DNA of 64,000 nt from Nitrospirota bacterium (GTDB lineage: Bacteria; Nitrospirota; UBA9217): positions 512,001 to 576,000 of the forward strand of contig CAWBNQ010000001.1 in assembly GCA_963790205.1 (NCBI GenBank), given 5' to 3'. A program made the translations under genes and the position numbers. Under the pieces are notes generated by a model, which was not told where the DNA came from, did not search any database, and saw only the letters and a list, made by a program, of their open reading frames with translations. Below are positions 1-64,000 of the stretch, in pieces. Positions within the stretch are counted from its first letter, which is position 1; each line of letters starts with the position of its first letter.

Positions 1-3000
1 CCGGCGCTCTCCGCCTATCAGACCGCCGGCCTGCTCGCCCTTGCGCAGAAAACCGTCTCTCCCGCGATCAGCGGGATCGAGACCGAATTCTGTTTCAATG
101 TCGCCGCCGACGGCCCGCTGACCCCGGACGAGACGCGCCTGCTCCGCTGGCTCCTGGCCGAGACCTTCGAGCCGAAGCAGTTCTCGGAATCTTCGTTCCT
201 CACTCCGAACTCCGAACTCTCAACTCCGAACTTGGTACTCGAGGTCGGTCCCCGCATGAACTTCACCACCGCCTGGTCCACCAACGCGGTGTCGGTCTGC
301 CACGCCTGCGGCCTGAAAAAGATCTCCCGGATCGAGCGCTCCCGCAGATATTGCCTGGAGCTTGACAATAACAACGCGTTGCGCGATGAACAACGAGCCG
401 CCTTTCTCTCGCTCGTTCACGATCGCATGACCGAATGCCCGTACCCCGCGCCGCTGACGACCTTCGAGACCGGAACCAGGCCTGAGCCCGTGCGCATCAT
501 CCCTCTTCTGGAAGAGGGCAGGGCCGCGCTCGAAACGATCAACCGCGAAATGGGGCTGGGGCTCGATGACTGGGACCTGGACTATTATACGAACCTCTTT
601 GTCGGGGAGATCAAACGAAATCCCACGAACGTGGAGTGCTTTGACCTGTCGCAGTCGAACAGCGAGCACTCGCGCCACTGGTTCTTCCGCGGCAGGCTCG
701 TCGTTGACGGGAAGGAAACTCCCGGGACCCTGATGAAGATCGTGAAGGACACCTGGGAAGCGAACAAGAACAACAGCGTCATAGCCTTCAGCGACAACTC
801 GAGCGCGATCGCCGGATACGGCATCACCACGATCATCCCCGAGGCGGTCGGCAAACCATCGGCCTTTAAAGAAACAAAGCGAAAATACCATATCATCCTG
901 ACGGCGGAGACGCACAACTTCCCCTCGGGCGTGGCGCCCTTCCCCGGAGCCGAGACGGGCACCGGCGGCCGCATCCGCGACGTGCAGGCGACCGGCACCG
1001 GGGGCCTCGTTGTCGCCGGCACCGCCGCCTACTGCGTGGGCAATCTTCGCATCCCCGGCTACGAACTTCCCTGGGAAGACGCGTCATATTCATATCCGAA
1101 TAATCTCGCCCCGCCGCTTTCGATCGAGGTCGAGGCGAGCAACGGCGCGTCCGACTACGGCAACAAGTTCGGCGAGCCGGTGATCCAGGGCTTCACCCGC
1201 TCCTTCGGCTTGAGAACCCCGGACGGCGAGCGGCGCGAGTGGCTCAAGCCCATCATGTTCTCCGCCGGCATCGGCCAGATGGACTCTCGCCACACTGAGA
1301 AGACCGAAGCGCAGAAGGGGATGCTCGTGGTCAAGATCGGCGGTCCCGCATACCGTATCGGCATGGGCGGAGGCGCTGCCAGTTCCATGATCCAGGGCGA
1401 GAACATCGCGGAGCTCGACTTCAACGCGGTGCAGCGCGGCGACGCGGAGATGGAACAGAAGATGAACCGCGTGATCCGCGCCTGCGTGGAGTTCGGGGAA
1501 ATGAACCCCATCCAGAGCATCCACGACCAGGGCGCCGGCGGCAACTGCAACGTCGTCAAAGAGATCGTGCACCCCGCGGGAGCCAAGATAGAGATTCGCA
1601 AGGTCCAGGTCGGGGACAACACGCTGTCCGTGCTCGAGATCTGGGGCGCCGAATATCAGGAGCAGAACGCTCTTCTTTTGAAACCGGAACACGAACAGTT
1701 GTTCCGCTCGCTCTGCCTTCGCGAGAAGGTCCCCATGGCCGTGATCGGCACGGTGACCGGCGACGGCTTCATCGTGCTCTATGATGAGATCGACAACTCG
1801 ACGCCGGAGAACCTCGAGCTCGCCAAGGTCCTGGGCGACATGCCGCAGAAGGTGTTCAGGCTCGACCGGAAAAAACCGGCGCTCAAACCGCTCGTGCTTC
1901 CGAAGGACCTCACCGTACGCAAAGCGCTCGACCGCGTGCTGAGGCTCCTTTCCGTCGGCTCCAAGCGCTTCCTCACGAACAAGGTTGACCGTTCGGTCAC
2001 GGGCCTGATCGCGCGCCAGCAGTGCGCGGGCCCGCTCCAGCTCACGGTCTCCGACGTTGCCGTGATCGCCCAATCGCACTTCGGCCTGACCGGCGCCGCG
2101 CTCTCGATCGGCGAGCAGCCGGTCAAAGAATTGATCGACCCCGCTGCCATGGCCCGGATGAGCGTGGGCGAAGCCCTCACCAACATCGTCTGGGCGAAAG
2201 TCAGCGGCCTCGGAGACATCCGCTGCTCTGCAAACTGGATGTGGGCGCCGAAGCTTCCAGGCGAAGGCAGCCGGCTCTATGACGCAGCCGTTGCCATGCG
2301 CGACGTGATGATCGAGTTCGGCATGGCCGTTGACGGCGGCAAGGACAGCCTGTCCATGGCTACGCGGGTCACCAACCCCGACGGCACGAGCGAGACCGTC
2401 AAGTCGCCGGGTACGCTCGTGATCTCCGCCTACGTCACGTGCCCCGACATCACCAAGACCGTTACGCCGGACTTCAAGGCGCCGGGCAAGAGCAAACTCC
2501 TGTATATCGACCTGGCAGGGAACAGAAGCCGCCTCGGCGGCTCCGCGCTCGCGCAGGTCTTCGGCCAGGTCGGCGACAGCTCGCCGGACCTGGACGATCC
2601 GCAGCTTCTGACCAGGACGTTTAATGCCGTGCAGCGTCTTGTTGACGACGAACTGGTCCTTGCAGGCCATGACCGCTCCGATGGCGGACTTATCACGACC
2701 CTGCTCGAAATGGCCTTTGCCGGGAACTGCGGCATTACCATCGACCTAGGCATGCAAAAAAAGGAAGATGCGATAGCGCCCCTGTTCTCCGAAGAGCTCG
2801 GACTCGTGATCGAATATCTCCCCACGGAAGAGACAAAGATCTTCGCTGCTCTGGATAATGCCGCGGTACCGTATCAGGTAATCGGAAAAACAACGCAAGA
2901 AAAAAGAATTGTCATTTCGCTCCAAACTCCGAACTCCCAACTCCTAACGGTTCTTGATGAAGATATGAGAGAGCTCCGGGACATCTGGGAAGAGACAAGC

Positions 3001-3936
3001 CATCAGCTCGACCTGATGCAGCGTAACCCCGAGAACATCCGCGAAGAGCGCAAGAACATTTACGACCGCAAGGGCCCGTCCTTTGTCATTCCCTTCACGC
3101 CGAAGCAAACGGCTGAGGACTGCTTCTGCAGTACCTCGAAGCCAAAGGTCGCTGTTATCCGGGAAGAGGGGAGCAATGGAGACCGGGAAATGGTCTCGGC
3201 ATTCTTCCTTGCAGGCTTCGAGCCCTGGGACGTGACCGTAACCGATTTGCTCGAAGGCCGCATCACGCTCGAGCGGTTCCGCGGCATTGTGTTCGTCGGG
3301 GGGTTCAGCTACGCGGACGTGCTTGACTCGGCAAAAGGCTGGGCCGCGTCGATCCGGTTCAATAAAAAGGTCTGGGACCAGTTCGAAAAATTCTATCACC
3401 GGCCCGACACCTTCAGCCTCGGCGTATGCAACGGCTGCCAGCTCATGGCGCTTTTGGGCTGGGTCCCGTGGCGCGGGATTGCCGACGAGCTCCAGCCCCG
3501 CTTTATTCATAATAAATCGGGCCGCTTCGAATCGCGCTTCTCGACCGTGAAGATCTTAAAGAGCCCCTCGATCATGCTGAATGGCATGGAAAACTCCGTG
3601 CTCGGCATCTGGGTCGCCCACGGCGAGGGCCTGGCCTATTTCCCGGACAAAAAAATGTTCAATGAGTGCGAACACGGACTCGCGCCTGTTCGTTTTGTCG
3701 ATGACGACTCAAAGATCACCGAGGCCTATCCTTTCAATCCGAATGGTTCGCCCGCCGGCATTGCAGGGCTCTGCTCGCCCGACGGGCGGCACCTTGCAAT
3801 GATGCCCCACCCCGAACGCACGGTCCTCACCTGGCAGTGGGGCTGGCTCCCCGAAGACCTCAAGAAATCCCTCGACGCGTCTCCCTGGCTCCGGATGTTC
3901 CAGAACGCACGGGAGTGGTGCGAGAAGAACAAGTAA
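1..3936 (+). CDS. purL: Phosphoribosylformylglycinamidine synthase, large fused type (5' end outside window)
   Basis: Frame is open from base 1 (PALSAYQ...). Motifs EVGPRMNFTTAWSTNA, QSNSEHSRH, AETHNFP, GGKDSLSM; C-terminal glutaminase LGVCNGCQ ... MMPHPER. Confidence 0.97.
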   Translation, partial: PALSAYQTAGLLALAQKTVSPAISGIETEFCFNVAADGPLTPDETRLLRWLLAETFEPKQFSESSFLTPNSELSTPNLVLEVGPRMNFTTAWSTNAVSVCHACGLKKISRIERSRRYCLELDNNNALRDEQRAAFLSLVHDRMTECPYPAPLTTFETGTRPEPVRIIPLLEEGRAALETINREMGLGLDDWDLDYYTNLFVGEIKRNPTNVECFDLSQSNSEHSRHWFFRGRLVVDGKETPGTLMKIVKDTWEANKNNSVIAFSDNSSAIAGYGITTIIPEAVGKPSAFKETKRKYHIILTAETHNFPSGVAPFPGAETGTGGRIRDVQATGTGGLVVAGTAAYCVGNLRIPGYELPWEDASYSYPNNLAPPLSIEVEASNGASDYGNKFGEPVIQGFTRSFGLRTPDGERREWLKPIMFSAGIGQMDSRHTEKTEAQKGMLVVKIGGPAYRIGMGGGAASSMIQGENIAELDFNAVQRGDAEMEQKMNRVIRACVEFGEMNPIQSIHDQGAGGNCNVVKEIVHPAGAKIEIRKVQVGDNTLSVLEIWGAEYQEQNALLLKPEHEQLFRSLCLREKVPMAVIGTVTGDGFIVLYDEIDNSTPENLELAKVLGDMPQKVFRLDRKKPALKPLVLPKDLTVRKALDRVLRLLSVGSKRFLTNKVDRSVTGLIARQQCAGPLQLTVSDVAVIAQSHFGLTGAALSIGEQPVKELIDPAAMARMSVGEALTNIVWAKVSGLGDIRCSANWMWAPKLPGEGSRLYDAAVAMRDVMIEFGMAVDGGKDSLSMATRVTNPDGTSETVKSPGTLVISAYVTCPDITKTVTPDFKAPGKSKLLYIDLAGNRSRLGGSALAQVFGQVGDSSPDLDDPQLLTRTFNAVQRLVDDELVLAGHDRSDGGLITTLLEMAFAGNCGITIDLGMQKKEDAIAPLFSEELGLVIEYLPTEETKIFAALDNAAVPYQVIGKTTQEKRIVISLQTPNSQLLTVLDEDMRELRDIWEETSHQLDLMQRNPENIREERKNIYDRKGPSFVIPFTPKQTAEDCFCSTSKPKVAVIREEGSNGDREMVSAFFLAGFEPWDVTVTDLLEGRITLERFRGIVFVGGFSYADVLDSAKGWAASIRFNKKVWDQFEKFYHRPDTFSLGVCNGCQLMALLGWVPWRGIADELQPRFIHNKSGRFESRFSTVKILKSPSIMLNGMENSVLGIWVAHGEGLAYFPDKKMFNECEHGLAPVRFVDDDSKITEAYPFNPNGSPAGIAGLCSPDGRHLAMMPHPERTVLTWQWGWLPEDLKKSLDASPWLRMFQNAREWCEKNK

Positions 3937-4279
3937 CCTCAAGTTTGCGCTCTTTGCCCCGGAATATTTGTTGTCCGGCATCATCGGACCCGTCGCTTCA
4001 AACCTGCCTCTCGATATCTTCCTGATGCAAATCGACGTCTACACTCTGGATGCGGAACAGATCGGGCTCAATATCTTCCATGATCCGTTCTAGCAGCCTT
4101 CTCCCGAACTGGTCGCCGTGGCCCGAAAGGCGGCTGCCTGCATCAGTGAAGTTGCGGGGATTATCGGTGCTCCCAAGATTGCTTCCCGCAGCTTACCATG
4201 TGATAGGATTTACGGATCTTCCCGGTTTTGTGCGGGTAGTTTTTCATACTTATCGATTTTTTTGCATATCCCCTTCGCA

Positions 4280-4684
4280 GCCTGAATGAAATTTTTGACC
4301 CGTCTAAGGCCACGTCCGCTCGCCCGCGCAAACTCGGCCTGCGGCCTCGGACATGCGCGTTCGCCCGCTGGGGACGCTCCCTTAGGCCAAGAGGGTGCCC
4401 AAAAATTTCATAGGGCCACTCCGGGGACATGCGGGGGTTGGGGTAGAACAAAAGCCTTTTAGACCCATTGTCGTACCATCTCGCTGAAAATCGCGTGATG
4501 GGAATCAAGGGTCCCATACGAAAATTTCAGGCAGGCGACCAAGTCCGAGGGTGAAGCATTTCGGATGTCCGAAGCCCGCAGGGCAAGCCCGCGGCCAGCG
4601 GTTATGAGTGCTCGGCGCGAATGCAGGCTGTTTCCGAAATGTACCGAGGACGACCGAGCATGCCGGTAAAAAATTTTCGCCGGG
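4280..4684. repeat. MITE-like structured element with nested inverted repeats
   Basis: Imperfect terminal IRs (GAAATTTTTGACCCG / CCGGTAAAAAATTTTC) and internal inverted arms (GCCTGCGGCCTCGGACATG ~4337 vs GATGTCCGAAGCCCGCAGGGC ~4564). No credible ORF. Confidence 0.5.
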
Positions 4685-5556
4685 TGCCCTACGGCGGTCA
4701 CTACGGCGACTGCGGCGACTACCACGGCTGGCTCGTTGGCGTCCCGATCGCGAACCCGGGCGCACCGAGAGCCTGGGCTACGGGCGCTACGGGCGGCGGG
4801 ATCTGGGCGCCGAGCGGCGCAGCATCGGAAGGCGGCTCGCTATTCATAGCAACCGGCAACACATTCAGAGCGATGAACTGGGCCGGCGGTGAGGCGCTGC
4901 TGCACTTCAGTATTGGGCCCGTTTTCAGCAACAGAACGAGCGACTACTTCACCCCAAGCAACTGGCGAATGCTCGACTTGTGGGACATTGACCTGGGCGG
5001 AACGGGCCCAATAATTCTGGACGTTCCCGGCGCAACTCCCTCGAAGCTCCTTGTCGGTCTCGGAAAGGACGGCAAGATATATCTCGTCAACCGGGACGAT
5101 CTGGGCGGTGTGGGTAAAGATGTCACAGCCGTAAAGGTGGCGAAAAACAGTATCATCAACGCTGCTGCAGCGTACACAACCACACGGGGCACCTACGTCG
5201 TCTTCAAAGGGAACGGCAGCAACTGCCCGCCCGGACAGGCGGGTGACCTCACGGCCGTACGCATCACACCGGGCGCGCCGCCGAGGGTGGAAACAGCCTG
5301 GTGCGCACAACAACATGGCGAGGGATCTCCCATGGTTACCACCACCGACGGGCACAATGAGGCCATCGTTTGGAGTGTCGGCGCCGAGGATGACAATCGC
5401 CTTCACGGTTTCGACGGGGACACCGGACAGATCGTCTATGCGGGCGGCGGTCCGGGAGACGTGATCGGCTCGGTCCGGCGTTTTCACACGCCTATCCTCG
5501 CTGGCAGTCGTATCTACATAGCGGCTGACGGCGTTGTGAAGGCCTTTGTGAGGTAG
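4684..5556 (+). pseudogene. 5'-truncated PQQ-like beta-propeller protein
   Basis: VPYGGHYGDCGDYHGW, GGIWAPSG, DYFTPSNW..LD..DIDLG and GKDGKIYLVNRDDLGG resemble the C-terminal part of PQQ-like propeller proteins. The apparent N-terminus is repeat-element sequence. Confidence 0.6.
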
Positions 5557-5711
5557 CTGCGAAATGCATCAAAAACGTCCCCTCGTTTTCTCGTCGCTTC
5601 TCTGTCGCCCTATCGCCTCTCCCTCACCCTGTCCGCACTTTCCCCACTCCCCATTTCTTACTTCTTAATTCTAACTTCTAACTTGCAGTAAAAAATGCCC
5701 CATCGACATTC

Positions 5712-5739
5712 TTGACAACGTATTACATGCGCGTATAAT
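5712..5739 (+). promoter_or_regulatory. sigma70-type promoter
   Basis: TTGACA-N16-TATAAT. Confidence 0.55.
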
Positions 5740-5930
5740 CATGATACTTGCGACGATAGCTCGCCTTTATCCACGGTAGATTCTCGGCAAAATTTTCTTT
5801 TCAAAATAAGTAAAGCAAGCATAGAAACAACGAAAGTTTCCACGGATTTGTAGCCGGTGGTAGTCTCCTCTTCATTGGCCGGCGTCGAGCTGACGTGCTT
5901 TTGTCTTGAGAGCGTATTGCCGAGAATATA

Positions 5931-7531
5931 CGGGCTGTTGCCCAAATGATATTGAGAAAGCCACTCAGTAATGCTATATTGCTGCGACGTCAATCACGAC
6001 ATCAGGAGCCAATAGCCATGATGGGATTGCAGCAACCGCCTCAAAGCAGCTTGTTCTATATCGGCATCAATATAGAAAAACGGGTTCGTGAGAACCATCC
6101 TTTGAGAAAAGTCAATACGCTGATCGATTTCAACTTCGCCTATGACGAAGTCAAGGACTTGTACGGCAACAACGGCAACGTTTCAGTGCCACCACCAATT
6201 ATCCTGAAACTGATGCTACTCCTGATCTTTTATAATGTCCGCTCGGAGCGGGAGCTGATGGACACCCTGCCAGAGCGTATGGATTGGCTCTGGTTTCTCG
6301 GGTATGACCTTGATTCTGAAATTCCCAACCATAGCGTGCTATCCAAGGCCCGCAAAAAATGGGGCCTCGATGTTTTTCAAAGGTTCTTCGAACGTATTGT
6401 TCTGCAGTGCGCGGAAGCCGGTCTTATTGACGGCCGCAAGATCTTCGTCGACTCCAGTCTGGTGGATGCAAATGCCTCCAACAGTTCGGTTCTCGATACC
6501 CGGAACCTGAAACATCAGTTGCACAAAAATTATAAAAAGCTGGAAGCCCGCTTGGAAGAACGCACCGAAAGCACTGATCCTTCCAGGACCTACGAAAAAA
6601 AGAACAACCGCTATATCTCCACCACCGACCCGGACGCGGCCCTGGTGAACCGGGGGAAATCCAAACTTTCCTACCAAGTGCATCGGGCCGTTGACGGTAA
6701 AAAAGAAATCATCACTGCAACCGACGTAGCGCCCGGCGATGTGAACGAAGCCCATCTGATGCTTTCGCTGCTTGAGCAACACCACGCAACAACGGAAGTC
6801 GAGGCCGAAACGGTTGTTGCGGACAGTAAGTACGGAACGATCGACAACTTCCTTGCCTGCCATGACAAGGGCATAAAGGCGCATATCCCGGATTTACGAG
6901 ACGTGGCGATCAATCGCATAGCGAAAACCGACATCTTTATGGAAGATAGATTTTCCTATGATCCTGCCACCGACTCCTATATGTGCCCGGCAGGAACTCA
7001 GCTCAAGCCGAAGTCGCTGCATATAGCCAGACAAAGCCGGGATTACGCAGCGCCCAGGAAAGTCTGCGCAGCGTGCCAGCTTAGAGAGCAATGCACGAAA
7101 AACAAGTCCGGCCGAACGATCAAGCGTCATCTCCGGCAGAATGTTCTGGAGCGCATGCGTGCAATCAGTCGATCAGCCAATGCACGGTACGACATCAAAA
7201 CCAGACAACACCTGATGGAGCGATCCTTTGCCAGGGGCACCCGATACGGCTTCGATCAAGCACGCTGGCGAGGCCTTTGGCGAATGCGGGTCCAGGAATA
7301 TATGACCTGTGCCATCCAGAACATGCAAGTGCTAATAGCGCATGCTTCCAAGCCGAAGAAAGCAGCTGCGGTACGGCTGCTCGTTGTTCAAAGAACAGTG
7401 GCAAAGGCTTTCGGATCGCTCATTTTGCATATTCCCTTGAGACAGAACCGATATTGCCCGTCATTAGCTTAGACCTCTTTACGCATCAAGGCGCTTGATC
7501 GTTCGCGGGAAGTCCTTTGGGCAACAGCCCG
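5931..7531 (+). mobile_element. IS1182-family element, copy 1 (1601 bp)
   Basis: Terminal IRs CGGGCTGTTGCCCAAA / TTTGGGCAACAGCCCG; 4-bp target duplication TATA; near-identical inverted copy at 31331-32931. Confidence 0.95.
6018..7472 (+). CDS. IS1182-family DDE transposase
   Basis: NHPLRKV, RSERELM, PNHSVLSKAR, FVDSSLVDANAS, VVADSKYG, CPAG...C..C..REQC; RBS AGGAG upstream. Confidence 0.93.
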   Translation: MMGLQQPPQSSLFYIGINIEKRVRENHPLRKVNTLIDFNFAYDEVKDLYGNNGNVSVPPPIILKLMLLLIFYNVRSERELMDTLPERMDWLWFLGYDLDSEIPNHSVLSKARKKWGLDVFQRFFERIVLQCAEAGLIDGRKIFVDSSLVDANASNSSVLDTRNLKHQLHKNYKKLEARLEERTESTDPSRTYEKKNNRYISTTDPDAALVNRGKSKLSYQVHRAVDGKKEIITATDVAPGDVNEAHLMLSLLEQHHATTEVEAETVVADSKYGTIDNFLACHDKGIKAHIPDLRDVAINRIAKTDIFMEDRFSYDPATDSYMCPAGTQLKPKSLHIARQSRDYAAPRKVCAACQLREQCTKNKSGRTIKRHLRQNVLERMRAISRSANARYDIKTRQHLMERSFARGTRYGFDQARWRGLWRMRVQEYMTCAIQNMQVLIAHASKPKKAAAVRLLVVQRTVAKAFGSLILHIPLRQNRYCPSLA

Positions 7532-7554
7532 TATAAACATTACCTGAAATACCC

Positions 7555-7582
7555 TTGACAAAAAAGCCCTGTGTACTATAAT
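7555..7582 (+). promoter_or_regulatory. sigma70-type promoter of the MNT-HEPN pair
   Basis: TTGACA-N16-TATAAT ending 33 bp upstream of the ATG. Confidence 0.6.
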
Positions 7583-7615
7583 CCCTTAAAAGTCAGCCGT
7601 GTTTGAGGTTTCCCG

Positions 7616-7963
7616 ATGAAGCTCGTAACGATACAGGAAAGAGAAAAATCGCTCAAAGACGAGCTCGCGCGCATTGTCGAGGTCATCAAGAACGAATACG
7701 CGCCGGAGAAGATCGTCCTTTTCGGCTCCCTTGCAGCCGATCATGTTCACGAGTGGAGCGATATCGACCTGCTCATCATCAAACGGACCGACAAGCGCCC
7801 GATCGAGAGGACCATGGAGGTCGTAAACCTCATCCGGCCGAAGATCGGCATCGACCTGTTCATCTATACCCCGGAGGAATACGACCTCCTTCTCAAGGAA
7901 CGCTACGCGTTCATCTTAAACGTGCTGAAAACCGGAAAAACGGTGTATGAGAAAAGAAGCTGA
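7616..7963 (+). CDS. Minimal nucleotidyltransferase (MNT) antitoxin
   Basis: IVLFGSLA...WSDIDLLII (GS..DxD motif); overlaps the HEPN gene. Confidence 0.9.
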   Translation: MKLVTIQEREKSLKDELARIVEVIKNEYAPEKIVLFGSLAADHVHEWSDIDLLIIKRTDKRPIERTMEVVNLIRPKIGIDLFIYTPEEYDLLLKERYAFILNVLKTGKTVYEKRS

Positions 7964-8336
7964 GGCGTGGCTGAAGATATCCGCCGAGGACCTGCAATCA
8001 GCGGAGGTCCTTTTCGAGCGCAGGCTCTTCAGGATGGCCTGCTATCACGCCCAGCAGTCAGTCGAAAAAATCCTCAAAGCCCTTCTCGCCGACCACGAAG
8101 TCGATGTTCCCAGGACGCACAATATTCTGGACCTCAATAACGCAATAAAAAAGCTCGGGCACTCCGCGCTCATCGCCGACGAGGACGCTGTTTTCCTGAA
8201 CAGCATTTACCGTGCGCGCTATCCGTCCGAAGCGGGTCTTTTGCCTTTGGGAGAGCCGTTAGAAAAGGATGCCGAGCAGGCCCTCAAGATCGCGAGGGAC
8301 ACGGCAAATCGGATGAACAGGACCGACAGGAAGTAA
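7947..8336 (+). CDS. HEPN-domain protein (MNT-HEPN toxin-antitoxin partner)
   Basis: ACYHAQQSVEKILKALL, PRTHNI, RARYP. Confidence 0.9.
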   Translation: MRKEAEAWLKISAEDLQSAEVLFERRLFRMACYHAQQSVEKILKALLADHEVDVPRTHNILDLNNAIKKLGHSALIADEDAVFLNSIYRARYPSEAGLLPLGEPLEKDAEQALKIARDTANRMNRTDRK

Positions 8337-8429
8337 ACGCGATCAAGCGGAGCATGTCAAAACCAAAAGTCTGACCAGCTATGACTCATTGCTTTGTGGT
8401 CGTAGAACCTGCCATCTGGAGCCGAGTTT

Positions 8430-8984
8430 ATGCCGCCGGCATATGTAAAAACGATCCGCGAAGAGATCCTCTATGAGTATGCCAAGCTGATCTCTCGTTC
8501 GGCTCATGGATCGATCCAGTACGGCTTTGTGACCGATCGTTTCAAGAAGCTGCGGGACGGGCAGGCGACGATCTCGGGCACGATCCGTGAATGGGAGCGG
8601 GAGCAGCAACTGCCGCATCAATGCGTGTTCTGCGGCTCTTCGGAAAATCTTTCCACCGATCACGTGATTCCCCGTAACAGGGGCGGCGACGATTCTGCGG
8701 ATAACCTGGTCCAGTCATGCAAGACCTGCAATTCGTCACGCGGGGACAAAGGCGTGTTCGAGTGGCTGGGGCTCAAGGAGAAAGACAAGCTCCATCGTCT
8801 TGTGGCGGGAAAATATCTGAAGCAGCTCCTGAAAATTCATGAGCAGGAGAAGACGATCGATATCAGCGTGGATCAACTGATGCAATTGTGCGGAAGGTGT
8901 CCGCTGCCGGAAGTTTGTAAGAAATGGAAGAAGGTCGGCGAGCTGACGTGCTTTTGTCTTGAAAGTGTTTTGGTGAAGGGGTAG
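8430..8984 (+). CDS. HNH endonuclease
   Basis: CVFCG...DHVIPRNRGG...NLVQSCKTCNSSRG, plus a Cys-rich C-terminus. Confidence 0.85.
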   Translation: MPPAYVKTIREEILYEYAKLISRSAHGSIQYGFVTDRFKKLRDGQATISGTIREWEREQQLPHQCVFCGSSENLSTDHVIPRNRGGDDSADNLVQSCKTCNSSRGDKGVFEWLGLKEKDKLHRLVAGKYLKQLLKIHEQEKTIDISVDQLMQLCGRCPLPEVCKKWKKVGELTCFCLESVLVKG

Positions 8985-9982
8985 GGCCGACATGGAGAAG
9001 ATAAAGCATCTCACCTATCAACGTCCCCGAGGCGGTGTTGGAAACAATGTCTCCAAACCCACACTTTCAAAAATGAGACATTAAATGAGCAAACTTGATC
9101 TTACTAAAATTGCAGAAACTGTTTTATCCCAACAGCAGATTGAAAGGAAAATTACAGAGTACAAGGTATTCTATAAGACATACTTGACGACAGTCAAGAA
9201 TCGCGAAGAAGTTCTTAATAAGCTATACCGTCTTTGCACTGATTTTCAAAGAACAAAGCCAACTGGTGCTTTTTCAGTCAAATCCGAGACGGCTGCGTTA
9301 GAGCGAGAGGCGGAAAAAACACTTAAAGAACACTTCAACCCTGCTGTTTTGAAATTCTATCACAAAGAAATACCAATGCCAGATATAAAACGCAAGCTTC
9401 CCGATTTTGATGAATCATTCTGGCCTGCATTACTCAGTTCACTTGCCATCACTTTTGAGAACATGAACGAGCAGTCCAAGCGAGAATGGGCATACAAGAC
9501 AAATTTCCTAATATATCTTTGCAACTGCTTATCTCATCACGGGCTTCATCCTGATATTCTTCGCAGAGATCCACGTAACTATAAGAGATATAATTTTCTT
9601 TTGGAACATTACTTTAAATCTAGAATTAAAATTGCTGAGCAGAAGATACTGTTAAAGCCAATGGATTTACAGCAGGAATTTTTAAACCCTTACGAAAAGA
9701 AACTGCCGATAAAAATTCGTGGCAAATTAATTCCATTTAAGAGTATATATTCCATTAAAATAACTTCCACTCTTTTATTTGACGACGAAATAGAGCTATA
9801 TGCAGCAAAGAATCAATTCACCTGGAATAGTCGGACAAAAGACGAATTAAGTTTTATTCAGTTTTGTCAAGACGAAACGGATAATTTACTCAAGAACCCA
9901 TACTTGCTTGATGATAAAAGCATAGAAAAGTTCCGAAATAATAATGCATATTTCGTTCACCCGAGAAGAATTAAAGAGCTCC

Positions 9983-11358
9983 CACACCCGTCCAAGATAG
10001 GATTTGAGTAATTGCAGGGGAAGCCTCAATCGGATAAAGTAGGTTTGTCGAGGACCTAAATTTACCGATGGAGGACATCCCCGTGAACAAGTGTAGCAGT
10101 ATCTTCGGTCAGATTCTACAGATATTTTCGCATCAGGATTTTGTCAGGGCTGTACGAGAAACACGGGCTGAAAAAGGGGTAAAGGGATTCAGTTGCTGGG
10201 GCCAGTTTGTGGCGATGGTGTTCTGTCAGTTGGGACAAGCCCACTCGCTGCGAGAGATATGCGGCGGATTAGCGACGTGCCTGGGCAAACTCAAACACCT
10301 TGGAATTGACGCAGCACCCAAACGCTCCACCTTGGCCTATGCCAACGAACATCGGCCTTGGCAATTGTACCAGAAGGTTTTTTATCAGCTGTTGGCAAAA
10401 TGCCGGGTTCTCGCACGAGGGAAGAAGCCGTTTCGGTTCAAGAACAAGCTGTTCAGCCTCGATGCCACCCTGATTGAGCTTTGCGTCACCTTGTTTGACT
10501 GGGCAAAGTACCGCCAAACGAAAGGAGCAATCAAGCTTCACCTGTTATTGGACCACGACGGATATCTTCCGGTCTTCTGCAGTATGACCGAGGGGAACGT
10601 GCACGAAGTAAACATCGCGCATACGCTGAAGTTCCCCAAAGGCTCTATTCTGGCAATCGACCGGGGATATGTGGATTATGAACAGTTCGCACGGTGGACG
10701 GAGGCCGGCATCTTCTTCGTAACGGGAGAAAAAGACAATGCCGCTTTCAGGGTGATCGAAACAAGACCGGTTCCTGAAAACCGGAATATCATCAAAGACC
10801 AGCTCATTGAACTGACGGGCTACGAATCAATCAAGAAGTGCCCGCATACCTTGCGACGGGTAGAGGTATGGGACGAAGAAAATGAGCGAACGATTGTTCT
10901 CTGGACGAACCACCTCGCCTTCGGCGCGACGACCATAGCCAGCATTTACAAGGACCGCTGGCAGATCGAGATATTTTTCAAGACGATCAAGCAGAATCTG
11001 AAGATCAAGACGTTCGTGGGAACGAGCCAGAATGCCTTGCTGACACAGATTTGGACAGCATTAATTGCCATCCTGGTATTGAAGTGCCTGAAGTTCCGGT
11101 CAACGCTCGGGTGGTCGCTGTCGAACCTGGTTGCCATGCTTCGTTATAATCTCTTCACTTACAGAGATTTATGGATGTGGCTGGATAATCCGTTTGAAAC
11201 GCCGCCGATCGTGCCGTCTGCGGAGCAATTGGTAATGAGATATCGGTAATTGGACAGCAGAATGAGGAACCTGAATCTATGAAAAGGGATTTACCTGTCT
11301 AAAAACCTTGATTGGCAAGGGTGGGCGTTAGGGAATCAGACTATCTTGGACAGCAGTG
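9983..11358 (+). mobile_element. IS4-family element
   Basis: 18-bp IRs CACACCCGTCCAAGATAG / CTATCTTGGACAGCAGTG; 9-bp target duplication AAGAGCTCC (9974-9982, 11359-11367). Confidence 0.93.
10068..11249 (+). CDS. IS4-family transposase (DUF4372 + DDE)
   Basis: FSCWGQFVAMVFCQL..SLREI, SLDATLI, AIDRGY, YKDRWQIEIFFK. Confidence 0.93.
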   Translation: MEDIPVNKCSSIFGQILQIFSHQDFVRAVRETRAEKGVKGFSCWGQFVAMVFCQLGQAHSLREICGGLATCLGKLKHLGIDAAPKRSTLAYANEHRPWQLYQKVFYQLLAKCRVLARGKKPFRFKNKLFSLDATLIELCVTLFDWAKYRQTKGAIKLHLLLDHDGYLPVFCSMTEGNVHEVNIAHTLKFPKGSILAIDRGYVDYEQFARWTEAGIFFVTGEKDNAAFRVIETRPVPENRNIIKDQLIELTGYESIKKCPHTLRRVEVWDEENERTIVLWTNHLAFGATTIASIYKDRWQIEIFFKTIKQNLKIKTFVGTSQNALLTQIWTALIAILVLKCLKFRSTLGWSLSNLVAMLRYNLFTYRDLWMWLDNPFETPPIVPSAEQLVMRYR

Positions 11359-11867
11359 AAGAGCTCCAAAAAATCAAAAGCAAAATATTTGACTTGTCAA
11401 AACTGATTCAACTTTGCAATGAACTTAACAATGCTTCCGCTTCGAATAATCTTTACAGTGCCTCTATTCTTGTGAGGGCAATAATCGACCATGTTCCACC
11501 CATTTTTGGACTAAATAGCTTTTCACAACTTGCCAACAACTATTCCAGCGGGACAAAAAGTTTTAAAAAATCAATGCAAATTCTTAACAACTCTTTAAGA
11601 AATATTGCTGACGACCATATTCATTCGCAGGCAAGAAGTAAAGAGGTCTTGCCAACAACAACACAGATTGATTTTACACCTGAGCTTGATTTATTGTTAA
11701 GTGAAGTCATTAGGCAGCTTAAATAAAAGGCTGAGGATTACCTGAATTTAATGACGTAAAATGTAAAATAGTTGCAGGTTTATTGTTCTTTACTAGCTGT
11801 CAGTGTTTTTGGTATGATGATGTTGATTGTAATCAATAATGGACCAACCCTGAGGGTGTAATTATAG

Positions 11868-12849
11868 ATGTCAGTAAATAAGAAATACATTAAAATCAAA
11901 AAAGATATTCCACTCGTTGCAGAAGAGGAAGCTGTTTACCTGGCCCGCGTTGATGGGACATTGCAGGATGTAAAATTACGCCCTAAGTTAATTGATCTTT
12001 TTGCTGGTGCTGGCGGCATGACTCTCGGATTCACTAAGTTGACAGGTCACAGTTTCGAACCTGTATGGGCAAATGATTTTAATGATTATGCGACACAAAC
12101 TTACAATGCTAACTTCGGCGATCATTGTACTGTGGGCGATATAGTTGATATCCTCGAAAATCCCAAAAGCCGACGTAGTGATCGGTGGCCCACCATGTCA
12201 GGGGTTCAGCCTTCTCAACAAAAACCGTGAGGACGACCCTCGTAAACAGCTATGGCGCCCTTTTATGGATATCGTCGAACGGTCAGGTGCTTCCGTCTTC
12301 GTAATGGAAAACGTTCCGCAGCTTCTTGATTCATTCGAACATGGTGAAATAATCGGAATTGCTGAAGCGTTGGGTTTCAAAGTGCGCTGGACAAAGTTAT
12401 GTGCCGCTGATTACGGTGTCCCGCAAGTCAGGTGGCGTGCTTTCATCATAGGGTGCAAATTTGCAGATCCCGGAGAAGTGTTCCCGCCCAAGAAAACTAA
12501 CTTTAATATCAATAACGGGCATCGAAAAGCTTTTACAGAAGAATTTGATGTATATGTCACCAATCCTTCGCCGTGGAGAACCGTCCGCGATGCAATAGCC
12601 GATTTGCCGCCACCGCTTGAAACGGAAATCCGCAATGTCCCGCCTCCGCTGGATCTCCACTTCGGTCGCACGCCTACATCAATGAGCATGAAGAGATATC
12701 GGGCGATACCGAAAGAAGGGATGAATAGATTTGACCTCCAGAAGAAAGCGCCTCATTTGACGCCTGCATGTTGGATACGCAAAACATCCGGCGGTACCGA
12801 CCTCTTCGGAAGATTATGGTGGGATAGGCCAGCCTTTACTGAATGTTAG
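11868..12849 (+). pseudogene. C5 DNA cytosine methyltransferase, frameshifted and 3'-truncated
   Basis: Motif I (DLFAGAGG) lies in one frame; motifs IV/VI/VIII (GGPPCQGFS, ENV, PQVRWR) lie in another after ~12160. The ORF stops at RPAFTEC, before motifs IX-X. Confidence 0.85.
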
Positions 12850-12891
12850 ATAGCACTGGTGCTGATGGCTTATATACGGGAGAAAATAGCG

Positions 12892-13092
12892 ATGAAGAAA
12901 AAAACTGCAACATTGTCATTGAACTCCGGACTGTCTGTCGAGATACCATTGGCCGTTGATGGCAGTAGAGAAGTCGCTCTGCTTTATATTGACAATGTTC
13001 CATATCATTTCGAGCGGCTTAAGAAGACCGACTTTGTGCGGCAATATCATGTTGATGCCGACCCAAGTTTTAAACCTTCAAGTGATTCAAAA
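12892..13092 (+). pseudogene. Small hypothetical gene interrupted by IS1595
   Basis: RBS GGAG + MKKKTATL...; the frame runs into the IS1595 terminal IR. Confidence 0.4.
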
Positions 13093-13105
13093 GGGAATTA
13101 TATAG

Positions 13106-13222
13106 TTAACTCCCTGTAGATTTTTTGCGGCGCTTTTTCAGCTTCTTTTTTGTGATCGGCTTAGGACGATATGACAGAACGACATCAACAATTTTATCGA
13201 GGATCGGCGGCACCTTTTTCAT
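13106..13222 (-). CDS. 38-aa basic peptide coupled to the transposase stop
   Basis: ATGA overlap; MKKVPPILDKIVDVVLSYRPKPITKKKLKKRRKKSTGS; ends inside the IR. Below the ORF-track cutoff. Confidence 0.5.
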   Translation of the reverse strand: MKKVPPILDKIVDVVLSYRPKPITKKKLKKRRKKSTGS

Positions 13223-14139
13223 TTGGTCAACTCCGCATAGGTGATCCGTTTTTTCGCAGTCGCAGCGATAAAGCTGTTGAGACGATCAAGCGTGTGTATT
13301 TTTACATCGCCGTCATTCAGGCGAAACGAAAACTCGTTGACGTAGCGGGCCAGGTGCTTTGTGCTCACCTGATGATACACGCCATACACGCCGCGCTTGA
13401 GAACAGCCCAAACGCTCTCAATGCTATTGGTATTAACGCCGTCGCGGGAGTATTCCCCGGCACTGTGGTTCACGGTGTCGTGTTTGAAAAACAATCCTTC
13501 AAGCCCATCATAAGCGCGAGCTTCATCGGTGTGCAATATGGTCCCCTCTTTAACCCGGTCGTAAATCGTATTATGCAAATTCTCGGCATTGACATCATCG
13601 ACGGGCATAGCCACAGTGCGCCCGCCGCGCTGTCTCAGACCGAGCACGGCGCTCTTGCCAACAGCACCGCGCCCAGCCTTGAGTTTTTTTCTCTCGTGCT
13701 TATTCCCCTCTTTGCCGCCGATGTACGTTTCATCGACTTCAACGATACCGCTCAGAATCGTGAGGTCATCCCCGCACGCTTCGCGGAGACGATGCAGGAC
13801 AAACCACGCGGATTTCTGCGTAATACCGATTTCTTTGGAGAGTTGCAGGGACGAAATCCCCTTGCGGGCGGTAACGAGCAGATACATGGCGTACAGCCAT
13901 TTATGCAGAGGGACATGCGAGCGCTCGAATATCGTTCCAGTGCGGACGGTAAAATCCTCGCGGCACTGGTTGCAGCGATAGTACCCGTTTTTACGCGCCG
14001 TAACATGCTCAGCCATGCCGCAATGCGGGCAGCGGACACCATTCGGCCACAGGCGCGATTCGAGGTATTTGCGGGCGCTTTCCTTATCGGGGAACATCTG
14101 AAACAACTGAAACGTGCTGATGGTGATATTGTCACTCAT
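13219..14139 (-). CDS. IS1595-family transposase
   Basis: Zn ribbon CPHCG..YRCNQC, VEVDETYIGG, LHTDE, NTNSIESVW, YVNEFSFR. Confidence 0.95.
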   Translation of the reverse strand: MSDNITISTFQLFQMFPDKESARKYLESRLWPNGVRCPHCGMAEHVTARKNGYYRCNQCREDFTVRTGTIFERSHVPLHKWLYAMYLLVTARKGISSLQLSKEIGITQKSAWFVLHRLREACGDDLTILSGIVEVDETYIGGKEGNKHERKKLKAGRGAVGKSAVLGLRQRGGRTVAMPVDDVNAENLHNTIYDRVKEGTILHTDEARAYDGLEGLFFKHDTVNHSAGEYSRDGVNTNSIESVWAVLKRGVYGVYHQVSTKHLARYVNEFSFRLNDGDVKIHTLDRLNSFIAATAKKRITYAELTK

Positions 14140-14524
14140 TGGATTTCTCCGTTTTACGAGGACGGCCACCGAGCCGCCCATTCTCCGCAGATGAGCGTGA
14201 TTTTTTCGGAGAGGTTGACGAACCGCCGCGTTTCCCGATCTCTGACATATACTGCCGACCTGCGAGGGTTTTCATTGCCTGTTGAACATTCTGCCCGTCG
14301 AACCCGGCGCGATACCCGAGGCCGCGCATTTTGCGGGATATATCCTCATCCGTATGCAGGGACAGCCAGAGTTTATGTTCCGCAGCGGTTCCAAATTTTT
14401 CGCCGTGATAGTTCCGACGTATACCGCGCTGATAGCCCGTCCAAAATTCCTGTTCATCGGGATCAGAGGAGAGACGGCGGAACGTGTCCGCCGCCGTCAT
14501 ATTCGATTGAAATCCGGCGCTCAT
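14132..14524 (-). CDS. Passenger hypothetical protein with KGG-like basic tail
   Basis: MSEIGKRGG...ENGRLGGRPRK; overlaps the transposase start. Confidence 0.65.
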   Translation of the reverse strand: MSAGFQSNMTAADTFRRLSSDPDEQEFWTGYQRGIRRNYHGEKFGTAAEHKLWLSLHTDEDISRKMRGLGYRAGFDGQNVQQAMKTLAGRQYMSEIGKRGGSSTSPKKSRSSAENGRLGGRPRKTEKSNE

Positions 14525-14862
14525 TACAGCACCTCCGAAATAGCAGCGCGGTCAAACGTCGGGCCATAGGATCCGATCCCGCCGATAACGTTGCGGGCAT
14601 GGGGGCGATGGGTGTCATGAGATGTCGCAACGGTGCGAGTATTTTCCCAGAACCATTCGCGGAACAGCAGGTTTCCATTTTCATCGGTAATGTCATCCAG
14701 TGTTCTAACCTGTTCGACCAGCTCAAACGTATAGCCATAGGAATTTCCACCGCTGACATCAACCAATTTATAGCGCCTATTCCCATTGTCGATCATCGTA
14801 TTTGCAATGATCATTTTTACCTGGGGAATCGTGAACATCTCCATGCTGTCATAATTTCTCAT
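14524..14862 (-). CDS. Passenger hypothetical protein
   Basis: RBS GGAG; TAATG coupling to the next gene. Confidence 0.55.
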   Translation of the reverse strand: MRNYDSMEMFTIPQVKMIIANTMIDNGNRRYKLVDVSGGNSYGYTFELVEQVRTLDDITDENGNLLFREWFWENTRTVATSHDTHRPHARNVIGGIGSYGPTFDRAAISEVL

Positions 14863-14910
14863 TTGCCGTCTCCGCTCTCCGCGTGTAGGATGCGCGGCCC
14901 CCGAGAAAAT

Positions 14911-15258
14911 TTAGTTGCTCATCCTGTCGTAGCAGTCCGGGCAGGAGTTGCCCATGCTGGCCGACATTACCAAACCCTGCGGAACGCTATGTCCGCAGGA
15001 GCATTTAATCATGGGAATTTCAACGGCAGCGGCAACCACCGGGACAGCCTGAGTGTGTTTGAACGCAGTACGAATGGCCTGATAGGCATCCCATTCTCCG
15101 GGAGCAGGGCTGTAGTATTCCGCAGCATAGGGGTGAACCTCGGTCGCCGCCTGCTCCGCCGTCATAGTTCCGTTTTGTACGTTTTTGATGAGTTCATTGA
15201 TTACTATCATATTCTCCTCCTGTGCGGGTTGGCCGCTGTTTCGTTCTATCTGAAACAA
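14911..15258 (-). CDS. Passenger hypothetical protein with C-terminal Zn finger (true start may be downstream)
   Basis: CSCGH...CPDC; an AGGAGGAG RBS precedes the internal MIVINE. Confidence 0.6.
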   Translation of the reverse strand: MFQIERNSGQPAQEENMIVINELIKNVQNGTMTAEQAATEVHPYAAEYYSPAPGEWDAYQAIRTAFKHTQAVPVVAAAVEIPMIKCSCGHSVPQGLVMSASMGNSCPDCYDRMSN

Positions 15259-15572
15259 TTATACCAAACCCGGTTAGGTTTGTCAAGGGAAAAATGAAAA
15301 TATTTTCAGTCGTAAAATCAGCTATTTAGGAGCGTAGGGAGTGAAGTATATAATTCCCAAAAATAATATCGTTTGCGAATACGAAAGGTGAAACGGTCAG
15401 GAAAAATGTCGGGGGGTCCATTCTGCACATCTTCAATCATCAAACCCATCACAGGGGCATGATCTCTCTTTATCTGGATATGATGGGGATCAACAATGAT
15501 TTTAGCGGCCTGTTAGCGATGGTTTAAAATAGCGTCGGTAACGACCCTTTCAAATTCCAAGGAGGATAAATT

Positions 15573-16052
15573 ATGGATCCCGTTGTTCACTTCGAGATGC
15601 CGTACGACGATCGGGAGCGCATGGCGAAGTTCTATAGATCGGCCTTCGGCTGGAAGACGCAAATGCTCGGCGAGGAGATGGGTAATTATGTGACTGCAGC
15701 AACCACGGAAACCGGCGAGAAGGGCCCCAAAAAGCCCGGAAGGATCAACGGCGGCTTTTACCCCAGAAAACCCGATTGGCCCGCCCAATATCCGTCCGTC
15801 GTTATCGCAGTCGACGATATAAAGAGATCAATGAAGAAAGTGAACGACGCGGGGGGTAAAGTGTTGGGCGAGCCCATGGAGATTCCCAGCGTGGGCCACT
15901 ATGTATCGTTCATCGACCCCGAGGGCAACCGCGTGAGCATGCTTCAGCCCATTCCCTACAACTGGCATGCGCCGAAGAAACGAAAAGCGGCCAAGCTCAA
16001 ATCCAGGGCGAAGGTCAAACCAAAGGCGCGATCGAGGCGAAAGGCCGACTAA
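15573..16052 (+). CDS. VOC/glyoxalase family protein with Lys/Arg-rich tail
   Basis: VVHFEMP...FGW...INGGF...DPEGNRVSMLQ. Confidence 0.9.
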   Translation: MDPVVHFEMPYDDRERMAKFYRSAFGWKTQMLGEEMGNYVTAATTETGEKGPKKPGRINGGFYPRKPDWPAQYPSVVIAVDDIKRSMKKVNDAGGKVLGEPMEIPSVGHYVSFIDPEGNRVSMLQPIPYNWHAPKKRKAAKLKSRAKVKPKARSRRKAD

Positions 16053-16078
16053 TCGTTCCAGGCCGATCAGGAGCTACC

Positions 16079-16828
16079 ATGAAACTATCAGGCAGAACCG
16101 TTCTCGTGACCGGAGGGAGCAGCGGTATCGGCCTCGGCATTGCCGAGGCGTTTCACAAGCGGGGAAGCAGGGTCATCGTCTGCGGACGCGACAGGGGAAG
16201 GCTGTCGGCAATGGAAGAAAAGTTCCCCGGGATCACGGCACTGCCCTGCGATGTCGGGGACGGCCTGCAAAGGAAGAATCTCGCAACGGAAGTCATGCGC
16301 CGTTTCCCCGACCTCGACATCCTGGTCAACAACGCGGGCATCCAGCGATATGTCGATCTGAAGAAAGGGTATGAAGAACTGAAGTCAGGGGGAGACGAGA
16401 TCGCGATCAATTTCGTTTCCGTGGTGGAGCTGACGGCCCTCTTCATCGGCCACCTGATGAAAAGGCCTTCGGCCGCAATCATCAATGTGAGCTCGGGGCT
16501 CGGGTTCATGCCGATGCAGAGCACGCCCATCTACAGCGCGACAAAGGCCGCTATCCACACCTACACCCTCGTTTTGCGGCAGCAGCTCAGGGACACCTCC
16601 GTCAAGGTCATCGAAATCGTTCCGATCATGGTCGACACCGGCCTGAACAGGGAGGGACGCGACGCTGCCCATCTCAAGTACCGAGGGGTCAGACTCTCGG
16701 AATACATCCCGACCGTCATCAGCGGACTGGAAAACGATGACGAGATGATATTCCATGAAGATGGAGCGAAAGTACTTTCCGAACCGCGCGCTGTGTCGGA
16801 GAACCGTCTGCTGAAGTCGGCCTGGTGA
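16079..16828 (+). CDS. Short-chain dehydrogenase (DltE-like)
   Basis: TGGSSGIG, NNAG, YSATK. Confidence 0.92.
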   Translation: MKLSGRTVLVTGGSSGIGLGIAEAFHKRGSRVIVCGRDRGRLSAMEEKFPGITALPCDVGDGLQRKNLATEVMRRFPDLDILVNNAGIQRYVDLKKGYEELKSGGDEIAINFVSVVELTALFIGHLMKRPSAAIINVSSGLGFMPMQSTPIYSATKAAIHTYTLVLRQQLRDTSVKVIEIVPIMVDTGLNREGRDAAHLKYRGVRLSEYIPTVISGLENDDEMIFHEDGAKVLSEPRAVSENRLLKSAW

Positions 16829-16850
16829 ACTCCCAGACCCGGAGGAATGT

Positions 16851-17492
16851 ATGAACAAGAGCCCGAAGAGAGATCTTAAACCCATCGCACTTCCTGAACC
16901 GGTCTTTGACCGCTGCCTGACTGTCTTCGAAGCACTGAAGCACAGAAGGACTTCCCGCGCCATCGGCGGGCAGAAGATCTCTTTGCAGATTCTGTCGGAC
17001 ATCCTCTGGGCGGCACAGGGCATCAACCGCGTGAAGGGACCTTTCGGAGGCCCGGGAAGGACTGCGGGATCGGCCAGCAATTCACAGGAGATCTGCATCT
17101 ATGTCGCCATGGAGGAAGGGACGTATCTGTATGAACCGGAGTCTCTTCGGCTTGCTCCGGTTGCCTCCGGGGACAGCCGCGCTCTGGCGATCGGGCAGGG
17201 GCAGGGAAAGGCCGGGGCAAACGCTCCCGTCCGCCTCGTCTACGTCGTCGATATCGACAAATTCAAGACAGCGGGTTTCGACGAGCCGGGGCTCCACGAT
17301 CCGGAGGTCCAGAAGTCATACTACTTCGTCGACACCGGCCTCATCGCGCAGAACGTGTATCTTGCGTCTGCTGCGCTCGGACTGGCTTCGTGGTTTCACA
17401 ATTGCGACAAGGCTGCATTCGCGAAAGAGATCAAGCTGAAACCCAATCAGCGCCCGCTTTTCGGACAGACGATCGGGTATGCCGAGGACTAG
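16851..17492 (+). CDS. Nitroreductase / SagB-type dehydrogenase family
   Basis: RRTSR, LSDILWAAQG, RTAGSASN, DTGLIAQNVYL. Confidence 0.85.
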   Translation: MNKSPKRDLKPIALPEPVFDRCLTVFEALKHRRTSRAIGGQKISLQILSDILWAAQGINRVKGPFGGPGRTAGSASNSQEICIYVAMEEGTYLYEPESLRLAPVASGDSRALAIGQGQGKAGANAPVRLVYVVDIDKFKTAGFDEPGLHDPEVQKSYYFVDTGLIAQNVYLASAALGLASWFHNCDKAAFAKEIKLKPNQRPLFGQTIGYAED

Positions 17493-17712
17493 ATTTCCCG
17501 CATTTGACATCGTCCTGAATTAGGCTATATTCGGAAGAAATGAGGCCGGCTGAGCGTTCGGACAGATTCACATTCGGAAACTATATGACGCAAATAGTAC
17601 AGTTGATAATTCTCACAGCTACACCGATTTTACTGATGCTTTGCGAAATCACGAAGCAGCATCCCAACTGCGCTATAATAAAACCATCCCAAACAACAAG
17701 GAGGCATTGGCC

Positions 17713-18117
17713 ATGACAAAAGCGAAAAGAGTAAAACAGCTCAGTTTCATGATGCCGGACAGGGCGGGCCTGCTTTCGGAGGTTACGACCGTTCTCGGGG
17801 CCTCGAGGGTCAATATCAACGCGATCTGCGCCTACGGCATGCAGAACGAGGCGACGTTCATGCTGACCGCGGACAGCATTGCAAAGGCGAAAAAGGCGCT
17901 TGCGCCGCTGGGTGTCGTCGAGCTCAAGGAGGAAGATGTATTTGCGGTGGAAATGACGAACAAGCCCGGAGAATTGCAGAAGGTGGCAAAAAAGATCGCG
18001 GACGCGGGGATCAATATCATATATATGTATGGGACCACGACCGCGGGCAGGTCGGCGACCTGTGTCTTCGCAACCTCGGATGACGCACAGGCGATCAAGC
18101 TGATCAACAAAAAATAA
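17713..18117 (+). CDS. Tandem ACT-domain protein
   Basis: DRAGLLSEV...VNINA; NKPGELQKV...GINI. Confidence 0.88.
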   Translation: MTKAKRVKQLSFMMPDRAGLLSEVTTVLGASRVNINAICAYGMQNEATFMLTADSIAKAKKALAPLGVVELKEEDVFAVEMTNKPGELQKVAKKIADAGINIIYMYGTTTAGRSATCVFATSDDAQAIKLINKK

Positions 18118-18201
18118 ATCCCAAAGGGATTTGTCTTGACAATGCAACATTGTGCCTTTATAGTTTTTTGAGACTATACCACCGCGTGAGGAGAAAACCG
18201 T

Positions 18202-18999
18202 GTGACGACCCCCCTCGCTGAAGCGACTGTTCTACAAGCGTGCCGTACCCTGTTCGGACCGGGACCCGATATCAGCAGGGAGTTCCTGCATTATATTCAG
18301 CCGGAGGGGGCCAAATCCGCTTACCGCAGAAAAGCCAAGGAAACCCACCCTGATTTCTATTACACCGAGGACAGCCGCATTCAGCAACAACAGACAGAGC
18401 TTTTTCGGAACATTCTCAACGCCTACGATATCATCAACCTTTTTTTCAAAGAGCGTGAAGAAGGCCTGTGGACCGCCTCCTTTGATGCCGATCCCCGGCC
18501 GGACCGTAAAGAAGCGCATCAAGCCTCGTCACCACGGTCCCGATCAGCAAGACGGCAAAGCGGCAATGATCATTACCGAGGGCCGGTCCCGTTTCGCGTT
18601 CTCGTGTTCGGACGTTATCTTTATTACACCGGAACTATTTCCTATCGGGCGCTCATCGAGGCGCTCACGTGGCAGCGGAGGCAGCGCCCCATCATAGGCA
18701 ACGTGGCGCTGCGGTGGGGCTGGCTGGCCGAACCATCGATCGAACGGATCACGGCGGCCGGCAACGCACCGGGCCGCTTTGGAGAAAAAGCCGTCCGCCT
18801 GGGGCTGCTCTCCGACTTTCAGGTAAGAACACTTCTCACCTATCAGCGCTCGCAGCAGGAGCGGCTCGGAAAATATTTTATCATGAAAAAGATCCTGACT
18901 TCGGACCAGCTTGATCGCTTCGTCCAAAAGCTGCACGAGCACAACAGGCGGGTATTGGCATCTAAAAAGGCGTCAAGCAGTGAGAACGTTTTTGCATGA
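18202..18999 (+). CDS. J-domain protein with MshEN-like repeats
   Basis: KSAYRRKAKETHPD; C-terminal repeats such as RFGEKAVRLGLLSDFQVRTLLTYQ. Confidence 0.8.
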   Translation: MTTPLAEATVLQACRTLFGPGPDISREFLHYIQPEGAKSAYRRKAKETHPDFYYTEDSRIQQQQTELFRNILNAYDIINLFFKEREEGLWTASFDADPRPDRKEAHQASSPRSRSARRQSGNDHYRGPVPFRVLVFGRYLYYTGTISYRALIEALTWQRRQRPIIGNVALRWGWLAEPSIERITAAGNAPGRFGEKAVRLGLLSDFQVRTLLTYQRSQQERLGKYFIMKKILTSDQLDRFVQKLHEHNRRVLASKKASSSENVFA

Positions 19000-19035
19000 T
19001 ATCCGGCGGTAGAATTCTAATCAGGGGAGAATTAC

Positions 19036-19209
19036 ATGAAGAAAAATATCTGCAAAGGGGACCATCCGTGCCATCTCTGCATGCTGGCGAGCAAGGACCT
19101 GTTCGATGAGATCAAGAAGCTTACCAAGAATCCCAAACATATTTGCTTCAACTGCGGCCGTGTCGCGGACTCGGGAAAAAATCTGTGCAACCCCATGCCG
19201 CTCGATTAA
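19036..19209 (+). CDS. 57-aa Cys/His-rich putative metal-binding protein
   Basis: RBS AGGGGAG; MKKNICKGDHPCHLCML...HICFNCGRVA...LCNPMPLD. Not in the ORF track. Confidence 0.8.
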   Translation: MKKNICKGDHPCHLCMLASKDLFDEIKKLTKNPKHICFNCGRVADSGKNLCNPMPLD

Positions 19210-19463
19210 TGCAAACGCAATAATACTTGCTGAAGCTTCGAAACGTCCTCACCTCGCCCCGGGGGGCTGTATCCGACGCCCCCATTGCCCGTTCGCCTTT
19301 GAATTCTGAAAACCCGACACGACCGCAAATTTATTCACTAAAAGTATTACACTTTTTGAAAGCAAAATTGTCTAATAATTAAACGCTCGCTCTATTTTAA
19401 GCTATATTAAAAACAAGGAACTTCGATAATTACCGAGAAGGCCTTTTCTGAGAAGGTGTCGAT

Positions 19464-20585
19464 ATGAAAGCTCGGCTTCGATTCTCTTCATCCCGAACCA
19501 TCGTACTACTTGCGATCATGATGCTCCCGGCCTGTCATGGAAGCGGGGGCGATGGGGCTGTGGTGGTTCCGCAGCCGACTTCATTCTTGACCGTCGGCGT
19601 ACCAGTAAGGGACACGGTGTTCATCGGAGGATTCAATGCCTATTCCGTGTCGGTGATACCGGGAGCGCTTTACAAGGTGAGCATCACCGACCTGACCGAT
19701 GATGCCGATCTCCTCTTTTTCGGCGCCGACAGCACGTTCACCGTCCTTGCATCATGCTCCATTGATAATACGATGATAGCCAGTCCTTTTTCCCCCTCTT
19801 CACCGGAAGACTGCGTAACTACGGCCTCCGGCAACGTCCTCTACTTCGGCGTAGACGGAACGTACCTTGCGACATCGTCAGCGGCGGCCTACACAATCGA
19901 TGTAGAGCCGATAACCACAACCAATCTAAATACTTCAATACCCCTTCCCGACACAACCACACCGACCGGCGCTGCGGGCTATTCGGTACCTACGACGAAC
20001 GGAACGGCTTACACCGTCAGCATCACCGGTCTAAACGATGACGCGGACCTCTACGTCTTCGGAGCAACGTGCACCACCGACAACACGATCCGCTTTGGTA
20101 CTACGCCCGAGGACTGTTCGCTGACCTCTCCCGGCGGGACGTTGTTTTTCATTGTGGACGGACTTTTCAGCACCGCGCCGACGGTCAAATACACGGCACT
20201 GGCTGCGCCGGCGCCGGTCGGGCTGAGTCCGAGTAACGAGGGCACGGTTGCTGCACCAATCGGCGTGTTTGCCGATATACCCCGTATCGGACAGGTTGGT
20301 TCTGCCCCCACAGGAACGAGTTATTATGCCGCAAGCGTGACTTCAGGCCAACGCTATACGGTCAGTATCACCGGCCTCACAGGAGACGCGGATCTTACCG
20401 TCTACGACAACGACAACACGTTTAAAAACCCGGCAAATTGTTTGATCAATGCTACCGGCATTGTGGGGACGAATCCTGAGGACTGCACGCTGGTAGTTTC
20501 GGGAAGCACGCTGTATTTTTCCGTCACTTCGTTTACGACCAGCGTCGGGGATGCATACATCAACCTTGTCGAACCGGGGCCATAG
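19464..20585 (+). CDS. Lipoprotein with three PPC-like beta-sandwich repeats
   Basis: Lipobox LPAC; three repeats of Y.VSIT.L..DADL...C...PEDC...LYF.V. Confidence 0.7.
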   Translation: MKARLRFSSSRTIVLLAIMMLPACHGSGGDGAVVVPQPTSFLTVGVPVRDTVFIGGFNAYSVSVIPGALYKVSITDLTDDADLLFFGADSTFTVLASCSIDNTMIASPFSPSSPEDCVTTASGNVLYFGVDGTYLATSSAAAYTIDVEPITTTNLNTSIPLPDTTTPTGAAGYSVPTTNGTAYTVSITGLNDDADLYVFGATCTTDNTIRFGTTPEDCSLTSPGGTLFFIVDGLFSTAPTVKYTALAAPAPVGLSPSNEGTVAAPIGVFADIPRIGQVGSAPTGTSYYAASVTSGQRYTVSITGLTGDADLTVYDNDNTFKNPANCLINATGIVGTNPEDCTLVVSGSTLYFSVTSFTTSVGDAYINLVEPGP

Positions 20586-20679
20586 AGAAGGCGCAGCGTA
20601 TATCGGCCCGACAGCATAGAAAAGTAGAATGAAGTGACGAAGGCGCTTCCGGCGGGGCGCGCTCCCCTCGAGTGTCCGA

Positions 20680-21432
20680 TCAATCCAGCGACACGACAAA
20701 GCTCCCCGGATAGCCATGCTCGGTAAAGTTCTTCTCCGCGGTTTCCGCGGCCTTGAGAGAAACATACTTTCCCGCATACACGCGGTAGAAGAGCTCGCCG
20801 TTCACGTTGGTGAGATGCGCTTCGGAGAACCCGAAGACGTTCTTCAGCTCCCCGGACAGCCGCTGGGCATTCGCGTATTCCTTGAACGAACCTACCTGGA
20901 CGGTATAATTTCCGCTGTCGTATGAGGCCGGCTCCTTATAGCCGCCCGTGCCGGCGCTGTAACCCAGGGCCTCTATCCTCACCGGCGCCGTGCCGGCAAT
21001 ATCAACGCCGAGCTTTTTCGCCGCCGCATAGGACAGGTCGATGATCCTCCCCTTTACAAAAGGGCCGCGGTCGTTCACGCGGACGATCGCCTCGCGCCCG
21101 TTCTGCCTGTTGTAGACCTTCACGTATACGCCGAGCGGAAGCGTCTTATGGGCCGCGGTCATGGCGTTCATATCGTACGTTTCGCCGTTGCTCGTTTTCT
21201 TGCCGTGAAAATCGCTGCCGTACCAGCTCGCCACGCCGGTCTGGGAAAAGCCCTCATGACTTTGAAGCGGCTCGTAGCGCCGCCCGTTCACCGTGTACGG
21301 TCTTTGCGACGCCTTCATCCGTTGTCCGTTGGACTCCGGGAATTGCGCTACTCCGGGTTTTTTTTCCGCGCAGGCGGAAACAGCGAGAAGGCAGCAGAGG
21401 AACAGCACCACGCGATTCAATATCCTGACCAT
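20680..21432 (-). CDS. rlpA: Septal ring lytic transglycosylase RlpA (DPBB + SPOR)
   Basis: GVASWYG..FHGKKTSNGE.YDM..MTAAHKTLP, VNDRGPF, VQVGSF. Confidence 0.93.
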   Translation of the reverse strand: MVRILNRVVLFLCCLLAVSACAEKKPGVAQFPESNGQRMKASQRPYTVNGRRYEPLQSHEGFSQTGVASWYGSDFHGKKTSNGETYDMNAMTAAHKTLPLGVYVKVYNRQNGREAIVRVNDRGPFVKGRIIDLSYAAAKKLGVDIAGTAPVRIEALGYSAGTGGYKEPASYDSGNYTVQVGSFKEYANAQRLSGELKNVFGFSEAHLTNVNGELFYRVYAGKYVSLKAAETAEKNFTEHGYPGSFVVSLD

Positions 21433-21573
21433 ACCCCTTTGCTCCTGCGATGCATCCCGCACCAGACAAGGCTCTCGATAAATTGATGTTCCAGAATAAC
21501 GGCGGGTGGTGCTATAATACAGATTATTGCTCGGGAGAGCAATAATAAATTTTTTTGTGAAAGGGCGATAACC

Positions 21574-21879
21574 ATGATCAAGCACATCGTGATGTGGAAG
21601 CTGAAGGCTTCCGCCGAAGGAGCAAGCAGGGAGCAGAACGCGAAAATACTGAAGACGGAACTCGAGGCCCTGAAGAAAAAAATACCCATGATCCGGCATA
21701 TCGAAGTCGGGATGAACATGATGCCGTCCGAAGCCGCCTATGACGTCGCCCTGTACTCGGAATTCACGAATGAGAAGGACCTCGACCGTTACCAGAAACA
21801 CCCCGAGCATCTCAAGATCGCCGACTTTGCGGCTAAGGTACGAGAGAGCAGGGCCGTTGTTGATTATAAGATCGACTGA
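21574..21879 (+). CDS. Dabb family stress-responsive alpha/beta barrel protein
   Basis: MIKHIVMWKLK...YQKHPEH...VVDY. Confidence 0.9.
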   Translation: MIKHIVMWKLKASAEGASREQNAKILKTELEALKKKIPMIRHIEVGMNMMPSEAAYDVALYSEFTNEKDLDRYQKHPEHLKIADFAAKVRESRAVVDYKID

Positions 21880-21970
21880 CTCACCGAGGGGGCATGGGTT
21901 TTTCTCCGTGACTCCCTGTAAATTTACTTTGCCTTTGGAAGAATAATTATTCGGCTACTAAGGACAATAC

Positions 21971-23596
21971 TTGAAACGCGACGCTGACGACTCGACAACT
22001 CCGATCAGGATCTATCAACAGATCCTGCCCGCACCCGCGGCACCACGGCCGGGGCTGCTCGCCAAGTTCCGCGTCTATTTGCCGGACCGCCCCGGCTCGC
22101 TCGCGGGGTTCGCGTCCGCGATTGCCGAGGCCGGGGGGAACATTTCCTTCTTTCACTACGACCGGGCCGCGGACGGCAGTCGTGTTGTTGTCGAGGCGCA
22201 GCTTGCAGATCAGCGCGATCTTGATGCGCTTATCGCATCCCTCCGCGGGAAGCAATACGGGTTCGAACGCGGTGAAGCGGCGCAGGACGAAGTGGTCGTC
22301 ACCGCCGTCGAGAGCATCCTCGAAGTAAAGGTGCGGCTGGACAACGAGCCGGGGACCCTCGCCGTCTTCGCCCGCCTGCTTGCCGAGCACGGAGCGAACG
22401 TGATCTACATGCTCTACGACGAGGACATCGACCCGGGCTCCGCGGACGTCGCCCTAGCCGCAACGGACCCCCTGGAGATCGGCCGGCTCATGCAGGCCAT
22501 CAACGAAAAGGGGTACCAGTACCGCGTCCTGTACCGCGGCAGCGATGCGCAGGAAGCGGCGAACATCATCGGCCTGAACATGGTCGAGAAGTTCTTCCTC
22601 CGCCTGAAGAAGCTGCTGCCCACGAGCGATGTCGCCGAGATCAAATCGCTCATCGAGTCGTCTCAGGACCTGTACCAGGACCTCGTGCAGTTCTATGCCG
22701 AGGCGGGGAAAAACCTCGAGGCAGGCGACGTGTTCGAGACGGTGCTGACCTTTGCGTCCCGATCGCGGAGCCGCACCGGTGAAAAATTCTCCGCCACAGC
22801 GATGCGGCCTCTGAGTTTTCACGGGCAGGTGACGCTCCTCGGCTTCCGCCTGCCGACGAGCGAGAACGTTTATCTCCTGAAAAATGGCGACGACATCACT
22901 CTCATCGATACCGGCCATGGGATTTACTACAATGATCTTAAGGACCTCATCCGCGAACACGGGATGGCCCCGGCGAAGGTCAGAAGGATCTACGTCACGC
23001 ACCCGGACACGGACCACGCCGGTGCTTCGGGTTATTTTGAGCAGGAATTCGGCGCCGACATCTTCATGCACGCCGGAAGCGCCGGTGTGATCACGCAGGG
23101 GAACAGGGCGCAGGGCACGGCCGGCGCTCTGCTTACGCTGAACAAATACTACACCCGGCTCTCAAGCAGGTTCACCGAATGCCGGTTCCCCTCACGGCCC
23201 CACTACTTTCCCGGCACGGAAATAGGCAGGGCGGGCGCCTTCAGGATCATCGACCGGTTTGACGTCGGCCCGCTCGCCTTCGACGTGCTCGAAAGCCTCG
23301 GCGGCCACACGCCCGGCCTGGTCTTCTACCTGAACCGGGAGTTCGGCCTTCTTTTTACTTCCGATTATCTCCTGAACGTGAAGAGCCTGTCCGCTGAAGA
23401 CAAAGAACATCTTGGTATCTACCGGTACCTGCTCACGAGCCCCAATAGCGACAACCGCATCTATAAGGAAGAGACCGCGGCGTTGAAAGAGCTCATCGTC
23501 ACACTCAACGATGAGTTGAGTTTCCAGAAGAGGGCGGCACTCATCTTGCCCGGTCACGGTGAATGCTACCGTGCCGAGGAACTGACCAATAAGTGA
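21971..23596 (+). CDS. ACT-ACT + metallo-beta-lactamase fold protein
   Basis: DRPGSLA and NEPGTLA ACT motifs; LIDTG, THPDTDH, GHTPG, PGHG. Confidence 0.8.
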   Translation: MKRDADDSTTPIRIYQQILPAPAAPRPGLLAKFRVYLPDRPGSLAGFASAIAEAGGNISFFHYDRAADGSRVVVEAQLADQRDLDALIASLRGKQYGFERGEAAQDEVVVTAVESILEVKVRLDNEPGTLAVFARLLAEHGANVIYMLYDEDIDPGSADVALAATDPLEIGRLMQAINEKGYQYRVLYRGSDAQEAANIIGLNMVEKFFLRLKKLLPTSDVAEIKSLIESSQDLYQDLVQFYAEAGKNLEAGDVFETVLTFASRSRSRTGEKFSATAMRPLSFHGQVTLLGFRLPTSENVYLLKNGDDITLIDTGHGIYYNDLKDLIREHGMAPAKVRRIYVTHPDTDHAGASGYFEQEFGADIFMHAGSAGVITQGNRAQGTAGALLTLNKYYTRLSSRFTECRFPSRPHYFPGTEIGRAGAFRIIDRFDVGPLAFDVLESLGGHTPGLVFYLNREFGLLFTSDYLLNVKSLSAEDKEHLGIYRYLLTSPNSDNRIYKEETAALKELIVTLNDELSFQKRAALILPGHGECYRAEELTNK

Positions 23597-23977
23597 CGAC
23601 CACCTTCCCTGTCACGACTCGGACTGTCTCGCTTCCTGCCCGGGGGGTAACTTTTTATTGCCAACTCTTCCCGCATGAACAACCGTCATCGCCAGTCGCC
23701 TGGGGCGGGAGTCATTATAATGACTGACTGTCTTTTTGCAAATTCGGAATACCTGCATATCCCTCGTAAAAGCAGCGTTCTGTAATTTACAGTAATTCTG
23801 TGCAAGATTAAAAGCCTTCTTTCATCACCACTCCGCTCTTGTAATAAATAATTTTTCCTTAACCTTGAATTCGCCCGATCCCTCTGCTACATTCAAACCA
23901 ATCGGAATCGTTCTCCCTATATTCCAGTTTCACAACACCGAGATTCGAATCTCAATTACTAAGAAGGAGGATGGTGT

Positions 23978-24250
23978 ATGAAAAAACTGCTGGCAGTTGT
24001 TTTGATGGTTCTCTTTGTTGCTTCAGCGGTCGGAGCGGCGGACATGATGACAATGAACGCCAAAACAGGAGACGTGACCTTCAACCACAAGGTCCACGGA
24101 GACAGCATGGGATGCAAGGCATGCCACGGCGAAGGCACGCCCGGCAAGCTGACCCTCGGCAAGGACGCCGCCCACAAGCTCTGCAAGGGGTGCCACGAAA
24201 CGAAGAAGGCCGGCCCCACGAAGTGCTTTGATTGCCACAAGAAAAAATAA
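23978..24250 (+). CDS. Periplasmic triheme cytochrome c7 (PpcA-like)
   Basis: Signal peptide; FNHKVH; CKACH, CKGCH, CFDCH; GPTKC. Confidence 0.92.
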   Translation: MKKLLAVVLMVLFVASAVGAADMMTMNAKTGDVTFNHKVHGDSMGCKACHGEGTPGKLTLGKDAAHKLCKGCHETKKAGPTKCFDCHKKK

Positions 24251-24269
24251 GCCGCATCACGGTCTCAAT

Positions 24270-24299
24270 AAAAAAGGCCCCTCAGCGGGGCTTTTTTTA
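24270..24299. terminator. Bidirectional intrinsic terminator
   Basis: AAAAAAGGCCCC-TCAGC-GGGGCTTTTTTT between convergent genes. Confidence 0.8.
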
Positions 24300-25238
24300 T
24301 CGGCCCCCGTGACCGTCGCCATAATGGTCATGCGCGGGATGGACAGCATCGATCAACGAGGTATCGAAAATCTCCTCGCGCGATATCTCCCGCCGTATGT
24401 ACCCCAGTCTCTTCAGAGCCTTCACGAACCGCAGAGTGGAGAAAATATAACCAGGGGTCAGCTTAGCGCAGTACCGGGGAGAGACCCGCAGCGTTTCGAG
24501 CACGAACTCCCGGTCGATGATCCCTACATAGTCCGCGATCGCCCGGGCCGCTCCCTCCGGATCGATCCGGAGCGAGGCTTCCGCCGCTTCGTGGAGAACA
24601 AGGAAGCGCTTGACCAGCTCCTGCCGGCTCCTCAGGAATTCCCTTTCCGCGAGAATGCCGTAGCTCGGGTTCTCCGGCCACAACCGTGAAGGCGGGTAGA
24701 GCACCCTGCCTCCGGCGAAACGCTTGATCGCGACCGCCAGGGCGGGCGTGCCGAAAGCAGCGGATACCTCATCGTTGACAACCGCCTCGGTCACCATGTC
24801 GGCCCAGGCATAGTTCCTGATCTCTATCTCTTGCACGAGACCATAGTGCTCGATGCAATCCTTCAGAATTACGTCGTGGATGGAGCCCTTGCCGGGCACG
24901 CCGATCCTGCGCCCCTGGAACTGTTTCAAGACAACCCCCAGGTCCCCGGTCTCGGGATAGCCCGTCCAGTTCGGCTTGCCTGCCATGACCGTGCCCTCCT
25001 CATGGCCTCCCGCCACGCAGATGACCTTGATACCCTGATCAATGCCGATGATCGCAGGAGGGAGGCCGACGTAGGCCAGGTCGAGTTCGCCTCTGCCGAA
25101 GGCCTTCAGGATCTCCGGCCCCGTGCCCATGAGCTTCCATTCTATCTCGGCGCCGAGCCGCTTGTCCGCATCGCCTTTCGCCAGCAACAGGATGGCCGTG
25201 TGGTAGAAGGTGGAGAGATGTCCGATCCTGATCTTCAT
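24297..25238 (-). CDS. ABC substrate-binding protein, SsuA/TauA/NitT-like (no permease nearby)
   Basis: GELDLAYVGLPPAI, RIGVPGKGSIHDVIL. Confidence 0.8.
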   Translation of the reverse strand: MKIRIGHLSTFYHTAILLLAKGDADKRLGAEIEWKLMGTGPEILKAFGRGELDLAYVGLPPAIIGIDQGIKVICVAGGHEEGTVMAGKPNWTGYPETGDLGVVLKQFQGRRIGVPGKGSIHDVILKDCIEHYGLVQEIEIRNYAWADMVTEAVVNDEVSAAFGTPALAVAIKRFAGGRVLYPPSRLWPENPSYGILAEREFLRSRQELVKRFLVLHEAAEASLRIDPEGAARAIADYVGIIDREFVLETLRVSPRYCAKLTPGYIFSTLRFVKALKRLGYIRREISREEIFDTSLIDAVHPAHDHYGDGHGGR

Positions 25239-25447
25239 GAATAAGGCCGCTCTCTGCAATCGGTAAACATGCTTCAATATTAGTCTTCATTCTCTTCACA
25301 GTCAAGTTCAGACACAGTCATAACGCGTCGCGAGCCTGGTCAGGGGGCTGCGAGGCGGGTCAGAGTACTTCACTCCGCATTTCGAATTCCGCATTTCAAA
25401 GTCCCTTTCCTATTGAAGGTGGGCTTCAGCAGTGTTAATATTAAAAC

Positions 25448-27490
25448 ATGAAGATCATGATCGACACGGACAGTTCGGAACTCTTAAGAACGCTCGATGT
25501 CCTGAACATGCCCGCCTTCATAGTCGATAAGGACCGGACGATCCTGTCCTGCAATAATAACGCGCAGGTCTTCTTCGAATACGACCGGTCCCGGGTCATC
25601 GGCCGGAATCTCGAGAAATTCATATCCCTGGACGGCGTCCCTCGGGAGCGCGAACCCTCAGGCCATTCTCCGGAAGCAGGCGCGGGCCGGGAGGGAGAGT
25701 CCTCATCGGCCCTGCGGTCGTTCTGCTTTCGGAAGAACAGCGGTCCCGTGGCGGCCCGGATCGCCGTCATCCCTTCACGCGACCTTCGGCAGGACAGGAC
25801 AATCGTCATTGTCCGGGACGCGCCCGGACAAAGGACGACGCCCGCGGCAGCCGGCAGCGGTCACCCCGGGAAGCAGGCCGGGGACCGGACCACCCAGGGC
25901 GAATTGATCAGCGAGTTAAGCAGCATCATCAATTCCAGCCTGAGCATCGGAACGATCTTCCGCATGGTCGTTTCGGAGCTTCGCAAGATCATCGACTACA
26001 GCAGGGCGAGCCTGCTCCTCTATAATGAAAACGACGACAATCTGCTGATCTTCGCGCTGGACACGGAAATGAGGACGGTGATGAAAAAAGGGGTCAAGGC
26101 GCCGATCGAGGGCACCAGCGCCGGCTGGGTCGTGCGGAACAACAAGCCCTGGATCAGCTACGACCTCAGGGACACCGCGTTCCCCCTGGACAGGAAGCTC
26201 CTGGCAGAGGGCATCCGTTCGACCATCAGCATCCCCCTGTTCCACGACCGTATGCTCGGCGTGTTCAATTTCGACAGCACCGACCCGTCGCAGTACTCCG
26301 AGAAGGACCTCGAGATCCTGCTCCCCGTGGCCAGGCACATCGCCGTCGCCCTTGAGAACGCCCTCCTGTTCGAAGAGATCTCCCGGGAAAAGAAGGAATG
26401 GGAGCGGACCTTCGACGCCATCACCGACATGGTCTGGATCGAGGACGGCAGGCAGCGGGTGGTCCGCGCGAACCACACGCTGCTGTTGCGGACGGGTTTT
26501 TCCAAGTCGGAGATCGCCGACCGGCACTGCGCCGAGCTCCTCGACAGGATCGGGATCGCCCTGACCAGCGGCTGCCTCTGTTCCGAAACGCTCTCCTGCA
26601 AAAAACCGTCATTCCAGGAGCTGAAAAGCGGCGGCGGCAACATCTTCCACTTCTGGGCCTATCCGCTCATCGACGAAGAGGGCCGGCTTTATGCCATCGT
26701 GCACTACCTCAAGGACGTGACGGCCCAGAAGCGGCTCGAACAGCAGCTCATCCGGTCGGACAAGCTCGCCTCTTTGGGTACGCTCGTTGCGGGCATCGCC
26801 CATGAGATCAACAACCCCCTGGGGATCATCGCGGGCTACTCCGAGGCGCTCCTCGACCGGTCCGGTGCAAAAGCGCTGAACGGGATGAAAGCCTTCGAGG
26901 ACTTCCCCGAATATCTCAAAACGATCCACAACGAGATCTTCCGGTGCAAGACCATCCTCAAAAGCCTGCTCGAGTTCGCGCGGCCGTCGGGCGGAACCTT
27001 CCGGGAGATCGACGTCAACGAGCTCATCAAGGAAGTGCTCCTCCTGCTCCAGCACCGGACAACGCGGCTCAAGCACACCCTCGAACTCGACCTGGATCGC
27101 GAGGTCCCCAAGATCTACGCGGATGCCGGGAGCCTCAGGCAGCTGATGATGAACCTCCTCTTGAACGCCATTTACTTTACGCCGGAGGGCGGAAGCATCT
27201 TCATCAAGACCGAACCCGACGATGCCCCGCGGGAAGACGCCGTCGGCGCCTGTCCGAACAGGGTCCGGCTCTCAGTCAGGGACACGGGAGCGGGAATCCC
27301 CGGAGAGCTGATCGGCAAGGTCTTCGACCCCTTCGTCACCACGAAGCCCGTGGGAGAAGGGACCGGGCTGGGGCTCACCATCTGTCACAAGATCGTGGAA
27401 GAGCACGGCGGCGCCATTGATGTGGAAAGCGAACCCGGCAAGGGCGCTACCTTCATCATCACCCTGCCGTCGATCGCGTGCAGGGAATGA
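25448..27490 (+). CDS. Cytoplasmic PAS-GAF-PAS sensor histidine kinase
   Basis: GIAHEINNPL, LMMNLLLNA, DTGAGI, TTKPVGEGTGLGL. Confidence 0.93.
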   Translation: MKIMIDTDSSELLRTLDVLNMPAFIVDKDRTILSCNNNAQVFFEYDRSRVIGRNLEKFISLDGVPREREPSGHSPEAGAGREGESSSALRSFCFRKNSGPVAARIAVIPSRDLRQDRTIVIVRDAPGQRTTPAAAGSGHPGKQAGDRTTQGELISELSSIINSSLSIGTIFRMVVSELRKIIDYSRASLLLYNENDDNLLIFALDTEMRTVMKKGVKAPIEGTSAGWVVRNNKPWISYDLRDTAFPLDRKLLAEGIRSTISIPLFHDRMLGVFNFDSTDPSQYSEKDLEILLPVARHIAVALENALLFEEISREKKEWERTFDAITDMVWIEDGRQRVVRANHTLLLRTGFSKSEIADRHCAELLDRIGIALTSGCLCSETLSCKKPSFQELKSGGGNIFHFWAYPLIDEEGRLYAIVHYLKDVTAQKRLEQQLIRSDKLASLGTLVAGIAHEINNPLGIIAGYSEALLDRSGAKALNGMKAFEDFPEYLKTIHNEIFRCKTILKSLLEFARPSGGTFREIDVNELIKEVLLLLQHRTTRLKHTLELDLDREVPKIYADAGSLRQLMMNLLLNAIYFTPEGGSIFIKTEPDDAPREDAVGACPNRVRLSVRDTGAGIPGELIGKVFDPFVTTKPVGEGTGLGLTICHKIVEEHGGAIDVESEPGKGATFIITLPSIACRE

Positions 27491-27512
27491 CTCAAAATAA
27501 GGCAGAAATTTT

Positions 27513-27629
27513 TCTCGCAAAGACGCAAAGTACGCAAAGAGAAGCAATTGAAAAAAAGAATGCAAAGCTTTAGCTTTTTTTAAAACCAAGAACTAAGCCT
27601 TTCTTTGCGACCTTTGCGCCTTTGCGAGA
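27513..27629. repeat. Inverted pair of 9-bp-period (CGCAAAG)x3 repeats
   Basis: TCTCGCAAAGACGCAAAGTACGCAAAGA ... TCTTTGCGACCTTTGCGCCTTTGCGAGA. Confidence 0.8.
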
Positions 27630-27736
27630 GACAGCTTTTGACTTGCTTTTGGTTTTAAACTCAAGCATGTTTTTTGACCATGTTCCAGGTTTTCTCCGTG
27701 CCTCCGTGCCTCCGTGGTGAAAGGGCTTTTTAAACT

Positions 27737-29071
27737 ATGATCAACATTCTCGTCGTTGACGACGAGGAGCCCTTTAGAAGGCTCCTCAAAAAAGAACTGG
27801 GGCGCAAGGGATATTCCGTCGAGGTCGCATCCGACGGCAGCGAAGCCCTGCGGTTTTTGCGGGACCGCTCCTTCGACGTGGTCCTCCTGGACGTCGTCAT
27901 GCCCGGTGTCGACGGGATCTCGCTTATGAAGACGGTGAAGGAGGACCCCGGGACGCCGTCGATCATCGTCCTCACGGGCAAGGCCACGGTGGAGACCGCG
28001 GTGGAAGCCATGAAGAACGGCGCCTACGATTACCTCACCAAGCCCTACAAGCTCGACGAGCTGGTTATCGTCATCGACCGGGCGTACGAGTATCGCCGGC
28101 TCTCCGTCAAGAGCAAGCTCCTGGAGCAGGAACTGGTCAGGAAGGAATCCCCCTTCGAACTCATCGGGAAAAGCGGGCAGCTCCGTGACATACTCGCGCT
28201 CATCCAGAAGGCGGCGCCTACGGACTCGCCGGTGTTCATCCAGGGTGAAAGCGGCACCGGCAAGGAGCTCGTGGCGAACACGGTCTGGCACTACAGCACG
28301 CGCAAGGACGCGCCGCTCATCGCCCTGAACTGCGCCTCCCTTTCGGAAAACCTCATCGAGTCGGAGATCTTCGGGCATGAGAAGGGCGCCTTCACCAGCG
28401 CCTACCAGATGAAGCACGGCCTCGTCGAAGTGGCGGACAAGGGAACGCTCTTTTTGGACGAGATCGGAGAGATGCCCGCCGGGCTCCAGGCCAAGCTCCT
28501 GCGGTTTCTCGATTCAGGCGAGTTCCGGCGGGTGGGGGGGAACAAGACGCTCTCGGTGGACGTGCGGGTGATCGCCGCCACGAACAAGGACCTCGCGGCC
28601 ATGATCAAGACCGGGAGCTTCCGGGAAGACCTGTATTACCGGCTGAACGTGATCAACATCGCCATCCCCCCGCTCCGGGAGCGCAAAGAGGACATCGCCG
28701 AGCTGTCACGGCATTTTCTGAAAAAGTACGCGAAGAAACTGTCCAAGTCCATCGCGGATTTCACCGACGAGGCGCTCGAACTGCTCATCGGCTATCACTG
28801 GCCGGGAAACGTGCGGGAACTCGAGAACGTCATTGAACGCGCGGTGATCCTCTGCGAGTCGGACACGATCGGGTCCGAAGACTTCTCCATCCCGCCTCAT
28901 GCGGCTGTTGCGGAAATCGGCGCCAATCCGCCCCTCGAAGAGATCGAGAAGACGTATATCCTGAGGGTCCTCAAAGAAGCGGGCAACAACCAGTCAAAGG
29001 CAAGCCAGCTCCTCGGCATCGACCGGAAAACCCTGTATCTCAAGCTGAAAAAATACGGGATCAATTCCTGA
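27737..29071 (+). CDS. Sigma54-dependent response regulator (NtrC family)
   Basis: REC domain, GESGTGKE, GAFTSA, FREDLYYRL, WPGNVRELEN, Fis-type HTH. Confidence 0.95.
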   Translation: MINILVVDDEEPFRRLLKKELGRKGYSVEVASDGSEALRFLRDRSFDVVLLDVVMPGVDGISLMKTVKEDPGTPSIIVLTGKATVETAVEAMKNGAYDYLTKPYKLDELVIVIDRAYEYRRLSVKSKLLEQELVRKESPFELIGKSGQLRDILALIQKAAPTDSPVFIQGESGTGKELVANTVWHYSTRKDAPLIALNCASLSENLIESEIFGHEKGAFTSAYQMKHGLVEVADKGTLFLDEIGEMPAGLQAKLLRFLDSGEFRRVGGNKTLSVDVRVIAATNKDLAAMIKTGSFREDLYYRLNVINIAIPPLRERKEDIAELSRHFLKKYAKKLSKSIADFTDEALELLIGYHWPGNVRELENVIERAVILCESDTIGSEDFSIPPHAAVAEIGANPPLEEIEKTYILRVLKEAGNNQSKASQLLGIDRKTLYLKLKKYGINS

Positions 29072-29111
29072 TTCGGACAAGAGGGAAACAAAAGACAAAA
29101 TCTAAGGCGTC

Positions 29112-29226
29112 TCTCGCAAAGCCCGCAAAGAGCGCAAAGGGACCTTGAGTCAAAATCTTTTTTGATTTTAAAACCAAAAGCAGGATCCTAAGATTCTCTT
29201 GGCGTTCTTTGCGAGCTTTGCGAGAA
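29112..29226. repeat. Second inverted (CGCAAAG)n repeat pair
   Basis: TCTCGCAAAGCCCGCAAAGAGCGCAAAG ... CTTGGCGTTCTTTGCGAGCTTTGCGAGA. Confidence 0.8.
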
Positions 29227-29290
29227 ATATTCTTGCCATTTTGAGTAGAATTTACTTTGTAACGTAGTACTAAAGCTGCTCCCGAAAGGC

Positions 29291-29764
29291 ATGTGTGTTA
29301 TGGTAAAAGCAAAGCGGACCGGCACAAAGCAAAACAACACGAAGCGCACGACGAAGGATAGAAAAACGAAGATACGGAAGATCAGGGAGCAGCTCGGAGA
29401 CGAGACGCTGACCGAGGCCCTGGTCGAATCGCTGGTCGAGCAGCACGGCAGCCTGGGATTCATCCTGAACGTTTTAAAAGAGCGGCCGCGGAACTTCAAC
29501 CCCTTCATCCTGAAAGGCATGTCCATCTACAAGGAACCGTCGTCCCTGGACCGGAAGACCGCCGAGCTGGTCGCCATCGGCGCGGCCGCTGCGCTCAGGT
29601 GTGAACATTGCCTCGAAGCGCACATGGGCAGGGCCCACGCAGAAGGCGCGTCCCTTGCCGAGATCATGGATTCCCTGCTCATCGCAGGCGCGATCGCCGA
29701 TTCATCCACGCTCTCCGTCGCCTTCCGCAAGTACAAGCAGCTGGAAGGGAAGACAAAGAAGTGA
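29291..29764 (+). CDS. AhpD/CMD family protein
   Basis: LDRKTAELVAIGAAAALRCEHCLEAH...GAS..EI. Confidence 0.88.
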   Translation: MCVMVKAKRTGTKQNNTKRTTKDRKTKIRKIREQLGDETLTEALVESLVEQHGSLGFILNVLKERPRNFNPFILKGMSIYKEPSSLDRKTAELVAIGAAAALRCEHCLEAHMGRAHAEGASLAEIMDSLLIAGAIADSSTLSVAFRKYKQLEGKTKK

Positions 29765-29915
29765 ACAAGGGCATTGATCATCAATTCCCCTGACGAGAAC
29801 AACCCATATCTGGAGAACACCTCGCTTTCCGAACATTTCCACTAATACCGATCGATTTCGTCAACATCCTCTAAAAATACGCCATCGTTATCGTTGACAT
29901 CGAGGAAACCTATAG

Positions 29916-31217
29916 GATTCTTCCGGCTTTCCCGTGGGTAGAAATATGTGATAGGATGGTCGCCTGAGGAGGCGATCATGCAGGATACCGGACTTTATCA
30001 GCAATTGCTGGGATTGAAGTCACCCTGGAGTGTCAGTCAAGTTGAACTGGATGTAAAGCAGCAGCGGGTAGATGTATGGGTGGAACATGAGAAGGACGCA
30101 GTATGGTCTTGTCCGGAATGCTCGAAGGAGTCGACGGTCTATGATCATGCCGAAGAGCGGTTATGGCGTCACCTTGACAGTTGCCAGTTCAAGACGTACT
30201 TGCATGCGCGTATTCCCCGCATAACGTGTGCAGAGCATGGGATTTTGCAGGTTCGGGTCCCTTGGGCGGAACCGAAGTCACGATTCACGGTTTTATTTGA
30301 GCGGTTGGCCATAGATGTTCTTCGGGAGTGCGATATAACCGGGGCCACGAAGATCTTGCGGATAAGCTGGGACGAAGCATGGAACCTCATGGAACGCGCC
30401 GTAGAGCGCGGAAAGCTTCGGAAACAAGACCGCGTCGTTCCCCGGATCGGCGTCGATGAGAAAGCCATTGCCAAGGGTCATACATACCTGACGCTGGTAA
30501 GCGATATAGACGGAGGCACGGTAGAGCACATTGAGGATGACCGCAAACAGAGCAGTCTGGAGAGCTATTACAAGAGTCTGACGCCGGAGCAATTAGAAGG
30601 CCTCGAGGCGGTTGCAATGGACATGTGGGAGCCCTACCTTGAGGCGACGCGTGCCCATGTGCCTGGTGCCGAGAGCAAGATCGTTTTCGACCGGTTCCAC
30701 ATTATGGGCTACCTCGGGAAAGCGGTAGACACGGTACGAAAGCAGGAACATCGGCAGCGGATGAAAGAAGGTGACGAAACGCTCAAGGGGAGTAAGTACT
30801 TGTGGCTGTACAGCAAGGAGAACGTTCCGGAGAAACGCCGCAGGGAATTTGCCGCATTACAAAAGCTTGAGTTGAAGGTAGGACGCGCGTGGGCCATCAA
30901 GGAGACGTTTCGGAAGTTGTGGCATTACAACTATGCCGAGTCAGCGAGGAAATTCTGGAAGCGGTGGTATTTCTGGGCAACACACAGCAGGCTGAAGCCA
31001 ATCATTGACGCAGCAGGAACGATCAAAAGACATATTGCTAACGTTCTGACTTATCTTCAGCACCGCATAACGAATGCGGTCAGCGAAGGGCTCAACAGCA
31101 AGATACAGACAATCAAAAAGATGGCCTACGGATTTCGGAACAAGGAACACTTCAAGACAGCAATTTACTTTCACTGCGGCGGGCTAGACATGTATCCATG
31201 CTAAACCCGGGAGAGCC
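29916..31217 (+). mobile_element. ISL3-family element
   Basis: Imperfect IRs GATTCTTCCGG.. / ..CCCGGGAGAGCC; 8-bp target duplication ACCTATAG (29908-29915, 31218-31225). Confidence 0.9.
29948..31204 (+). CDS. ISL3-family transposase
   Basis: CPEC..WRHL, IGVDE, AMDMW, FDRFH, SEGLNSKIQ..K..AYGFRN. Confidence 0.95.
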   Translation: MIGWSPEEAIMQDTGLYQQLLGLKSPWSVSQVELDVKQQRVDVWVEHEKDAVWSCPECSKESTVYDHAEERLWRHLDSCQFKTYLHARIPRITCAEHGILQVRVPWAEPKSRFTVLFERLAIDVLRECDITGATKILRISWDEAWNLMERAVERGKLRKQDRVVPRIGVDEKAIAKGHTYLTLVSDIDGGTVEHIEDDRKQSSLESYYKSLTPEQLEGLEAVAMDMWEPYLEATRAHVPGAESKIVFDRFHIMGYLGKAVDTVRKQEHRQRMKEGDETLKGSKYLWLYSKENVPEKRRREFAALQKLELKVGRAWAIKETFRKLWHYNYAESARKFWKRWYFWATHSRLKPIIDAAGTIKRHIANVLTYLQHRITNAVSEGLNSKIQTIKKMAYGFRNKEHFKTAIYFHCGGLDMYPC

Positions 31218-31320
31218 ACCTATAGAAACCTATAGGAAACCTATAGAACCTATAGGGTCAAACCTATAGCAAACCCAACCTATAGCAACCTATAGCAACC
31301 TATAGAGCAACCTATAGGGT
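31218..31320 (+). repeat. Irregular tandem array of (A)ACCTATAG, 9 copies
   Basis: Nine units separated by 0-7 nt, two of them followed by GGTCA. Inverted units occur at 33854-33870. Confidence 0.92.
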
Positions 31321-31330
31321 CACGTCTTGT

Positions 31331-32931
31331 CGGGCTGTTGCCCAAAGGACTTCCCGCGAACGATCAAGCGCCTTGATGCGTAAAGAGGTCTAAGCTAATG
31401 ACGGGCAATATCGGTTCTGTCTCAAGGGAACATGCAAAATGAGCGATCCGAAAGCCTTTGCCACTGTTCTTTGAACAACGAGCAGCCGTACCGCAGCTGC
31501 TTTCTTCGGCTTGGAAGCATGCGCTATTAGCACTTGCATGTTCTGGATGGCACAGGTCATATATTCCTGGACCCGCATTCGCCAAAGGCCTCGCCAGCGT
31601 GCTTGATCGAAGCCGTATCGGGTGCCCCTGGCAAAGGATCGCTCCATCAGGTGTTGTCTGGTTTTGATGTCGTACCGTGCATTGGCTGATCGACTGATTG
31701 CACGCATGCGCTCCAGAACATTCTGCCGGAGATGACGCTTGATCGTTCGGCCGGACTTGTTTTTCGTGCATTGCTCTCTAAGCTGGCACGCTGCGCAGAC
31801 TTTCCTGGGCGCTGCGTAATCCCGGCTTTGTCTGGCTATATGCAGCGACTTCGGCTTGAGCTGAGTTCCTGCCGGGCACATATAGGAGTCGGTGGCAGGA
31901 TCATAGGAAAATCTATCTTCCATAAAGATGTCGGTTTTCGCTATGCGATTGATCGCCACGTCTCGTAAATCCGGGATATGCGCCTTTATGCCCTTGTCAT
32001 GGCAGGCAAGGAAGTTGTCGATCGTTCCGTACTTACTGTCCGCAACAACCGTTTCGGCCTCGACTTCCGTTGTTGCGTGGTGTTGCTCAAGCAGCGAAAG
32101 CATCAGATGGGCTTCGTTCACATCGCCGGGCGCTACGTCGGTTGCAGTGATGATTTCTTTTTTACCGTCAACGGCCCGATGCACTTGGTAGGAAAGTTTG
32201 GATTTCCCCCGGTTCACCAGGGCCGCGTCCGGGTCGGTGGTGGAGATATAGCGGTTGTTCTTTTTTTCGTAGGTCCTGGAAGGATCAGTGCTTTCGGTGC
32301 GTTCTTCCAAGCGGGCTTCCAGCTTTTTATAATTTTTGTGCAACTGATGTTTCAGGTTCCGGGTATCGAGAACCGAACTGTTGGAGGCATTTGCATCCAC
32401 CAGACTGGAGTCGACGAAGATCTTGCGGCCGTCAATAAGACCGGCTTCCGCGCACTGCAGAACAATACGTTCGAAGAACCTTTGAAAAACATCGAGGCCC
32501 CATTTTTTGCGGGCCTTGGATAGCACGCTATGGTTGGGAATTTCAGAATCAAGGTCATACCCGAGAAACCAGAGCCAATCCATACGCTCTGGCAGGGTGT
32601 CCATCAGCTCCCGCTCCGAGCGGACATTATAAAAGATCAGGAGTAGCATCAGTTTCAGGATAATTGGTGGTGGCACTGAAACGTTGCCGTTGTTGCCGTA
32701 CAAGTCCTTGACTTCGTCATAGGCGAAGTTGAAATCGATCAGCGTATTGACTTTTCTCAAAGGATGGTTCTCACGAACCCGTTTTTCTATATTGATGCCG
32801 ATATAGAACAAGCTGCTTTGAGGCGGTTGCTGCAATCCCATCATGGCTATTGGCTCCTGATGTCGTGATTGACGTCGCAGCAATATAGCATTACTGAGTG
32901 GCTTTCTCAATATCATTTGGGCAACAGCCCG
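31331..32931 (-). mobile_element. IS1182-family element, copy 2 (1601 bp)
   Basis: Same IRs as copy 1; 4-bp target duplication TTGT. Confidence 0.95.
31390..32844 (-). CDS. IS1182-family DDE transposase
   Basis: Same protein as copy 1; the only difference seen is HIPL vs HVPL. Confidence 0.93.
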   Translation of the reverse strand: MMGLQQPPQSSLFYIGINIEKRVRENHPLRKVNTLIDFNFAYDEVKDLYGNNGNVSVPPPIILKLMLLLIFYNVRSERELMDTLPERMDWLWFLGYDLDSEIPNHSVLSKARKKWGLDVFQRFFERIVLQCAEAGLIDGRKIFVDSSLVDANASNSSVLDTRNLKHQLHKNYKKLEARLEERTESTDPSRTYEKKNNRYISTTDPDAALVNRGKSKLSYQVHRAVDGKKEIITATDVAPGDVNEAHLMLSLLEQHHATTEVEAETVVADSKYGTIDNFLACHDKGIKAHIPDLRDVAINRIAKTDIFMEDRFSYDPATDSYMCPAGTQLKPKSLHIARQSRDYAAPRKVCAACQLREQCTKNKSGRTIKRHLRQNVLERMRAISRSANARYDIKTRQHLMERSFARGTRYGFDQARWRGLWRMRVQEYMTCAIQNMQVLIAHASKPKKAAAVRLLVVQRTVAKAFGSLILHVPLRQNRYCPSLA

Positions 32932-32976
32932 TTGTAACTTGACAATTGCGTTGTGCTGTGATATCGTCGCGACATT

Positions 32977-33849
32977 ATGGCCCGTCCCCTTCGCATAGAG
33001 TATCCCGGTGCTGTTTACCAGGTCACCTCCCGCGGAAACGAAAAGAAGCCCGTCTTCAAGGACGAGCAGGACCGTCTGAACTTCCTCAATACTCTCCAGC
33101 ATGCCGGCAAACGCTACAACTGGATCTGCCACGCTTATTGTCTCATGACCAACCATTACCACCTCCTCATCGAGACCCCGGACGGCAATCTATCCATCGG
33201 CATGAGACAATTGAACGGCGTCTACACGCAGCTTTTTAACAATTGGCATGGCAGGACCGGTCACCTGTTCCAGGGACGATACAAAGCCATTCTGATCCAG
33301 AAGGACAGCCATCTCCTTGAGGTTTGCCGGTATGTGGTCCTGAATCCTGTACGGGCCAAGATGGTTGAGACGCCGGAGGGGTATCGCTGGTCTAGCTACC
33401 TGGCTACGGCGGGCAGAACAAAGCCCCATCCGTGCCTCACCACAGACTGGGTATTGGGCCAATTCAGCGGGAAGCGGGGCAAGGCGGAGCAAGAATACCG
33501 GCAGTTCGTCAAATGGGGGATCGGCAAACAATCCGTCTGGACCGACGTGCGGGGCCAGACGATACTCGGTGAAGAAGATTTTGCAGACCGCTTTATAGAT
33601 CATCTCAGGAAGCATAAAGAGGTGCCCGAGATCACCCGGAGTCAAAAATACCTGAAGAGGCCGGCCCTGGAAAAGCTGTTTTCGGAAGACATTTTGCGAA
33701 ATAAGCGCAAGCGGGACCGGCGCATAGCCGATGCGGTAGAACGCCATGGGTATCTTCAGAGAGAGCTCGCGGATCATCTGAGATTGAACTATGCAACCGT
33801 CAGCAGGTTGGTGAGTGCTCAAGAACAAATATCAAATAACAAGACGTGA
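32977..33849 (+). CDS. Y1 tyrosine transposase (IS200/RAYT-like) with C-terminal HTH
   Basis: MARPLRIE, YCLMTNHYH (HUH), GHLFQGRY, RYVVLNPV, YRWSSY. Confidence 0.9.
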   Translation: MARPLRIEYPGAVYQVTSRGNEKKPVFKDEQDRLNFLNTLQHAGKRYNWICHAYCLMTNHYHLLIETPDGNLSIGMRQLNGVYTQLFNNWHGRTGHLFQGRYKAILIQKDSHLLEVCRYVVLNPVRAKMVETPEGYRWSSYLATAGRTKPHPCLTTDWVLGQFSGKRGKAEQEYRQFVKWGIGKQSVWTDVRGQTILGEEDFADRFIDHLRKHKEVPEITRSQKYLKRPALEKLFSEDILRNKRKRDRRIADAVERHGYLQRELADHLRLNYATVSRLVSAQEQISNNKT

Positions 33850-34155
33850 TAATCATAGGTTCTATAGGTTCCTTTCTCCCGCACATTTCTACCGGTCTTC
33901 AATCTGCACATTAGGATCAGTGGCGCGCAAACTTCATCCCGCAATTTCTATATGAAACACCCGTTTTGTGATATATTTTGTATGCAATTAGTTCTTCCAG
34001 AGGTCAGCAGCAGTTGTATCTTTTAGAAATCTAGAAATCGAATTTCATGCTAAAATCAGCAATATTAATTTTTTAAAAAATGAAGAACATGATGCAACTT
34101 TTTTAATTTAACGTGTCTAAAGTATATCCATCCATTCGCTTACAGGTTAGGAGCT

Positions 34156-35538
34156 GTGCTTATGAATAAATCCTTCACAAAGGGCTTTCTGCTGGCATTT
34201 ATTGTGTGCCTTTTAACGCTCCTATCCATCCAAGCCTGGGCGGACCCGGACCTGACATACTCGGTATCCTTCACGGACCAGGAGCTTGATGATCTTCTCG
34301 CCCCCGTCGCGCTCTACCCGGATCCTCTGCTTGCCCAGATACTGCCCGCTTCGACGTATCCGGCAGAGGTTGCCGATGCGGAAGCCTGGCTTAATAGCGG
34401 AGGGGACGCGTCCGGCATTGACGAGCAGACCTGGGATGAGTCCGTCAGGGCAATTGCCCACTACCCAGACATCCTCCAAATGATGGCCGGGAACATGGAT
34501 TGGACTGCCAACCTGGGAGATGCCTTTCTCAACCAGCCGGAAGACGTGACCAATTCGATCCAGCGGCTCAGGTGGCGGGCGAGGGCCGTCGGCAATCTGG
34601 TCAGTAATGCTGAACAAAGCGTCATTATCGAAGGAGACTATATCCAGATCGTTCCGGCCCAACCTCAGTACATGTACGTCCCTCAGTATGACACTGCAGT
34701 TGTATATGTCCAGGCTCCGGACGCGGGTTTCTCGCCGTTCGTCACCTTTGGCTTTGGCCTGATGATCGGGGACTGGCTGAGCATGGACTTTGACTGGGGT
34801 CACCACCACGTGATCTATCATGGCTGGGACCGCCCGGGCTGGGTCGATCATGCAAGGCCCTATGTTCACGTAACGAATGTTTATGTCAACAGAAGCAGGC
34901 CTTACATAAATCCGACATGGAGGCATGACCGGTCGCACGGCGACCCCGCCAGGTACCTGGCATCGCGACCCAGTGGTCCGAACGCCGACAGGTATGCACG
35001 CATGGGTGAAGCCAGGGGGAGCACTACGATGCAGCCCAGGCCCGACGGAGGGATATACGGCTACGGAGGGGACGCCCGCGCATTCAGCAATCGCGGCCGG
35101 GAAAGCCGTGGTATTGTCAATCAACAGCCGTCACCATCGACCCCACGTATCAGCGGACGGTCGAGTATACCGACTCCTCATGGCGGCCGGCGACCGACGA
35201 CCCCATCTCCAGGTTTCAGCGAGCAACGAACAATACCGGCCCCGAATGTCGGTGAACGGCCGCCAATGCCGGTTCCCGGCAGCAGTCGGCAACCCACACC
35301 AGTTCCTCCCTCTGTTCGCAGCAGCGGCTCGAATGAGGCCGGCTCTGCGCGAGCGAGCCAGCAGCCTGCCAGGACGCCATCCGTTACCTTTGGCGGTTAC
35401 CGGGGAGCTGGTGAAGCCAGGACACAGAGCCTTCGCGGCCAGGCCAGCCGTCAAAGCGTCGAACGAGCGCGGCCTTCCGCTCCCCCGGCGAGTCGAGGCA
35501 GAGGCAAGGACGATTCCGGTGGCAGGCAGCGCCGGTAG
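34156..35538 (+). CDS. DUF3300-domain exported protein
   Basis: LDDLLAPVALYPDPLLAQIL.ASTYP, WD.SV, LGDAFLNQ; Pro/Arg-rich tail. Confidence 0.88.
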   Translation: MLMNKSFTKGFLLAFIVCLLTLLSIQAWADPDLTYSVSFTDQELDDLLAPVALYPDPLLAQILPASTYPAEVADAEAWLNSGGDASGIDEQTWDESVRAIAHYPDILQMMAGNMDWTANLGDAFLNQPEDVTNSIQRLRWRARAVGNLVSNAEQSVIIEGDYIQIVPAQPQYMYVPQYDTAVVYVQAPDAGFSPFVTFGFGLMIGDWLSMDFDWGHHHVIYHGWDRPGWVDHARPYVHVTNVYVNRSRPYINPTWRHDRSHGDPARYLASRPSGPNADRYARMGEARGSTTMQPRPDGGIYGYGGDARAFSNRGRESRGIVNQQPSPSTPRISGRSSIPTPHGGRRPTTPSPGFSEQRTIPAPNVGERPPMPVPGSSRQPTPVPPSVRSSGSNEAGSARASQQPARTPSVTFGGYRGAGEARTQSLRGQASRQSVERARPSAPPASRGRGKDDSGGRQRR

Positions 35539-35607
35539 AAAAAGACAGGCTTGCTTCAACTAATTTCCCTAACACGAAATATATTGGACTAAGAAAGGAA
35601 AAAATTT

Positions 35608-36579
35608 ATGGAGACGAAGCGACAGAAATCTCTCTTTCGTTCATCGCGGGGCATGGTTTTTATCGCTGCGCTTTTGGTCTGTGCAGCGTTTATCGTTGCC
35701 TGGAGCATGCCGCTCCTTGCGGCAGCGCCGCAACAACTTTTTTCCTCTCCCGAAGATGCCTTGAAAGGACTCGTTGAGGCCGTCAAGGCAAAAGACAAGG
35801 CCGCACTCGATCAGATATTCGGACCCTCCGCAAAAGACCTTCGCTCCAGTGACGATGTGCAGGCCGCCGCCGAATTCGAGGCATTTGCCAGACACGTAGC
35901 CGAGAAAACCAGCCTCGTGAAAGAAAGCGATTCAAAGGTGATCATTCACATAGGCAACGAGAACTGGCCATTTCCGATTCCCCTGGTAAAAAAGAATGAC
36001 AAATGGCTCTTTGATACCGAAGCGGGCAAAGAAGAGGTCCTGAACCGCAGGATCGGAGAAGACGAACTCACCGCCATACTGGTCTGTCGCACGTACGTCA
36101 AGGCGCAGCGCGAGTACGTCGTGAAGGACTGGGATGGCGACGGAATCCTTGCGTATGCGCAAAAACTTCGAAGTGATCCCGGCAAGAAGAACGGTCTCTT
36201 CTGGAGGCACGCGCCGGGCGAAGCAGCGAGCCCCCTGGGTGAACTCGTGGCGCGGGCCAGGATGGAAGGCTATAAGAAGGCAAAGACGGTGTTCAAGGAA
36301 CAGCCCGTGCCGTTTCATGGCTACTATTTCAAGATATTGACAAAGCAGGGAGCGCATGCGCCGGGCGGAAAATACGATTACGTCATCAACGGCAACATGG
36401 TCGGTGGCTTCAGCCTCGTCGCATTTCCCTCAAACTGGGGCAAGTCGGGAGTGATGGCCTTTATCGTCAACCAGCAAGGCAAAGTTTTTCAGAAGAACCT
36501 CGGACCGGACACTTTAAAGATCGCCCAAGAGATGCAATCGTACGATCCGGACGAGACCTGGACACCGGTTAAGGAATAA
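35608..36579 (+). CDS. DUF2950-domain protein
   Basis: WPFPIPL, RRIG..EL, PFHGYYFKIL..QG..A.GG; usual partner of DUF3300. Confidence 0.88.
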   Translation: METKRQKSLFRSSRGMVFIAALLVCAAFIVAWSMPLLAAAPQQLFSSPEDALKGLVEAVKAKDKAALDQIFGPSAKDLRSSDDVQAAAEFEAFARHVAEKTSLVKESDSKVIIHIGNENWPFPIPLVKKNDKWLFDTEAGKEEVLNRRIGEDELTAILVCRTYVKAQREYVVKDWDGDGILAYAQKLRSDPGKKNGLFWRHAPGEAASPLGELVARARMEGYKKAKTVFKEQPVPFHGYYFKILTKQGAHAPGGKYDYVINGNMVGGFSLVAFPSNWGKSGVMAFIVNQQGKVFQKNLGPDTLKIAQEMQSYDPDETWTPVKE

Positions 36580-36770
36580 CAGGTTCTTTACATCATTCGA
36601 AGACCGTTTCAACCTGTCGAACTTACATGGGAGCGGGTGAAATATGCAGCATCCATCTTTTTGAACAGTGCTGACTTCACAACGATATCCCTCTCGAAAA
36701 ACCTCAATTGCTGTCACCCGGTTTGAATGAGCTTTTTCCCGGGGCCTGCCCGGTCCAAGCCATCCCGCTT

Positions 36771-37319
36771 TTACGCGGCCGATCGCTTCCGGACCACATC
36801 GAGTTCCGTCTTTACCGTCACCGGGCGGGAGAGTGTTATCCCGACTGGCGACGTTTTCACCACGTGGTCGTGCAGATCCCGCAGCATTCGGATATCTGCG
36901 TCAGCGTCGATCTGTACCCGCGCGAGCACGTTCTTAAACCCCGGAAGCCTGTCCATGTTGAGGTCAGCCGGAGGTTCAAGTCCAAGAAAACCGGGAAGGT
37001 CTATTTCACCCTCGATTTCTATCCGAAGCTTTTGGATTTTGATCCCCCGCACCGCGGCGTTCATGGCATAGCCGATGGCAAGGCATGCGCCGTAAGCCTG
37101 AAGCACCATCTCAACAGGGTTGGCGGCCGTGTTCGTTCCGACAAGCATCTCCGGCTCGTCGGCACGAAGCGTGAAGCCCCGGGACTCCGTTTCCACCCGG
37201 AACCCGTCCTTCCACGTTGCCGCCGCCTTCCAGACCGTTTTGCCCGTTTCCCAGTTCTTCTTGACCGACTCGACGACATTCAAAAGTTTTTCTGTTTCCA
37301 GTCCGTTGATTATCGGCAT
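36771..37319 (-). CDS. OsmC family protein
   Basis: ADEP..LVG.NTAANPVE..L.A.GAC, G.IDL.GFLGL, TSPV. Confidence 0.88.
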   Translation of the reverse strand: MPIINGLETEKLLNVVESVKKNWETGKTVWKAAATWKDGFRVETESRGFTLRADEPEMLVGTNTAANPVEMVLQAYGACLAIGYAMNAAVRGIKIQKLRIEIEGEIDLPGFLGLEPPADLNMDRLPGFKNVLARVQIDADADIRMLRDLHDHVVKTSPVGITLSRPVTVKTELDVVRKRSAA

Positions 37320-37471
37320 GGCATTTCACCTCCAGGATTCGCAAGGACCATGCGATTTTTGCTTTATTTAAGTATATAATAACACTTTCCCTGTGCTTCA
37401 ACGTCCTGTCCTGAGTTGTTTCGATTGCTCCGTATTTTGAAATGGATAAGCCTTTTTTCGCACCCGTCACG

Positions 37472-37510
37472 TGCGGCAAAATTCCACAGGCAATGGGGAA
37501 TTTTTCATCT
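37472..37510. promoter_or_regulatory. Putative tandem enhancer (UAS) sites for a sigma54 activator
   Basis: Quasi-palindrome TGCGGCAAAATTCCACA followed by the related TGGGGAATTTTTCATC. Confidence 0.45.
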
Positions 37511-37736
37511 ACTCTACAACTGGACATCGTCTCAATCCGTAGCTTTAATCCTCTCGCCGACCGCAGCGGCTCACGCCGACGCCTTTACTCAACGCTCAGA
37601 AACGGAAGCAGGAAATAAATCACCCATATTTACATATACTCCGGCCTGTGTAGACAACAGATACGTCCGCGCTCGCTGTTCGCCTGAGTAATGCATGCAG
37701 CGCCCTGCCGCCTTGTGCGTCTCCCTCTCTTTAACC

Positions 37737-37752
37737 TGGCATCGCAAATGCA
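37737..37752 (+). promoter_or_regulatory. sigma54 -24/-12 promoter
   Basis: TGGCATCGCAAATGCA (GG-N10-GC) at the head of the methyltransferase operon. Confidence 0.65.
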
Positions 37753-37766
37753 GAGAACTACCTGTC

Positions 37767-38096
37767 ATGAAGAACATCATTCTCTGCTCCTCAAATCCCA
37801 TATTGATAAAAAGCCTTTACGGGATCCTGAGAGACGAAGGGTACGCGGTAGAAACCATCGAGCACCCGGCCTTTGCCGTACAGAAGGTCATGAACGCACA
37901 ATACGACTTTATCATCATAGACTCTGAACCGTTCGGCCTTTCCGCGGAAGATGCGGCAGAGATCATCAAAACCGTCGCGCCCGGGATGCCCATCCTGTTC
38001 GTCGGCGGCGACCGCGAAAAGGAGCACGCCCCGGCTGTGGAGACGCCGATCGATCTTGAAAAGTTCAAGCGGACGATCCACAGTTTCGCAGTCTGA
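37767..38096 (+). CDS. Degenerate stand-alone receiver-like protein
   Basis: REC-like pattern (IILCSS..., GYAVE, YDFIIID, MPILFVG, PID) without the acidic DD pair. Confidence 0.7.
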   Translation: MKNIILCSSNPILIKSLYGILRDEGYAVETIEHPAFAVQKVMNAQYDFIIIDSEPFGLSAEDAAEIIKTVAPGMPILFVGGDREKEHAPAVETPIDLEKFKRTIHSFAV

Positions 38097-38140
38097 AGAA
38101 TGAAGGTTTTGACATTCCATTCCTTACGAAGGGAGACGTT

Positions 38141-39169
38141 ATGAAACCGAAAGAAGTGATCCTCAAGGCCTTTGAGGGGGGCAAGCCCGAGCGGCTTCCC
38201 GTGACCCTCTTCGGAGCGGGCATGTGGAGCATCAAGGGCTACGACACATCGTTCGAGGCCCTTTCTCACGATGCGGACAAGATGAGCGCCATGCTCGTGG
38301 ACATGAGCCCGAAGCTCCAATGCGACGTCGTTTATGCGGGCTCGGGATACAACAACTTCCATGCCTCGGCCCTCGGCGGAAAGATCAAGTTCCGGGAGGT
38401 CGGCGCGCCCGACCTGGAAAATCACTTCGTCTCTTCCGAGGAGGACCTTGCGAAGCTCAAGATCACCGATCTCGACAGGGACGATACCATCAATACCGTG
38501 AAGAAGGCGCTGCGCCTGACCAAGGCGAAAATAGGCGACACCTACGCCATGACCCTGACCGCCTGGGGACCCTTTACCCTCGGCGCCCGGCTCGTGGGCG
38601 AGGAGACCATGATGAAAGCCACGTTCAAGAAACCCGCTTTCGTCGAAAAGGTCGTTGACTTCGCCACCGACGTCCTGATCCACCTCTACGAGCCTCTCGT
38701 CAAGGACGGAACGCTCGAAGTCATCAGCCTGGCCGATCCCACGGCCTCGGGCGACCTCATCTCGCGCAAGCAGTTCGAGAAGTTCGCCGTGCCGTACCTT
38801 AAGAAATTTACCGACTGGGCGAAATCCAAAAACGTACATACGCTTGTCCACATCTGCGGCAACACCACGGACCGGCTGGACCTCTTCCCGAACACCGGCG
38901 CCTCCTGCATCAGCCTGGACCACAAAACGGACATGGCGAAGGCGAAGCAGACGCTCCACGGGAAGATGTGCTTCGGCGGGAACGTTGACCCCGTGAAGAT
39001 CATGCTCCAGGGCTCGGTCCAGGACGTGGAACACGCCTGCAAGGACGTCATCAAGATCGCCGGCAGTGACGGCGGCTTCGTGCTCATGCCGGGTTGCGAT
39101 ATCCCGCCGACCGTGCCCTATGACAATATCAAGAAGTTCATCCAAACGGCGCATGAATGGAAGATGTGA
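38141..39169 (+). CDS. MtaA/CmuA-type methyltransferase (URO-D superfamily) #1
   Basis: GPFTL, ADPTASGDLIS, HICG (Zn-binding HxC), GNVDP, MPGCDIP. Confidence 0.88.
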   Translation: MKPKEVILKAFEGGKPERLPVTLFGAGMWSIKGYDTSFEALSHDADKMSAMLVDMSPKLQCDVVYAGSGYNNFHASALGGKIKFREVGAPDLENHFVSSEEDLAKLKITDLDRDDTINTVKKALRLTKAKIGDTYAMTLTAWGPFTLGARLVGEETMMKATFKKPAFVEKVVDFATDVLIHLYEPLVKDGTLEVISLADPTASGDLISRKQFEKFAVPYLKKFTDWAKSKNVHTLVHICGNTTDRLDLFPNTGASCISLDHKTDMAKAKQTLHGKMCFGGNVDPVKIMLQGSVQDVEHACKDVIKIAGSDGGFVLMPGCDIPPTVPYDNIKKFIQTAHEWKM

Positions 39170-39334
39170 TCGCACGGCTTACGCAGGGGAGACCCCTTGT
39201 GGTCGCCCGCATTGAAAAGGAGGTGAGCGAATTCAGGTCAATGAGAGGAGGTCGATTCCACGGGAGTTTTAGAGGAGTTGAAAAAAATGTTTTCCCGGAC
39301 ACAGAAAGCGTCCGGGCAAGGGGAGGAAGGAAAA

Positions 39335-39778
39335 ATGGCTGATAAGAAAATGACAGTGGAAGAAGTAAACGAGTACATGAAGAAGCAGTGCGGTTTCGTA
39401 CCGCGCATGTTCCAGATCATCAACACCGTAACGCCCGAGCCGGGCAGGACCTTTGCTGATTTCTACGCCAGCATCTTCGGCGACGGGGCCCTTTCGCGCA
39501 AGGTGAAGGAGCTGATGTTCATGTCCGGCGGAGTGGGCTACTGCTCGCCCCGCTGCATCATCCACGTGATCCCGGCGATCAACGCGGGGGCGACCACGGG
39601 CGAGATCTTCGAGGCCGCATCGGTCGGCATGATCCTCGCGGGCTTCGTGCCCGGCGGGCCCGGCATTCCCTACGCCTTCGAGTACGCGTTGAAGTGCCTC
39701 GACATCGAAGCCAAGTACCGCAAGGGCGAGAAGTGGGAATACCTGCCGCAGCCCAAGTTCGACCACGGCGTGTTCTAA
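39335..39778 (+). CDS. CMD/AhpD family protein
   Basis: DGALSRKVKELM, YCSPRCIIH, GAT..EIFEA. Confidence 0.85.
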   Translation: MADKKMTVEEVNEYMKKQCGFVPRMFQIINTVTPEPGRTFADFYASIFGDGALSRKVKELMFMSGGVGYCSPRCIIHVIPAINAGATTGEIFEAASVGMILAGFVPGGPGIPYAFEYALKCLDIEAKYRKGEKWEYLPQPKFDHGVF

Positions 39779-39789
39779 ACACAATACGA

Positions 39790-39822
39790 GGGGGAGCGTT
39801 TCGAAGGCTCCCCCCGTTATTT
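39790..39822 (+). terminator. Hairpin / possible terminator
   Basis: GGGGGAGC-GTTTCGAAG-GCTCCCCC followed by a T-rich tract. Confidence 0.55.
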
Positions 39823-39960
39823 TGCAATCATAAATTTTTAATTCATTTTGTCACAGAGAACGCAGCGGTAAGACATTAAATTCGTAAGAAGTTTTTCACT
39901 GTGAGCCTGTATATGCGAACCTTCGCTTGTGGTTAAAAAAGATTTTTAAAGGGGAACCTG

Positions 39961-40908
39961 ATGTTTCGATTTAAACAGGAGCAAAAAATATTTACCCTCG
40001 ACGGCATCAAGGTGGGCGGTCAGCCGGGAGAGAACCCGCCGCTTCTGATCGCGTCCATGTTTCACAACAAAGACCGGATCGTAACGGACCGGAAGGGCAA
40101 CTTCGACCGCGTAAAGGCCGCGGAGCTCATCAAGACGCAGGAAGCGCTTTCCGCCTCAACGGGCATCCCGTCCATGGTGGCCATGGTGGCAAACTCGCCG
40201 GAAGAAGCGAAGATCTACATAGACTTTTACCGCGAGACCACGAAGATGCCCTTCGGCATCGACATGTGGGTCGCGGAAAAGCGGGCACAGGCCACGGAGT
40301 ACGTGGCCAAGCTGGGATTGCAGGACCAGTTCCTGTATAACAGCATCACGCCCTGGGACAAGGACATCAAAGGCCAGGTCCAAAAATTGAAAGACCTCGG
40401 GATCAAGCACGTCGTGGTCCAGGCTTTCGACGACGCCGATCAGTCCCCGCGCGGGCGTCTTAACTCATTGGAGAAGATCCTCGCGCAGGGCGCCGATAGT
40501 TTTGAGACCATCATCGTCGATACCTCGGTCATGAACCTGCCTGCCACATCGTTCTCGCTCGTCGCGAACCGTATGATCAAGGAGAAGCTCGGCCTTCCCT
40601 GCGGCGGCGCCTACTCGAACGGCACGCATATGTGGAAAGAGGCGAAGACCATCTGGAGCCTCGACGGGTTCAAAGCGATGGATGCCGTGGTACAAGGCAT
40701 GGCCTCGGCGATCTGGAGCGATTTCAATTTCTACGGCCCCATCGTCACGGCGCCGCGGATCTTCCCGGCAGTGGCGGCGGCCCAGATCCTGCTTTCCACC
40801 CTGGTGTACGATGAAACACAAAAGATCTCCGACAATGAGAACGTCCCGATCAAGAAATACTTTTCGGACTTCCTCGGAAAGCTGACGGCTGGAGCAGCGA
40901 GGAAATGA
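39961..40908 (+). CDS. MtrH/MtgA-like pterin:corrinoid methyltransferase
   Basis: MFRFKQEQKIF...VGGQPGENP.LLIASMFH, G.FDR..A, LYNSI, GLPCGGA.SN, FYGPI. Confidence 0.85.
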   Translation: MFRFKQEQKIFTLDGIKVGGQPGENPPLLIASMFHNKDRIVTDRKGNFDRVKAAELIKTQEALSASTGIPSMVAMVANSPEEAKIYIDFYRETTKMPFGIDMWVAEKRAQATEYVAKLGLQDQFLYNSITPWDKDIKGQVQKLKDLGIKHVVVQAFDDADQSPRGRLNSLEKILAQGADSFETIIVDTSVMNLPATSFSLVANRMIKEKLGLPCGGAYSNGTHMWKEAKTIWSLDGFKAMDAVVQGMASAIWSDFNFYGPIVTAPRIFPAVAAAQILLSTLVYDETQKISDNENVPIKKYFSDFLGKLTAGAARK

Positions 40909-41192
40909 ACATTACCGCGACGCGGATCGACAAAGGGGGCCCCGATGATAGTTCACTCTCAGACAGTGGAAAATTGGCTGGCAACGTTGACCGAGGTTAA
41001 AGGAGTTTGCGGCAGGGTCATAGAACGTTCCCCCGGAAGGAAAGCGGAAAAGGCGGAGGGAGAGCGGGAAGGCGAGAAAAGGTCGTGTTGATCGATTTCT
41101 TCCGGCGTATTCCGTATCAAATGTTTTGCTTTCCTCCGCGTCATCCGGGGCGAACATGAATTTGATACCATATTCCTTTTAAAGGAGGCAGA

Positions 41193-42227
41193 ATGTCAAC
41201 GACAACACTAACAGCGCGGGAACGGGTGCTCAAGCTCTTCGCCGGGGATGCGGTAGACCGGCCGCCGTGCTTCAGCGGCATGGGCAACGTGACCACCGAA
41301 GGGCTGAAATCCCTGAACCAGAAGTTTGCGGCAACGCACCTTGACGCAAAGATGATGGCCGCGGCCGCGGCCTCGACCTACAAGCTGTTCGGGTTCGAGT
41401 GCGCGGTGGCCCCTTTCGACCTCTGCATCGAGGCAGAAGCCATGGGATGCGAGATCAACGTGTACGCCCATTCCGAGGACCTGCTGTACCCCACGATCAA
41501 GAAAAAACTGATCCACAACGAGGCCGAAATGGAGATATCCATCCCATCAGGCCTCACCAAACGCGGCAGGGTCCCGCTCATGAAGGAGGCGATCACGCTC
41601 ATAAAGAAGGACATCGGTGGTGAAGCGCCGGTCGGCTCCTACGTCCTGGGGCCCTTCACGCTTGCCGGCCAGGTCATGGAGCTGAACGATCTGTTGAAGC
41701 TGTCCTTCAAGAAGCCGGACAAGATCGGCAAGCTCCTGGACCAGCTCTCGGACGTGATCATCCAGGTCGCGGGAGAGTACGAAATGGCCGGTGTGGACTT
41801 CATCACCGTCCGCGAGATGGGAGCAACGTCGGACGTGCTCTCTCCCCGCGTGTTCAAGAGCCTCATCCTGCCCTATCTGAAAAAGATCTTCGAGAAGCTG
41901 ATGGTGCCGAGCGTGCTCCACATCTGCGGAAAAACGAATGACATCGTCCCCTTTATGGCCGAAAGCGGCGCGAAAGCGATCAGCGTGGACCAGAAGAACG
42001 ATCTTGCCGAGACGCGCAAGAAGCTCGGGCCCAGGGCCCTCGTGTTCGGGAACTACGACCCCTACAACGTTCTCGTGGCCGGCACGCCGGACCTGGTGCG
42101 CCAGACCATTAAGAAATGCATGGACGACGGCGCCAGCGCGGTCTGGCCCGGGTGCGACATCTGGCCCACGGTGCCGGCGGAGAATTTCAAGGCCATGATG
42201 GACGAAGTCAGAAAGTACAGGAGGTAA
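41193..42227 (+). CDS. MtaA/MtsA-type methylcobalamin:thiol methyltransferase #2
   Basis: PFDLCIEAEAMG, GRVP, GPFTLA, VLHICG, GNYDP, WPGCDIW. Confidence 0.88.
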   Translation: MSTTTLTARERVLKLFAGDAVDRPPCFSGMGNVTTEGLKSLNQKFAATHLDAKMMAAAAASTYKLFGFECAVAPFDLCIEAEAMGCEINVYAHSEDLLYPTIKKKLIHNEAEMEISIPSGLTKRGRVPLMKEAITLIKKDIGGEAPVGSYVLGPFTLAGQVMELNDLLKLSFKKPDKIGKLLDQLSDVIIQVAGEYEMAGVDFITVREMGATSDVLSPRVFKSLILPYLKKIFEKLMVPSVLHICGKTNDIVPFMAESGAKAISVDQKNDLAETRKKLGPRALVFGNYDPYNVLVAGTPDLVRQTIKKCMDDGASAVWPGCDIWPTVPAENFKAMMDEVRKYRR

Positions 42228-42231
42228 GCCC

Positions 42232-42924
42232 ATGGTAACCGAAGAGAAGAAAAAAGAGCTGTTGGCGAAATTACGCAGCGCCGTGATATCGTATGACGAG
42301 GACACCTCCAAAGAGGCGGCCCAGGAAGCGCTGGACGTGGGCATGGACGCGAACGACGCCATCTTCAACGGCCTCGTCTCCGGCATGGTGGAGGTCGGGA
42401 AGATGTTCGAGGCCCAGGAATACTTCGTTCCGGAGCTCCTCATGTGCGCCGACGCGCTCTATGCGGGCCTGGACATCCTGAAGCCCCACGTGACGCAGAT
42501 GGACCTCGGGGTGAAGGGTTCGGTCGTGATCGGGACCGTGGAAGGCGACGTGCACGACATCGGCAAGAATATCGTAAAGATGATGTTCGATGTGGCGGGT
42601 TTCACGGTCTATGACCTCGGCCGCGACGTGCCTCTCGACAAGTTCGTGGCCGAGCAGCTCCGGACCGACTCGGACCTGGTCTGCCTCTCAGCCATGATGA
42701 CCACCACCATGACAGGCATGAAGAAGGTCATCGACGACCTCCGGGCAAAGAACCCCAACGTCAAGATCATGATCGGAGGGGCGCCCGTGTCCCAGGACGT
42801 GGCCGACAAGTACGGCGCGGACGGGTATGCCAAGGACGCGACCAATGCATTGAAGGACGCGATCAACATGATCGCCTCGCTCAAGAAGATGAAGGACGAA
42901 GCTGAAGCGAGGAAACGCGCATAA
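42232..42924 (+). CDS. Corrinoid protein (MtaC/MtsB-like)
   Basis: GDVHDIGKN (DxHxxG), DLGRDVP, LSAMMTTT, IGGAPV. Confidence 0.95.
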   Translation: MVTEEKKKELLAKLRSAVISYDEDTSKEAAQEALDVGMDANDAIFNGLVSGMVEVGKMFEAQEYFVPELLMCADALYAGLDILKPHVTQMDLGVKGSVVIGTVEGDVHDIGKNIVKMMFDVAGFTVYDLGRDVPLDKFVAEQLRTDSDLVCLSAMMTTTMTGMKKVIDDLRAKNPNVKIMIGGAPVSQDVADKYGADGYAKDATNALKDAINMIASLKKMKDEAEARKRA

Positions 42925-43016
42925 ATGCGATCGAGGTGGATGTATTACCTCCCTCGCCTCGATCCTCGCCCCAGGGGGAGAGGGCCGGGGTGAAGGGGCT
43001 TTCGAGTGAAAATAAA

Positions 43017-43653
43017 ATGAAGATCGAACTCAAGACAGAGCTGCTCGGCCACGGCGCCGCAGTCGTGGGCATTGCCGGGCTCCGGGGCCACATGAGTGGA
43101 GAGCTCGCCCACCTGGACCAAGCCGTGTCCATCGGCGTGGACCGGAAGCTGAACGAGGACACGCTGAGCCTCCTCATGAAGCTCCAGAAGCGCGCGGTGC
43201 GCTATCTGAAGTCCCGGGGGTACCGTACGCTTGGCCATCCCGCCGGATTCGGACCGGAAGCAGGGGACGTTCGTATCGAAACTGTACTCCCTGTTCAACC
43301 ACAAGATGGCGGCCACCTCGGCCGGGCTGGGCTGGATCGGGAAGAACGGCCTCCTCATCAGTGCGGACTACGGTCCCCGGTTGTCTCTGGCCACGGTTCT
43401 GACCGATGCGCCGCTCAATGCGGATGCGCCCATGGAATACAGCCTCTGCGGCGACTGCGTCCTGTGCATGACCCACTGCCCGTCAAAGGCGATCACCGGC
43501 TCGGAATGGTCAAGGTCCGCGCCGTTCGTCGAGCTCGTGAGGCTTTCCGTCTGCAGGTCCCACAAGGCAACGAAGCGTGCCACGGACGGAAAGCCCAACT
43601 GCGGGCTGTGCATCAACATATGTCCCTATGGGAGAGAGAACAAGCGCCAATGA
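43017..43653 (+). pseudogene. QueG/reductive-dehalogenase-like Fe-S protein, frameshifted near 43232
   Basis: The N-half (GAAVVGIA...GYRTL) and C-half (AIPP..HKMAA..AGLGWIGKN..GPR, CGDCVLC..CP, CGLC..CP) are in different frames. One extra base; could be an assembly error. Confidence 0.75.
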
Positions 43654-43741
43654 ACAAACGTTTGGAATTTGATATCTGAAATTTGAACATTATTTGAGAT
43701 GTGTGATTTGAGTTTTTGAATTTCGGCAGTCTGGAGGAAGC

Positions 43742-45718
43742 ATGTCTAAGAAACATAAAGTCATCTTTCAGCCCTCGGGCAGGCGCGGCGAAGTGGAGGA
43801 AGGCAAGACCATCCTCGAGGCCGCCCAGTCTTTGGGTGTGGATATCGAGGGGCTCTGCGGGAACAAAAAGGTCTGCGGCAAGTGCAAGGTCCGGATCGAA
43901 GAGGGGTATTTCGAGAAGGACAACATCGAATCGGGCATGGCCCACCTCTCGCCGCTGACGGAGGCGGAGAAAAAACACATAAAGCCCGAGGACGGCCCCG
44001 GCATGAGGCTGTCCTGCACCGCCGAGGTCCATGGCGACATCAAGGTCTTCGTACCCGAGCGATCGCGGGCAGGGAAGCAGGTCGTCAGGAAGGCCGCGAA
44101 GGAGCTCACGATCAAGCTCGACCCGGCTATCAGGAAATACAACGTGGAACTCGTGCCCCCGACGCTCCACGACATGACCACCGGAGACCGGGAGCGGGTC
44201 TTGAAGTTCCTCGAGGACGATTACGGACTTACAGAGCTTACGTTTGACTACCTGGTCCTGAAGGACCTTCAGGATGTTCTGCGCAAAGGCGGCTGGAAGG
44301 CAACGGTCACGGTATGGATGGACAAGGAAATCATTAAAGTTGAGTCTGGCTTCGTCGAAGCAAGCTATGGTCTTGCCGTGGACATCGGCACCACCACCTG
44401 CGTGGGCTACCTCACGGACCTGAACACGGGCAAGGTCGTGAACACCGAGTCGATCATGAACCCCCAGGTGCCCTACGGCGAGGACGTGATGTCGCGCATC
44501 ACCTTTGCCATGAGCAACCCGGGCGGCCTCGAGACCATGCAGAAGGCGATCATTCAGGGCCTGAACGAGATCATCGCGCGGGTGGTATCGGAGATCATCA
44601 AAGACGGCCCGGATCCCGGCCGCGTGATCGACGACCTCACGATCGTATTCAACACGGCCATGCACCATATCTTCCTCGGCTTGAACCCCGAATATATCGG
44701 CCGCTCGCCCTTCATCCCCGCGGTCCAGAGCTCCCTCGACATCAAGGCGCGCGACCTGGGCCTCAAGATCAATCCCTCGGCCTACATCCACGTACTGCCC
44801 ATTGAGGCGGGTTTTGTGGGCGCCGACAACGTGGGCGTCTTGATCGCCGAGGAACCCTATAATCAGGATGAGATGGTGCTGATCATCGACATCGGAACGA
44901 ACGGCGAGCTGCTCCTGGGCAACCGGAACAAGGTCTGCTCCACCTCGTGCGCAACCGGGCCGGCCTTTGAAGGCGCCCAGATCAAGTTCGGTATGCGCGC
45001 GGCCCCGGGCGCCATCGAGACCGTCGAGATCGATCCCGAGACCAAAGAACCGCGCTACAAGGTCATCGGCAAGGCGGACTGGCACACGCACATCGAGGCG
45101 GTGAATGCCAAGGGCCTCTGCGGCTCGGGCATCATCGGGGTCGTGGCGGAAATGTTCAAAGCCGGCGTCATCGACAAAAGCGGCAGGTTCGTCATGGACC
45201 TCGGCACGCCGCGGGTCAGGAAGGACGCTGACGGCAAACCCGAGTACGTGCTGGCCTGGGCGGCCGAGACCTCCATTGGCCAGGACATCACCATTACCCA
45301 GGGCGACGTACGGGCGCTGCAATTGGCGAAAGGGGCCCTCTATGCGGGCGCAAAGCTGATGATGAAGCGGCTCGGCGTCACCAAGCTCGATCGCGTGATC
45401 CTGGCGGGCGCCTTCGGGAGCCACATCGACAAGGTGGCTTCGATGACGCTCGGCATGTTCCCGGACTGCCCCATCGACATGGTCTACGCCGTGGGCAACG
45501 CTGCCGGAGACGGCTCGCGCATGGCGCTCTTGAACCGGGACAAGCGGCGCGAGGCGAACGAGCGGGCGCGGTGGGTCGAGTTCGTCGAGATCGCCACGGA
45601 CCCGGCGTTCGAGAAAGAGTTCATGCAGGCGATGCACATCCCCCACATGAAGGACAAGTTCCCGAATTTGAAGGAGCTGCTCGAGAGGTCGAGGAGCCCC
45701 GTGGAGATTAAAGCATAG
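43742..45718 (+). CDS. ASKHA-type reductive activator of corrinoid proteins (RACo/RamA-like, DUF4445)
   Basis: N-terminal 2Fe-2S CG...CGKC; DIGTTT, NPQ..GEDVMSRI, DIGTNGE, GPAFEG, LAGAFG, GNAA. Confidence 0.93.
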   Translation: MSKKHKVIFQPSGRRGEVEEGKTILEAAQSLGVDIEGLCGNKKVCGKCKVRIEEGYFEKDNIESGMAHLSPLTEAEKKHIKPEDGPGMRLSCTAEVHGDIKVFVPERSRAGKQVVRKAAKELTIKLDPAIRKYNVELVPPTLHDMTTGDRERVLKFLEDDYGLTELTFDYLVLKDLQDVLRKGGWKATVTVWMDKEIIKVESGFVEASYGLAVDIGTTTCVGYLTDLNTGKVVNTESIMNPQVPYGEDVMSRITFAMSNPGGLETMQKAIIQGLNEIIARVVSEIIKDGPDPGRVIDDLTIVFNTAMHHIFLGLNPEYIGRSPFIPAVQSSLDIKARDLGLKINPSAYIHVLPIEAGFVGADNVGVLIAEEPYNQDEMVLIIDIGTNGELLLGNRNKVCSTSCATGPAFEGAQIKFGMRAAPGAIETVEIDPETKEPRYKVIGKADWHTHIEAVNAKGLCGSGIIGVVAEMFKAGVIDKSGRFVMDLGTPRVRKDADGKPEYVLAWAAETSIGQDITITQGDVRALQLAKGALYAGAKLMMKRLGVTKLDRVILAGAFGSHIDKVASMTLGMFPDCPIDMVYAVGNAAGDGSRMALLNRDKRREANERARWVEFVEIATDPAFEKEFMQAMHIPHMKDKFPNLKELLERSRSPVEIKA

Positions 45719-45962
45719 GTTCAAAAAATATTCACCACAGAGTACGCAGAGAAGAACAGTAAGCTGATTGTTTTCGTTTCTCTGCCATACAGCACTATCT
45801 TTCTCGTCTTCCCCTGTGACCTCTGTGGTTAAAATTGATTTTTAAAAGAATTATCACCGGGCCCCCCCGGTGGTAATGGGGTTGCAGGGGCAGGGGGCCG
45901 GCACTTTCCCGGGGCCTTCCTGCCCCTTATACCTTAGGTTTTCAAAAAGACGAGTTCTCTCT

Positions 45963-46277
45963 ATGACAACGGTAATAGTAAACTCAGGGGCCTGCGGGTA
46001 TTCCGTCACGATCAAGGCGGAAAAGGGCAAGGACGGGAAGATCGCTCTTTCTCTCACGACGGACTGCGAGATGGTAACAAAGATGCTCGAGGACATCGCC
46101 GTTGTCGACCGTTTTGCCGCATTGACCGGGTTCCAGAACAATCCCGTGTACCGGTCCGCGTCAAAACACTTGAAACACGCGGCCTGCGTTGTGCCGTCCG
46201 CTATTTTGAAGGCCATCGAGGCCGAGGCGGGCTTGAATGTGCCGAAAGACGCGGTCATACGCTTCGTAAAAGAGTAA
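45963..46277 (+). CDS. Small Cys-containing protein (DUF6951-like)
   Basis: GACG...TDC...HAACVVP..ILKAIE.EAGL. Confidence 0.7.
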   Translation: MTTVIVNSGACGYSVTIKAEKGKDGKIALSLTTDCEMVTKMLEDIAVVDRFAALTGFQNNPVYRSASKHLKHAACVVPSAILKAIEAEAGLNVPKDAVIRFVKE

Positions 46278-46341
46278 GCAAGACCATGGCCGACATCCGG
46301 ATATTTCGCGTGTTATACTTGCAGTGTCATCTGGTGAATGC

Positions 46342-47040
46342 ATGACTACCCTGGGAAAGATACTGGTTGTCGCGGCATACTGCGTGTACGCAGCGTTCTG
46401 GATACGGTTTTTCGCGCATTTGCTCGTGTGGTGGAGGGCCGCAAGGCGGCTTTCGGCGGGGGCCCCGGCGCCCGCCCCCCGATCGCGGTTGAAGGCCTGG
46501 GCGCTCACGGCCTCGGACGTGTTCCTTTTCGGACGGCTTCTGGTCGTGAACCCCGCGCTCTGGATCGGGGAGTGGGTCTTTCACGTTTCCTTTCTCCTGG
46601 TGCTCCTGCGGCATTTGCGGTATTTCCTGGACCCCGTGCCCGCGTGGGTATGGAGCGTTCAGTTCGCGGGCGCGATCGCGGGCTATATCCTGCCGCTCTC
46701 CCTCGTATACATCCTCGTCATCCGGCTGCTCACTGCACGGGAGAAATACGCTTCCCGCGCGAACGTGTTCCTCCTGGGCCTGGTGCTCGTCATCAGCTCG
46801 ATCGGGCTCATCATGCACGTGTGGCTCACGCCGAACCTCGTGGAGGTGAAGCTCTTCGCCCTCGGCTTGGCATGCTTCAAGCCGTCGCCCGCGCCGGGGA
46901 GCTTGTTGTTCATGGCGCACTTTATCCTGGTCCTGGTCCTGATTCCTTTTCTGCCCACGCACATCTTCACCGCGCCGCTCGTGATGATGGAGGCGAGAAA
47001 GAGGGAGCAGGCGCTCCACCTGGTGATGCATGAAGAATAA
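46342..47040 (+). CDS. Membrane cytochrome b, NarI/DsrM/HdrE-like
   Basis: About 5 TM helices; FHVSFLLVLLRHLRYF and HFILV...PTH heme-ligand His pairs. Confidence 0.8.
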   Translation: MTTLGKILVVAAYCVYAAFWIRFFAHLLVWWRAARRLSAGAPAPAPRSRLKAWALTASDVFLFGRLLVVNPALWIGEWVFHVSFLLVLLRHLRYFLDPVPAWVWSVQFAGAIAGYILPLSLVYILVIRLLTAREKYASRANVFLLGLVLVISSIGLIMHVWLTPNLVEVKLFALGLACFKPSPAPGSLLFMAHFILVLVLIPFLPTHIFTAPLVMMEARKREQALHLVMHEE

Positions 47041-48232
47041 ACGTTCATTCACGGAAGAGCTCCTGCCCCGGCAGGTCATCGAGCTCGACGCCTGCACCCA
47101 GTGCGGCGAGTGCTTGAAGCATTGCCCGGTCCAGGACGTTGCCGGGAATCCCGCGGTCTCGCCGCCCGAGAAGATCCGCATGTTCCGCGAGTTCATCCGC
47201 GCATCCGACGGTCTCAAGGCCACGCTCTTCGGCCCCCGCGAGGTTGACCGCAAACGGCTCGAGGACTTTACCAGGGCGGTGTATGAGTGCACGACCTGCG
47301 GCGCCTGCGGCCGGAAATGCCCGGTCGGGATCTTCACCCAGCGGCTCTGGCCCATGCTCAGAAAAGAAATGGTCAAGCGCGGACTCGGGCCCATCGGGAT
47401 CCAGGCGAACCTGCCCAAGGCGATCGAGCATTCCGGCAACCCTTATGACAAACCGGCGGCTGAACGCTACCAGCCCTGGTTCCCTGAACAGGTGAAGCTT
47501 GCAGAGCGGGCCGACATCGCCTATTACGCGGGATGCACGGGCGCTTACGAGGCGCAGCCCATGGTCAAGGGGGACGTGCTGGCATTACATGCGATCGGCG
47601 AGCCCTTTACCATGCTTCCGCCGGAGGAAGAGGTCTGCTGCGGCTTTCCTCTTTTTATTACGGGCCAGCACGACCTTCTCAAGGACCTTACGAAGAGGCT
47701 CGTGGAGGGATACAAGGCAAAGGGAGTGAAGGTCCTCGTCTGTTCCTGCCCCTGCTGCGTGAACATCATGACCAGGGACTGGCCGCTGTTCTACGGAGAG
47801 GCGCTCCCGTTCAAGATCCGGCATATCACGCAGTACGTGTCGGACGCGCTCTCAACAGGGAAACTCAGGCTGACGAAGGCATTAAACGAATCCGTCATCT
47901 ATCACGACCCCTGCTACCTCTCCCGGGGGGTCGGAGTGATCGAGGAGCCGCGCACGGTGCTCAAAAGCATCCCCGGCCTCACGCTCCTGGAGTTCGAGCG
48001 CCACGGGCTCAACTCCCGCTGCTGCGGCTCCGGCGGGGCCGCGAGGAAGGTCTTTCACGAAAACGCCATTGCCATGGGCAGGCTGACGATCGACGAGGCT
48101 GTGGCAAAGAAGGCGGACCGCCTGATCCTCGCCTGCCCAGCCTGCTACGCAAAGGTGAACGAGGCCATGCAGGGACACAAGAACCAGATACGGATCACGG
48201 ACATCATGGAACTGGTGAGCGGGTTGATTTAA
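47030..48232 (+). CDS. HdrD-like Fe-S/CCG-domain oxidoreductase
   Basis: Two CxxCxxCxxxCP motifs; two CCG domains (YAGC..VCCG..CPCC; HDPC..RCCG..CPAC). Confidence 0.88.
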   Translation: MKNKRSFTEELLPRQVIELDACTQCGECLKHCPVQDVAGNPAVSPPEKIRMFREFIRASDGLKATLFGPREVDRKRLEDFTRAVYECTTCGACGRKCPVGIFTQRLWPMLRKEMVKRGLGPIGIQANLPKAIEHSGNPYDKPAAERYQPWFPEQVKLAERADIAYYAGCTGAYEAQPMVKGDVLALHAIGEPFTMLPPEEEVCCGFPLFITGQHDLLKDLTKRLVEGYKAKGVKVLVCSCPCCVNIMTRDWPLFYGEALPFKIRHITQYVSDALSTGKLRLTKALNESVIYHDPCYLSRGVGVIEEPRTVLKSIPGLTLLEFERHGLNSRCCGSGGAARKVFHENAIAMGRLTIDEAVAKKADRLILACPACYAKVNEAMQGHKNQIRITDIMELVSGLI

Positions 48233-48256
48233 AAGATGTACTAAGGCTATTTGGTC

Positions 48257-48329
48257 GTCATTCCTGCGAAAGCAGGAATCCAGGATCTTATTGAAAACTC
48301 ACTGGATTCCGGGTCAAGCCCGGAATGAC
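48257..48329. repeat. RPE/dRS3-like palindromic element
   Basis: GTCATTCCTGCGAAAGCAGGAATCCAG ... CTGGATTCCGGGTCAAGCCCGGAATGAC. Confidence 0.8.
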
Positions 48330-48352
48330 GGCGTAAGGGAAAGCAAAAAATC

Positions 48353-49612
48353 ATGAGCCATTTTTCGATTCAATGCAGAAAGTGCGGCAAAACCCTCGAA
48401 CACGCCTACTGCGCCTTCTGCGAACACTGCAAGGACGCGCTCCTCGTCACGAATTATCACGACACCAGGTTCGCGGAACGCGAAGCCGACGGTATCTGGA
48501 GGTTCAACTGGCTTCCGGTCCATGGCTCGCAGTTCTCCCAGCCGGGTCCGCTCGTATACCGATCGCAGCGCCTCGCGGAGCGCCTCGGCCTCGAAAAGCT
48601 CTACATTGCCTTCAACGGGTACTGGCCCGAGAAGGGAGCCTTGCTCGAAACGTGCACGTTCAAGGAGTTCGAAGCAGCGGTCGTGCTCCAGAACGCCCGG
48701 GAGAACGGCGTCGAGGGACTGATCGTGGCCTCGGCAGGGAACACGGCGCGGGCCTTCGCGCACCTCTCGACCGTAACGGGATTTCCGGTCGTCATTGTCG
48801 TGCCCCGGATGTGCCTCGAGGAAATGTGGTATCTCGAACGCTCGAGCGCGGTACCGACGCTCGCCGTTGGGGACGGGGACTACGCCGACTCCATCGACGT
48901 TGCCAGGAAGATCGCCCTGGCCCGGGGCTTTCCCTTCGAGGGAGGCGTAAAGAACATCGCCAAGCGGGACGGCCTCGGCATCGTGATGCTCGAAGCAGTA
49001 TCGAAGATAGGCAGGCTGCCGGACCATTACGCCCAGGCCGTGGGAAGCGGCACCGGCGCCATCGGCGCGTGGGAGATGGCCGAGCGGTTCGTGAAAGACG
49101 GCAGGTTCGGACCGCGGTTGCCGATCCTCCACTTGGGACAGAACCTTCCCTTCGCTCCCATGGTCCATGCCTGGGAGCGCCGGAGCCGGACGCTGTTCCC
49201 CGAGGACCTGAGGCCGGAGCTGATCGGTCAGATCACGACGCGCGTGCTCTCAACGCGCTATCCCGCCTACTCGGTCCAGGGCGGCTTGTACGACGCCCTC
49301 ACGGCAACGGGCGGAAAGATGTACGGCATCGAGAACGACGCCGTCTACGCCGGCATGGAGCTTTTCCACGAGGCCGAGGGCATCGACATCGTTCCCGCCT
49401 CGGGCGTGGCTGTTGCCGCGCTCGGCGAAGCCGTACGCACAAACGCTATCAGGAAGAACGAGACCGTGCTCTTGAACATCACCGGCGGGGGCGAGGCGCG
49501 GCTCCGGCAGGCGAAGAAGACCTACGCTGTTGAGCCGAAGTTCATATCCAAGAACGCCACTGACCAAGAGATAGAGGAGCTTCTGTGCCACGCCCTGAAG
49601 AAGAACTCATAA
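48353..49612 (+). CDS. Cysteate synthase (Methanosarcina MA3297-type, PLP-dependent)
   Basis: FNGYWPEKGA...TCTFKEFEA, ASAGNTARAF, EGG.KNIAKRDGLG, QAVGSGTG, LNITGGG. Confidence 0.88.
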   Translation: MSHFSIQCRKCGKTLEHAYCAFCEHCKDALLVTNYHDTRFAEREADGIWRFNWLPVHGSQFSQPGPLVYRSQRLAERLGLEKLYIAFNGYWPEKGALLETCTFKEFEAAVVLQNARENGVEGLIVASAGNTARAFAHLSTVTGFPVVIVVPRMCLEEMWYLERSSAVPTLAVGDGDYADSIDVARKIALARGFPFEGGVKNIAKRDGLGIVMLEAVSKIGRLPDHYAQAVGSGTGAIGAWEMAERFVKDGRFGPRLPILHLGQNLPFAPMVHAWERRSRTLFPEDLRPELIGQITTRVLSTRYPAYSVQGGLYDALTATGGKMYGIENDAVYAGMELFHEAEGIDIVPASGVAVAALGEAVRTNAIRKNETVLLNITGGGEARLRQAKKTYAVEPKFISKNATDQEIEELLCHALKKNS

Positions 49613-50721
49613 CCATCCTCAAAAAGCACGGGGTTGACTTCACCGCCTCGCTTCCCTGCGAGAAGATCAAGACCCTCCTCGAGATAGTGGGTCTGTCTTT
49701 CTTTCACGTACCCCTGACAAGAGAAGAAGAAGGCGTCGGCATCTCCGCCGGGGCCGCGCTCTCGGGCAGAAGACCAGCCCTCTTCGTCCAGAGCTCGGGG
49801 CTGGGGAACATGATCAATGCCCTGCTTTCGCTCACGCAGTTCTACGAGCTTCCGCTCGCGCTGTTCGTCAGCAGGCGGGGGGTCTACAAGGAAAAGATCG
49901 AGGCCCAGGTCCCCATGGGTCAGAAGCTCCCCGGAATCCTCGCGGGCGCGGGAATCACGTACTCAAAAATAAACACAAAAAACGACATCAACCTGATGGA
50001 CCGGGAACTTCAGGAGGTCTACGGCAAAAACAGGATACATGCGTTCCTGATGAGCCCTGAAGTGTGGGAGGGGTCGAAGTGCGGGGGAGCAGATGCAGGA
50101 AGCAAGATACAGAATAATCAGGATGTTGTTCATCGTCCGCCGTCCGTCGTCCATCATCCATCGCGCGCCACCCTCACCCGGTACGATATCATCAGAATCC
50201 TCGCGCCGTATCTTGAAGGTAAGGCCGTAGTGAGCAATCTCGGCTGGCCCTCCAAGGAACTCTACGCCGTAAAACACCAGCCCTCGAACTTTTACATGCT
50301 CGGAAGCATGGGCATGGCCACGCCCATCGGTCTCGGCATTGCGCTCACGTCATCGAAGGAAATCATCGTGATCGACGGCGACGGCAGCCTGCTCATGAAT
50401 CCCGGCACGCTGGCAACGGCCGCCGACCGTGCGCCGCGAAATCTCACGATCGTCGCGATCGACAACAACGCCTACGGCTCCACGGGAAACCAGCCGACGT
50501 TAACGGGGACATGCGTTGATCTCGAAGCCGTCGCGCGCGGGTTCGGGTTCAGGAATACCGTTAAGGTTTCGAGTGAAGAGCAGATTGTGGAAACGATGAA
50601 ACAGCGAGAAGGTTTGACGTTTATTCACGCCCTGGCGATTCCCGGGAACAAGGACGTGCCGAATATCCCCGTGCATCATCTGGAGATCAAAAAGCAGGTG
50701 CAGGAGTTTCTGAAAAAGTGA
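49585..50721 (+). CDS. comDE: Fused sulfopyruvate decarboxylase ComD-ComE
   Basis: LPCEKIK, LTREEEGVGI.AGA, QSSGLGN; then SNLG.PSKEL, NFYMLGSMG and the TPP motif DGDGSLLMN...DNNAYGSTG. Overlaps cysteate synthase. Confidence 0.88.
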   Translation: MPRPEEELITILKKHGVDFTASLPCEKIKTLLEIVGLSFFHVPLTREEEGVGISAGAALSGRRPALFVQSSGLGNMINALLSLTQFYELPLALFVSRRGVYKEKIEAQVPMGQKLPGILAGAGITYSKINTKNDINLMDRELQEVYGKNRIHAFLMSPEVWEGSKCGGADAGSKIQNNQDVVHRPPSVVHHPSRATLTRYDIIRILAPYLEGKAVVSNLGWPSKELYAVKHQPSNFYMLGSMGMATPIGLGIALTSSKEIIVIDGDGSLLMNPGTLATAADRAPRNLTIVAIDNNAYGSTGNQPTLTGTCVDLEAVARGFGFRNTVKVSSEEQIVETMKQREGLTFIHALAIPGNKDVPNIPVHHLEIKKQVQEFLKK

Positions 50722-50882
50722 TCGGCCTACCCATGTATACCGCGTGGTTTTAACTGACAGTATAAGAGTGAAGGATTACCTCGAACTCTTGCCTATCCAT
50801 TTGACGTGTCTTTGCTTAGCTCACCTACTACTTCGCAGAGCAGGTTGTAAAATAATATGAGAATTTCCAGCAGTAACTCACG

Positions 50883-50939
50883 CTTGAACGCGCGCCTGAC
50901 GCGCCGCAGGGCGCGTCGCTGTCGAGGCGCTTGTTATTT
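50883..50939 (-). other. Integron attC site
   Basis: Minus strand: AAATAAC-AAGCGCCTCGAC..CGCG...GCGTCAGGCG-CGC-GTT; overlaps the stop codon. Confidence 0.75.
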
Positions 50940-51218
50940 TTTTAATAAGGTTGGGACTCCGTTATTGAAGTAATAGTAACCACATGTTTCTGAAATTATA
51001 ATTAAGCTGATGAAGCCGCCAAATGCCAACAGAACACCTATGATTAGCATTGACTTCTCAGTTTTAGAATATTCTCTTATCGCTGCAATTGGATTAAGAA
51101 TAAGAAGCTTTCGAGTCCTGGTCTGATATAAGATCGGCGCTAAAACGAGTAGAATTAATCCAGCAAAGAAACTGAGAAACGACGGAATAAGATGCTTGTT
51201 GATTAATAACCAATCCAT
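50934..51218 (-). CDS. Cassette-borne small membrane protein
   Basis: Two hydrophobic segments; RBS GAGGAGG; AT-rich; bounded by attC sites. Confidence 0.7.
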   Translation of the reverse strand: MDWLLINKHLIPSFLSFFAGLILLVLAPILYQTRTRKLLILNPIAAIREYSKTEKSMLIIGVLLAFGGFISLIIISETCGYYYFNNGVPTLLKK

Positions 51219-51253
51219 AGCTATTTCTATTCCTCCTCAGGTGTTTCTCTTAG

Positions 51254-51312
51254 ATATAACACACGGGTCACGCGCCGCCTGTGGCGCGACACTGTGGACT
51301 CGCATGTTGGAT
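51254..51312 (-). other. Integron attC site
   Basis: Minus strand: ATCCAAC...GAGTCCAC..CGCGCC-ACA-GGCGGCGCGTGACCC...GTTATAT, with an extrahelical C. Confidence 0.8.
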
Positions 51313-51318
51313 ACGTCT

Positions 51319-51772
51319 TCAGAAAAACTTACGAACAACATTTTCGAGCAAATATTGCTCAAATTCATAGTCATTGAACTTCAGTCCATCTTTTCTAGGT
51401 TTTGACGTAGGATCGGTTGACATAAAGAAATGGTATCTGCCTTCAGGGTGTTGCTGTGCGAGCTTTGGTAAGAGCATCGTTTCAACGAGCCACACCCTTT
51501 CTCTTTCGAGCTCAACGAACGCAAGCAAATCAGAGGGTGAATTTTCTGGAACCCACCAATCAATTGAAAGCTTGCCTTTACCACCCCCGGGTTTTGGTTT
51601 CTGATTCGTTTTAACCTAGATCGTAACAGCCATATTCTTTTTATTGGAAAAAGCAACAAGGTCAATGCCAGCATCGGTAGTTAATGGCGCGGACTCAATC
51701 CCATTTGAAAGAAGTCTATACTGAACAATAAGCTCTCCGCACTTCCCGATTTGTTGAGTGGTTAGTTTCAAT
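51319..51772 (-). pseudogene. PD-(D/E)xK-like nuclease with in-frame amber stop
   Basis: G..GE..V...L...GIDLVAF...VTI*VKTNQKPKPGG. The two ORFs are in the same frame, separated only by TAG at 51616-51618. Confidence 0.7.
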
Positions 51773-51815
51773 TTACGCACCTCCAATGATGACCGGTATT
51801 GAGCCGCATTGGGAG

Positions 51816-52340
51816 TCATCTCTCTGAATCAACATTGAACCAGGGGCGCCACTTGCCAATTAGAAGATCTTCTTTGAAGAACCGCTCTGCAATGTCATTT
51901 GATGAATAGACGGCATAACTGAATCCGACGCTCTTGGCAATAAGGGCCAGTGGCTTCTTCTCATTGGGGAAAATGTGTTCAATTCCGTAACGCAATTGAC
52001 AGCTCGTAGTGGCGGCCTTTTGTTTCCTGCCCGTTTTAGGTATGGTATGAACGCGACCCGAAGAACCTCTCAACAAATGCTGCCCAAAGCGCTTTCTCAG
52101 ATTGGTTGACTTCCCAACATAAAGGCAGGGATAGATTAGGTCTTTAGGCCACCAATCGCCAAAATGGACAGCAACCTCATTGCCACCAGGGCCAGCTAAA
52201 ACAATGCGTGTGTTCGCTGCAAGAAGCTTCGAGCGTTTGTCGATCCACCAGAAAGCATAAACGCCGGGATCCCCTGGAACCTCAAGCCGCGACCTTCGAG
52301 TTATGGTTTCAATGCTTTTTATGTTGCGTTTCAAATTCAT
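51816..52340 (-). CDS. GIY-YIG nuclease family protein
   Basis: PGVYAF...LYVGKSTNLRKRFGQH...E..LI...P.FN. Confidence 0.8.
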   Translation of the reverse strand: MNLKRNIKSIETITRRSRLEVPGDPGVYAFWWIDKRSKLLAANTRIVLAGPGGNEVAVHFGDWWPKDLIYPCLYVGKSTNLRKRFGQHLLRGSSGRVHTIPKTGRKQKAATTSCQLRYGIEHIFPNEKKPLALIAKSVGFSYAVYSSNDIAERFFKEDLLIGKWRPWFNVDSER

Positions 52341-52346
52341 CGGGAT

Positions 52347-52405
52347 GCCCAGCAAATAAATCAGTGGCGCATCTTATTTGCAGCCGCTGAATTATTAAGT
52401 TAGCG
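52347..52405 (-). other. Integron attC site (R' degenerate)
   Basis: Minus strand: CGCTAAC...TCAGCGGC...GCCACTGA...GCTGGGC; overlaps the stop codon. Confidence 0.65.
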
Positions 52406-53140
52406 GGGATAGTTCAACTCACCTTTTTCATTAAAAATGATATCGTGAATACCGGCGAAATAAAGATCAAGCAAATCACTTAATGCACTTTTATTGCGTT
52501 GAATTATATCTATCCAATGACGTCGAGCATCTTGATAGGCAATATCGTAATGCGTTACAAAATCTGGTTCATCCCCGAACCGAGCAAGAAGTTCTAAAGA
52601 TGCCAACCTATCCAAATACTTATCCGAAAATCGTGCATGGTGTACATGTGAGCCGCGAGTTTCGATTAAACCAGATAACGAATTATTCACTAGATCGGTT
52701 ATAACCGTGGCTTTTTGCTTTGTGACACTCTCCTTGATAGTTCCTCGATATTGCCGTTGAATAATTTTCAAGTAAGATAAGAGACGTTCTTTGAGTATGT
52801 AAATTTCATGCAGATAGGCTTCGACATGTTGCCTTAGATATCGCTCTTTGGTGACTGAGGATTTAGCGAAGGGGAAAGTTTCTAGATAGACTTCAACATC
52901 CTGCAAGATTTCAAATGACTTATAGATTTCCGTAAATCCATAAAATATTTTTCGAAAAAAAAGCTCATTGCCTGAGAATTCCCTATTCAAAGTTGTGGGT
53001 CCATTATGGCCTAAGAGGTGATTATTAAGAACGGTTTCAAAATCGCCTCGATTGTCGCGAAGTATCTGCAAAGCGGCCTTGGAAGCAGTTTCTGCCATTA
53101 AGGACAAGAATTTATCGAGTGCACCTGTTACTTTATCCAA
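52400..53140 (-). CDS. HEPN-like protein (Cthe_2314-like)
   Basis: Helical, AT-rich; YI..ERL; RGSHVH (Rx4H). Confidence 0.65.
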   Translation of the reverse strand: MDKVTGALDKFLSLMAETASKAALQILRDNRGDFETVLNNHLLGHNGPTTLNREFSGNELFFRKIFYGFTEIYKSFEILQDVEVYLETFPFAKSSVTKERYLRQHVEAYLHEIYILKERLLSYLKIIQRQYRGTIKESVTKQKATVITDLVNNSLSGLIETRGSHVHHARFSDKYLDRLASLELLARFGDEPDFVTHYDIAYQDARRHWIDIIQRNKSALSDLLDLYFAGIHDIIFNEKGELNYPR

Positions 53141-53481
53141 TATTTACTCCACTATTGCGGGTCGTTTCTGTTTATAGTAGCGCCCGATCTCATAATCTTT
53201 CAAAGAAATATACCCTGTGTTTATCTAGCCGTCTCCGGCTAGGAAAGATCGATTTTTCGGTATTTACCAGTTTAGCAATGATTGTGCCCAGTTTCGATAA
53301 TTTAAAAGACTATATTCCTGATCGACGCTATTGTCAATCACCGGGGAGGGTATTGGCGGGGTATCATCGGTTGTTTAGTCCCGGATGTACTATTGACTGT
53401 TTCTGAGAGTGGAAACTCCACTAGTGCAGGAAGATTTCTTGACTACTAACTTCAAAAACATTACCGCTTCTTCATGAAATT

Positions 53482-53814
53482 TCATAGTCCTCCAAGTAAC
53501 TTGTAATACTCCTTGATTGTACGAATGGATTCCATCGTAGTTCGGAACAAGATCCAACTGAGAACAAGGATCACAATGGTGAGCCCGATCTTCCATGCCC
53601 GCGTCGTCTGTGGACGCCACCAAATCAGCGGCAACGCCAGAGGCCCGACGGATAAGACCGCGATGACAATAAAGGACTTTCCGAAATACCATGGGATCTT
53701 TTCTTGTGCAAAGCCGGGGCGGGTGGAGGCATCCAGAAACTCACCGCAGTGTTTACACTTTATAGCGGCGTCTTGAATATCTTCAGCGCAAAAGGGACAC
53801 TTTTTCATTATCAT
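53482..53814 (-). CDS. Zinc-ribbon membrane protein
   Basis: CPFCAE.I...AIKCKHCGE plus two TM segments. Confidence 0.8.
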   Translation of the reverse strand: MIMKKCPFCAEDIQDAAIKCKHCGEFLDASTRPGFAQEKIPWYFGKSFIVIAVLSVGPLALPLIWWRPQTTRAWKIGLTIVILVLSWILFRTTMESIRTIKEYYKLLGGL

Positions 53815-53923
53815 CTCTCTCGGCAGAATCATGTGCTGAGGGGCGCGGCGTTTTTTGTTGAGTCCCGCTCGGACGACAAGCTAGAAATCGTTCCGCCACC
53901 CTGGCTTTGCTTACACGTGATTC

Positions 53924-54520
53924 CTACAATTTTCCCGTCTTTTGATATTCCTCGACATAAACCTTGATTGCCCGAAGGATGATCCAGTCCATCGTAACAC
54001 TATTGTTCTTTGCAATTTGAATGAGCGCGTCGACCAGCTCCTTATCGATCGTAGGCTGATCAACAGGTTGAGGGGTGGTAGTCTCTTCCGGCGGCTTTAT
54101 CTCTTCACCGGGCATCCTTTTCTGATGCTCTCTGCGAAGAAGGTCCATAAGCCCTCTTACATCACCGCCCTGGATCGCTTTTTTTACCTCCTCCGGCACC
54201 TCTTCCGCGGAAGGTGTCTGACTTGAGGCCGCGTTTTCCGGAGGCAGCGGCTGCTCCCTGTTCTCAGGCGAATGCGAGAAAGCGGGAGCGCCTCCCGGGG
54301 GCATCATCCCCGTCATGCCCATCATCATGGTGGCCAGGTTTCGCGCGTATTCGTTATCCGGCATTTCCTGTTTCAGAAATTCCTCGAGCTTTCCCTCTGC
54401 CATGGCCGCGGCCATGCGGTCCGCGAGCAGCGCGCCCTGTTCCTCCTCCTGCCCAAACTGTTTTTTTCTTCCGAAGGCCGTGTTGGGCGGCTTCGGCAAT
54501 GGTTTTTCCTTCTTTGACAT
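53924..54520 (-). CDS. Hypothetical protein
   Basis: 198-aa ORF with plausible codon usage; possible RHH-like C-terminus. Confidence 0.65.
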   Translation of the reverse strand: MSKKEKPLPKPPNTAFGRKKQFGQEEEQGALLADRMAAAMAEGKLEEFLKQEMPDNEYARNLATMMMGMTGMMPPGGAPAFSHSPENREQPLPPENAASSQTPSAEEVPEEVKKAIQGGDVRGLMDLLRREHQKRMPGEEIKPPEETTTPQPVDQPTIDKELVDALIQIAKNNSVTMDWIILRAIKVYVEEYQKTGKL

Positions 54521-54956
54521 ATCGACTAACCTTTCCTGGCGATTTGCGTATTCCCGGATTTATTCCTTGTTTTCCTTCGCGCCTTCGCGGGAAATTATTT
54601 TGTTTGCTCTGTGTCGTTACGCTTCTTTGATAGATACGAAGAAAAATAGGGCTTGATCGCGTTGAATGTTTTTGTCGAGCTGTTTTTAAACCGGTAAGAA
54701 TAAGCGATTCTGATAAGATCGGTCATGAAGCCCTCACTTCGTTACCATTACATTATACCCCGGCAGGTGCGATGTCAAGACAGCCGGTTTCCGGACGCCG
54801 CATTCGGGGATGACGATCTCGTGGTCAATCGATACTACTTTGATATGATTGATATCCTCACTTGCGAAGGATCAGCTCTTATGCCATAAAAATTATTGCA
54901 CTCGACACCAAGATGAGGTACATTGTACGGCACATCACCGAACAAAAGGAGATCCA

Positions 54957-55385
54957 ATGGCACAGGCAAAAAAGGGAGACACGGTCCAGGTGCATTACAC
55001 CGGAAAACTGGAGGACGGCACCGTGTTCGATACATCGCGGGAGCGGCATCCGCTCCAGTTCACGCTCGGCAACGGCCAGGTGATCGCCGGGTTCGAGAAC
55101 GCGATAACCGGCATGAATGTCGGCGAGTCAAAGACCGCGATAATTCCGGTGGAGCAGGGCTATGGTCCGCGGCGTGACGATATGATCGTCACCGTAAAGA
55201 GGGACCAGCTTCCACCGGACCTGCCAGCCAAGGTCGGTCAGCGGCTCGAGATCACCCAGACCGACGATCAGGTCATGCTCGTCACCGTAACGGGCGTCAC
55301 GGAATCGAGCATCACGCTCGACTCCAATCATCCCCTCGCGGGAAAAACCCTGACCTTCGACCTCGAGCTGGTGGGTATCATCTGA
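54957..55385 (+). CDS. FKBP-type peptidyl-prolyl isomerase (SlyD/SlpA-like)
   Basis: VHYTGKLEDGTVFDTS, NHPLAGKTLTFD. Confidence 0.93.
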   Translation: MAQAKKGDTVQVHYTGKLEDGTVFDTSRERHPLQFTLGNGQVIAGFENAITGMNVGESKTAIIPVEQGYGPRRDDMIVTVKRDQLPPDLPAKVGQRLEITQTDDQVMLVTVTGVTESSITLDSNHPLAGKTLTFDLELVGII

Positions 55386-55627
55386 ACCTTTCGGACAGAG
55401 CAAGCGCCAGGTCCCAACGCCCCGCATCTTTGCGGGGCGTTACTTCCTCGCTCAGCCATTCAGCAGTAAAATCTAGCTTATAGCCGGTAAGCCGGCCATC
55501 CGAAACGCCCTATCTCACGAGCTTTGTAATTTTTTTCTCCTCTTCCGTGGTAATATATGTTTAGAGCTACCGGCTGGATACAAATAATACTTTGTTCTTA
55601 TCCCCGGTATGTTCATGGTGAAACGGG

Positions 55628-57751
55628 ATGAAACGAATTATTGCAACCTTTTCCCTGTTCCGAATAGTCTTCCTCTACCTCCTTTTCGGCGGCCTCTGGA
55701 TCACGGTGTCAGACCGGGTCCTCGAGGCGCTCGTTACGGATGAGCACAAGTTCACACGTCTGCAGACCTATAAGGGATGGTTTTTTGTTGCGGCAAGCGC
55801 TTTACTCCTCTATCTTGTCACCCGCCGGGAATTCAGACACCGCGAGCGGGCCGAGGCTGCGCTCCGCGATTCCGAGGAAAAATACCGGATGCTCATGCAG
55901 CACGCGAACGACGGCGTCGTTATCGCCGACGCGGAGACCGGCTCGATCCTCGACGTGAACCAAAGGATCGAGGAACTGACCGGCCGGCCCGCGGGCGACC
56001 TCATCGGAAAACACATCGCGGAGCTTCATCCGGACCGGGAAAGGGACCGCTGCCGGAAGCTGTTTCAGGATGTCGTGGAGCGGGAAAGCACCATCAGGGG
56101 AGACCTTTGCGTAGTGCATCGTGGCGCAAAAGATATCGATGTCCCCGTCGAGATAAGCGCCAGCATCGTGGAGATCAACGGGAGGAAGATCGTCCAGGGC
56201 ATCTTTCGGGACATTACGCGGCGCCTGGCCGCCGAAGAGGCCGAGCGAAAAGAGAAGGAACGGGCCGAGCAATATCTTGATGTGGCGGGGGTCGTGATCC
56301 GGGTCCTCGATCGCACGGGGAACGTAATCCTTATCAACAGAAAAGGCGGTGAAATTCTTGGATACGAAGAAGAGGAGATCGTCGGCAAAAACTGGTTTGA
56401 TGCTTTTGTCCCGGAACGGTCGAGGAACGAGATTCGCGCGGTCTTCAATGGACTGATAAACGGAGAACTCGGGTACGCCGAATATTATGAGAACCCGGTT
56501 ATTACCCGGAGCGGTGAGGAACGGCTGATCGCCTGGCACAATTCCCTGCTCAAGGACAACGCGGGACAGGTGATCGCTACGCTCAGCTCAGGCGAGGACA
56601 TCACGGTTCGCAAAAAAGCGGAAAAGCAGGCCCAATATCGGCTCGAACACCTCTCCGCGCTTCATACCATCGATATGATCATCAGTTCGAGCCTGGACCT
56701 CAGAGAGACTCTCCGGGAATTCCTCGACCTTGTAATCATTCAGCTTCATGTCGATGCCGCCGATGTCCTGCTGCTGAACCCGCACACGCAGATGCTTGAA
56801 TATGCCGCGATGCAAGGCTTTCGAAAGGCGGGTATTCAACACTCCCGACGCCGGCTCGGAGAGGGCATTGCCGGCCGCGCCGCCCTCGAACACCGCAGCA
56901 TCGGAATTCCGAATCTCCTGAATCGGGCCGGCGGTTCCGTGCGGGCGCCGCTCCTCGAAGGGGAGGGGTTCGTCGGCTACTACGTTGTTCCGCTCGTTGC
57001 CAAAGGGCGCGTCATGGGCGTACTCGAGGTCTTGCACCGCTCGCCGCTTATCTTTGACGAAGAGGGGAAGGGCTTCCTCGAAGCGCTCGCCGCGCAGGCC
57101 GCTATCGCCATCGACAATGCCACGCTGTTCAATGACCTTCAGCAATCCAATGCCAGGCTCGTCCTCGCCTACGACACCACGATCGAAGGCTGGGCCCGGG
57201 CCCTTGAGTTGCGCGACCAGGAGACCCAGGGCCATACCCAGCGCGCCGCGGAGATGACGCTGCGCCTCGCCCGAGCCATGGGCATGACCGAGGAGGAGCT
57301 CGTGCACGTGCGCCGCGGGGCGATGCTCCACGACATCGGCAAGATGAGCATCCCCGACAGCATCCTGCTCAAGACCGGCCCGCTCAGCAAGGAAGAATGG
57401 GCGATCATGCGCCGCCACCCGGCCTATGCCTTCGAGCTTCTCTCGCCGATCGCCTACCTCCGGCCGGCCCTCGATATCCCGTACTGCCACCACGAGCGGT
57501 GGGACGGCGCCGGCTATCCGCGCGGCCTGAAAGGCGAGCAGATTCCTCTTGCCGCGCGCATCTTTGCGCTGGCCGATACCTGGGACGCGCTCTACTCCGA
57601 ACGGCGCTACCACCCTGCCTGGCCGGAAGACCGCGTGCGGAAGCACATCCGCTCTCTCGCCGGCACCCAGCTGGACCCGAAGGTCGTCGAGGTGTTCCTC
57701 CGCATGGAGCAGGAGCTCAAGGAACAAATTCAGGAAAACGTGAAGACCTGA
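55628..57751 (+). CDS. Membrane PAS-PAS-GAF HD-GYP phosphodiesterase
   Basis: LHDIGK, HHERWDGAGYP, two PAS domains and a GAF domain. Confidence 0.93.
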   Translation: MKRIIATFSLFRIVFLYLLFGGLWITVSDRVLEALVTDEHKFTRLQTYKGWFFVAASALLLYLVTRREFRHRERAEAALRDSEEKYRMLMQHANDGVVIADAETGSILDVNQRIEELTGRPAGDLIGKHIAELHPDRERDRCRKLFQDVVERESTIRGDLCVVHRGAKDIDVPVEISASIVEINGRKIVQGIFRDITRRLAAEEAERKEKERAEQYLDVAGVVIRVLDRTGNVILINRKGGEILGYEEEEIVGKNWFDAFVPERSRNEIRAVFNGLINGELGYAEYYENPVITRSGEERLIAWHNSLLKDNAGQVIATLSSGEDITVRKKAEKQAQYRLEHLSALHTIDMIISSSLDLRETLREFLDLVIIQLHVDAADVLLLNPHTQMLEYAAMQGFRKAGIQHSRRRLGEGIAGRAALEHRSIGIPNLLNRAGGSVRAPLLEGEGFVGYYVVPLVAKGRVMGVLEVLHRSPLIFDEEGKGFLEALAAQAAIAIDNATLFNDLQQSNARLVLAYDTTIEGWARALELRDQETQGHTQRAAEMTLRLARAMGMTEEELVHVRRGAMLHDIGKMSIPDSILLKTGPLSKEEWAIMRRHPAYAFELLSPIAYLRPALDIPYCHHERWDGAGYPRGLKGEQIPLAARIFALADTWDALYSERRYHPAWPEDRVRKHIRSLAGTQLDPKVVEVFLRMEQELKEQIQENVKT

Positions 57752-58117
57752 TTCAGGATCTCAAACTTATAAAAAGACGTTTCGGGAAGTTCACGATCCT
57801 TTGTTTTTTTTCTGCACCGCTGTTCTCCGGTCCGCGCAGGCATGCCGATTTAACCTCTGGTTTTTCAGATCGCTTCACCCACCCGCAGCACTTTCGCTGC
57901 GCCCCGTGCTGCTCTGGCACTTTGGGTTTATCACTTTTTTCGAAGCATGCTGGTGCACGATGCAGGGATATTTGCACTGCGGAAGAGCCGAGAGTCAGGT
58001 TCAAACGAGAAAAGAAAAACGTTCCGCCCCGGATGACCCCGGGCGGAACGATGGAGAGCTGGCAGTATTTATCGAGCTGTTCAAAAAAGACCTCTCTCGC
58101 ACTTCTGCGGGAGGTCT

Positions 58118-59812
58118 TTATGCAGGGCTCGCGTTTCCCCTGTCTGCAGAAATTCCGAGAAGCCTTCTCACATACAACTGCTGTACAATCGAAAGAATGT
58201 TGCTCAGCGTGATATAGAGCAGGAGTCCCGCCGGCAGCCAGGCAAAGAGGAAAATGAAGGCGATATTCATAAACATCATGATTTTCTGCTGCTGCGGGTC
58301 CACCGTGGTCGAGGTCATCCTCATCGTAAAGATCATGCTCACGCCCATGAGCACCGGCAGGATGTAAAAAGGGTCGTAGACCGAGAGGTCCTTGATCCAG
58401 AACGAGATGAACGGCGACTGGCGAAGCTCGATGGAGACGGACAGCACGTTATACAGCGCGACGAAGAACGGAAGTTGAAGGAGCATGGGTAGGCACCCCC
58501 CGAGAGGGTTCACCTTGTGCTCCTTGTACATCTTCATCATTTCCTGGTTCATGCGCTGCGGGTCCTTCTTGTACTTTTCCTTCAGCGCCGCCAGCTGCGG
58601 CTGGAGCTTTCTCATCTCCTCCATGGCCGTGGCGCTCTTGAGCGACGGATAGAACAGGAGGGCCCTTACCACGAGTGTCAGAAGAATGATGGCGACGCCA
58701 TAGTTGCCGGTAAACCGGTGAAACTGGCGCAGAAGCCAGAACATGGGTTTGGCCAGGATGCCAAACCAGCCGTAGTCGACCAACCGCTCAAGGCCATGGC
58801 CCTCGGTCTGAAGCAGCGTATAGCTCTTCGGTCCGGCGTAGATGGAGAACGCATGCGATTCGGCCTTCTCTTTGACGGTAAGGTCGGTCGTCAGAAGGTC
58901 GCCCACTTCACTCGGGGCAGGGGTTTTCTTGGCGGTGATGATACCGTAGTCCCCGTAGAGCATGGTGGCCGTGAAGTACTTGTCCTCTAGGCCGAACCAC
59001 TCGATAACGCCGCTGTGTTGCACCTCGCCCTTGATGCTTGCGAACTTGTCCGCCGCCGTCTTGCCGTCCACCTGCGAAACCAGGCCCACGCGGCCTTTGG
59101 CGTCCCGGCTCAGCTTGTCCGAGATCCCGAAGTCCGTGCCGAGAAACAGATCATAACCGTCAAGACCATGCGTCTTGATCTCGACGTCGATCTTGTAGTT
59201 GCTGTTATAAAAGGTCAACCGCTTCTCGATCATGATGCCCGCCGGCCCGGCGTAAGTGAGCACTAGGGTTCCCGACGGTCTGTCCTTGCCAAGCAGGACA
59301 GAGTCCCGGTCCGCGCGGTACTCCACCTGTCCCAGTTTAAACAGCTCTTTATCGAGGGGCACAATGGTCAACGGCCTGATCAGGTCCTTGGGGTCAATGC
59401 CTTCATAGGACGGCACGAGCTGCACATTGCCCAGCTCCTTTTTCGGCTGCACCTTCGGGGCCTGCCCCGTGATCTTTTTGTACAGGGCGCCCAGGCCGAC
59501 CTCGGTTTTGTCCGCTTCGCGGTAGTTCTTGAGTTCGAGACCGGTAATTACGCCCCCCGCGGTGTTCACCACTGCTTTGACCAGGTCCGTTTCGATGACG
59601 ATGTCCCTGCCTTTTGTCGCCGGTTCGATCTTCGCTGCAACAGCCTCGGGACGCTTCGTTGACGGCAGTTCCGCCTTCTGCGGTACCGTCTCCTGTTGTG
59701 CGGCTTCTGGAACAACCGGTTTCTGCGGCGGCTTGGGTGCGAAGAAGCGTACATAGACGACGAACACTATTAAGGACAGGGATAGGGCCAGTATAAATCT
59801 TCGTGTTTCCAT
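58118..59812 (-). CDS. yidC: Membrane protein insertase YidC
   Basis: YAGPK, VDYGWF, NPLGGCLP, PAGLLLY. Confidence 0.97.
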   Translation of the reverse strand: METRRFILALSLSLIVFVVYVRFFAPKPPQKPVVPEAAQQETVPQKAELPSTKRPEAVAAKIEPATKGRDIVIETDLVKAVVNTAGGVITGLELKNYREADKTEVGLGALYKKITGQAPKVQPKKELGNVQLVPSYEGIDPKDLIRPLTIVPLDKELFKLGQVEYRADRDSVLLGKDRPSGTLVLTYAGPAGIMIEKRLTFYNSNYKIDVEIKTHGLDGYDLFLGTDFGISDKLSRDAKGRVGLVSQVDGKTAADKFASIKGEVQHSGVIEWFGLEDKYFTATMLYGDYGIITAKKTPAPSEVGDLLTTDLTVKEKAESHAFSIYAGPKSYTLLQTEGHGLERLVDYGWFGILAKPMFWLLRQFHRFTGNYGVAIILLTLVVRALLFYPSLKSATAMEEMRKLQPQLAALKEKYKKDPQRMNQEMMKMYKEHKVNPLGGCLPMLLQLPFFVALYNVLSVSIELRQSPFISFWIKDLSVYDPFYILPVLMGVSMIFTMRMTSTTVDPQQQKIMMFMNIAFIFLFAWLPAGLLLYITLSNILSIVQQLYVRRLLGISADRGNASPA

Positions 59813-59849
59813 GAATCCTCCGGAATCATTTACCCCGTTAGAAAGTTGC

Positions 59850-60146
59850 CTAGTGCGGGCGTGTGTGCGTATTGGAACCCGAAGACGATAGCGCCAACTC
59901 CCGGTCTATGCCGGCTTCAGAGCCCGGCTTTCCAACGGGGTCAACGGGGTCGTAGCCGCCGGGATGAAAGGGATGACACTTTGCGAGCCGTACCAGCGTC
60001 ATCCGGATCGCGGTCATCGTACTCTTGCGTGAAAAGGCTTCGGCTGCATATTCCGAGCAGGTCGGAGTAAACCGGCAGGTCGGCGGCAAGAGGGGGGAAA
60101 TATAGCGCCGGTACAGTCCGATGGTGTCGATAAAAAACGTTTTCAT
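59850..60146 (-). CDS. yidD: Membrane protein insertion efficiency factor
   Basis: CRFTPTCSEY, KCHPFHPGGYDPV. Confidence 0.95.
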   Translation of the reverse strand: MKTFFIDTIGLYRRYISPLLPPTCRFTPTCSEYAAEAFSRKSTMTAIRMTLVRLAKCHPFHPGGYDPVDPVGKPGSEAGIDRELALSSSGSNTHTRPH

Positions 60147-60511
60147 GGTGCTATGCCTTCCGCCTTCCGGCTGCGAAGCGTGGCGCGCTGAAGGACCGTC
60201 TCGACGGCCTTCAGGATTTGTTCATATCCGGCGGAGTAAAGCTCCCGCCGTGCTACAAAAACCAGGTCGTAACCGGACGACTGATCTTTCAACAGCTTCA
60301 TAATACAGGCCCGGATCCGTCGTTTCAGCCGGTTTCTCTTGACGGCGTTTGCCAGCCTTTTGCTGACCGAGATCCCGACCCTGAAATTCCCCCTATCGTT
60401 CCCGGCATAAAAAAGAGAAAGACCGTCAGCCGACAGTCTTTTTCCCTTCATGACAGAAACGAATTCTTTATTTTTTCTTATCCGTTCGTTCTTTCGGTAT
60501 GCGTAGGGCAT
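60143..60511 (-). CDS. rnpA: RNase P protein component
   Basis: RVGISVSKR..NAVKRNRLKR. Confidence 0.95.
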   Translation of the reverse strand: MPYAYRKNERIRKNKEFVSVMKGKRLSADGLSLFYAGNDRGNFRVGISVSKRLANAVKRNRLKRRIRACIMKLLKDQSSGYDLVFVARRELYSAGYEQILKAVETVLQRATLRSRKAEGIAP

Positions 60512-60531
60512 CGCTCACATCCCGCAGAGCG

Positions 60532-60669
60532 TTATACCGCGAGACGCTTTCTTCCCTTGGCCCTGCGGCGGTTGATGACGTTCCTGCCCGTGGCGGAGCT
60601 CATCCTCTTCCTGAAACCCTGCGCCCGCTTCTGCTTGAGATTGCTCTTTTGTGCTGTAGTTTCAGACAT
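60532..60669 (-). CDS. rpmH: 50S ribosomal protein L34
   Basis: GFRKRM...[16 protein letters not shown]; synteny with rnpA. Confidence 0.93.
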
Positions 60670-61019
60670 CGTCCAACTCCTTGTGATTAGTGATGAATAG
60701 GCGGGTATTATAAGACAAAACGCAAATATGTCAAGCAAAAAAACCGGTTTTGGCCGCGCTTGGATTTTTTGGCATCATGCATTACGCATGTGAAAAAAGG
60801 AGCGATGACCTTGGTACGGGCGCCGTCCTATTCAACGCCGCAGGCCAAAGAAAAGCACTTCGAGCCTGTTCAAAGCCCGTTATTTTGTTCTTGAACAAGC
60901 CTGTTGTCCGTCCCCTTTAGTTCCCGCGCGAGCCCTCGCGCAAGACTAATAATTGACTTGCTTGTCCTTTTTTGTGATAATATATAAAATATATTTTCTT
61001 CTGGGGGAGGTCTTTTGCC

Positions 61020-61316
61020 ATGGAAAAGGTCTTTCTGGCTTTGAGCGTGTCATCCATCTTTGTCATGTTTTATGCCTTGTATACCGCTCTGGTCCTGAGA
61101 AATAAAGTGCCGGGAGGGAAGGTAAAATCCACTTGGGGATTTTTGACGATGCTTATTGTGATCTTTACGGCAGGCTACCTTACGACCCCCTTTTTTCGTC
61201 TCCTGTCGCAGGAGATCAAGGATCTGCTGGTGGGCGTCATTTTTCTTGCCGGCGCCGTTTTTGTTGTTATCGTGATCAAGCTGTTCTATAAGATCGTCGA
61301 GGACCTTGGTCTATGA
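61020..61316 (+). CDS. Small 3-TM membrane protein
   Basis: RBS GGGGGAGG; hydrophobic segments. Confidence 0.7.
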   Translation: MEKVFLALSVSSIFVMFYALYTALVLRNKVPGGKVKSTWGFLTMLIVIFTAGYLTTPFFRLLSQEIKDLLVGVIFLAGAVFVVIVIKLFYKIVEDLGL

Positions 61317-61573
61317 GCCCTGTTCCAAAAGAACATGTTGATCAGATGCGCAACGTTATAAAAGAGGTCCTGGGCGGCAGCGCAAGTGATATATTTCTCA
61401 AGCGGCTCGACCCGATCCTGAATGACTGGGCTGCGGGCACCACCAGCGCTGCCCAAGCCTGCGAAAAGGTTCAGAAGACCGTTGGTCTCTTCTTTGATGC
61501 GGACAAGGCCCGAGAGATCGGTTATCGCTGTGCGTCGATTGTCATGAAAGAATCCGCCACACCGAAGAAATAA
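61313..61573 (+). CDS. Hypothetical protein
   Basis: ATGA-coupled to the upstream gene. Confidence 0.6.
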   Translation: MSPVPKEHVDQMRNVIKEVLGGSASDIFLKRLDPILNDWAAGTTSAAQACEKVQKTVGLFFDADKAREIGYRCASIVMKESATPKK

Positions 61574-61589
61574 CTAAGGTTTCCCGATC

Positions 61590-62285
61590 TTGATAACCGC
61601 TCAACAACCATTGCCTTCGAACTTTTTTCCCGTCCCCGCCGTTCTGTTGCTCGGCCCTACCGGCGTCGGAAAAAGCCCGCTCGGCGATGCGATCGCGCGA
61701 AACGGCCTGTTCGGCCGACGATGCCATCACCTTGATTTCGGGTTGGAATTGAGGGGCGCTGTTTCGCGTGCAGATCTGTCTTCTGCCTACTCGTCGAAAG
61801 AACTCCATTTCATTCACGGCGTGCTCGAACAAGGACTCTTGCTCGAAAATGAACACTTTCCGCTTGCCGAAAAGATATTCGGTCTGTTCCTAGACCGGGC
61901 AGGATTTGCCTCCCTTGATCTGCTTATTCTGAACGGCATCCCCCGCCACACGGGCCAGTCAAAAGATATCGCGAGCATTGCCCGGATTCATGCTCTCATT
62001 GTCCTTGATTGCACCGCGGATGACGTGTTCCATCGCATCCGGGACAATGTCGGGGGGGACAGGGTGGAACGACTTGACGATGATAAGAAGTTAATAGCAA
62101 AAAAATTGGAAATATTCAGGGAAAGAACTGCGCCGCTTGTCGATTACTATTCACAAGACGACTGTCGTATCTATCGAGTGAACGTATCGGCTACGACGAC
62201 CACGGAACAAGCGTATCAAAGCTTGTCATCGCTTGCCGCCGCTCACCCACCAGTCTCCCTTGTCGCTGAACCACCACAGCGATGA
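61590..62285 (+). CDS. Adenylate-kinase-like nucleoside monophosphate kinase
   Basis: LLGPTGVGKS, G.ELR, ILNGIPR, R.DD, T.PLVDYY. Confidence 0.8.
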   Translation: MITAQQPLPSNFFPVPAVLLLGPTGVGKSPLGDAIARNGLFGRRCHHLDFGLELRGAVSRADLSSAYSSKELHFIHGVLEQGLLLENEHFPLAEKIFGLFLDRAGFASLDLLILNGIPRHTGQSKDIASIARIHALIVLDCTADDVFHRIRDNVGGDRVERLDDDKKLIAKKLEIFRERTAPLVDYYSQDDCRIYRVNVSATTTTEQAYQSLSSLAAAHPPVSLVAEPPQR

Positions 62286-62801
62286 ATCTGTGTCCAGGAT
62301 TGTCTTTGCCAGTTCCCGCGCCGCGTCCGTTTGAAGCCGTTTCAGGGAGAATTCAAGCCATTCGTCGGCATACTTGTTGCCGAGGTCCTTGTATTCCTTG
62401 AGCGCAAGGATGAATTCCAGTTGGTCCGCATCGCGCGCTAATCGTGCTTCCTCGGTTTCGCCTTGGCTGAACTCCAGAATCAATTCCTTAATCTCATTGC
62501 CGAAGGGCAGTGTTTGCGCCAGGTCTTCGACCGCCCTTTTCTCATTCGCTTCCACGTACTTTTTATTCACGTAATTGAGATCGCCGGTCCGCGCCTCCGG
62601 CAGATCGTGGAACAGGCACATTTTGATCAACCGGTCAACATCGATATTTTTTCCCAGTCTGCCGAGTGCATATCCGATGCACGTGGTCCGGAAGATATGT
62701 TCCGCAACCGACTCCGCCCCGGAGCCGAGAAACTGAAACCCGCTTCGCGGCGTGCGCTTGAGCATTCCCGTTTCAAATAAAAAATTAGCGATGTTTTTCA
62801 T
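62226..62801 (-). CDS. HD-domain phosphohydrolase (YfbR/HDDC2-like)
   Basis: LKRTPRSG, ESVAEH, FHDLPEARTGD, DADQLE. Confidence 0.9.
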   Translation of the reverse strand: MKNIANFLFETGMLKRTPRSGFQFLGSGAESVAEHIFRTTCIGYALGRLGKNIDVDRLIKMCLFHDLPEARTGDLNYVNKKYVEANEKRAVEDLAQTLPFGNEIKELILEFSQGETEEARLARDADQLEFILALKEYKDLGNKYADEWLEFSLKRLQTDAARELAKTILDTDSSLWWFSDKGDWWVSGGKR

Positions 62802-62899
62802 AACAGGGCTTTATACCACGAATTCCAGTATCTGTAAATATTATCTTGAAAAGTGATCATTAATGAGGAGATCCTTGAGAAACACCAGGATTGTAATGA

Positions 62900-63140
62900 T
62901 GATAAAAAAAGAGGTTGTTCCACAGTTTTGTTTTGCTTTAATTACTATTAATATATATAAATAAAATTAGTAGCAGTAGTAGTAAGCAATGTGAATATGT
63001 TGGAACCGCAAAGAAGACCTTGAAAAGGAACGAAAAAAAAGAATAGATAAACTGTCGGTTTGCTTGTGCGCGAAAACGGGGCGCCCTGTTAATATCCGGG
63101 AACTCCTCGTTTTACACACTTTATGAAACAGGAGTTCACA
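62900..63140. promoter_or_regulatory. Probable chromosomal replication origin (DnaA-box-like sites, DnaA-trios, AT-rich DUE)
   Basis: Minus strand: ATATTCACA-TTGC-TTACTACTACTGCTACTA-ATTTTATTTATATATATTAATA. Further degenerate boxes: TGTTCCACA, TTTTACACA. Confidence 0.7.
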
Positions 63141-63151
63141 GGGAGTTGTTA

Positions 63152-63505
63152 TTAACCCGGAGGCCAGGAAAAATGACGGCCCGACAGGACATGGAGATGA
63201 ATGTGAAATACGGTCTGCCCGGCGCCGGCGCCGTTGTTGATGACCATCCGGTATCCCTTCGAGTCCAGCCCCCTGTCCTCAGCAATTTTTCTTGCAGTCA
63301 GGAAAAGATGGCCGATCAGGTCTCTGTCGGATTCGGTCATGCTATGAATGTCGGGAATATGTTTTTTTGGAACGATGAGAGTGTGGACGGGCGCCTGCGG
63401 GTTCACATCCTCGAAGGCGGTCACGAGATCATCTTCGTAAACGATTTTGGAAGGGATTTTTTTCGCGATGATCCTGCAGAAAATGCAGCCTGGATCGGAG
63501 CTCAC
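63152..63505 (-). CDS. hinT: Histidine triad nucleotide-binding protein
   Basis: [20 protein letters not shown]. Confidence 0.93.
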
Positions 63506-63852
63506 TTGCTCCCCCCCCTTTTTTTTTCAGAAAAGCTTCTGAAGAAGCAGCTCCGCTCTCCGGTGTGGCATGCGGACCCCGTCTGCTCCACCTTGACCAG
63601 AAGCGTGTCCTGATCGCAATCGTAGAGGATGTCCTTGACGCGCTGGACATGGCCCGACGTTTCCCCCTTCTGCCAGAACTTCTGGCGTGACCGGCTCCAG
63701 AACCAGGTGAGGCCCGTATCGACTGTTCTACGCACGGACTCCGCGTTCATGTATGCGACCATCAACACCTCACCGCTCCGCCAGTCCTGGACGACGGCGG
63801 GTATCAGGCCTTTTTCATCGAATTTCAAGTTTTCGGGAATCTTCATATTCAT
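63502..63852 (-). CDS. hisI: Phosphoribosyl-AMP cyclohydrolase
   Basis: WSRSRQ.FW.KGETSG, DCDQD, ACHTG..SCF. Confidence 0.95.
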
Positions 63853-63907
63853 GAAAGTTTTTTATCATAAATCGGGGAAAATGTCCAGAGGAGAGGGCGC
63901 CGTAAAT

Positions 63908-63940
63908 AAAAAACCGGTTCTCTGAACAGAACCGGTTTTT
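63908..63940 (-). terminator. Intrinsic terminator
   Basis: AAAAACCGGTTCT-CTGAAC-AGAACCGGTTTTT. Confidence 0.8.
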
Positions 63941-64000
63941 GTGATATTCGCAGGTTGAGCCATACGCAGCTTAAATGAAAAGATTGATCTGAGAATCAGC

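Follow-up and report, generated by a model that had tools for sequence, protein, structure and literature searches.

An anaerobic bacterium of the Nitrospirota (genome G000, 98.3% complete) encodes a cysteate synthase (cs) and a fused sulfopyruvate decarboxylase (ComDE) as the last two genes of a 13-gene operon, which runs from 37767 to 50721 on the forward strand of the window, i.e. the whole stretch of 64,000 nucleotides that was analysed (Table 1). We consider it probable that this pathway yields coenzyme M (CoM), known above all from methanogenic archaea, or a sulfonate thiol nearly identical to it; given such a product, the sulfur-inserting enzyme is rather likely SsuAL, a signal-less protein of the SsuA/TauA fold. 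As the best explanation we tentatively put forward that CoM is finished by SsuAL with ThiS-type sulfur and serves a corrinoid/folate methyl shuttle.

Table 1 Features of the window, with positions counted from its first letter
Feature	Position	Strand	Remarks
SsuAL, SsuA/TauA-fold protein	24297..25238	-	313 aa; PF13379/PF09084; His/Cys-rich
PAS-GAF-PAS histidine kinase	25448..27490	+	Pfam domains
Sigma-54-dependent response regulator	27737..29071	+	Pfam/NCBIfam
OsmC	36771..37319	-	neighbour of operon
Sigma-54-type -24/-12 box	37737..37751	+	TGGCATCGCAAATGC; 30 bp 5' of first ATG (37767)
Receiver-domain protein, operon gene 1	37767..38096	+	PF00072 weak; position conserved
MtaA-like methyltransferase 1 (MtaA1; UroD fold)	38141..39169	+	TIGR01463 179 bits, under cut-off
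CMD/AhpD-like protein	39335..39778	+	PF02627; C70-S-P-R-C74-I-I-H77
MtrH/MtgA-family pterin (folate):corrinoid methyltransferase	39961..40908	+	NF002142 329.4 vs cut-off 287
MtaA-like methyltransferase 2 (MtaA2), methylcobalamin:CoM methyltransferase family	41193..42227	+	NF004889 271.6 vs 244; TIGR01463 250 vs 235.4
Corrinoid (B12-binding) methyl-carrier protein	42232..42924	+	PF02310, PF02607; TIGR02370 208.3 vs 215.3
QueG-like 2x[4Fe-4S] protein	43017..43653	+	apparent frameshift at 43230
RACo/AcsV-type ATP-dependent corrinoid activator	43742..45718	+	PF14574, PF17651, PF17650, PF00111
DUF6951 protein	45963..46277	+	PF22263; invariant C11, C35, H72, C75
NarI/DsrM/HdrE-like membrane protein	46342..47040	+	NF038037 weak
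HdrD-like protein	47030..48232	+	PF02754 x2, PF13183; two ferredoxin motifs, two complete CCG domains
Cysteate synthase (cs)	48353..49612	+	419 aa; PLP family; TIGR03844 474.4 bits vs cut-off 324.9
Fused ComDE	49585..50721	+	378 aa, GTG start; sulfopyruvate decarboxylase, ThDP
Protein of 198 aa, no assigned family	53924..54520	-	no Pfam/NCBIfam match; operon-set membership uncertain

Both cs and comDE pass the cut-offs of curated models, and the identities first predicted for them thus hold. The cysteate synthase carries the PLP motifs TCTFKE (with K104), SAGNT, GSGTG and NITGGG, which are conserved across 78 aligned sequences. In ComDE, residues 5-161 score 181.1 against TIGR03845 (cut-off 147.95) and residues 199-375 score 226.2 against TIGR03846 (cut-off 221.5); because one open reading frame passes both models, ComD and ComE form a single chain. 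Its score against the phosphonopyruvate decarboxylase model TIGR03297 is 209.2, under the cut-off of 312.5, and the ThDP motifs REEEG (at 46) and GDGS...DNN (GDGS at 265) are present. The two genes overlap by 28 bp (49585-49612), with GGAG just 5' of the comDE GTG. This overlap is not a chance one: among 73 relatives that allowed a measurement, 72 have a projected value of 25 or 28 bp, and ComDE is one uninterrupted frame in 69/77 relatives. Overlap, fusion and a Methanosarcina-like gene order had been named in the original prediction; the coordinates and the two model matches on one frame confirm the first two, and the order is indeed that of MA3297-MA3298 (PMC12068725). Judged by their families, cysteate synthase and ComDE likely make sulfoacetaldehyde.

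The operon that precedes the pair contains two zinc-thiol MtaA-type methyltransferases, an MtrH-like protein, a corrinoid protein with its activator and an HdrED-like pair, among others. The zinc motif of MtaA1 (H237-C239...C319) is invariant in 23 aligned sequences and that of MtaA2 (H243-C245...C321) in 50; the best solved relative of MtaA2 is the methylcobalamin:CoM methyltransferase 4ay7 (E 1.9e-46). The His-Cys-Cys site present in both proteins marks S/Se-methyltransferases (PMC10418091). Four His residues of the HdrE-like protein are invariant in 55 sequences and likely hold two b-hemes, and the CCG cysteines of the HdrD-like protein are at least 97% conserved in 63 sequences. The closest known relatives of MtaA2, of both His-Cys-Cys MtaA proteins and of the two-CCG HdrD-like protein use CoM. 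The smaller neighbours CMD/AhpD, QueG-like, DUF6951 and OsmC exist as named at the outset. The CMD/AhpD-like protein has a mean column identity of 89% and a structure model too poor for structural searching (pLDDT 60). The frameshift in the QueG-like gene is probably an assembly error: one base at 43230 is omitted in contigs of runs X1, X2 and X3, a genuine pseudogene was rejected, and the protein is unbroken in relatives (~220 aa).

A sigma-54-type box precedes the operon; it has two mismatches to the consensus, and all 14 of the 14 relatives examined have a match equally far from the aligned second codon (-32 to -36). The kinase/regulator pair adjoins SsuAL or precedes the operon in ten loci (L093-L096, L098, L100-L102, L105, L107), and the response regulator is likely the activator of the operon. 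FolD is inserted within the operon in eight relatives, three of which were checked, and ties the operon to folate; chemoreceptor genes are inserted at five loci. Box, FolD and chemoreceptors together fit an inducible catabolic operon. Immediately 5' of cs we found an SsuA-family ABC transporter over the cut-off in L076 and ABC genes in L041; the CoM transporter of M. acetivorans is ssuA/ssuC (PMC12068725). The 198-aa protein was matched in 49 fetched loci and often lies between comDE and SsuAL.

Cysteate synthase is present in 54 of 301 Nitrospirota genomes (carriers). These were compared with 27 non-carriers hand-picked from the carrier families, and the genomes in the panels are kin; the 80-genome panels exclude G179 and G200, in which cs is split, and in the PF01717 and SsuAL counts G238 is replaced by G000. 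ComDE occurs in 53/53 carriers and in 1/27 non-carriers, there as an 80-residue piece, the MtrH-like gene in 53/53 and 2/27, and SsuAL in 53/54 and 3/26; G298 (94% complete) has the operon and no SsuAL match. Cs, ComDE, MtrH-like and SsuAL are thus gained and lost together within families. The two groups are not separated by AcsB (50/53 carriers vs 26/27 non-carriers) or DsrA (53/53 vs 24/27).

It had been noted that neither an aminotransferase nor a known CoM-forming enzyme lies near the pair, and a scan of ORFs in the window likewise turned up no aminotransferase and no COG1900 gene. The suggestion that the aminotransferase is encoded elsewhere also stands, as G000 has eight class I/II aminotransferases; CoM synthesis in M. 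acetivorans likewise uses a non-specific one (PMC12068725). ComF/MMP16 (COG1900, PF01837) was absent from G000 and from all 80 other genomes searched, with PF01837 controls matched in M. acetivorans and M. jannaschii, and TIGR03287 gave only ferredoxin-sized pieces (0/5 over the cut-off). The proposed need for a new final step is thereby supported, whereas the neighbours named as its suppliers are weaker candidates than SsuAL, which had not been named. OsmC drops out as the final enzyme, since it matched only four fetched loci. DUF6951 and the QueG-like protein are possible helpers; together with the CMD gene they are missing from most non-Nitrospirota cs-comDE-SsuAL loci, L137 excepted. The DUF6951 model (pLDDT 95.5) appears to have an IscU/SufE-like fold, with ISCU as top Foldseek match at E 0.014 and none at E<=0.001; in a VIA comparison, lipoate-ligase domains matched it as well as IscU did (Z 6.3 and an rmsd of 3.2 across 92 residues for IscU). 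Atlas searches with CMD and DUF6951 led to no other families. Substrate-specific MttB and MtaB were found neither in G000 nor in a further check (0/5).

SsuAL is encoded 23 kb upstream of cs-comDE. It lacks the export signal of an SsuA/TauA transporter binding protein and scores below the cut-off of the SsuA model TIGR01728 (74.5 vs 163.5). No residue stands ahead of the aligned Met in 98/121 close homologues, and in 114/137 motif hits the open frame ahead of the motif is no longer than 20 codons, so that most copies have no room for a signal peptide. H7, Y12, H13, C74, H79, H121, D122, Y193 and H216 are invariant, and E81, C257, H300 and H305 nearly so. SsuAL lies in the fetched flank of cs in 14/80 loci; three of these loci (L028, L037, L080) lack the methyltransferase genes. 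Among the metagenome neighbourhoods, examined in 80 of 119 stretches, there are 23 cs matches (L119 and L169 are at ThrC level and not counted as cs). In eight metagenome loci (L113, L114, L120, L122, L137, L163, L177, L181), a distant copy (43-47% identity) is the next gene after comDE and has its orientation, and distant SsuAL also occurs within the cs-comDE-FeS-GTPase-ATPase cluster of seven loci called Methanomicrobiales-looking from their neighbouring genes. Five further loci (L145, L172, L174, L169, L179) have SsuAL near ThiS/ThiF/TusA/DsrE, ThrC-ThiS or MoaA, while the flank fetched for them contains neither cs nor comDE; the family may thus act on other substrates as well. A search for longer fusions of SsuAL found none, which is weak evidence, and a plasmid search returned only binding proteins of ~26% identity.

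The link between SsuAL and sulfur transfer comes from ThiS. A ThiS carrier lies near SsuAL in 15/75 metagenome loci, of which five supplied queries and six are Pfam-confirmed. For the archaeal-looking pair of L181, whose SsuAL is 47% identical to that of the window without gaps, the predicted SsuAL-ThiS complex scores 0.82 and the best of three controls 0.47; the mark for such scores is reached by 116/157 solved complexes and 2/215 mismatched pairs, a calibration that holds only roughly because our own alignments were used. At least 93% of the contacts are common to the runs, with a partner pLDDT of at least 88. In the model, the Gly-Gly tail of ThiS (residues 88-94) contacts SsuAL residues 9-12, 120, 122, 145-152 and 164-168, and the tail is thus predicted to sit in the conserved SsuAL cleft. 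The ThiS of G000 ends AGG-RG and adjoins ThiF and a JAB protease; as a housekeeping gene, such a system is found in 52/53 carriers and also in 23/27 non-carriers, and of the 80 genome loci, L037 alone has ThiS next to cs-comDE. No reductant is linked to SsuAL across lineages, and a thiocarboxylate supplies sulfur, not electrons.

We propose the following pathway. O-phosphoserine and sulfite would be joined to cysteate by cysteate synthase, with AprA, which is present, as sulfite source; a housekeeping aminotransferase would then act as in M. acetivorans, and ComDE would form sulfoacetaldehyde. The sulfonate would be bound in the SsuAL cleft and converted to CoM with sulfur from ThiS-thiocarboxylate, which the TusA-ThiF-JAB-ThrC-ThiS operon of G000 is predicted to provide; the two electrons might come, speculatively, from an operon Fe-S protein, QueG-like or HdrD-like. 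Methyl groups would travel on CoM between the MtaA enzymes, the corrinoid protein and, on the side of the Wood-Ljungdahl pathway, the folate methyltransferase of MtrH/MtgA type, with methanethiol or dimethyl sulfide as the most likely methyl substrate, and the HdrED-like pair would keep CoM reduced with electrons from the quinone pool. Moving a methyl group from a thiol onto folate is uphill, and the reverse is downhill. Due to this fact, and because the MtaA-corrinoid-MtrH chain has no obvious need for CoM, the transfer may run in either direction.

A sensor role of SsuAL would fit its regulator neighbours, which occur in two lineages: in Nitrospirota the gene is divergent from the kinase/sigma-54 pair, and in the Methanomicrobiales-looking loci it comes after an HTH gene. 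CoM would then still be made and used, with SsuAL as a cytoplasmic sensor or binder of sulfonate or CoM, and its synthesis would be finished by DUF6951 as sulfur carrier, a QueG-/HdrD-like reductase or a CMD-like thiol relay, or, without catalysis, by sulfide, which is abundant in a cell that has Dsr. The nearest solved relatives of SsuAL are taurine- and sulfonate-binding proteins, DUF6951 combines its apparent IscU/SufE-like fold with three Cys and a His, and MMP16 deletions of M. acetivorans still grow in sulfide, high sulfide masking the loss (PMC12068725). Moreover, SsuAL may coexist with ComF/MMP16 in some genomes: in one part of the S1 table, 7/10 Methanoregulaceae rows with cs and comDE have mmp16, although the SsuAL loci could not be matched to those genomes. 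We nevertheless consider a mere sensor unlikely, since it leaves unexplained a dozen near-invariant His/Cys/acidic residues, the ThiS neighbours and the predicted insertion of the ThiS tail, and since the alternative finishers are lacking in most of the non-Nitrospirota loci mentioned above.

That sulfoacetaldehyde or cysteate is turned into a sulfonate other than CoM (taurine, isethionate, sulfoacetate, sulfonolipid or a methylated sulfonate), with the methyltransferases using another thiol, appears improbable to us. In other bacterial phyla, cysteate synthases function in sulfonolipid synthesis, the absence of COG1900 and the lack of a McrA match (PF02249) in G000 agree with such a product, generic dehydrogenases or transaminases could act on it, and the nearby sulfonate ABC genes suit any sulfonate. 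However, sulfonolipid synthesis needs no ComDE, isethionate/Xsc sinks were not found (no Xsc over the cut-off in G000; glycyl-radical enzymes in 1/40 carriers), no family of dehydrogenases, transaminases or acyltransferases is conserved among the operon neighbours, and the link to MtaA- and HdrD-like genes would remain unexplained.

We give little credence to a module that makes CoM or a close thiol and works in reverse or in redox, methyl-folate methylating sulfide, CoM or homocysteine to methanethiol, dimethyl sulfide or methionine, or CoM being a low-molecular-weight thiol/sulfane carrier recycled by the HdrED-like pair: the downhill direction, the lack of a MetH or MetE-type match in G000, the nearby AhpD-like and OsmC genes and the shielding of M. 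acetivorans from oxidative stress by CoM (PMC12713407) favour it, but the sigma-54 box and the inserted FolD and chemoreceptors speak for catabolism. A methionine-synthase role of the MtaA proteins was rejected because the test does not discriminate; PF01717 is absent in 54/54 carriers and also in 23/26 non-carriers, so that a MesB-like enzyme elsewhere (PMC7857596) is the simpler methionine synthase.

The Nitrospirota cs/ComDE enzymes form their own long-stemmed clade. Interdomain transfer had been considered possible, but transfer from Methanosarcina-type methanogens is not borne out: the AU test rejects a joint clade of Nitrospirota and Methanomicrobia-type sequences (p=0.0007), for a group named after viewing a quick tree and on a tree without a reliable root. 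An older interdomain transfer is possible, and the deeper branching of a 105-row FastTree is poorly settled.

In the type 2 (phosphoserine) CoM pathway of Methanosarcinales and Methanomicrobiales, cs is MA3297, fused ComDE MA3298 and MMP16/ComF MA3299 (PMC12068725). The window resembles it in cs followed by fused comDE, both passing curated models, and in an aminotransferase outside the cluster. It differs in its bacterial host without McrA match, in the absence of MMP16/COG1900 and of the Fe-S/GTPase/ATPase trio of the archaeal cluster (not found in G000), in the placement of the pair within a methyltransferase/Hdr operon and in its separate clade. Xanthobacter autotrophicus Py2 XcbA-E likewise provides CoM in a bacterium; in contrast, it starts from PEP, uses other enzymes and serves aerobic alkene/epoxide metabolism (PMC9457059). 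The type 1 mlp clusters of Kountz and Balskus, for which a methyl-sulfur/selenium role was proposed, share at least two MtaA-like His-Cys-Cys proteins, a corrinoid protein, a RACE activator, co-directional genes and anaerobic bacterial hosts (PMC10418091). Their definition there bars a folate methylase within 20 kb, whereas the window has its MtrH-family gene; the main text of that paper contains neither 'Nitrospir', 'cysteate' nor 'sulfopyruvate', and the part available describes no Hdr pair or CoM genes.

The methyl-sulfide:CoM methyltransferases of Methanosarcina are MtsA/B and MtsD/F/H, and HdrED consists of a b-heme membrane subunit and a two-CCG subunit. The operon shares with them a Zn-thiol UroD-fold methyltransferase and a corrinoid protein, as well as two CCG, two ferredoxin motifs and a b-heme partner; unlike in Methanosarcina, methyl-CoM has no Mcr, coenzyme B is not indicated and a folate methyltransferase is inside the operon. 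Thiocarboxylate sulfur carriers serve CysM-CysO-Mec, ThiG-ThiS and MoaE-MoaD, and enzymes with a periplasmic-binding fold include THI5 and DszB. SsuAL would resemble the former in the ubiquitin-like tail predicted to enter its cleft, and it resembles the latter in a cytoplasmic binding-protein fold with conserved His/Cys; a profile search of solved structures retrieved only three substrate-binding proteins (3un6, 6ssy, 2x26) for it. To our knowledge, no SsuA-fold protein has been described that partners a ThiS carrier. No paper on the operon or on such a CoM step was found in a search that covered titles and beginnings of abstracts, mainly in open-access journals; what appears to be new here is the modelled link of an SsuA-fold protein and ThiS to CoM synthesis.

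Published work places CoM in alkane-metabolising archaea and in alkene-using bacteria, which make it by a pathway of their own (PMC12068725, PMC9457059). It is possible, and we say so with more reserve than for the proposed pathway itself, that anaerobic Nitrospirota bearing Dsr and the Wood-Ljungdahl pathway have a methyl-CoM metabolism without methane and a second, unrelated CoM synthase, a cytoplasmic SsuA-fold metalloenzyme fed by a ubiquitin-like thiocarboxylate carrier and common to methanogen-like and other archaeal and bacterial lineages. If true, this would be a third use of CoM, in sulfur-cycling anaerobic bacteria, broadening the range of the cofactor, and it would provide candidate enzymes with which anaerobic bacteria could turn over methanethiol and dimethyl sulfide. 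How CoM synthesis ends was for a long time a matter of doubt; a second type of CoM-forming enzyme, now annotated as a transporter subunit, could explain genomes that have cs and comDE and lack MMP16.

The cysteate synthase gene (cs) and the fused sulfopyruvate decarboxylase gene (comDE) at the heart of the original prediction are real, as are their 28-bp overlap and the ComD/ComE fusion. A single open reading frame passes the models of both decarboxylase subunits and stays below the cut-off of the phosphonopyruvate decarboxylase model, and in 72 of the 73 relatives that allow a measurement the two genes are projected to share 25 or 28 bp. The PLP motifs of cs and the ThDP motifs of ComDE are conserved among relatives.

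Features of the window (C1:512001-576000) and of other stretches of the source genome G000 (C, contig)
Feature	Position	Strand	Remarks
Transposases	5946-11249 and 29948-33849		ISL3, IS1182, IS200-like, IS4; those at 29948-33849 stand between SsuAL plus two-component genes and the operon
SsuAL	24297-25238	-	copy of a family beside comDE in 14 loci; 63% identical
Kinase and sigma-54 activator	25448-29071		near the operon in relatives
Operon, in order	from 37767	+	receiver protein, MtaA-like 1, CMD/AhpD-like, MtrH-family, MtaA-like 2, corrinoid protein, QueG-like Fe-S protein, RACo activator, DUF6951, NarI-like, HdrD-like, cs, comDE
CMD/AhpD-like	39335-39778	+	more conserved than any other operon gene (column identity 89%); C-S-P-R-C motif shifted
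REP-like element	48254-48332		palindromic, between hdrD-like and cs; matched by blastn at 11 more places of the genome; metagenome depth very high
cs	48353-49612	+	TIGR03844, 474.4 bits (cut-off 324.9)
ComDE	49585-50721	+	one chain above both subunit cut-offs
198-aa protein	53924-54520	-	no family match; position often between comDE and SsuAL; matches in 49 of the fetched loci
hom-TusA-ThiF-JAB-ThrC-ThiS operon (L229)	C3:867754-871024		carrier ends AGG-RG
dsrA (L082, L084)	C14:63709-64855		split over two frames
Duplicated run RACo-DUF3109-speE	C1:790-806k, C4:5-20k		
Duplicated run CCG-YkuD-transaldolase	C3:56-72k, C13:12-24.7k		

The pair forms the 3′ end of a plus-strand gene run whose order is unchanged among the best 80 loci. 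Within the view bounded by 10-kb flanks and contig ends, these loci hold ComDE in 77 cases, HdrD-like in 72, NarI-like in 62, DUF6951 in 61, RACo in 59, QueG-like in 56, corrinoid protein in 53, MtaA2 and MtrH in 51 each, CMD in 41 and MtaA1 in 33. A sigma-54-type box lies 30 bp 5′ of the first ATG; all 14 relatives examined have one at this offset. Both MtaA proteins retain the His-x-Cys...Cys set, described in PMC10418091 as the mark of S- or Se-methyltransferases of the MtaA fold, and MtaA2 exceeds the cut-off of the methylcobalamin:CoM methyltransferase model (best solved relative 4ay7). The HdrD-like protein has two complete CCG motifs and its membrane subunit four invariant His residues. 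At four loci (L028, L034, L075, L109) this membrane partner is missing or swapped for a different protein of 270-280 aa, and L003 and L023 are without most or all of the HdrED-like pair. FolD is inserted in the operon at 8 loci, a chemoreceptor at 5 and a sulfonate-type ABC transporter at L076 and L041. The frameshift of the QueG-like gene does not occur in the contigs of three other runs; the split of dsrA may likewise be an assembly indel.

The host genome (4.34 Mb, 98.3% complete, 4.0% contaminated) encodes a Wood-Ljungdahl cluster, dsrAB/C/MKJOP and aprA, while McrA, MttB, MtaB, MetH and Xsc were looked for and none scored above cut-off. The duplicated gene runs on small contigs are possibly the 4% contamination. 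By title, 77 of the best 80 GTDB loci belong to Nitrospirota lineages and two carry other phylum labels, namely L012 (Betaproteobacteria) and L037 (Rokubacteria); their genes are Nitrospirota-like (82% and 68% identity), L037 nests inside the Nitrospirota clade, and both may be mis-binned. Of 301 Nitrospirota genomes, 54 from 13 families have a cs that scores above cut-off. In a panel of 53 other cs carriers and 27 non-carriers hand-picked from carrier families, which are kin and not independent, ComDE was present in 53/53 versus 1/27 (a fragment in the genome G032) and MtrH-like in 53/53 versus 2/27, whereas AcsB (50/53 versus 26/27) and DsrA (53/53 versus 24/27) occur in both groups. Thus, the cs-comDE-methyltransferase set is an accessory unit, retained or lost as a whole in Dsr- and AcsB-bearing hosts. 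PF02574 (MetH) was not found in G000, nor PF01717 (MetE-type) in 77 of 80 panel genomes.

Gene trees place the Nitrospirota cs, ComDE and SsuAL in one clade each (SH-like support 100, 95 and 98). All near-full-length Nitrospirota-like cs sequences fall under one 50% representative; the next representatives are at most 48% identical and bear names including Methanomassiliicoccus, Phycisphaerae, Acetothermia and Methanosarcinaceae. A single clade of Nitrospirota and Methanomicrobia-type cs was rejected by an AU test (p=0.0007, 23 rows, LG+G4) on an unrooted tree, the tested group having been defined after a quick tree and most of its members labelled from their neighbours. The arrangement is Methanosarcina-like, as predicted, but a Methanosarcina donor is not supported.

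Two steps towards coenzyme M (CoM) had appeared to be missing from the window. The lack of a dedicated aminotransferase is no gap, because M. acetivorans uses a non-specific one for CoM synthesis (PMC12068725) and G000 has eight, in line with the original suggestion that this step is encoded elsewhere. COG1900, the family of ComF/MMP16 and its backup L-ASST according to the same paper, was found neither in G000 nor in any of the 80 other genomes searched, while the positive controls matched.

The candidate for the last step is SsuAL, which databases annotate as a substrate-binding protein of the NitT/TauT type. However, its N terminus has no signal peptide, its score is far under the SsuA cut-off, and it is rich in invariant residues (His, Cys, Asp and Tyr). 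SsuAL is present in 53/54 carriers (it was not matched in the carrier G298) versus 3/26 non-carriers, two of which also have the MtrH-like gene. A metagenome motif scan, in which many contigs are short, listed 80 loci, 75 with SsuAL; among the listed loci ComDE lies in the flank of 26 and true cs in that of 21. At 8 loci SsuAL copies of 43-47% identity stand directly 3′ of comDE on the same strand, and at 7 loci with Methanomicrobial-looking neighbours (two of them with DUF2099) SsuAL adjoins cs, comDE, an Fe-S protein, a GTPase and an ATPase, the last three similar to those reported close to CoM genes (PMC12068725). Two bacterial-looking contigs outside Nitrospirota (L122, L189) carry cs-comDE-SsuAL; on L122 the neighbours include genes for hydantoinase-like and ATP-grasp proteins. 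SsuAL has no CoM genes in its flank at several loci that are low in GC or otherwise archaeal-looking, and at L145, L172, L174, L169 and L179, where cs/comDE are likewise absent from the flank, it adjoins ThiS, ThiF, TusA, DsrE, ThrC or MoaA; the family may serve for inserting sulfur into a different substrate. In one part of the S1 table of PMC12068725, 7 of 10 Methanoregulaceae rows having cs and comDE also have mmp16, with which SsuAL may coexist there.

The predicted partner of SsuAL is the sulfur carrier ThiS, whose family is encoded near SsuAL in 15 of 75 loci (ThiF in 5). For the metagenome locus L181, whose SsuAL is 47% identical to that of the window without gaps, the predicted complex with the neighbouring ThiS scored 0.82, the best of three controls 0.47; the mark for this score is reached by 116/157 solved complexes and 2/215 mismatched pairs. 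Model runs shared at least 93% of contacts with a partner pLDDT of at least 88, and the ThiS C-terminal residues 88-94 contact the conserved SsuAL cleft, which supports ThiS binding as modelled for this pair. G000 encodes TusA, ThiF, JAB protease, ThrC and ThiS in one run, which, COG1900 being absent, may lead to homocysteine or cysteine by way of a thiocarboxylate. Since ThiS of this type occurs in 52/53 carriers and 23/27 non-carriers, it is available, though not specific.

No reductant gene travels with SsuAL across the loci compared. SsuAL neighbours regulators, which fits a role as a sensor instead. DUF6951 might carry sulfur or a cluster, its model resembling IscU/SufE with a site of 3 Cys and a His, although the match is weak.

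Up to sulfoacetaldehyde the putative G000 route resembles the type 2 archaeal CoM pathway, from which it differs in having no ComF and Mcr match. The operon is also similar to type 1 mlp clusters but breaks the rule that these contain no folate methylase. For bacteria, the published route to CoM is the PEP-based Xcb one (PMC9457059); related literature includes PMC4045070, PMC7857596 and PMC12713407, and in the literature searched no description of the operon or of an SsuA-fold/ThiS step was found. In conclusion, the cs-comDE operon is real and probably a new version of a known CoM pathway in an unexpected host, and SsuAL, judged from sequence and structural models, can be tested as a specific candidate second CoM synthase.
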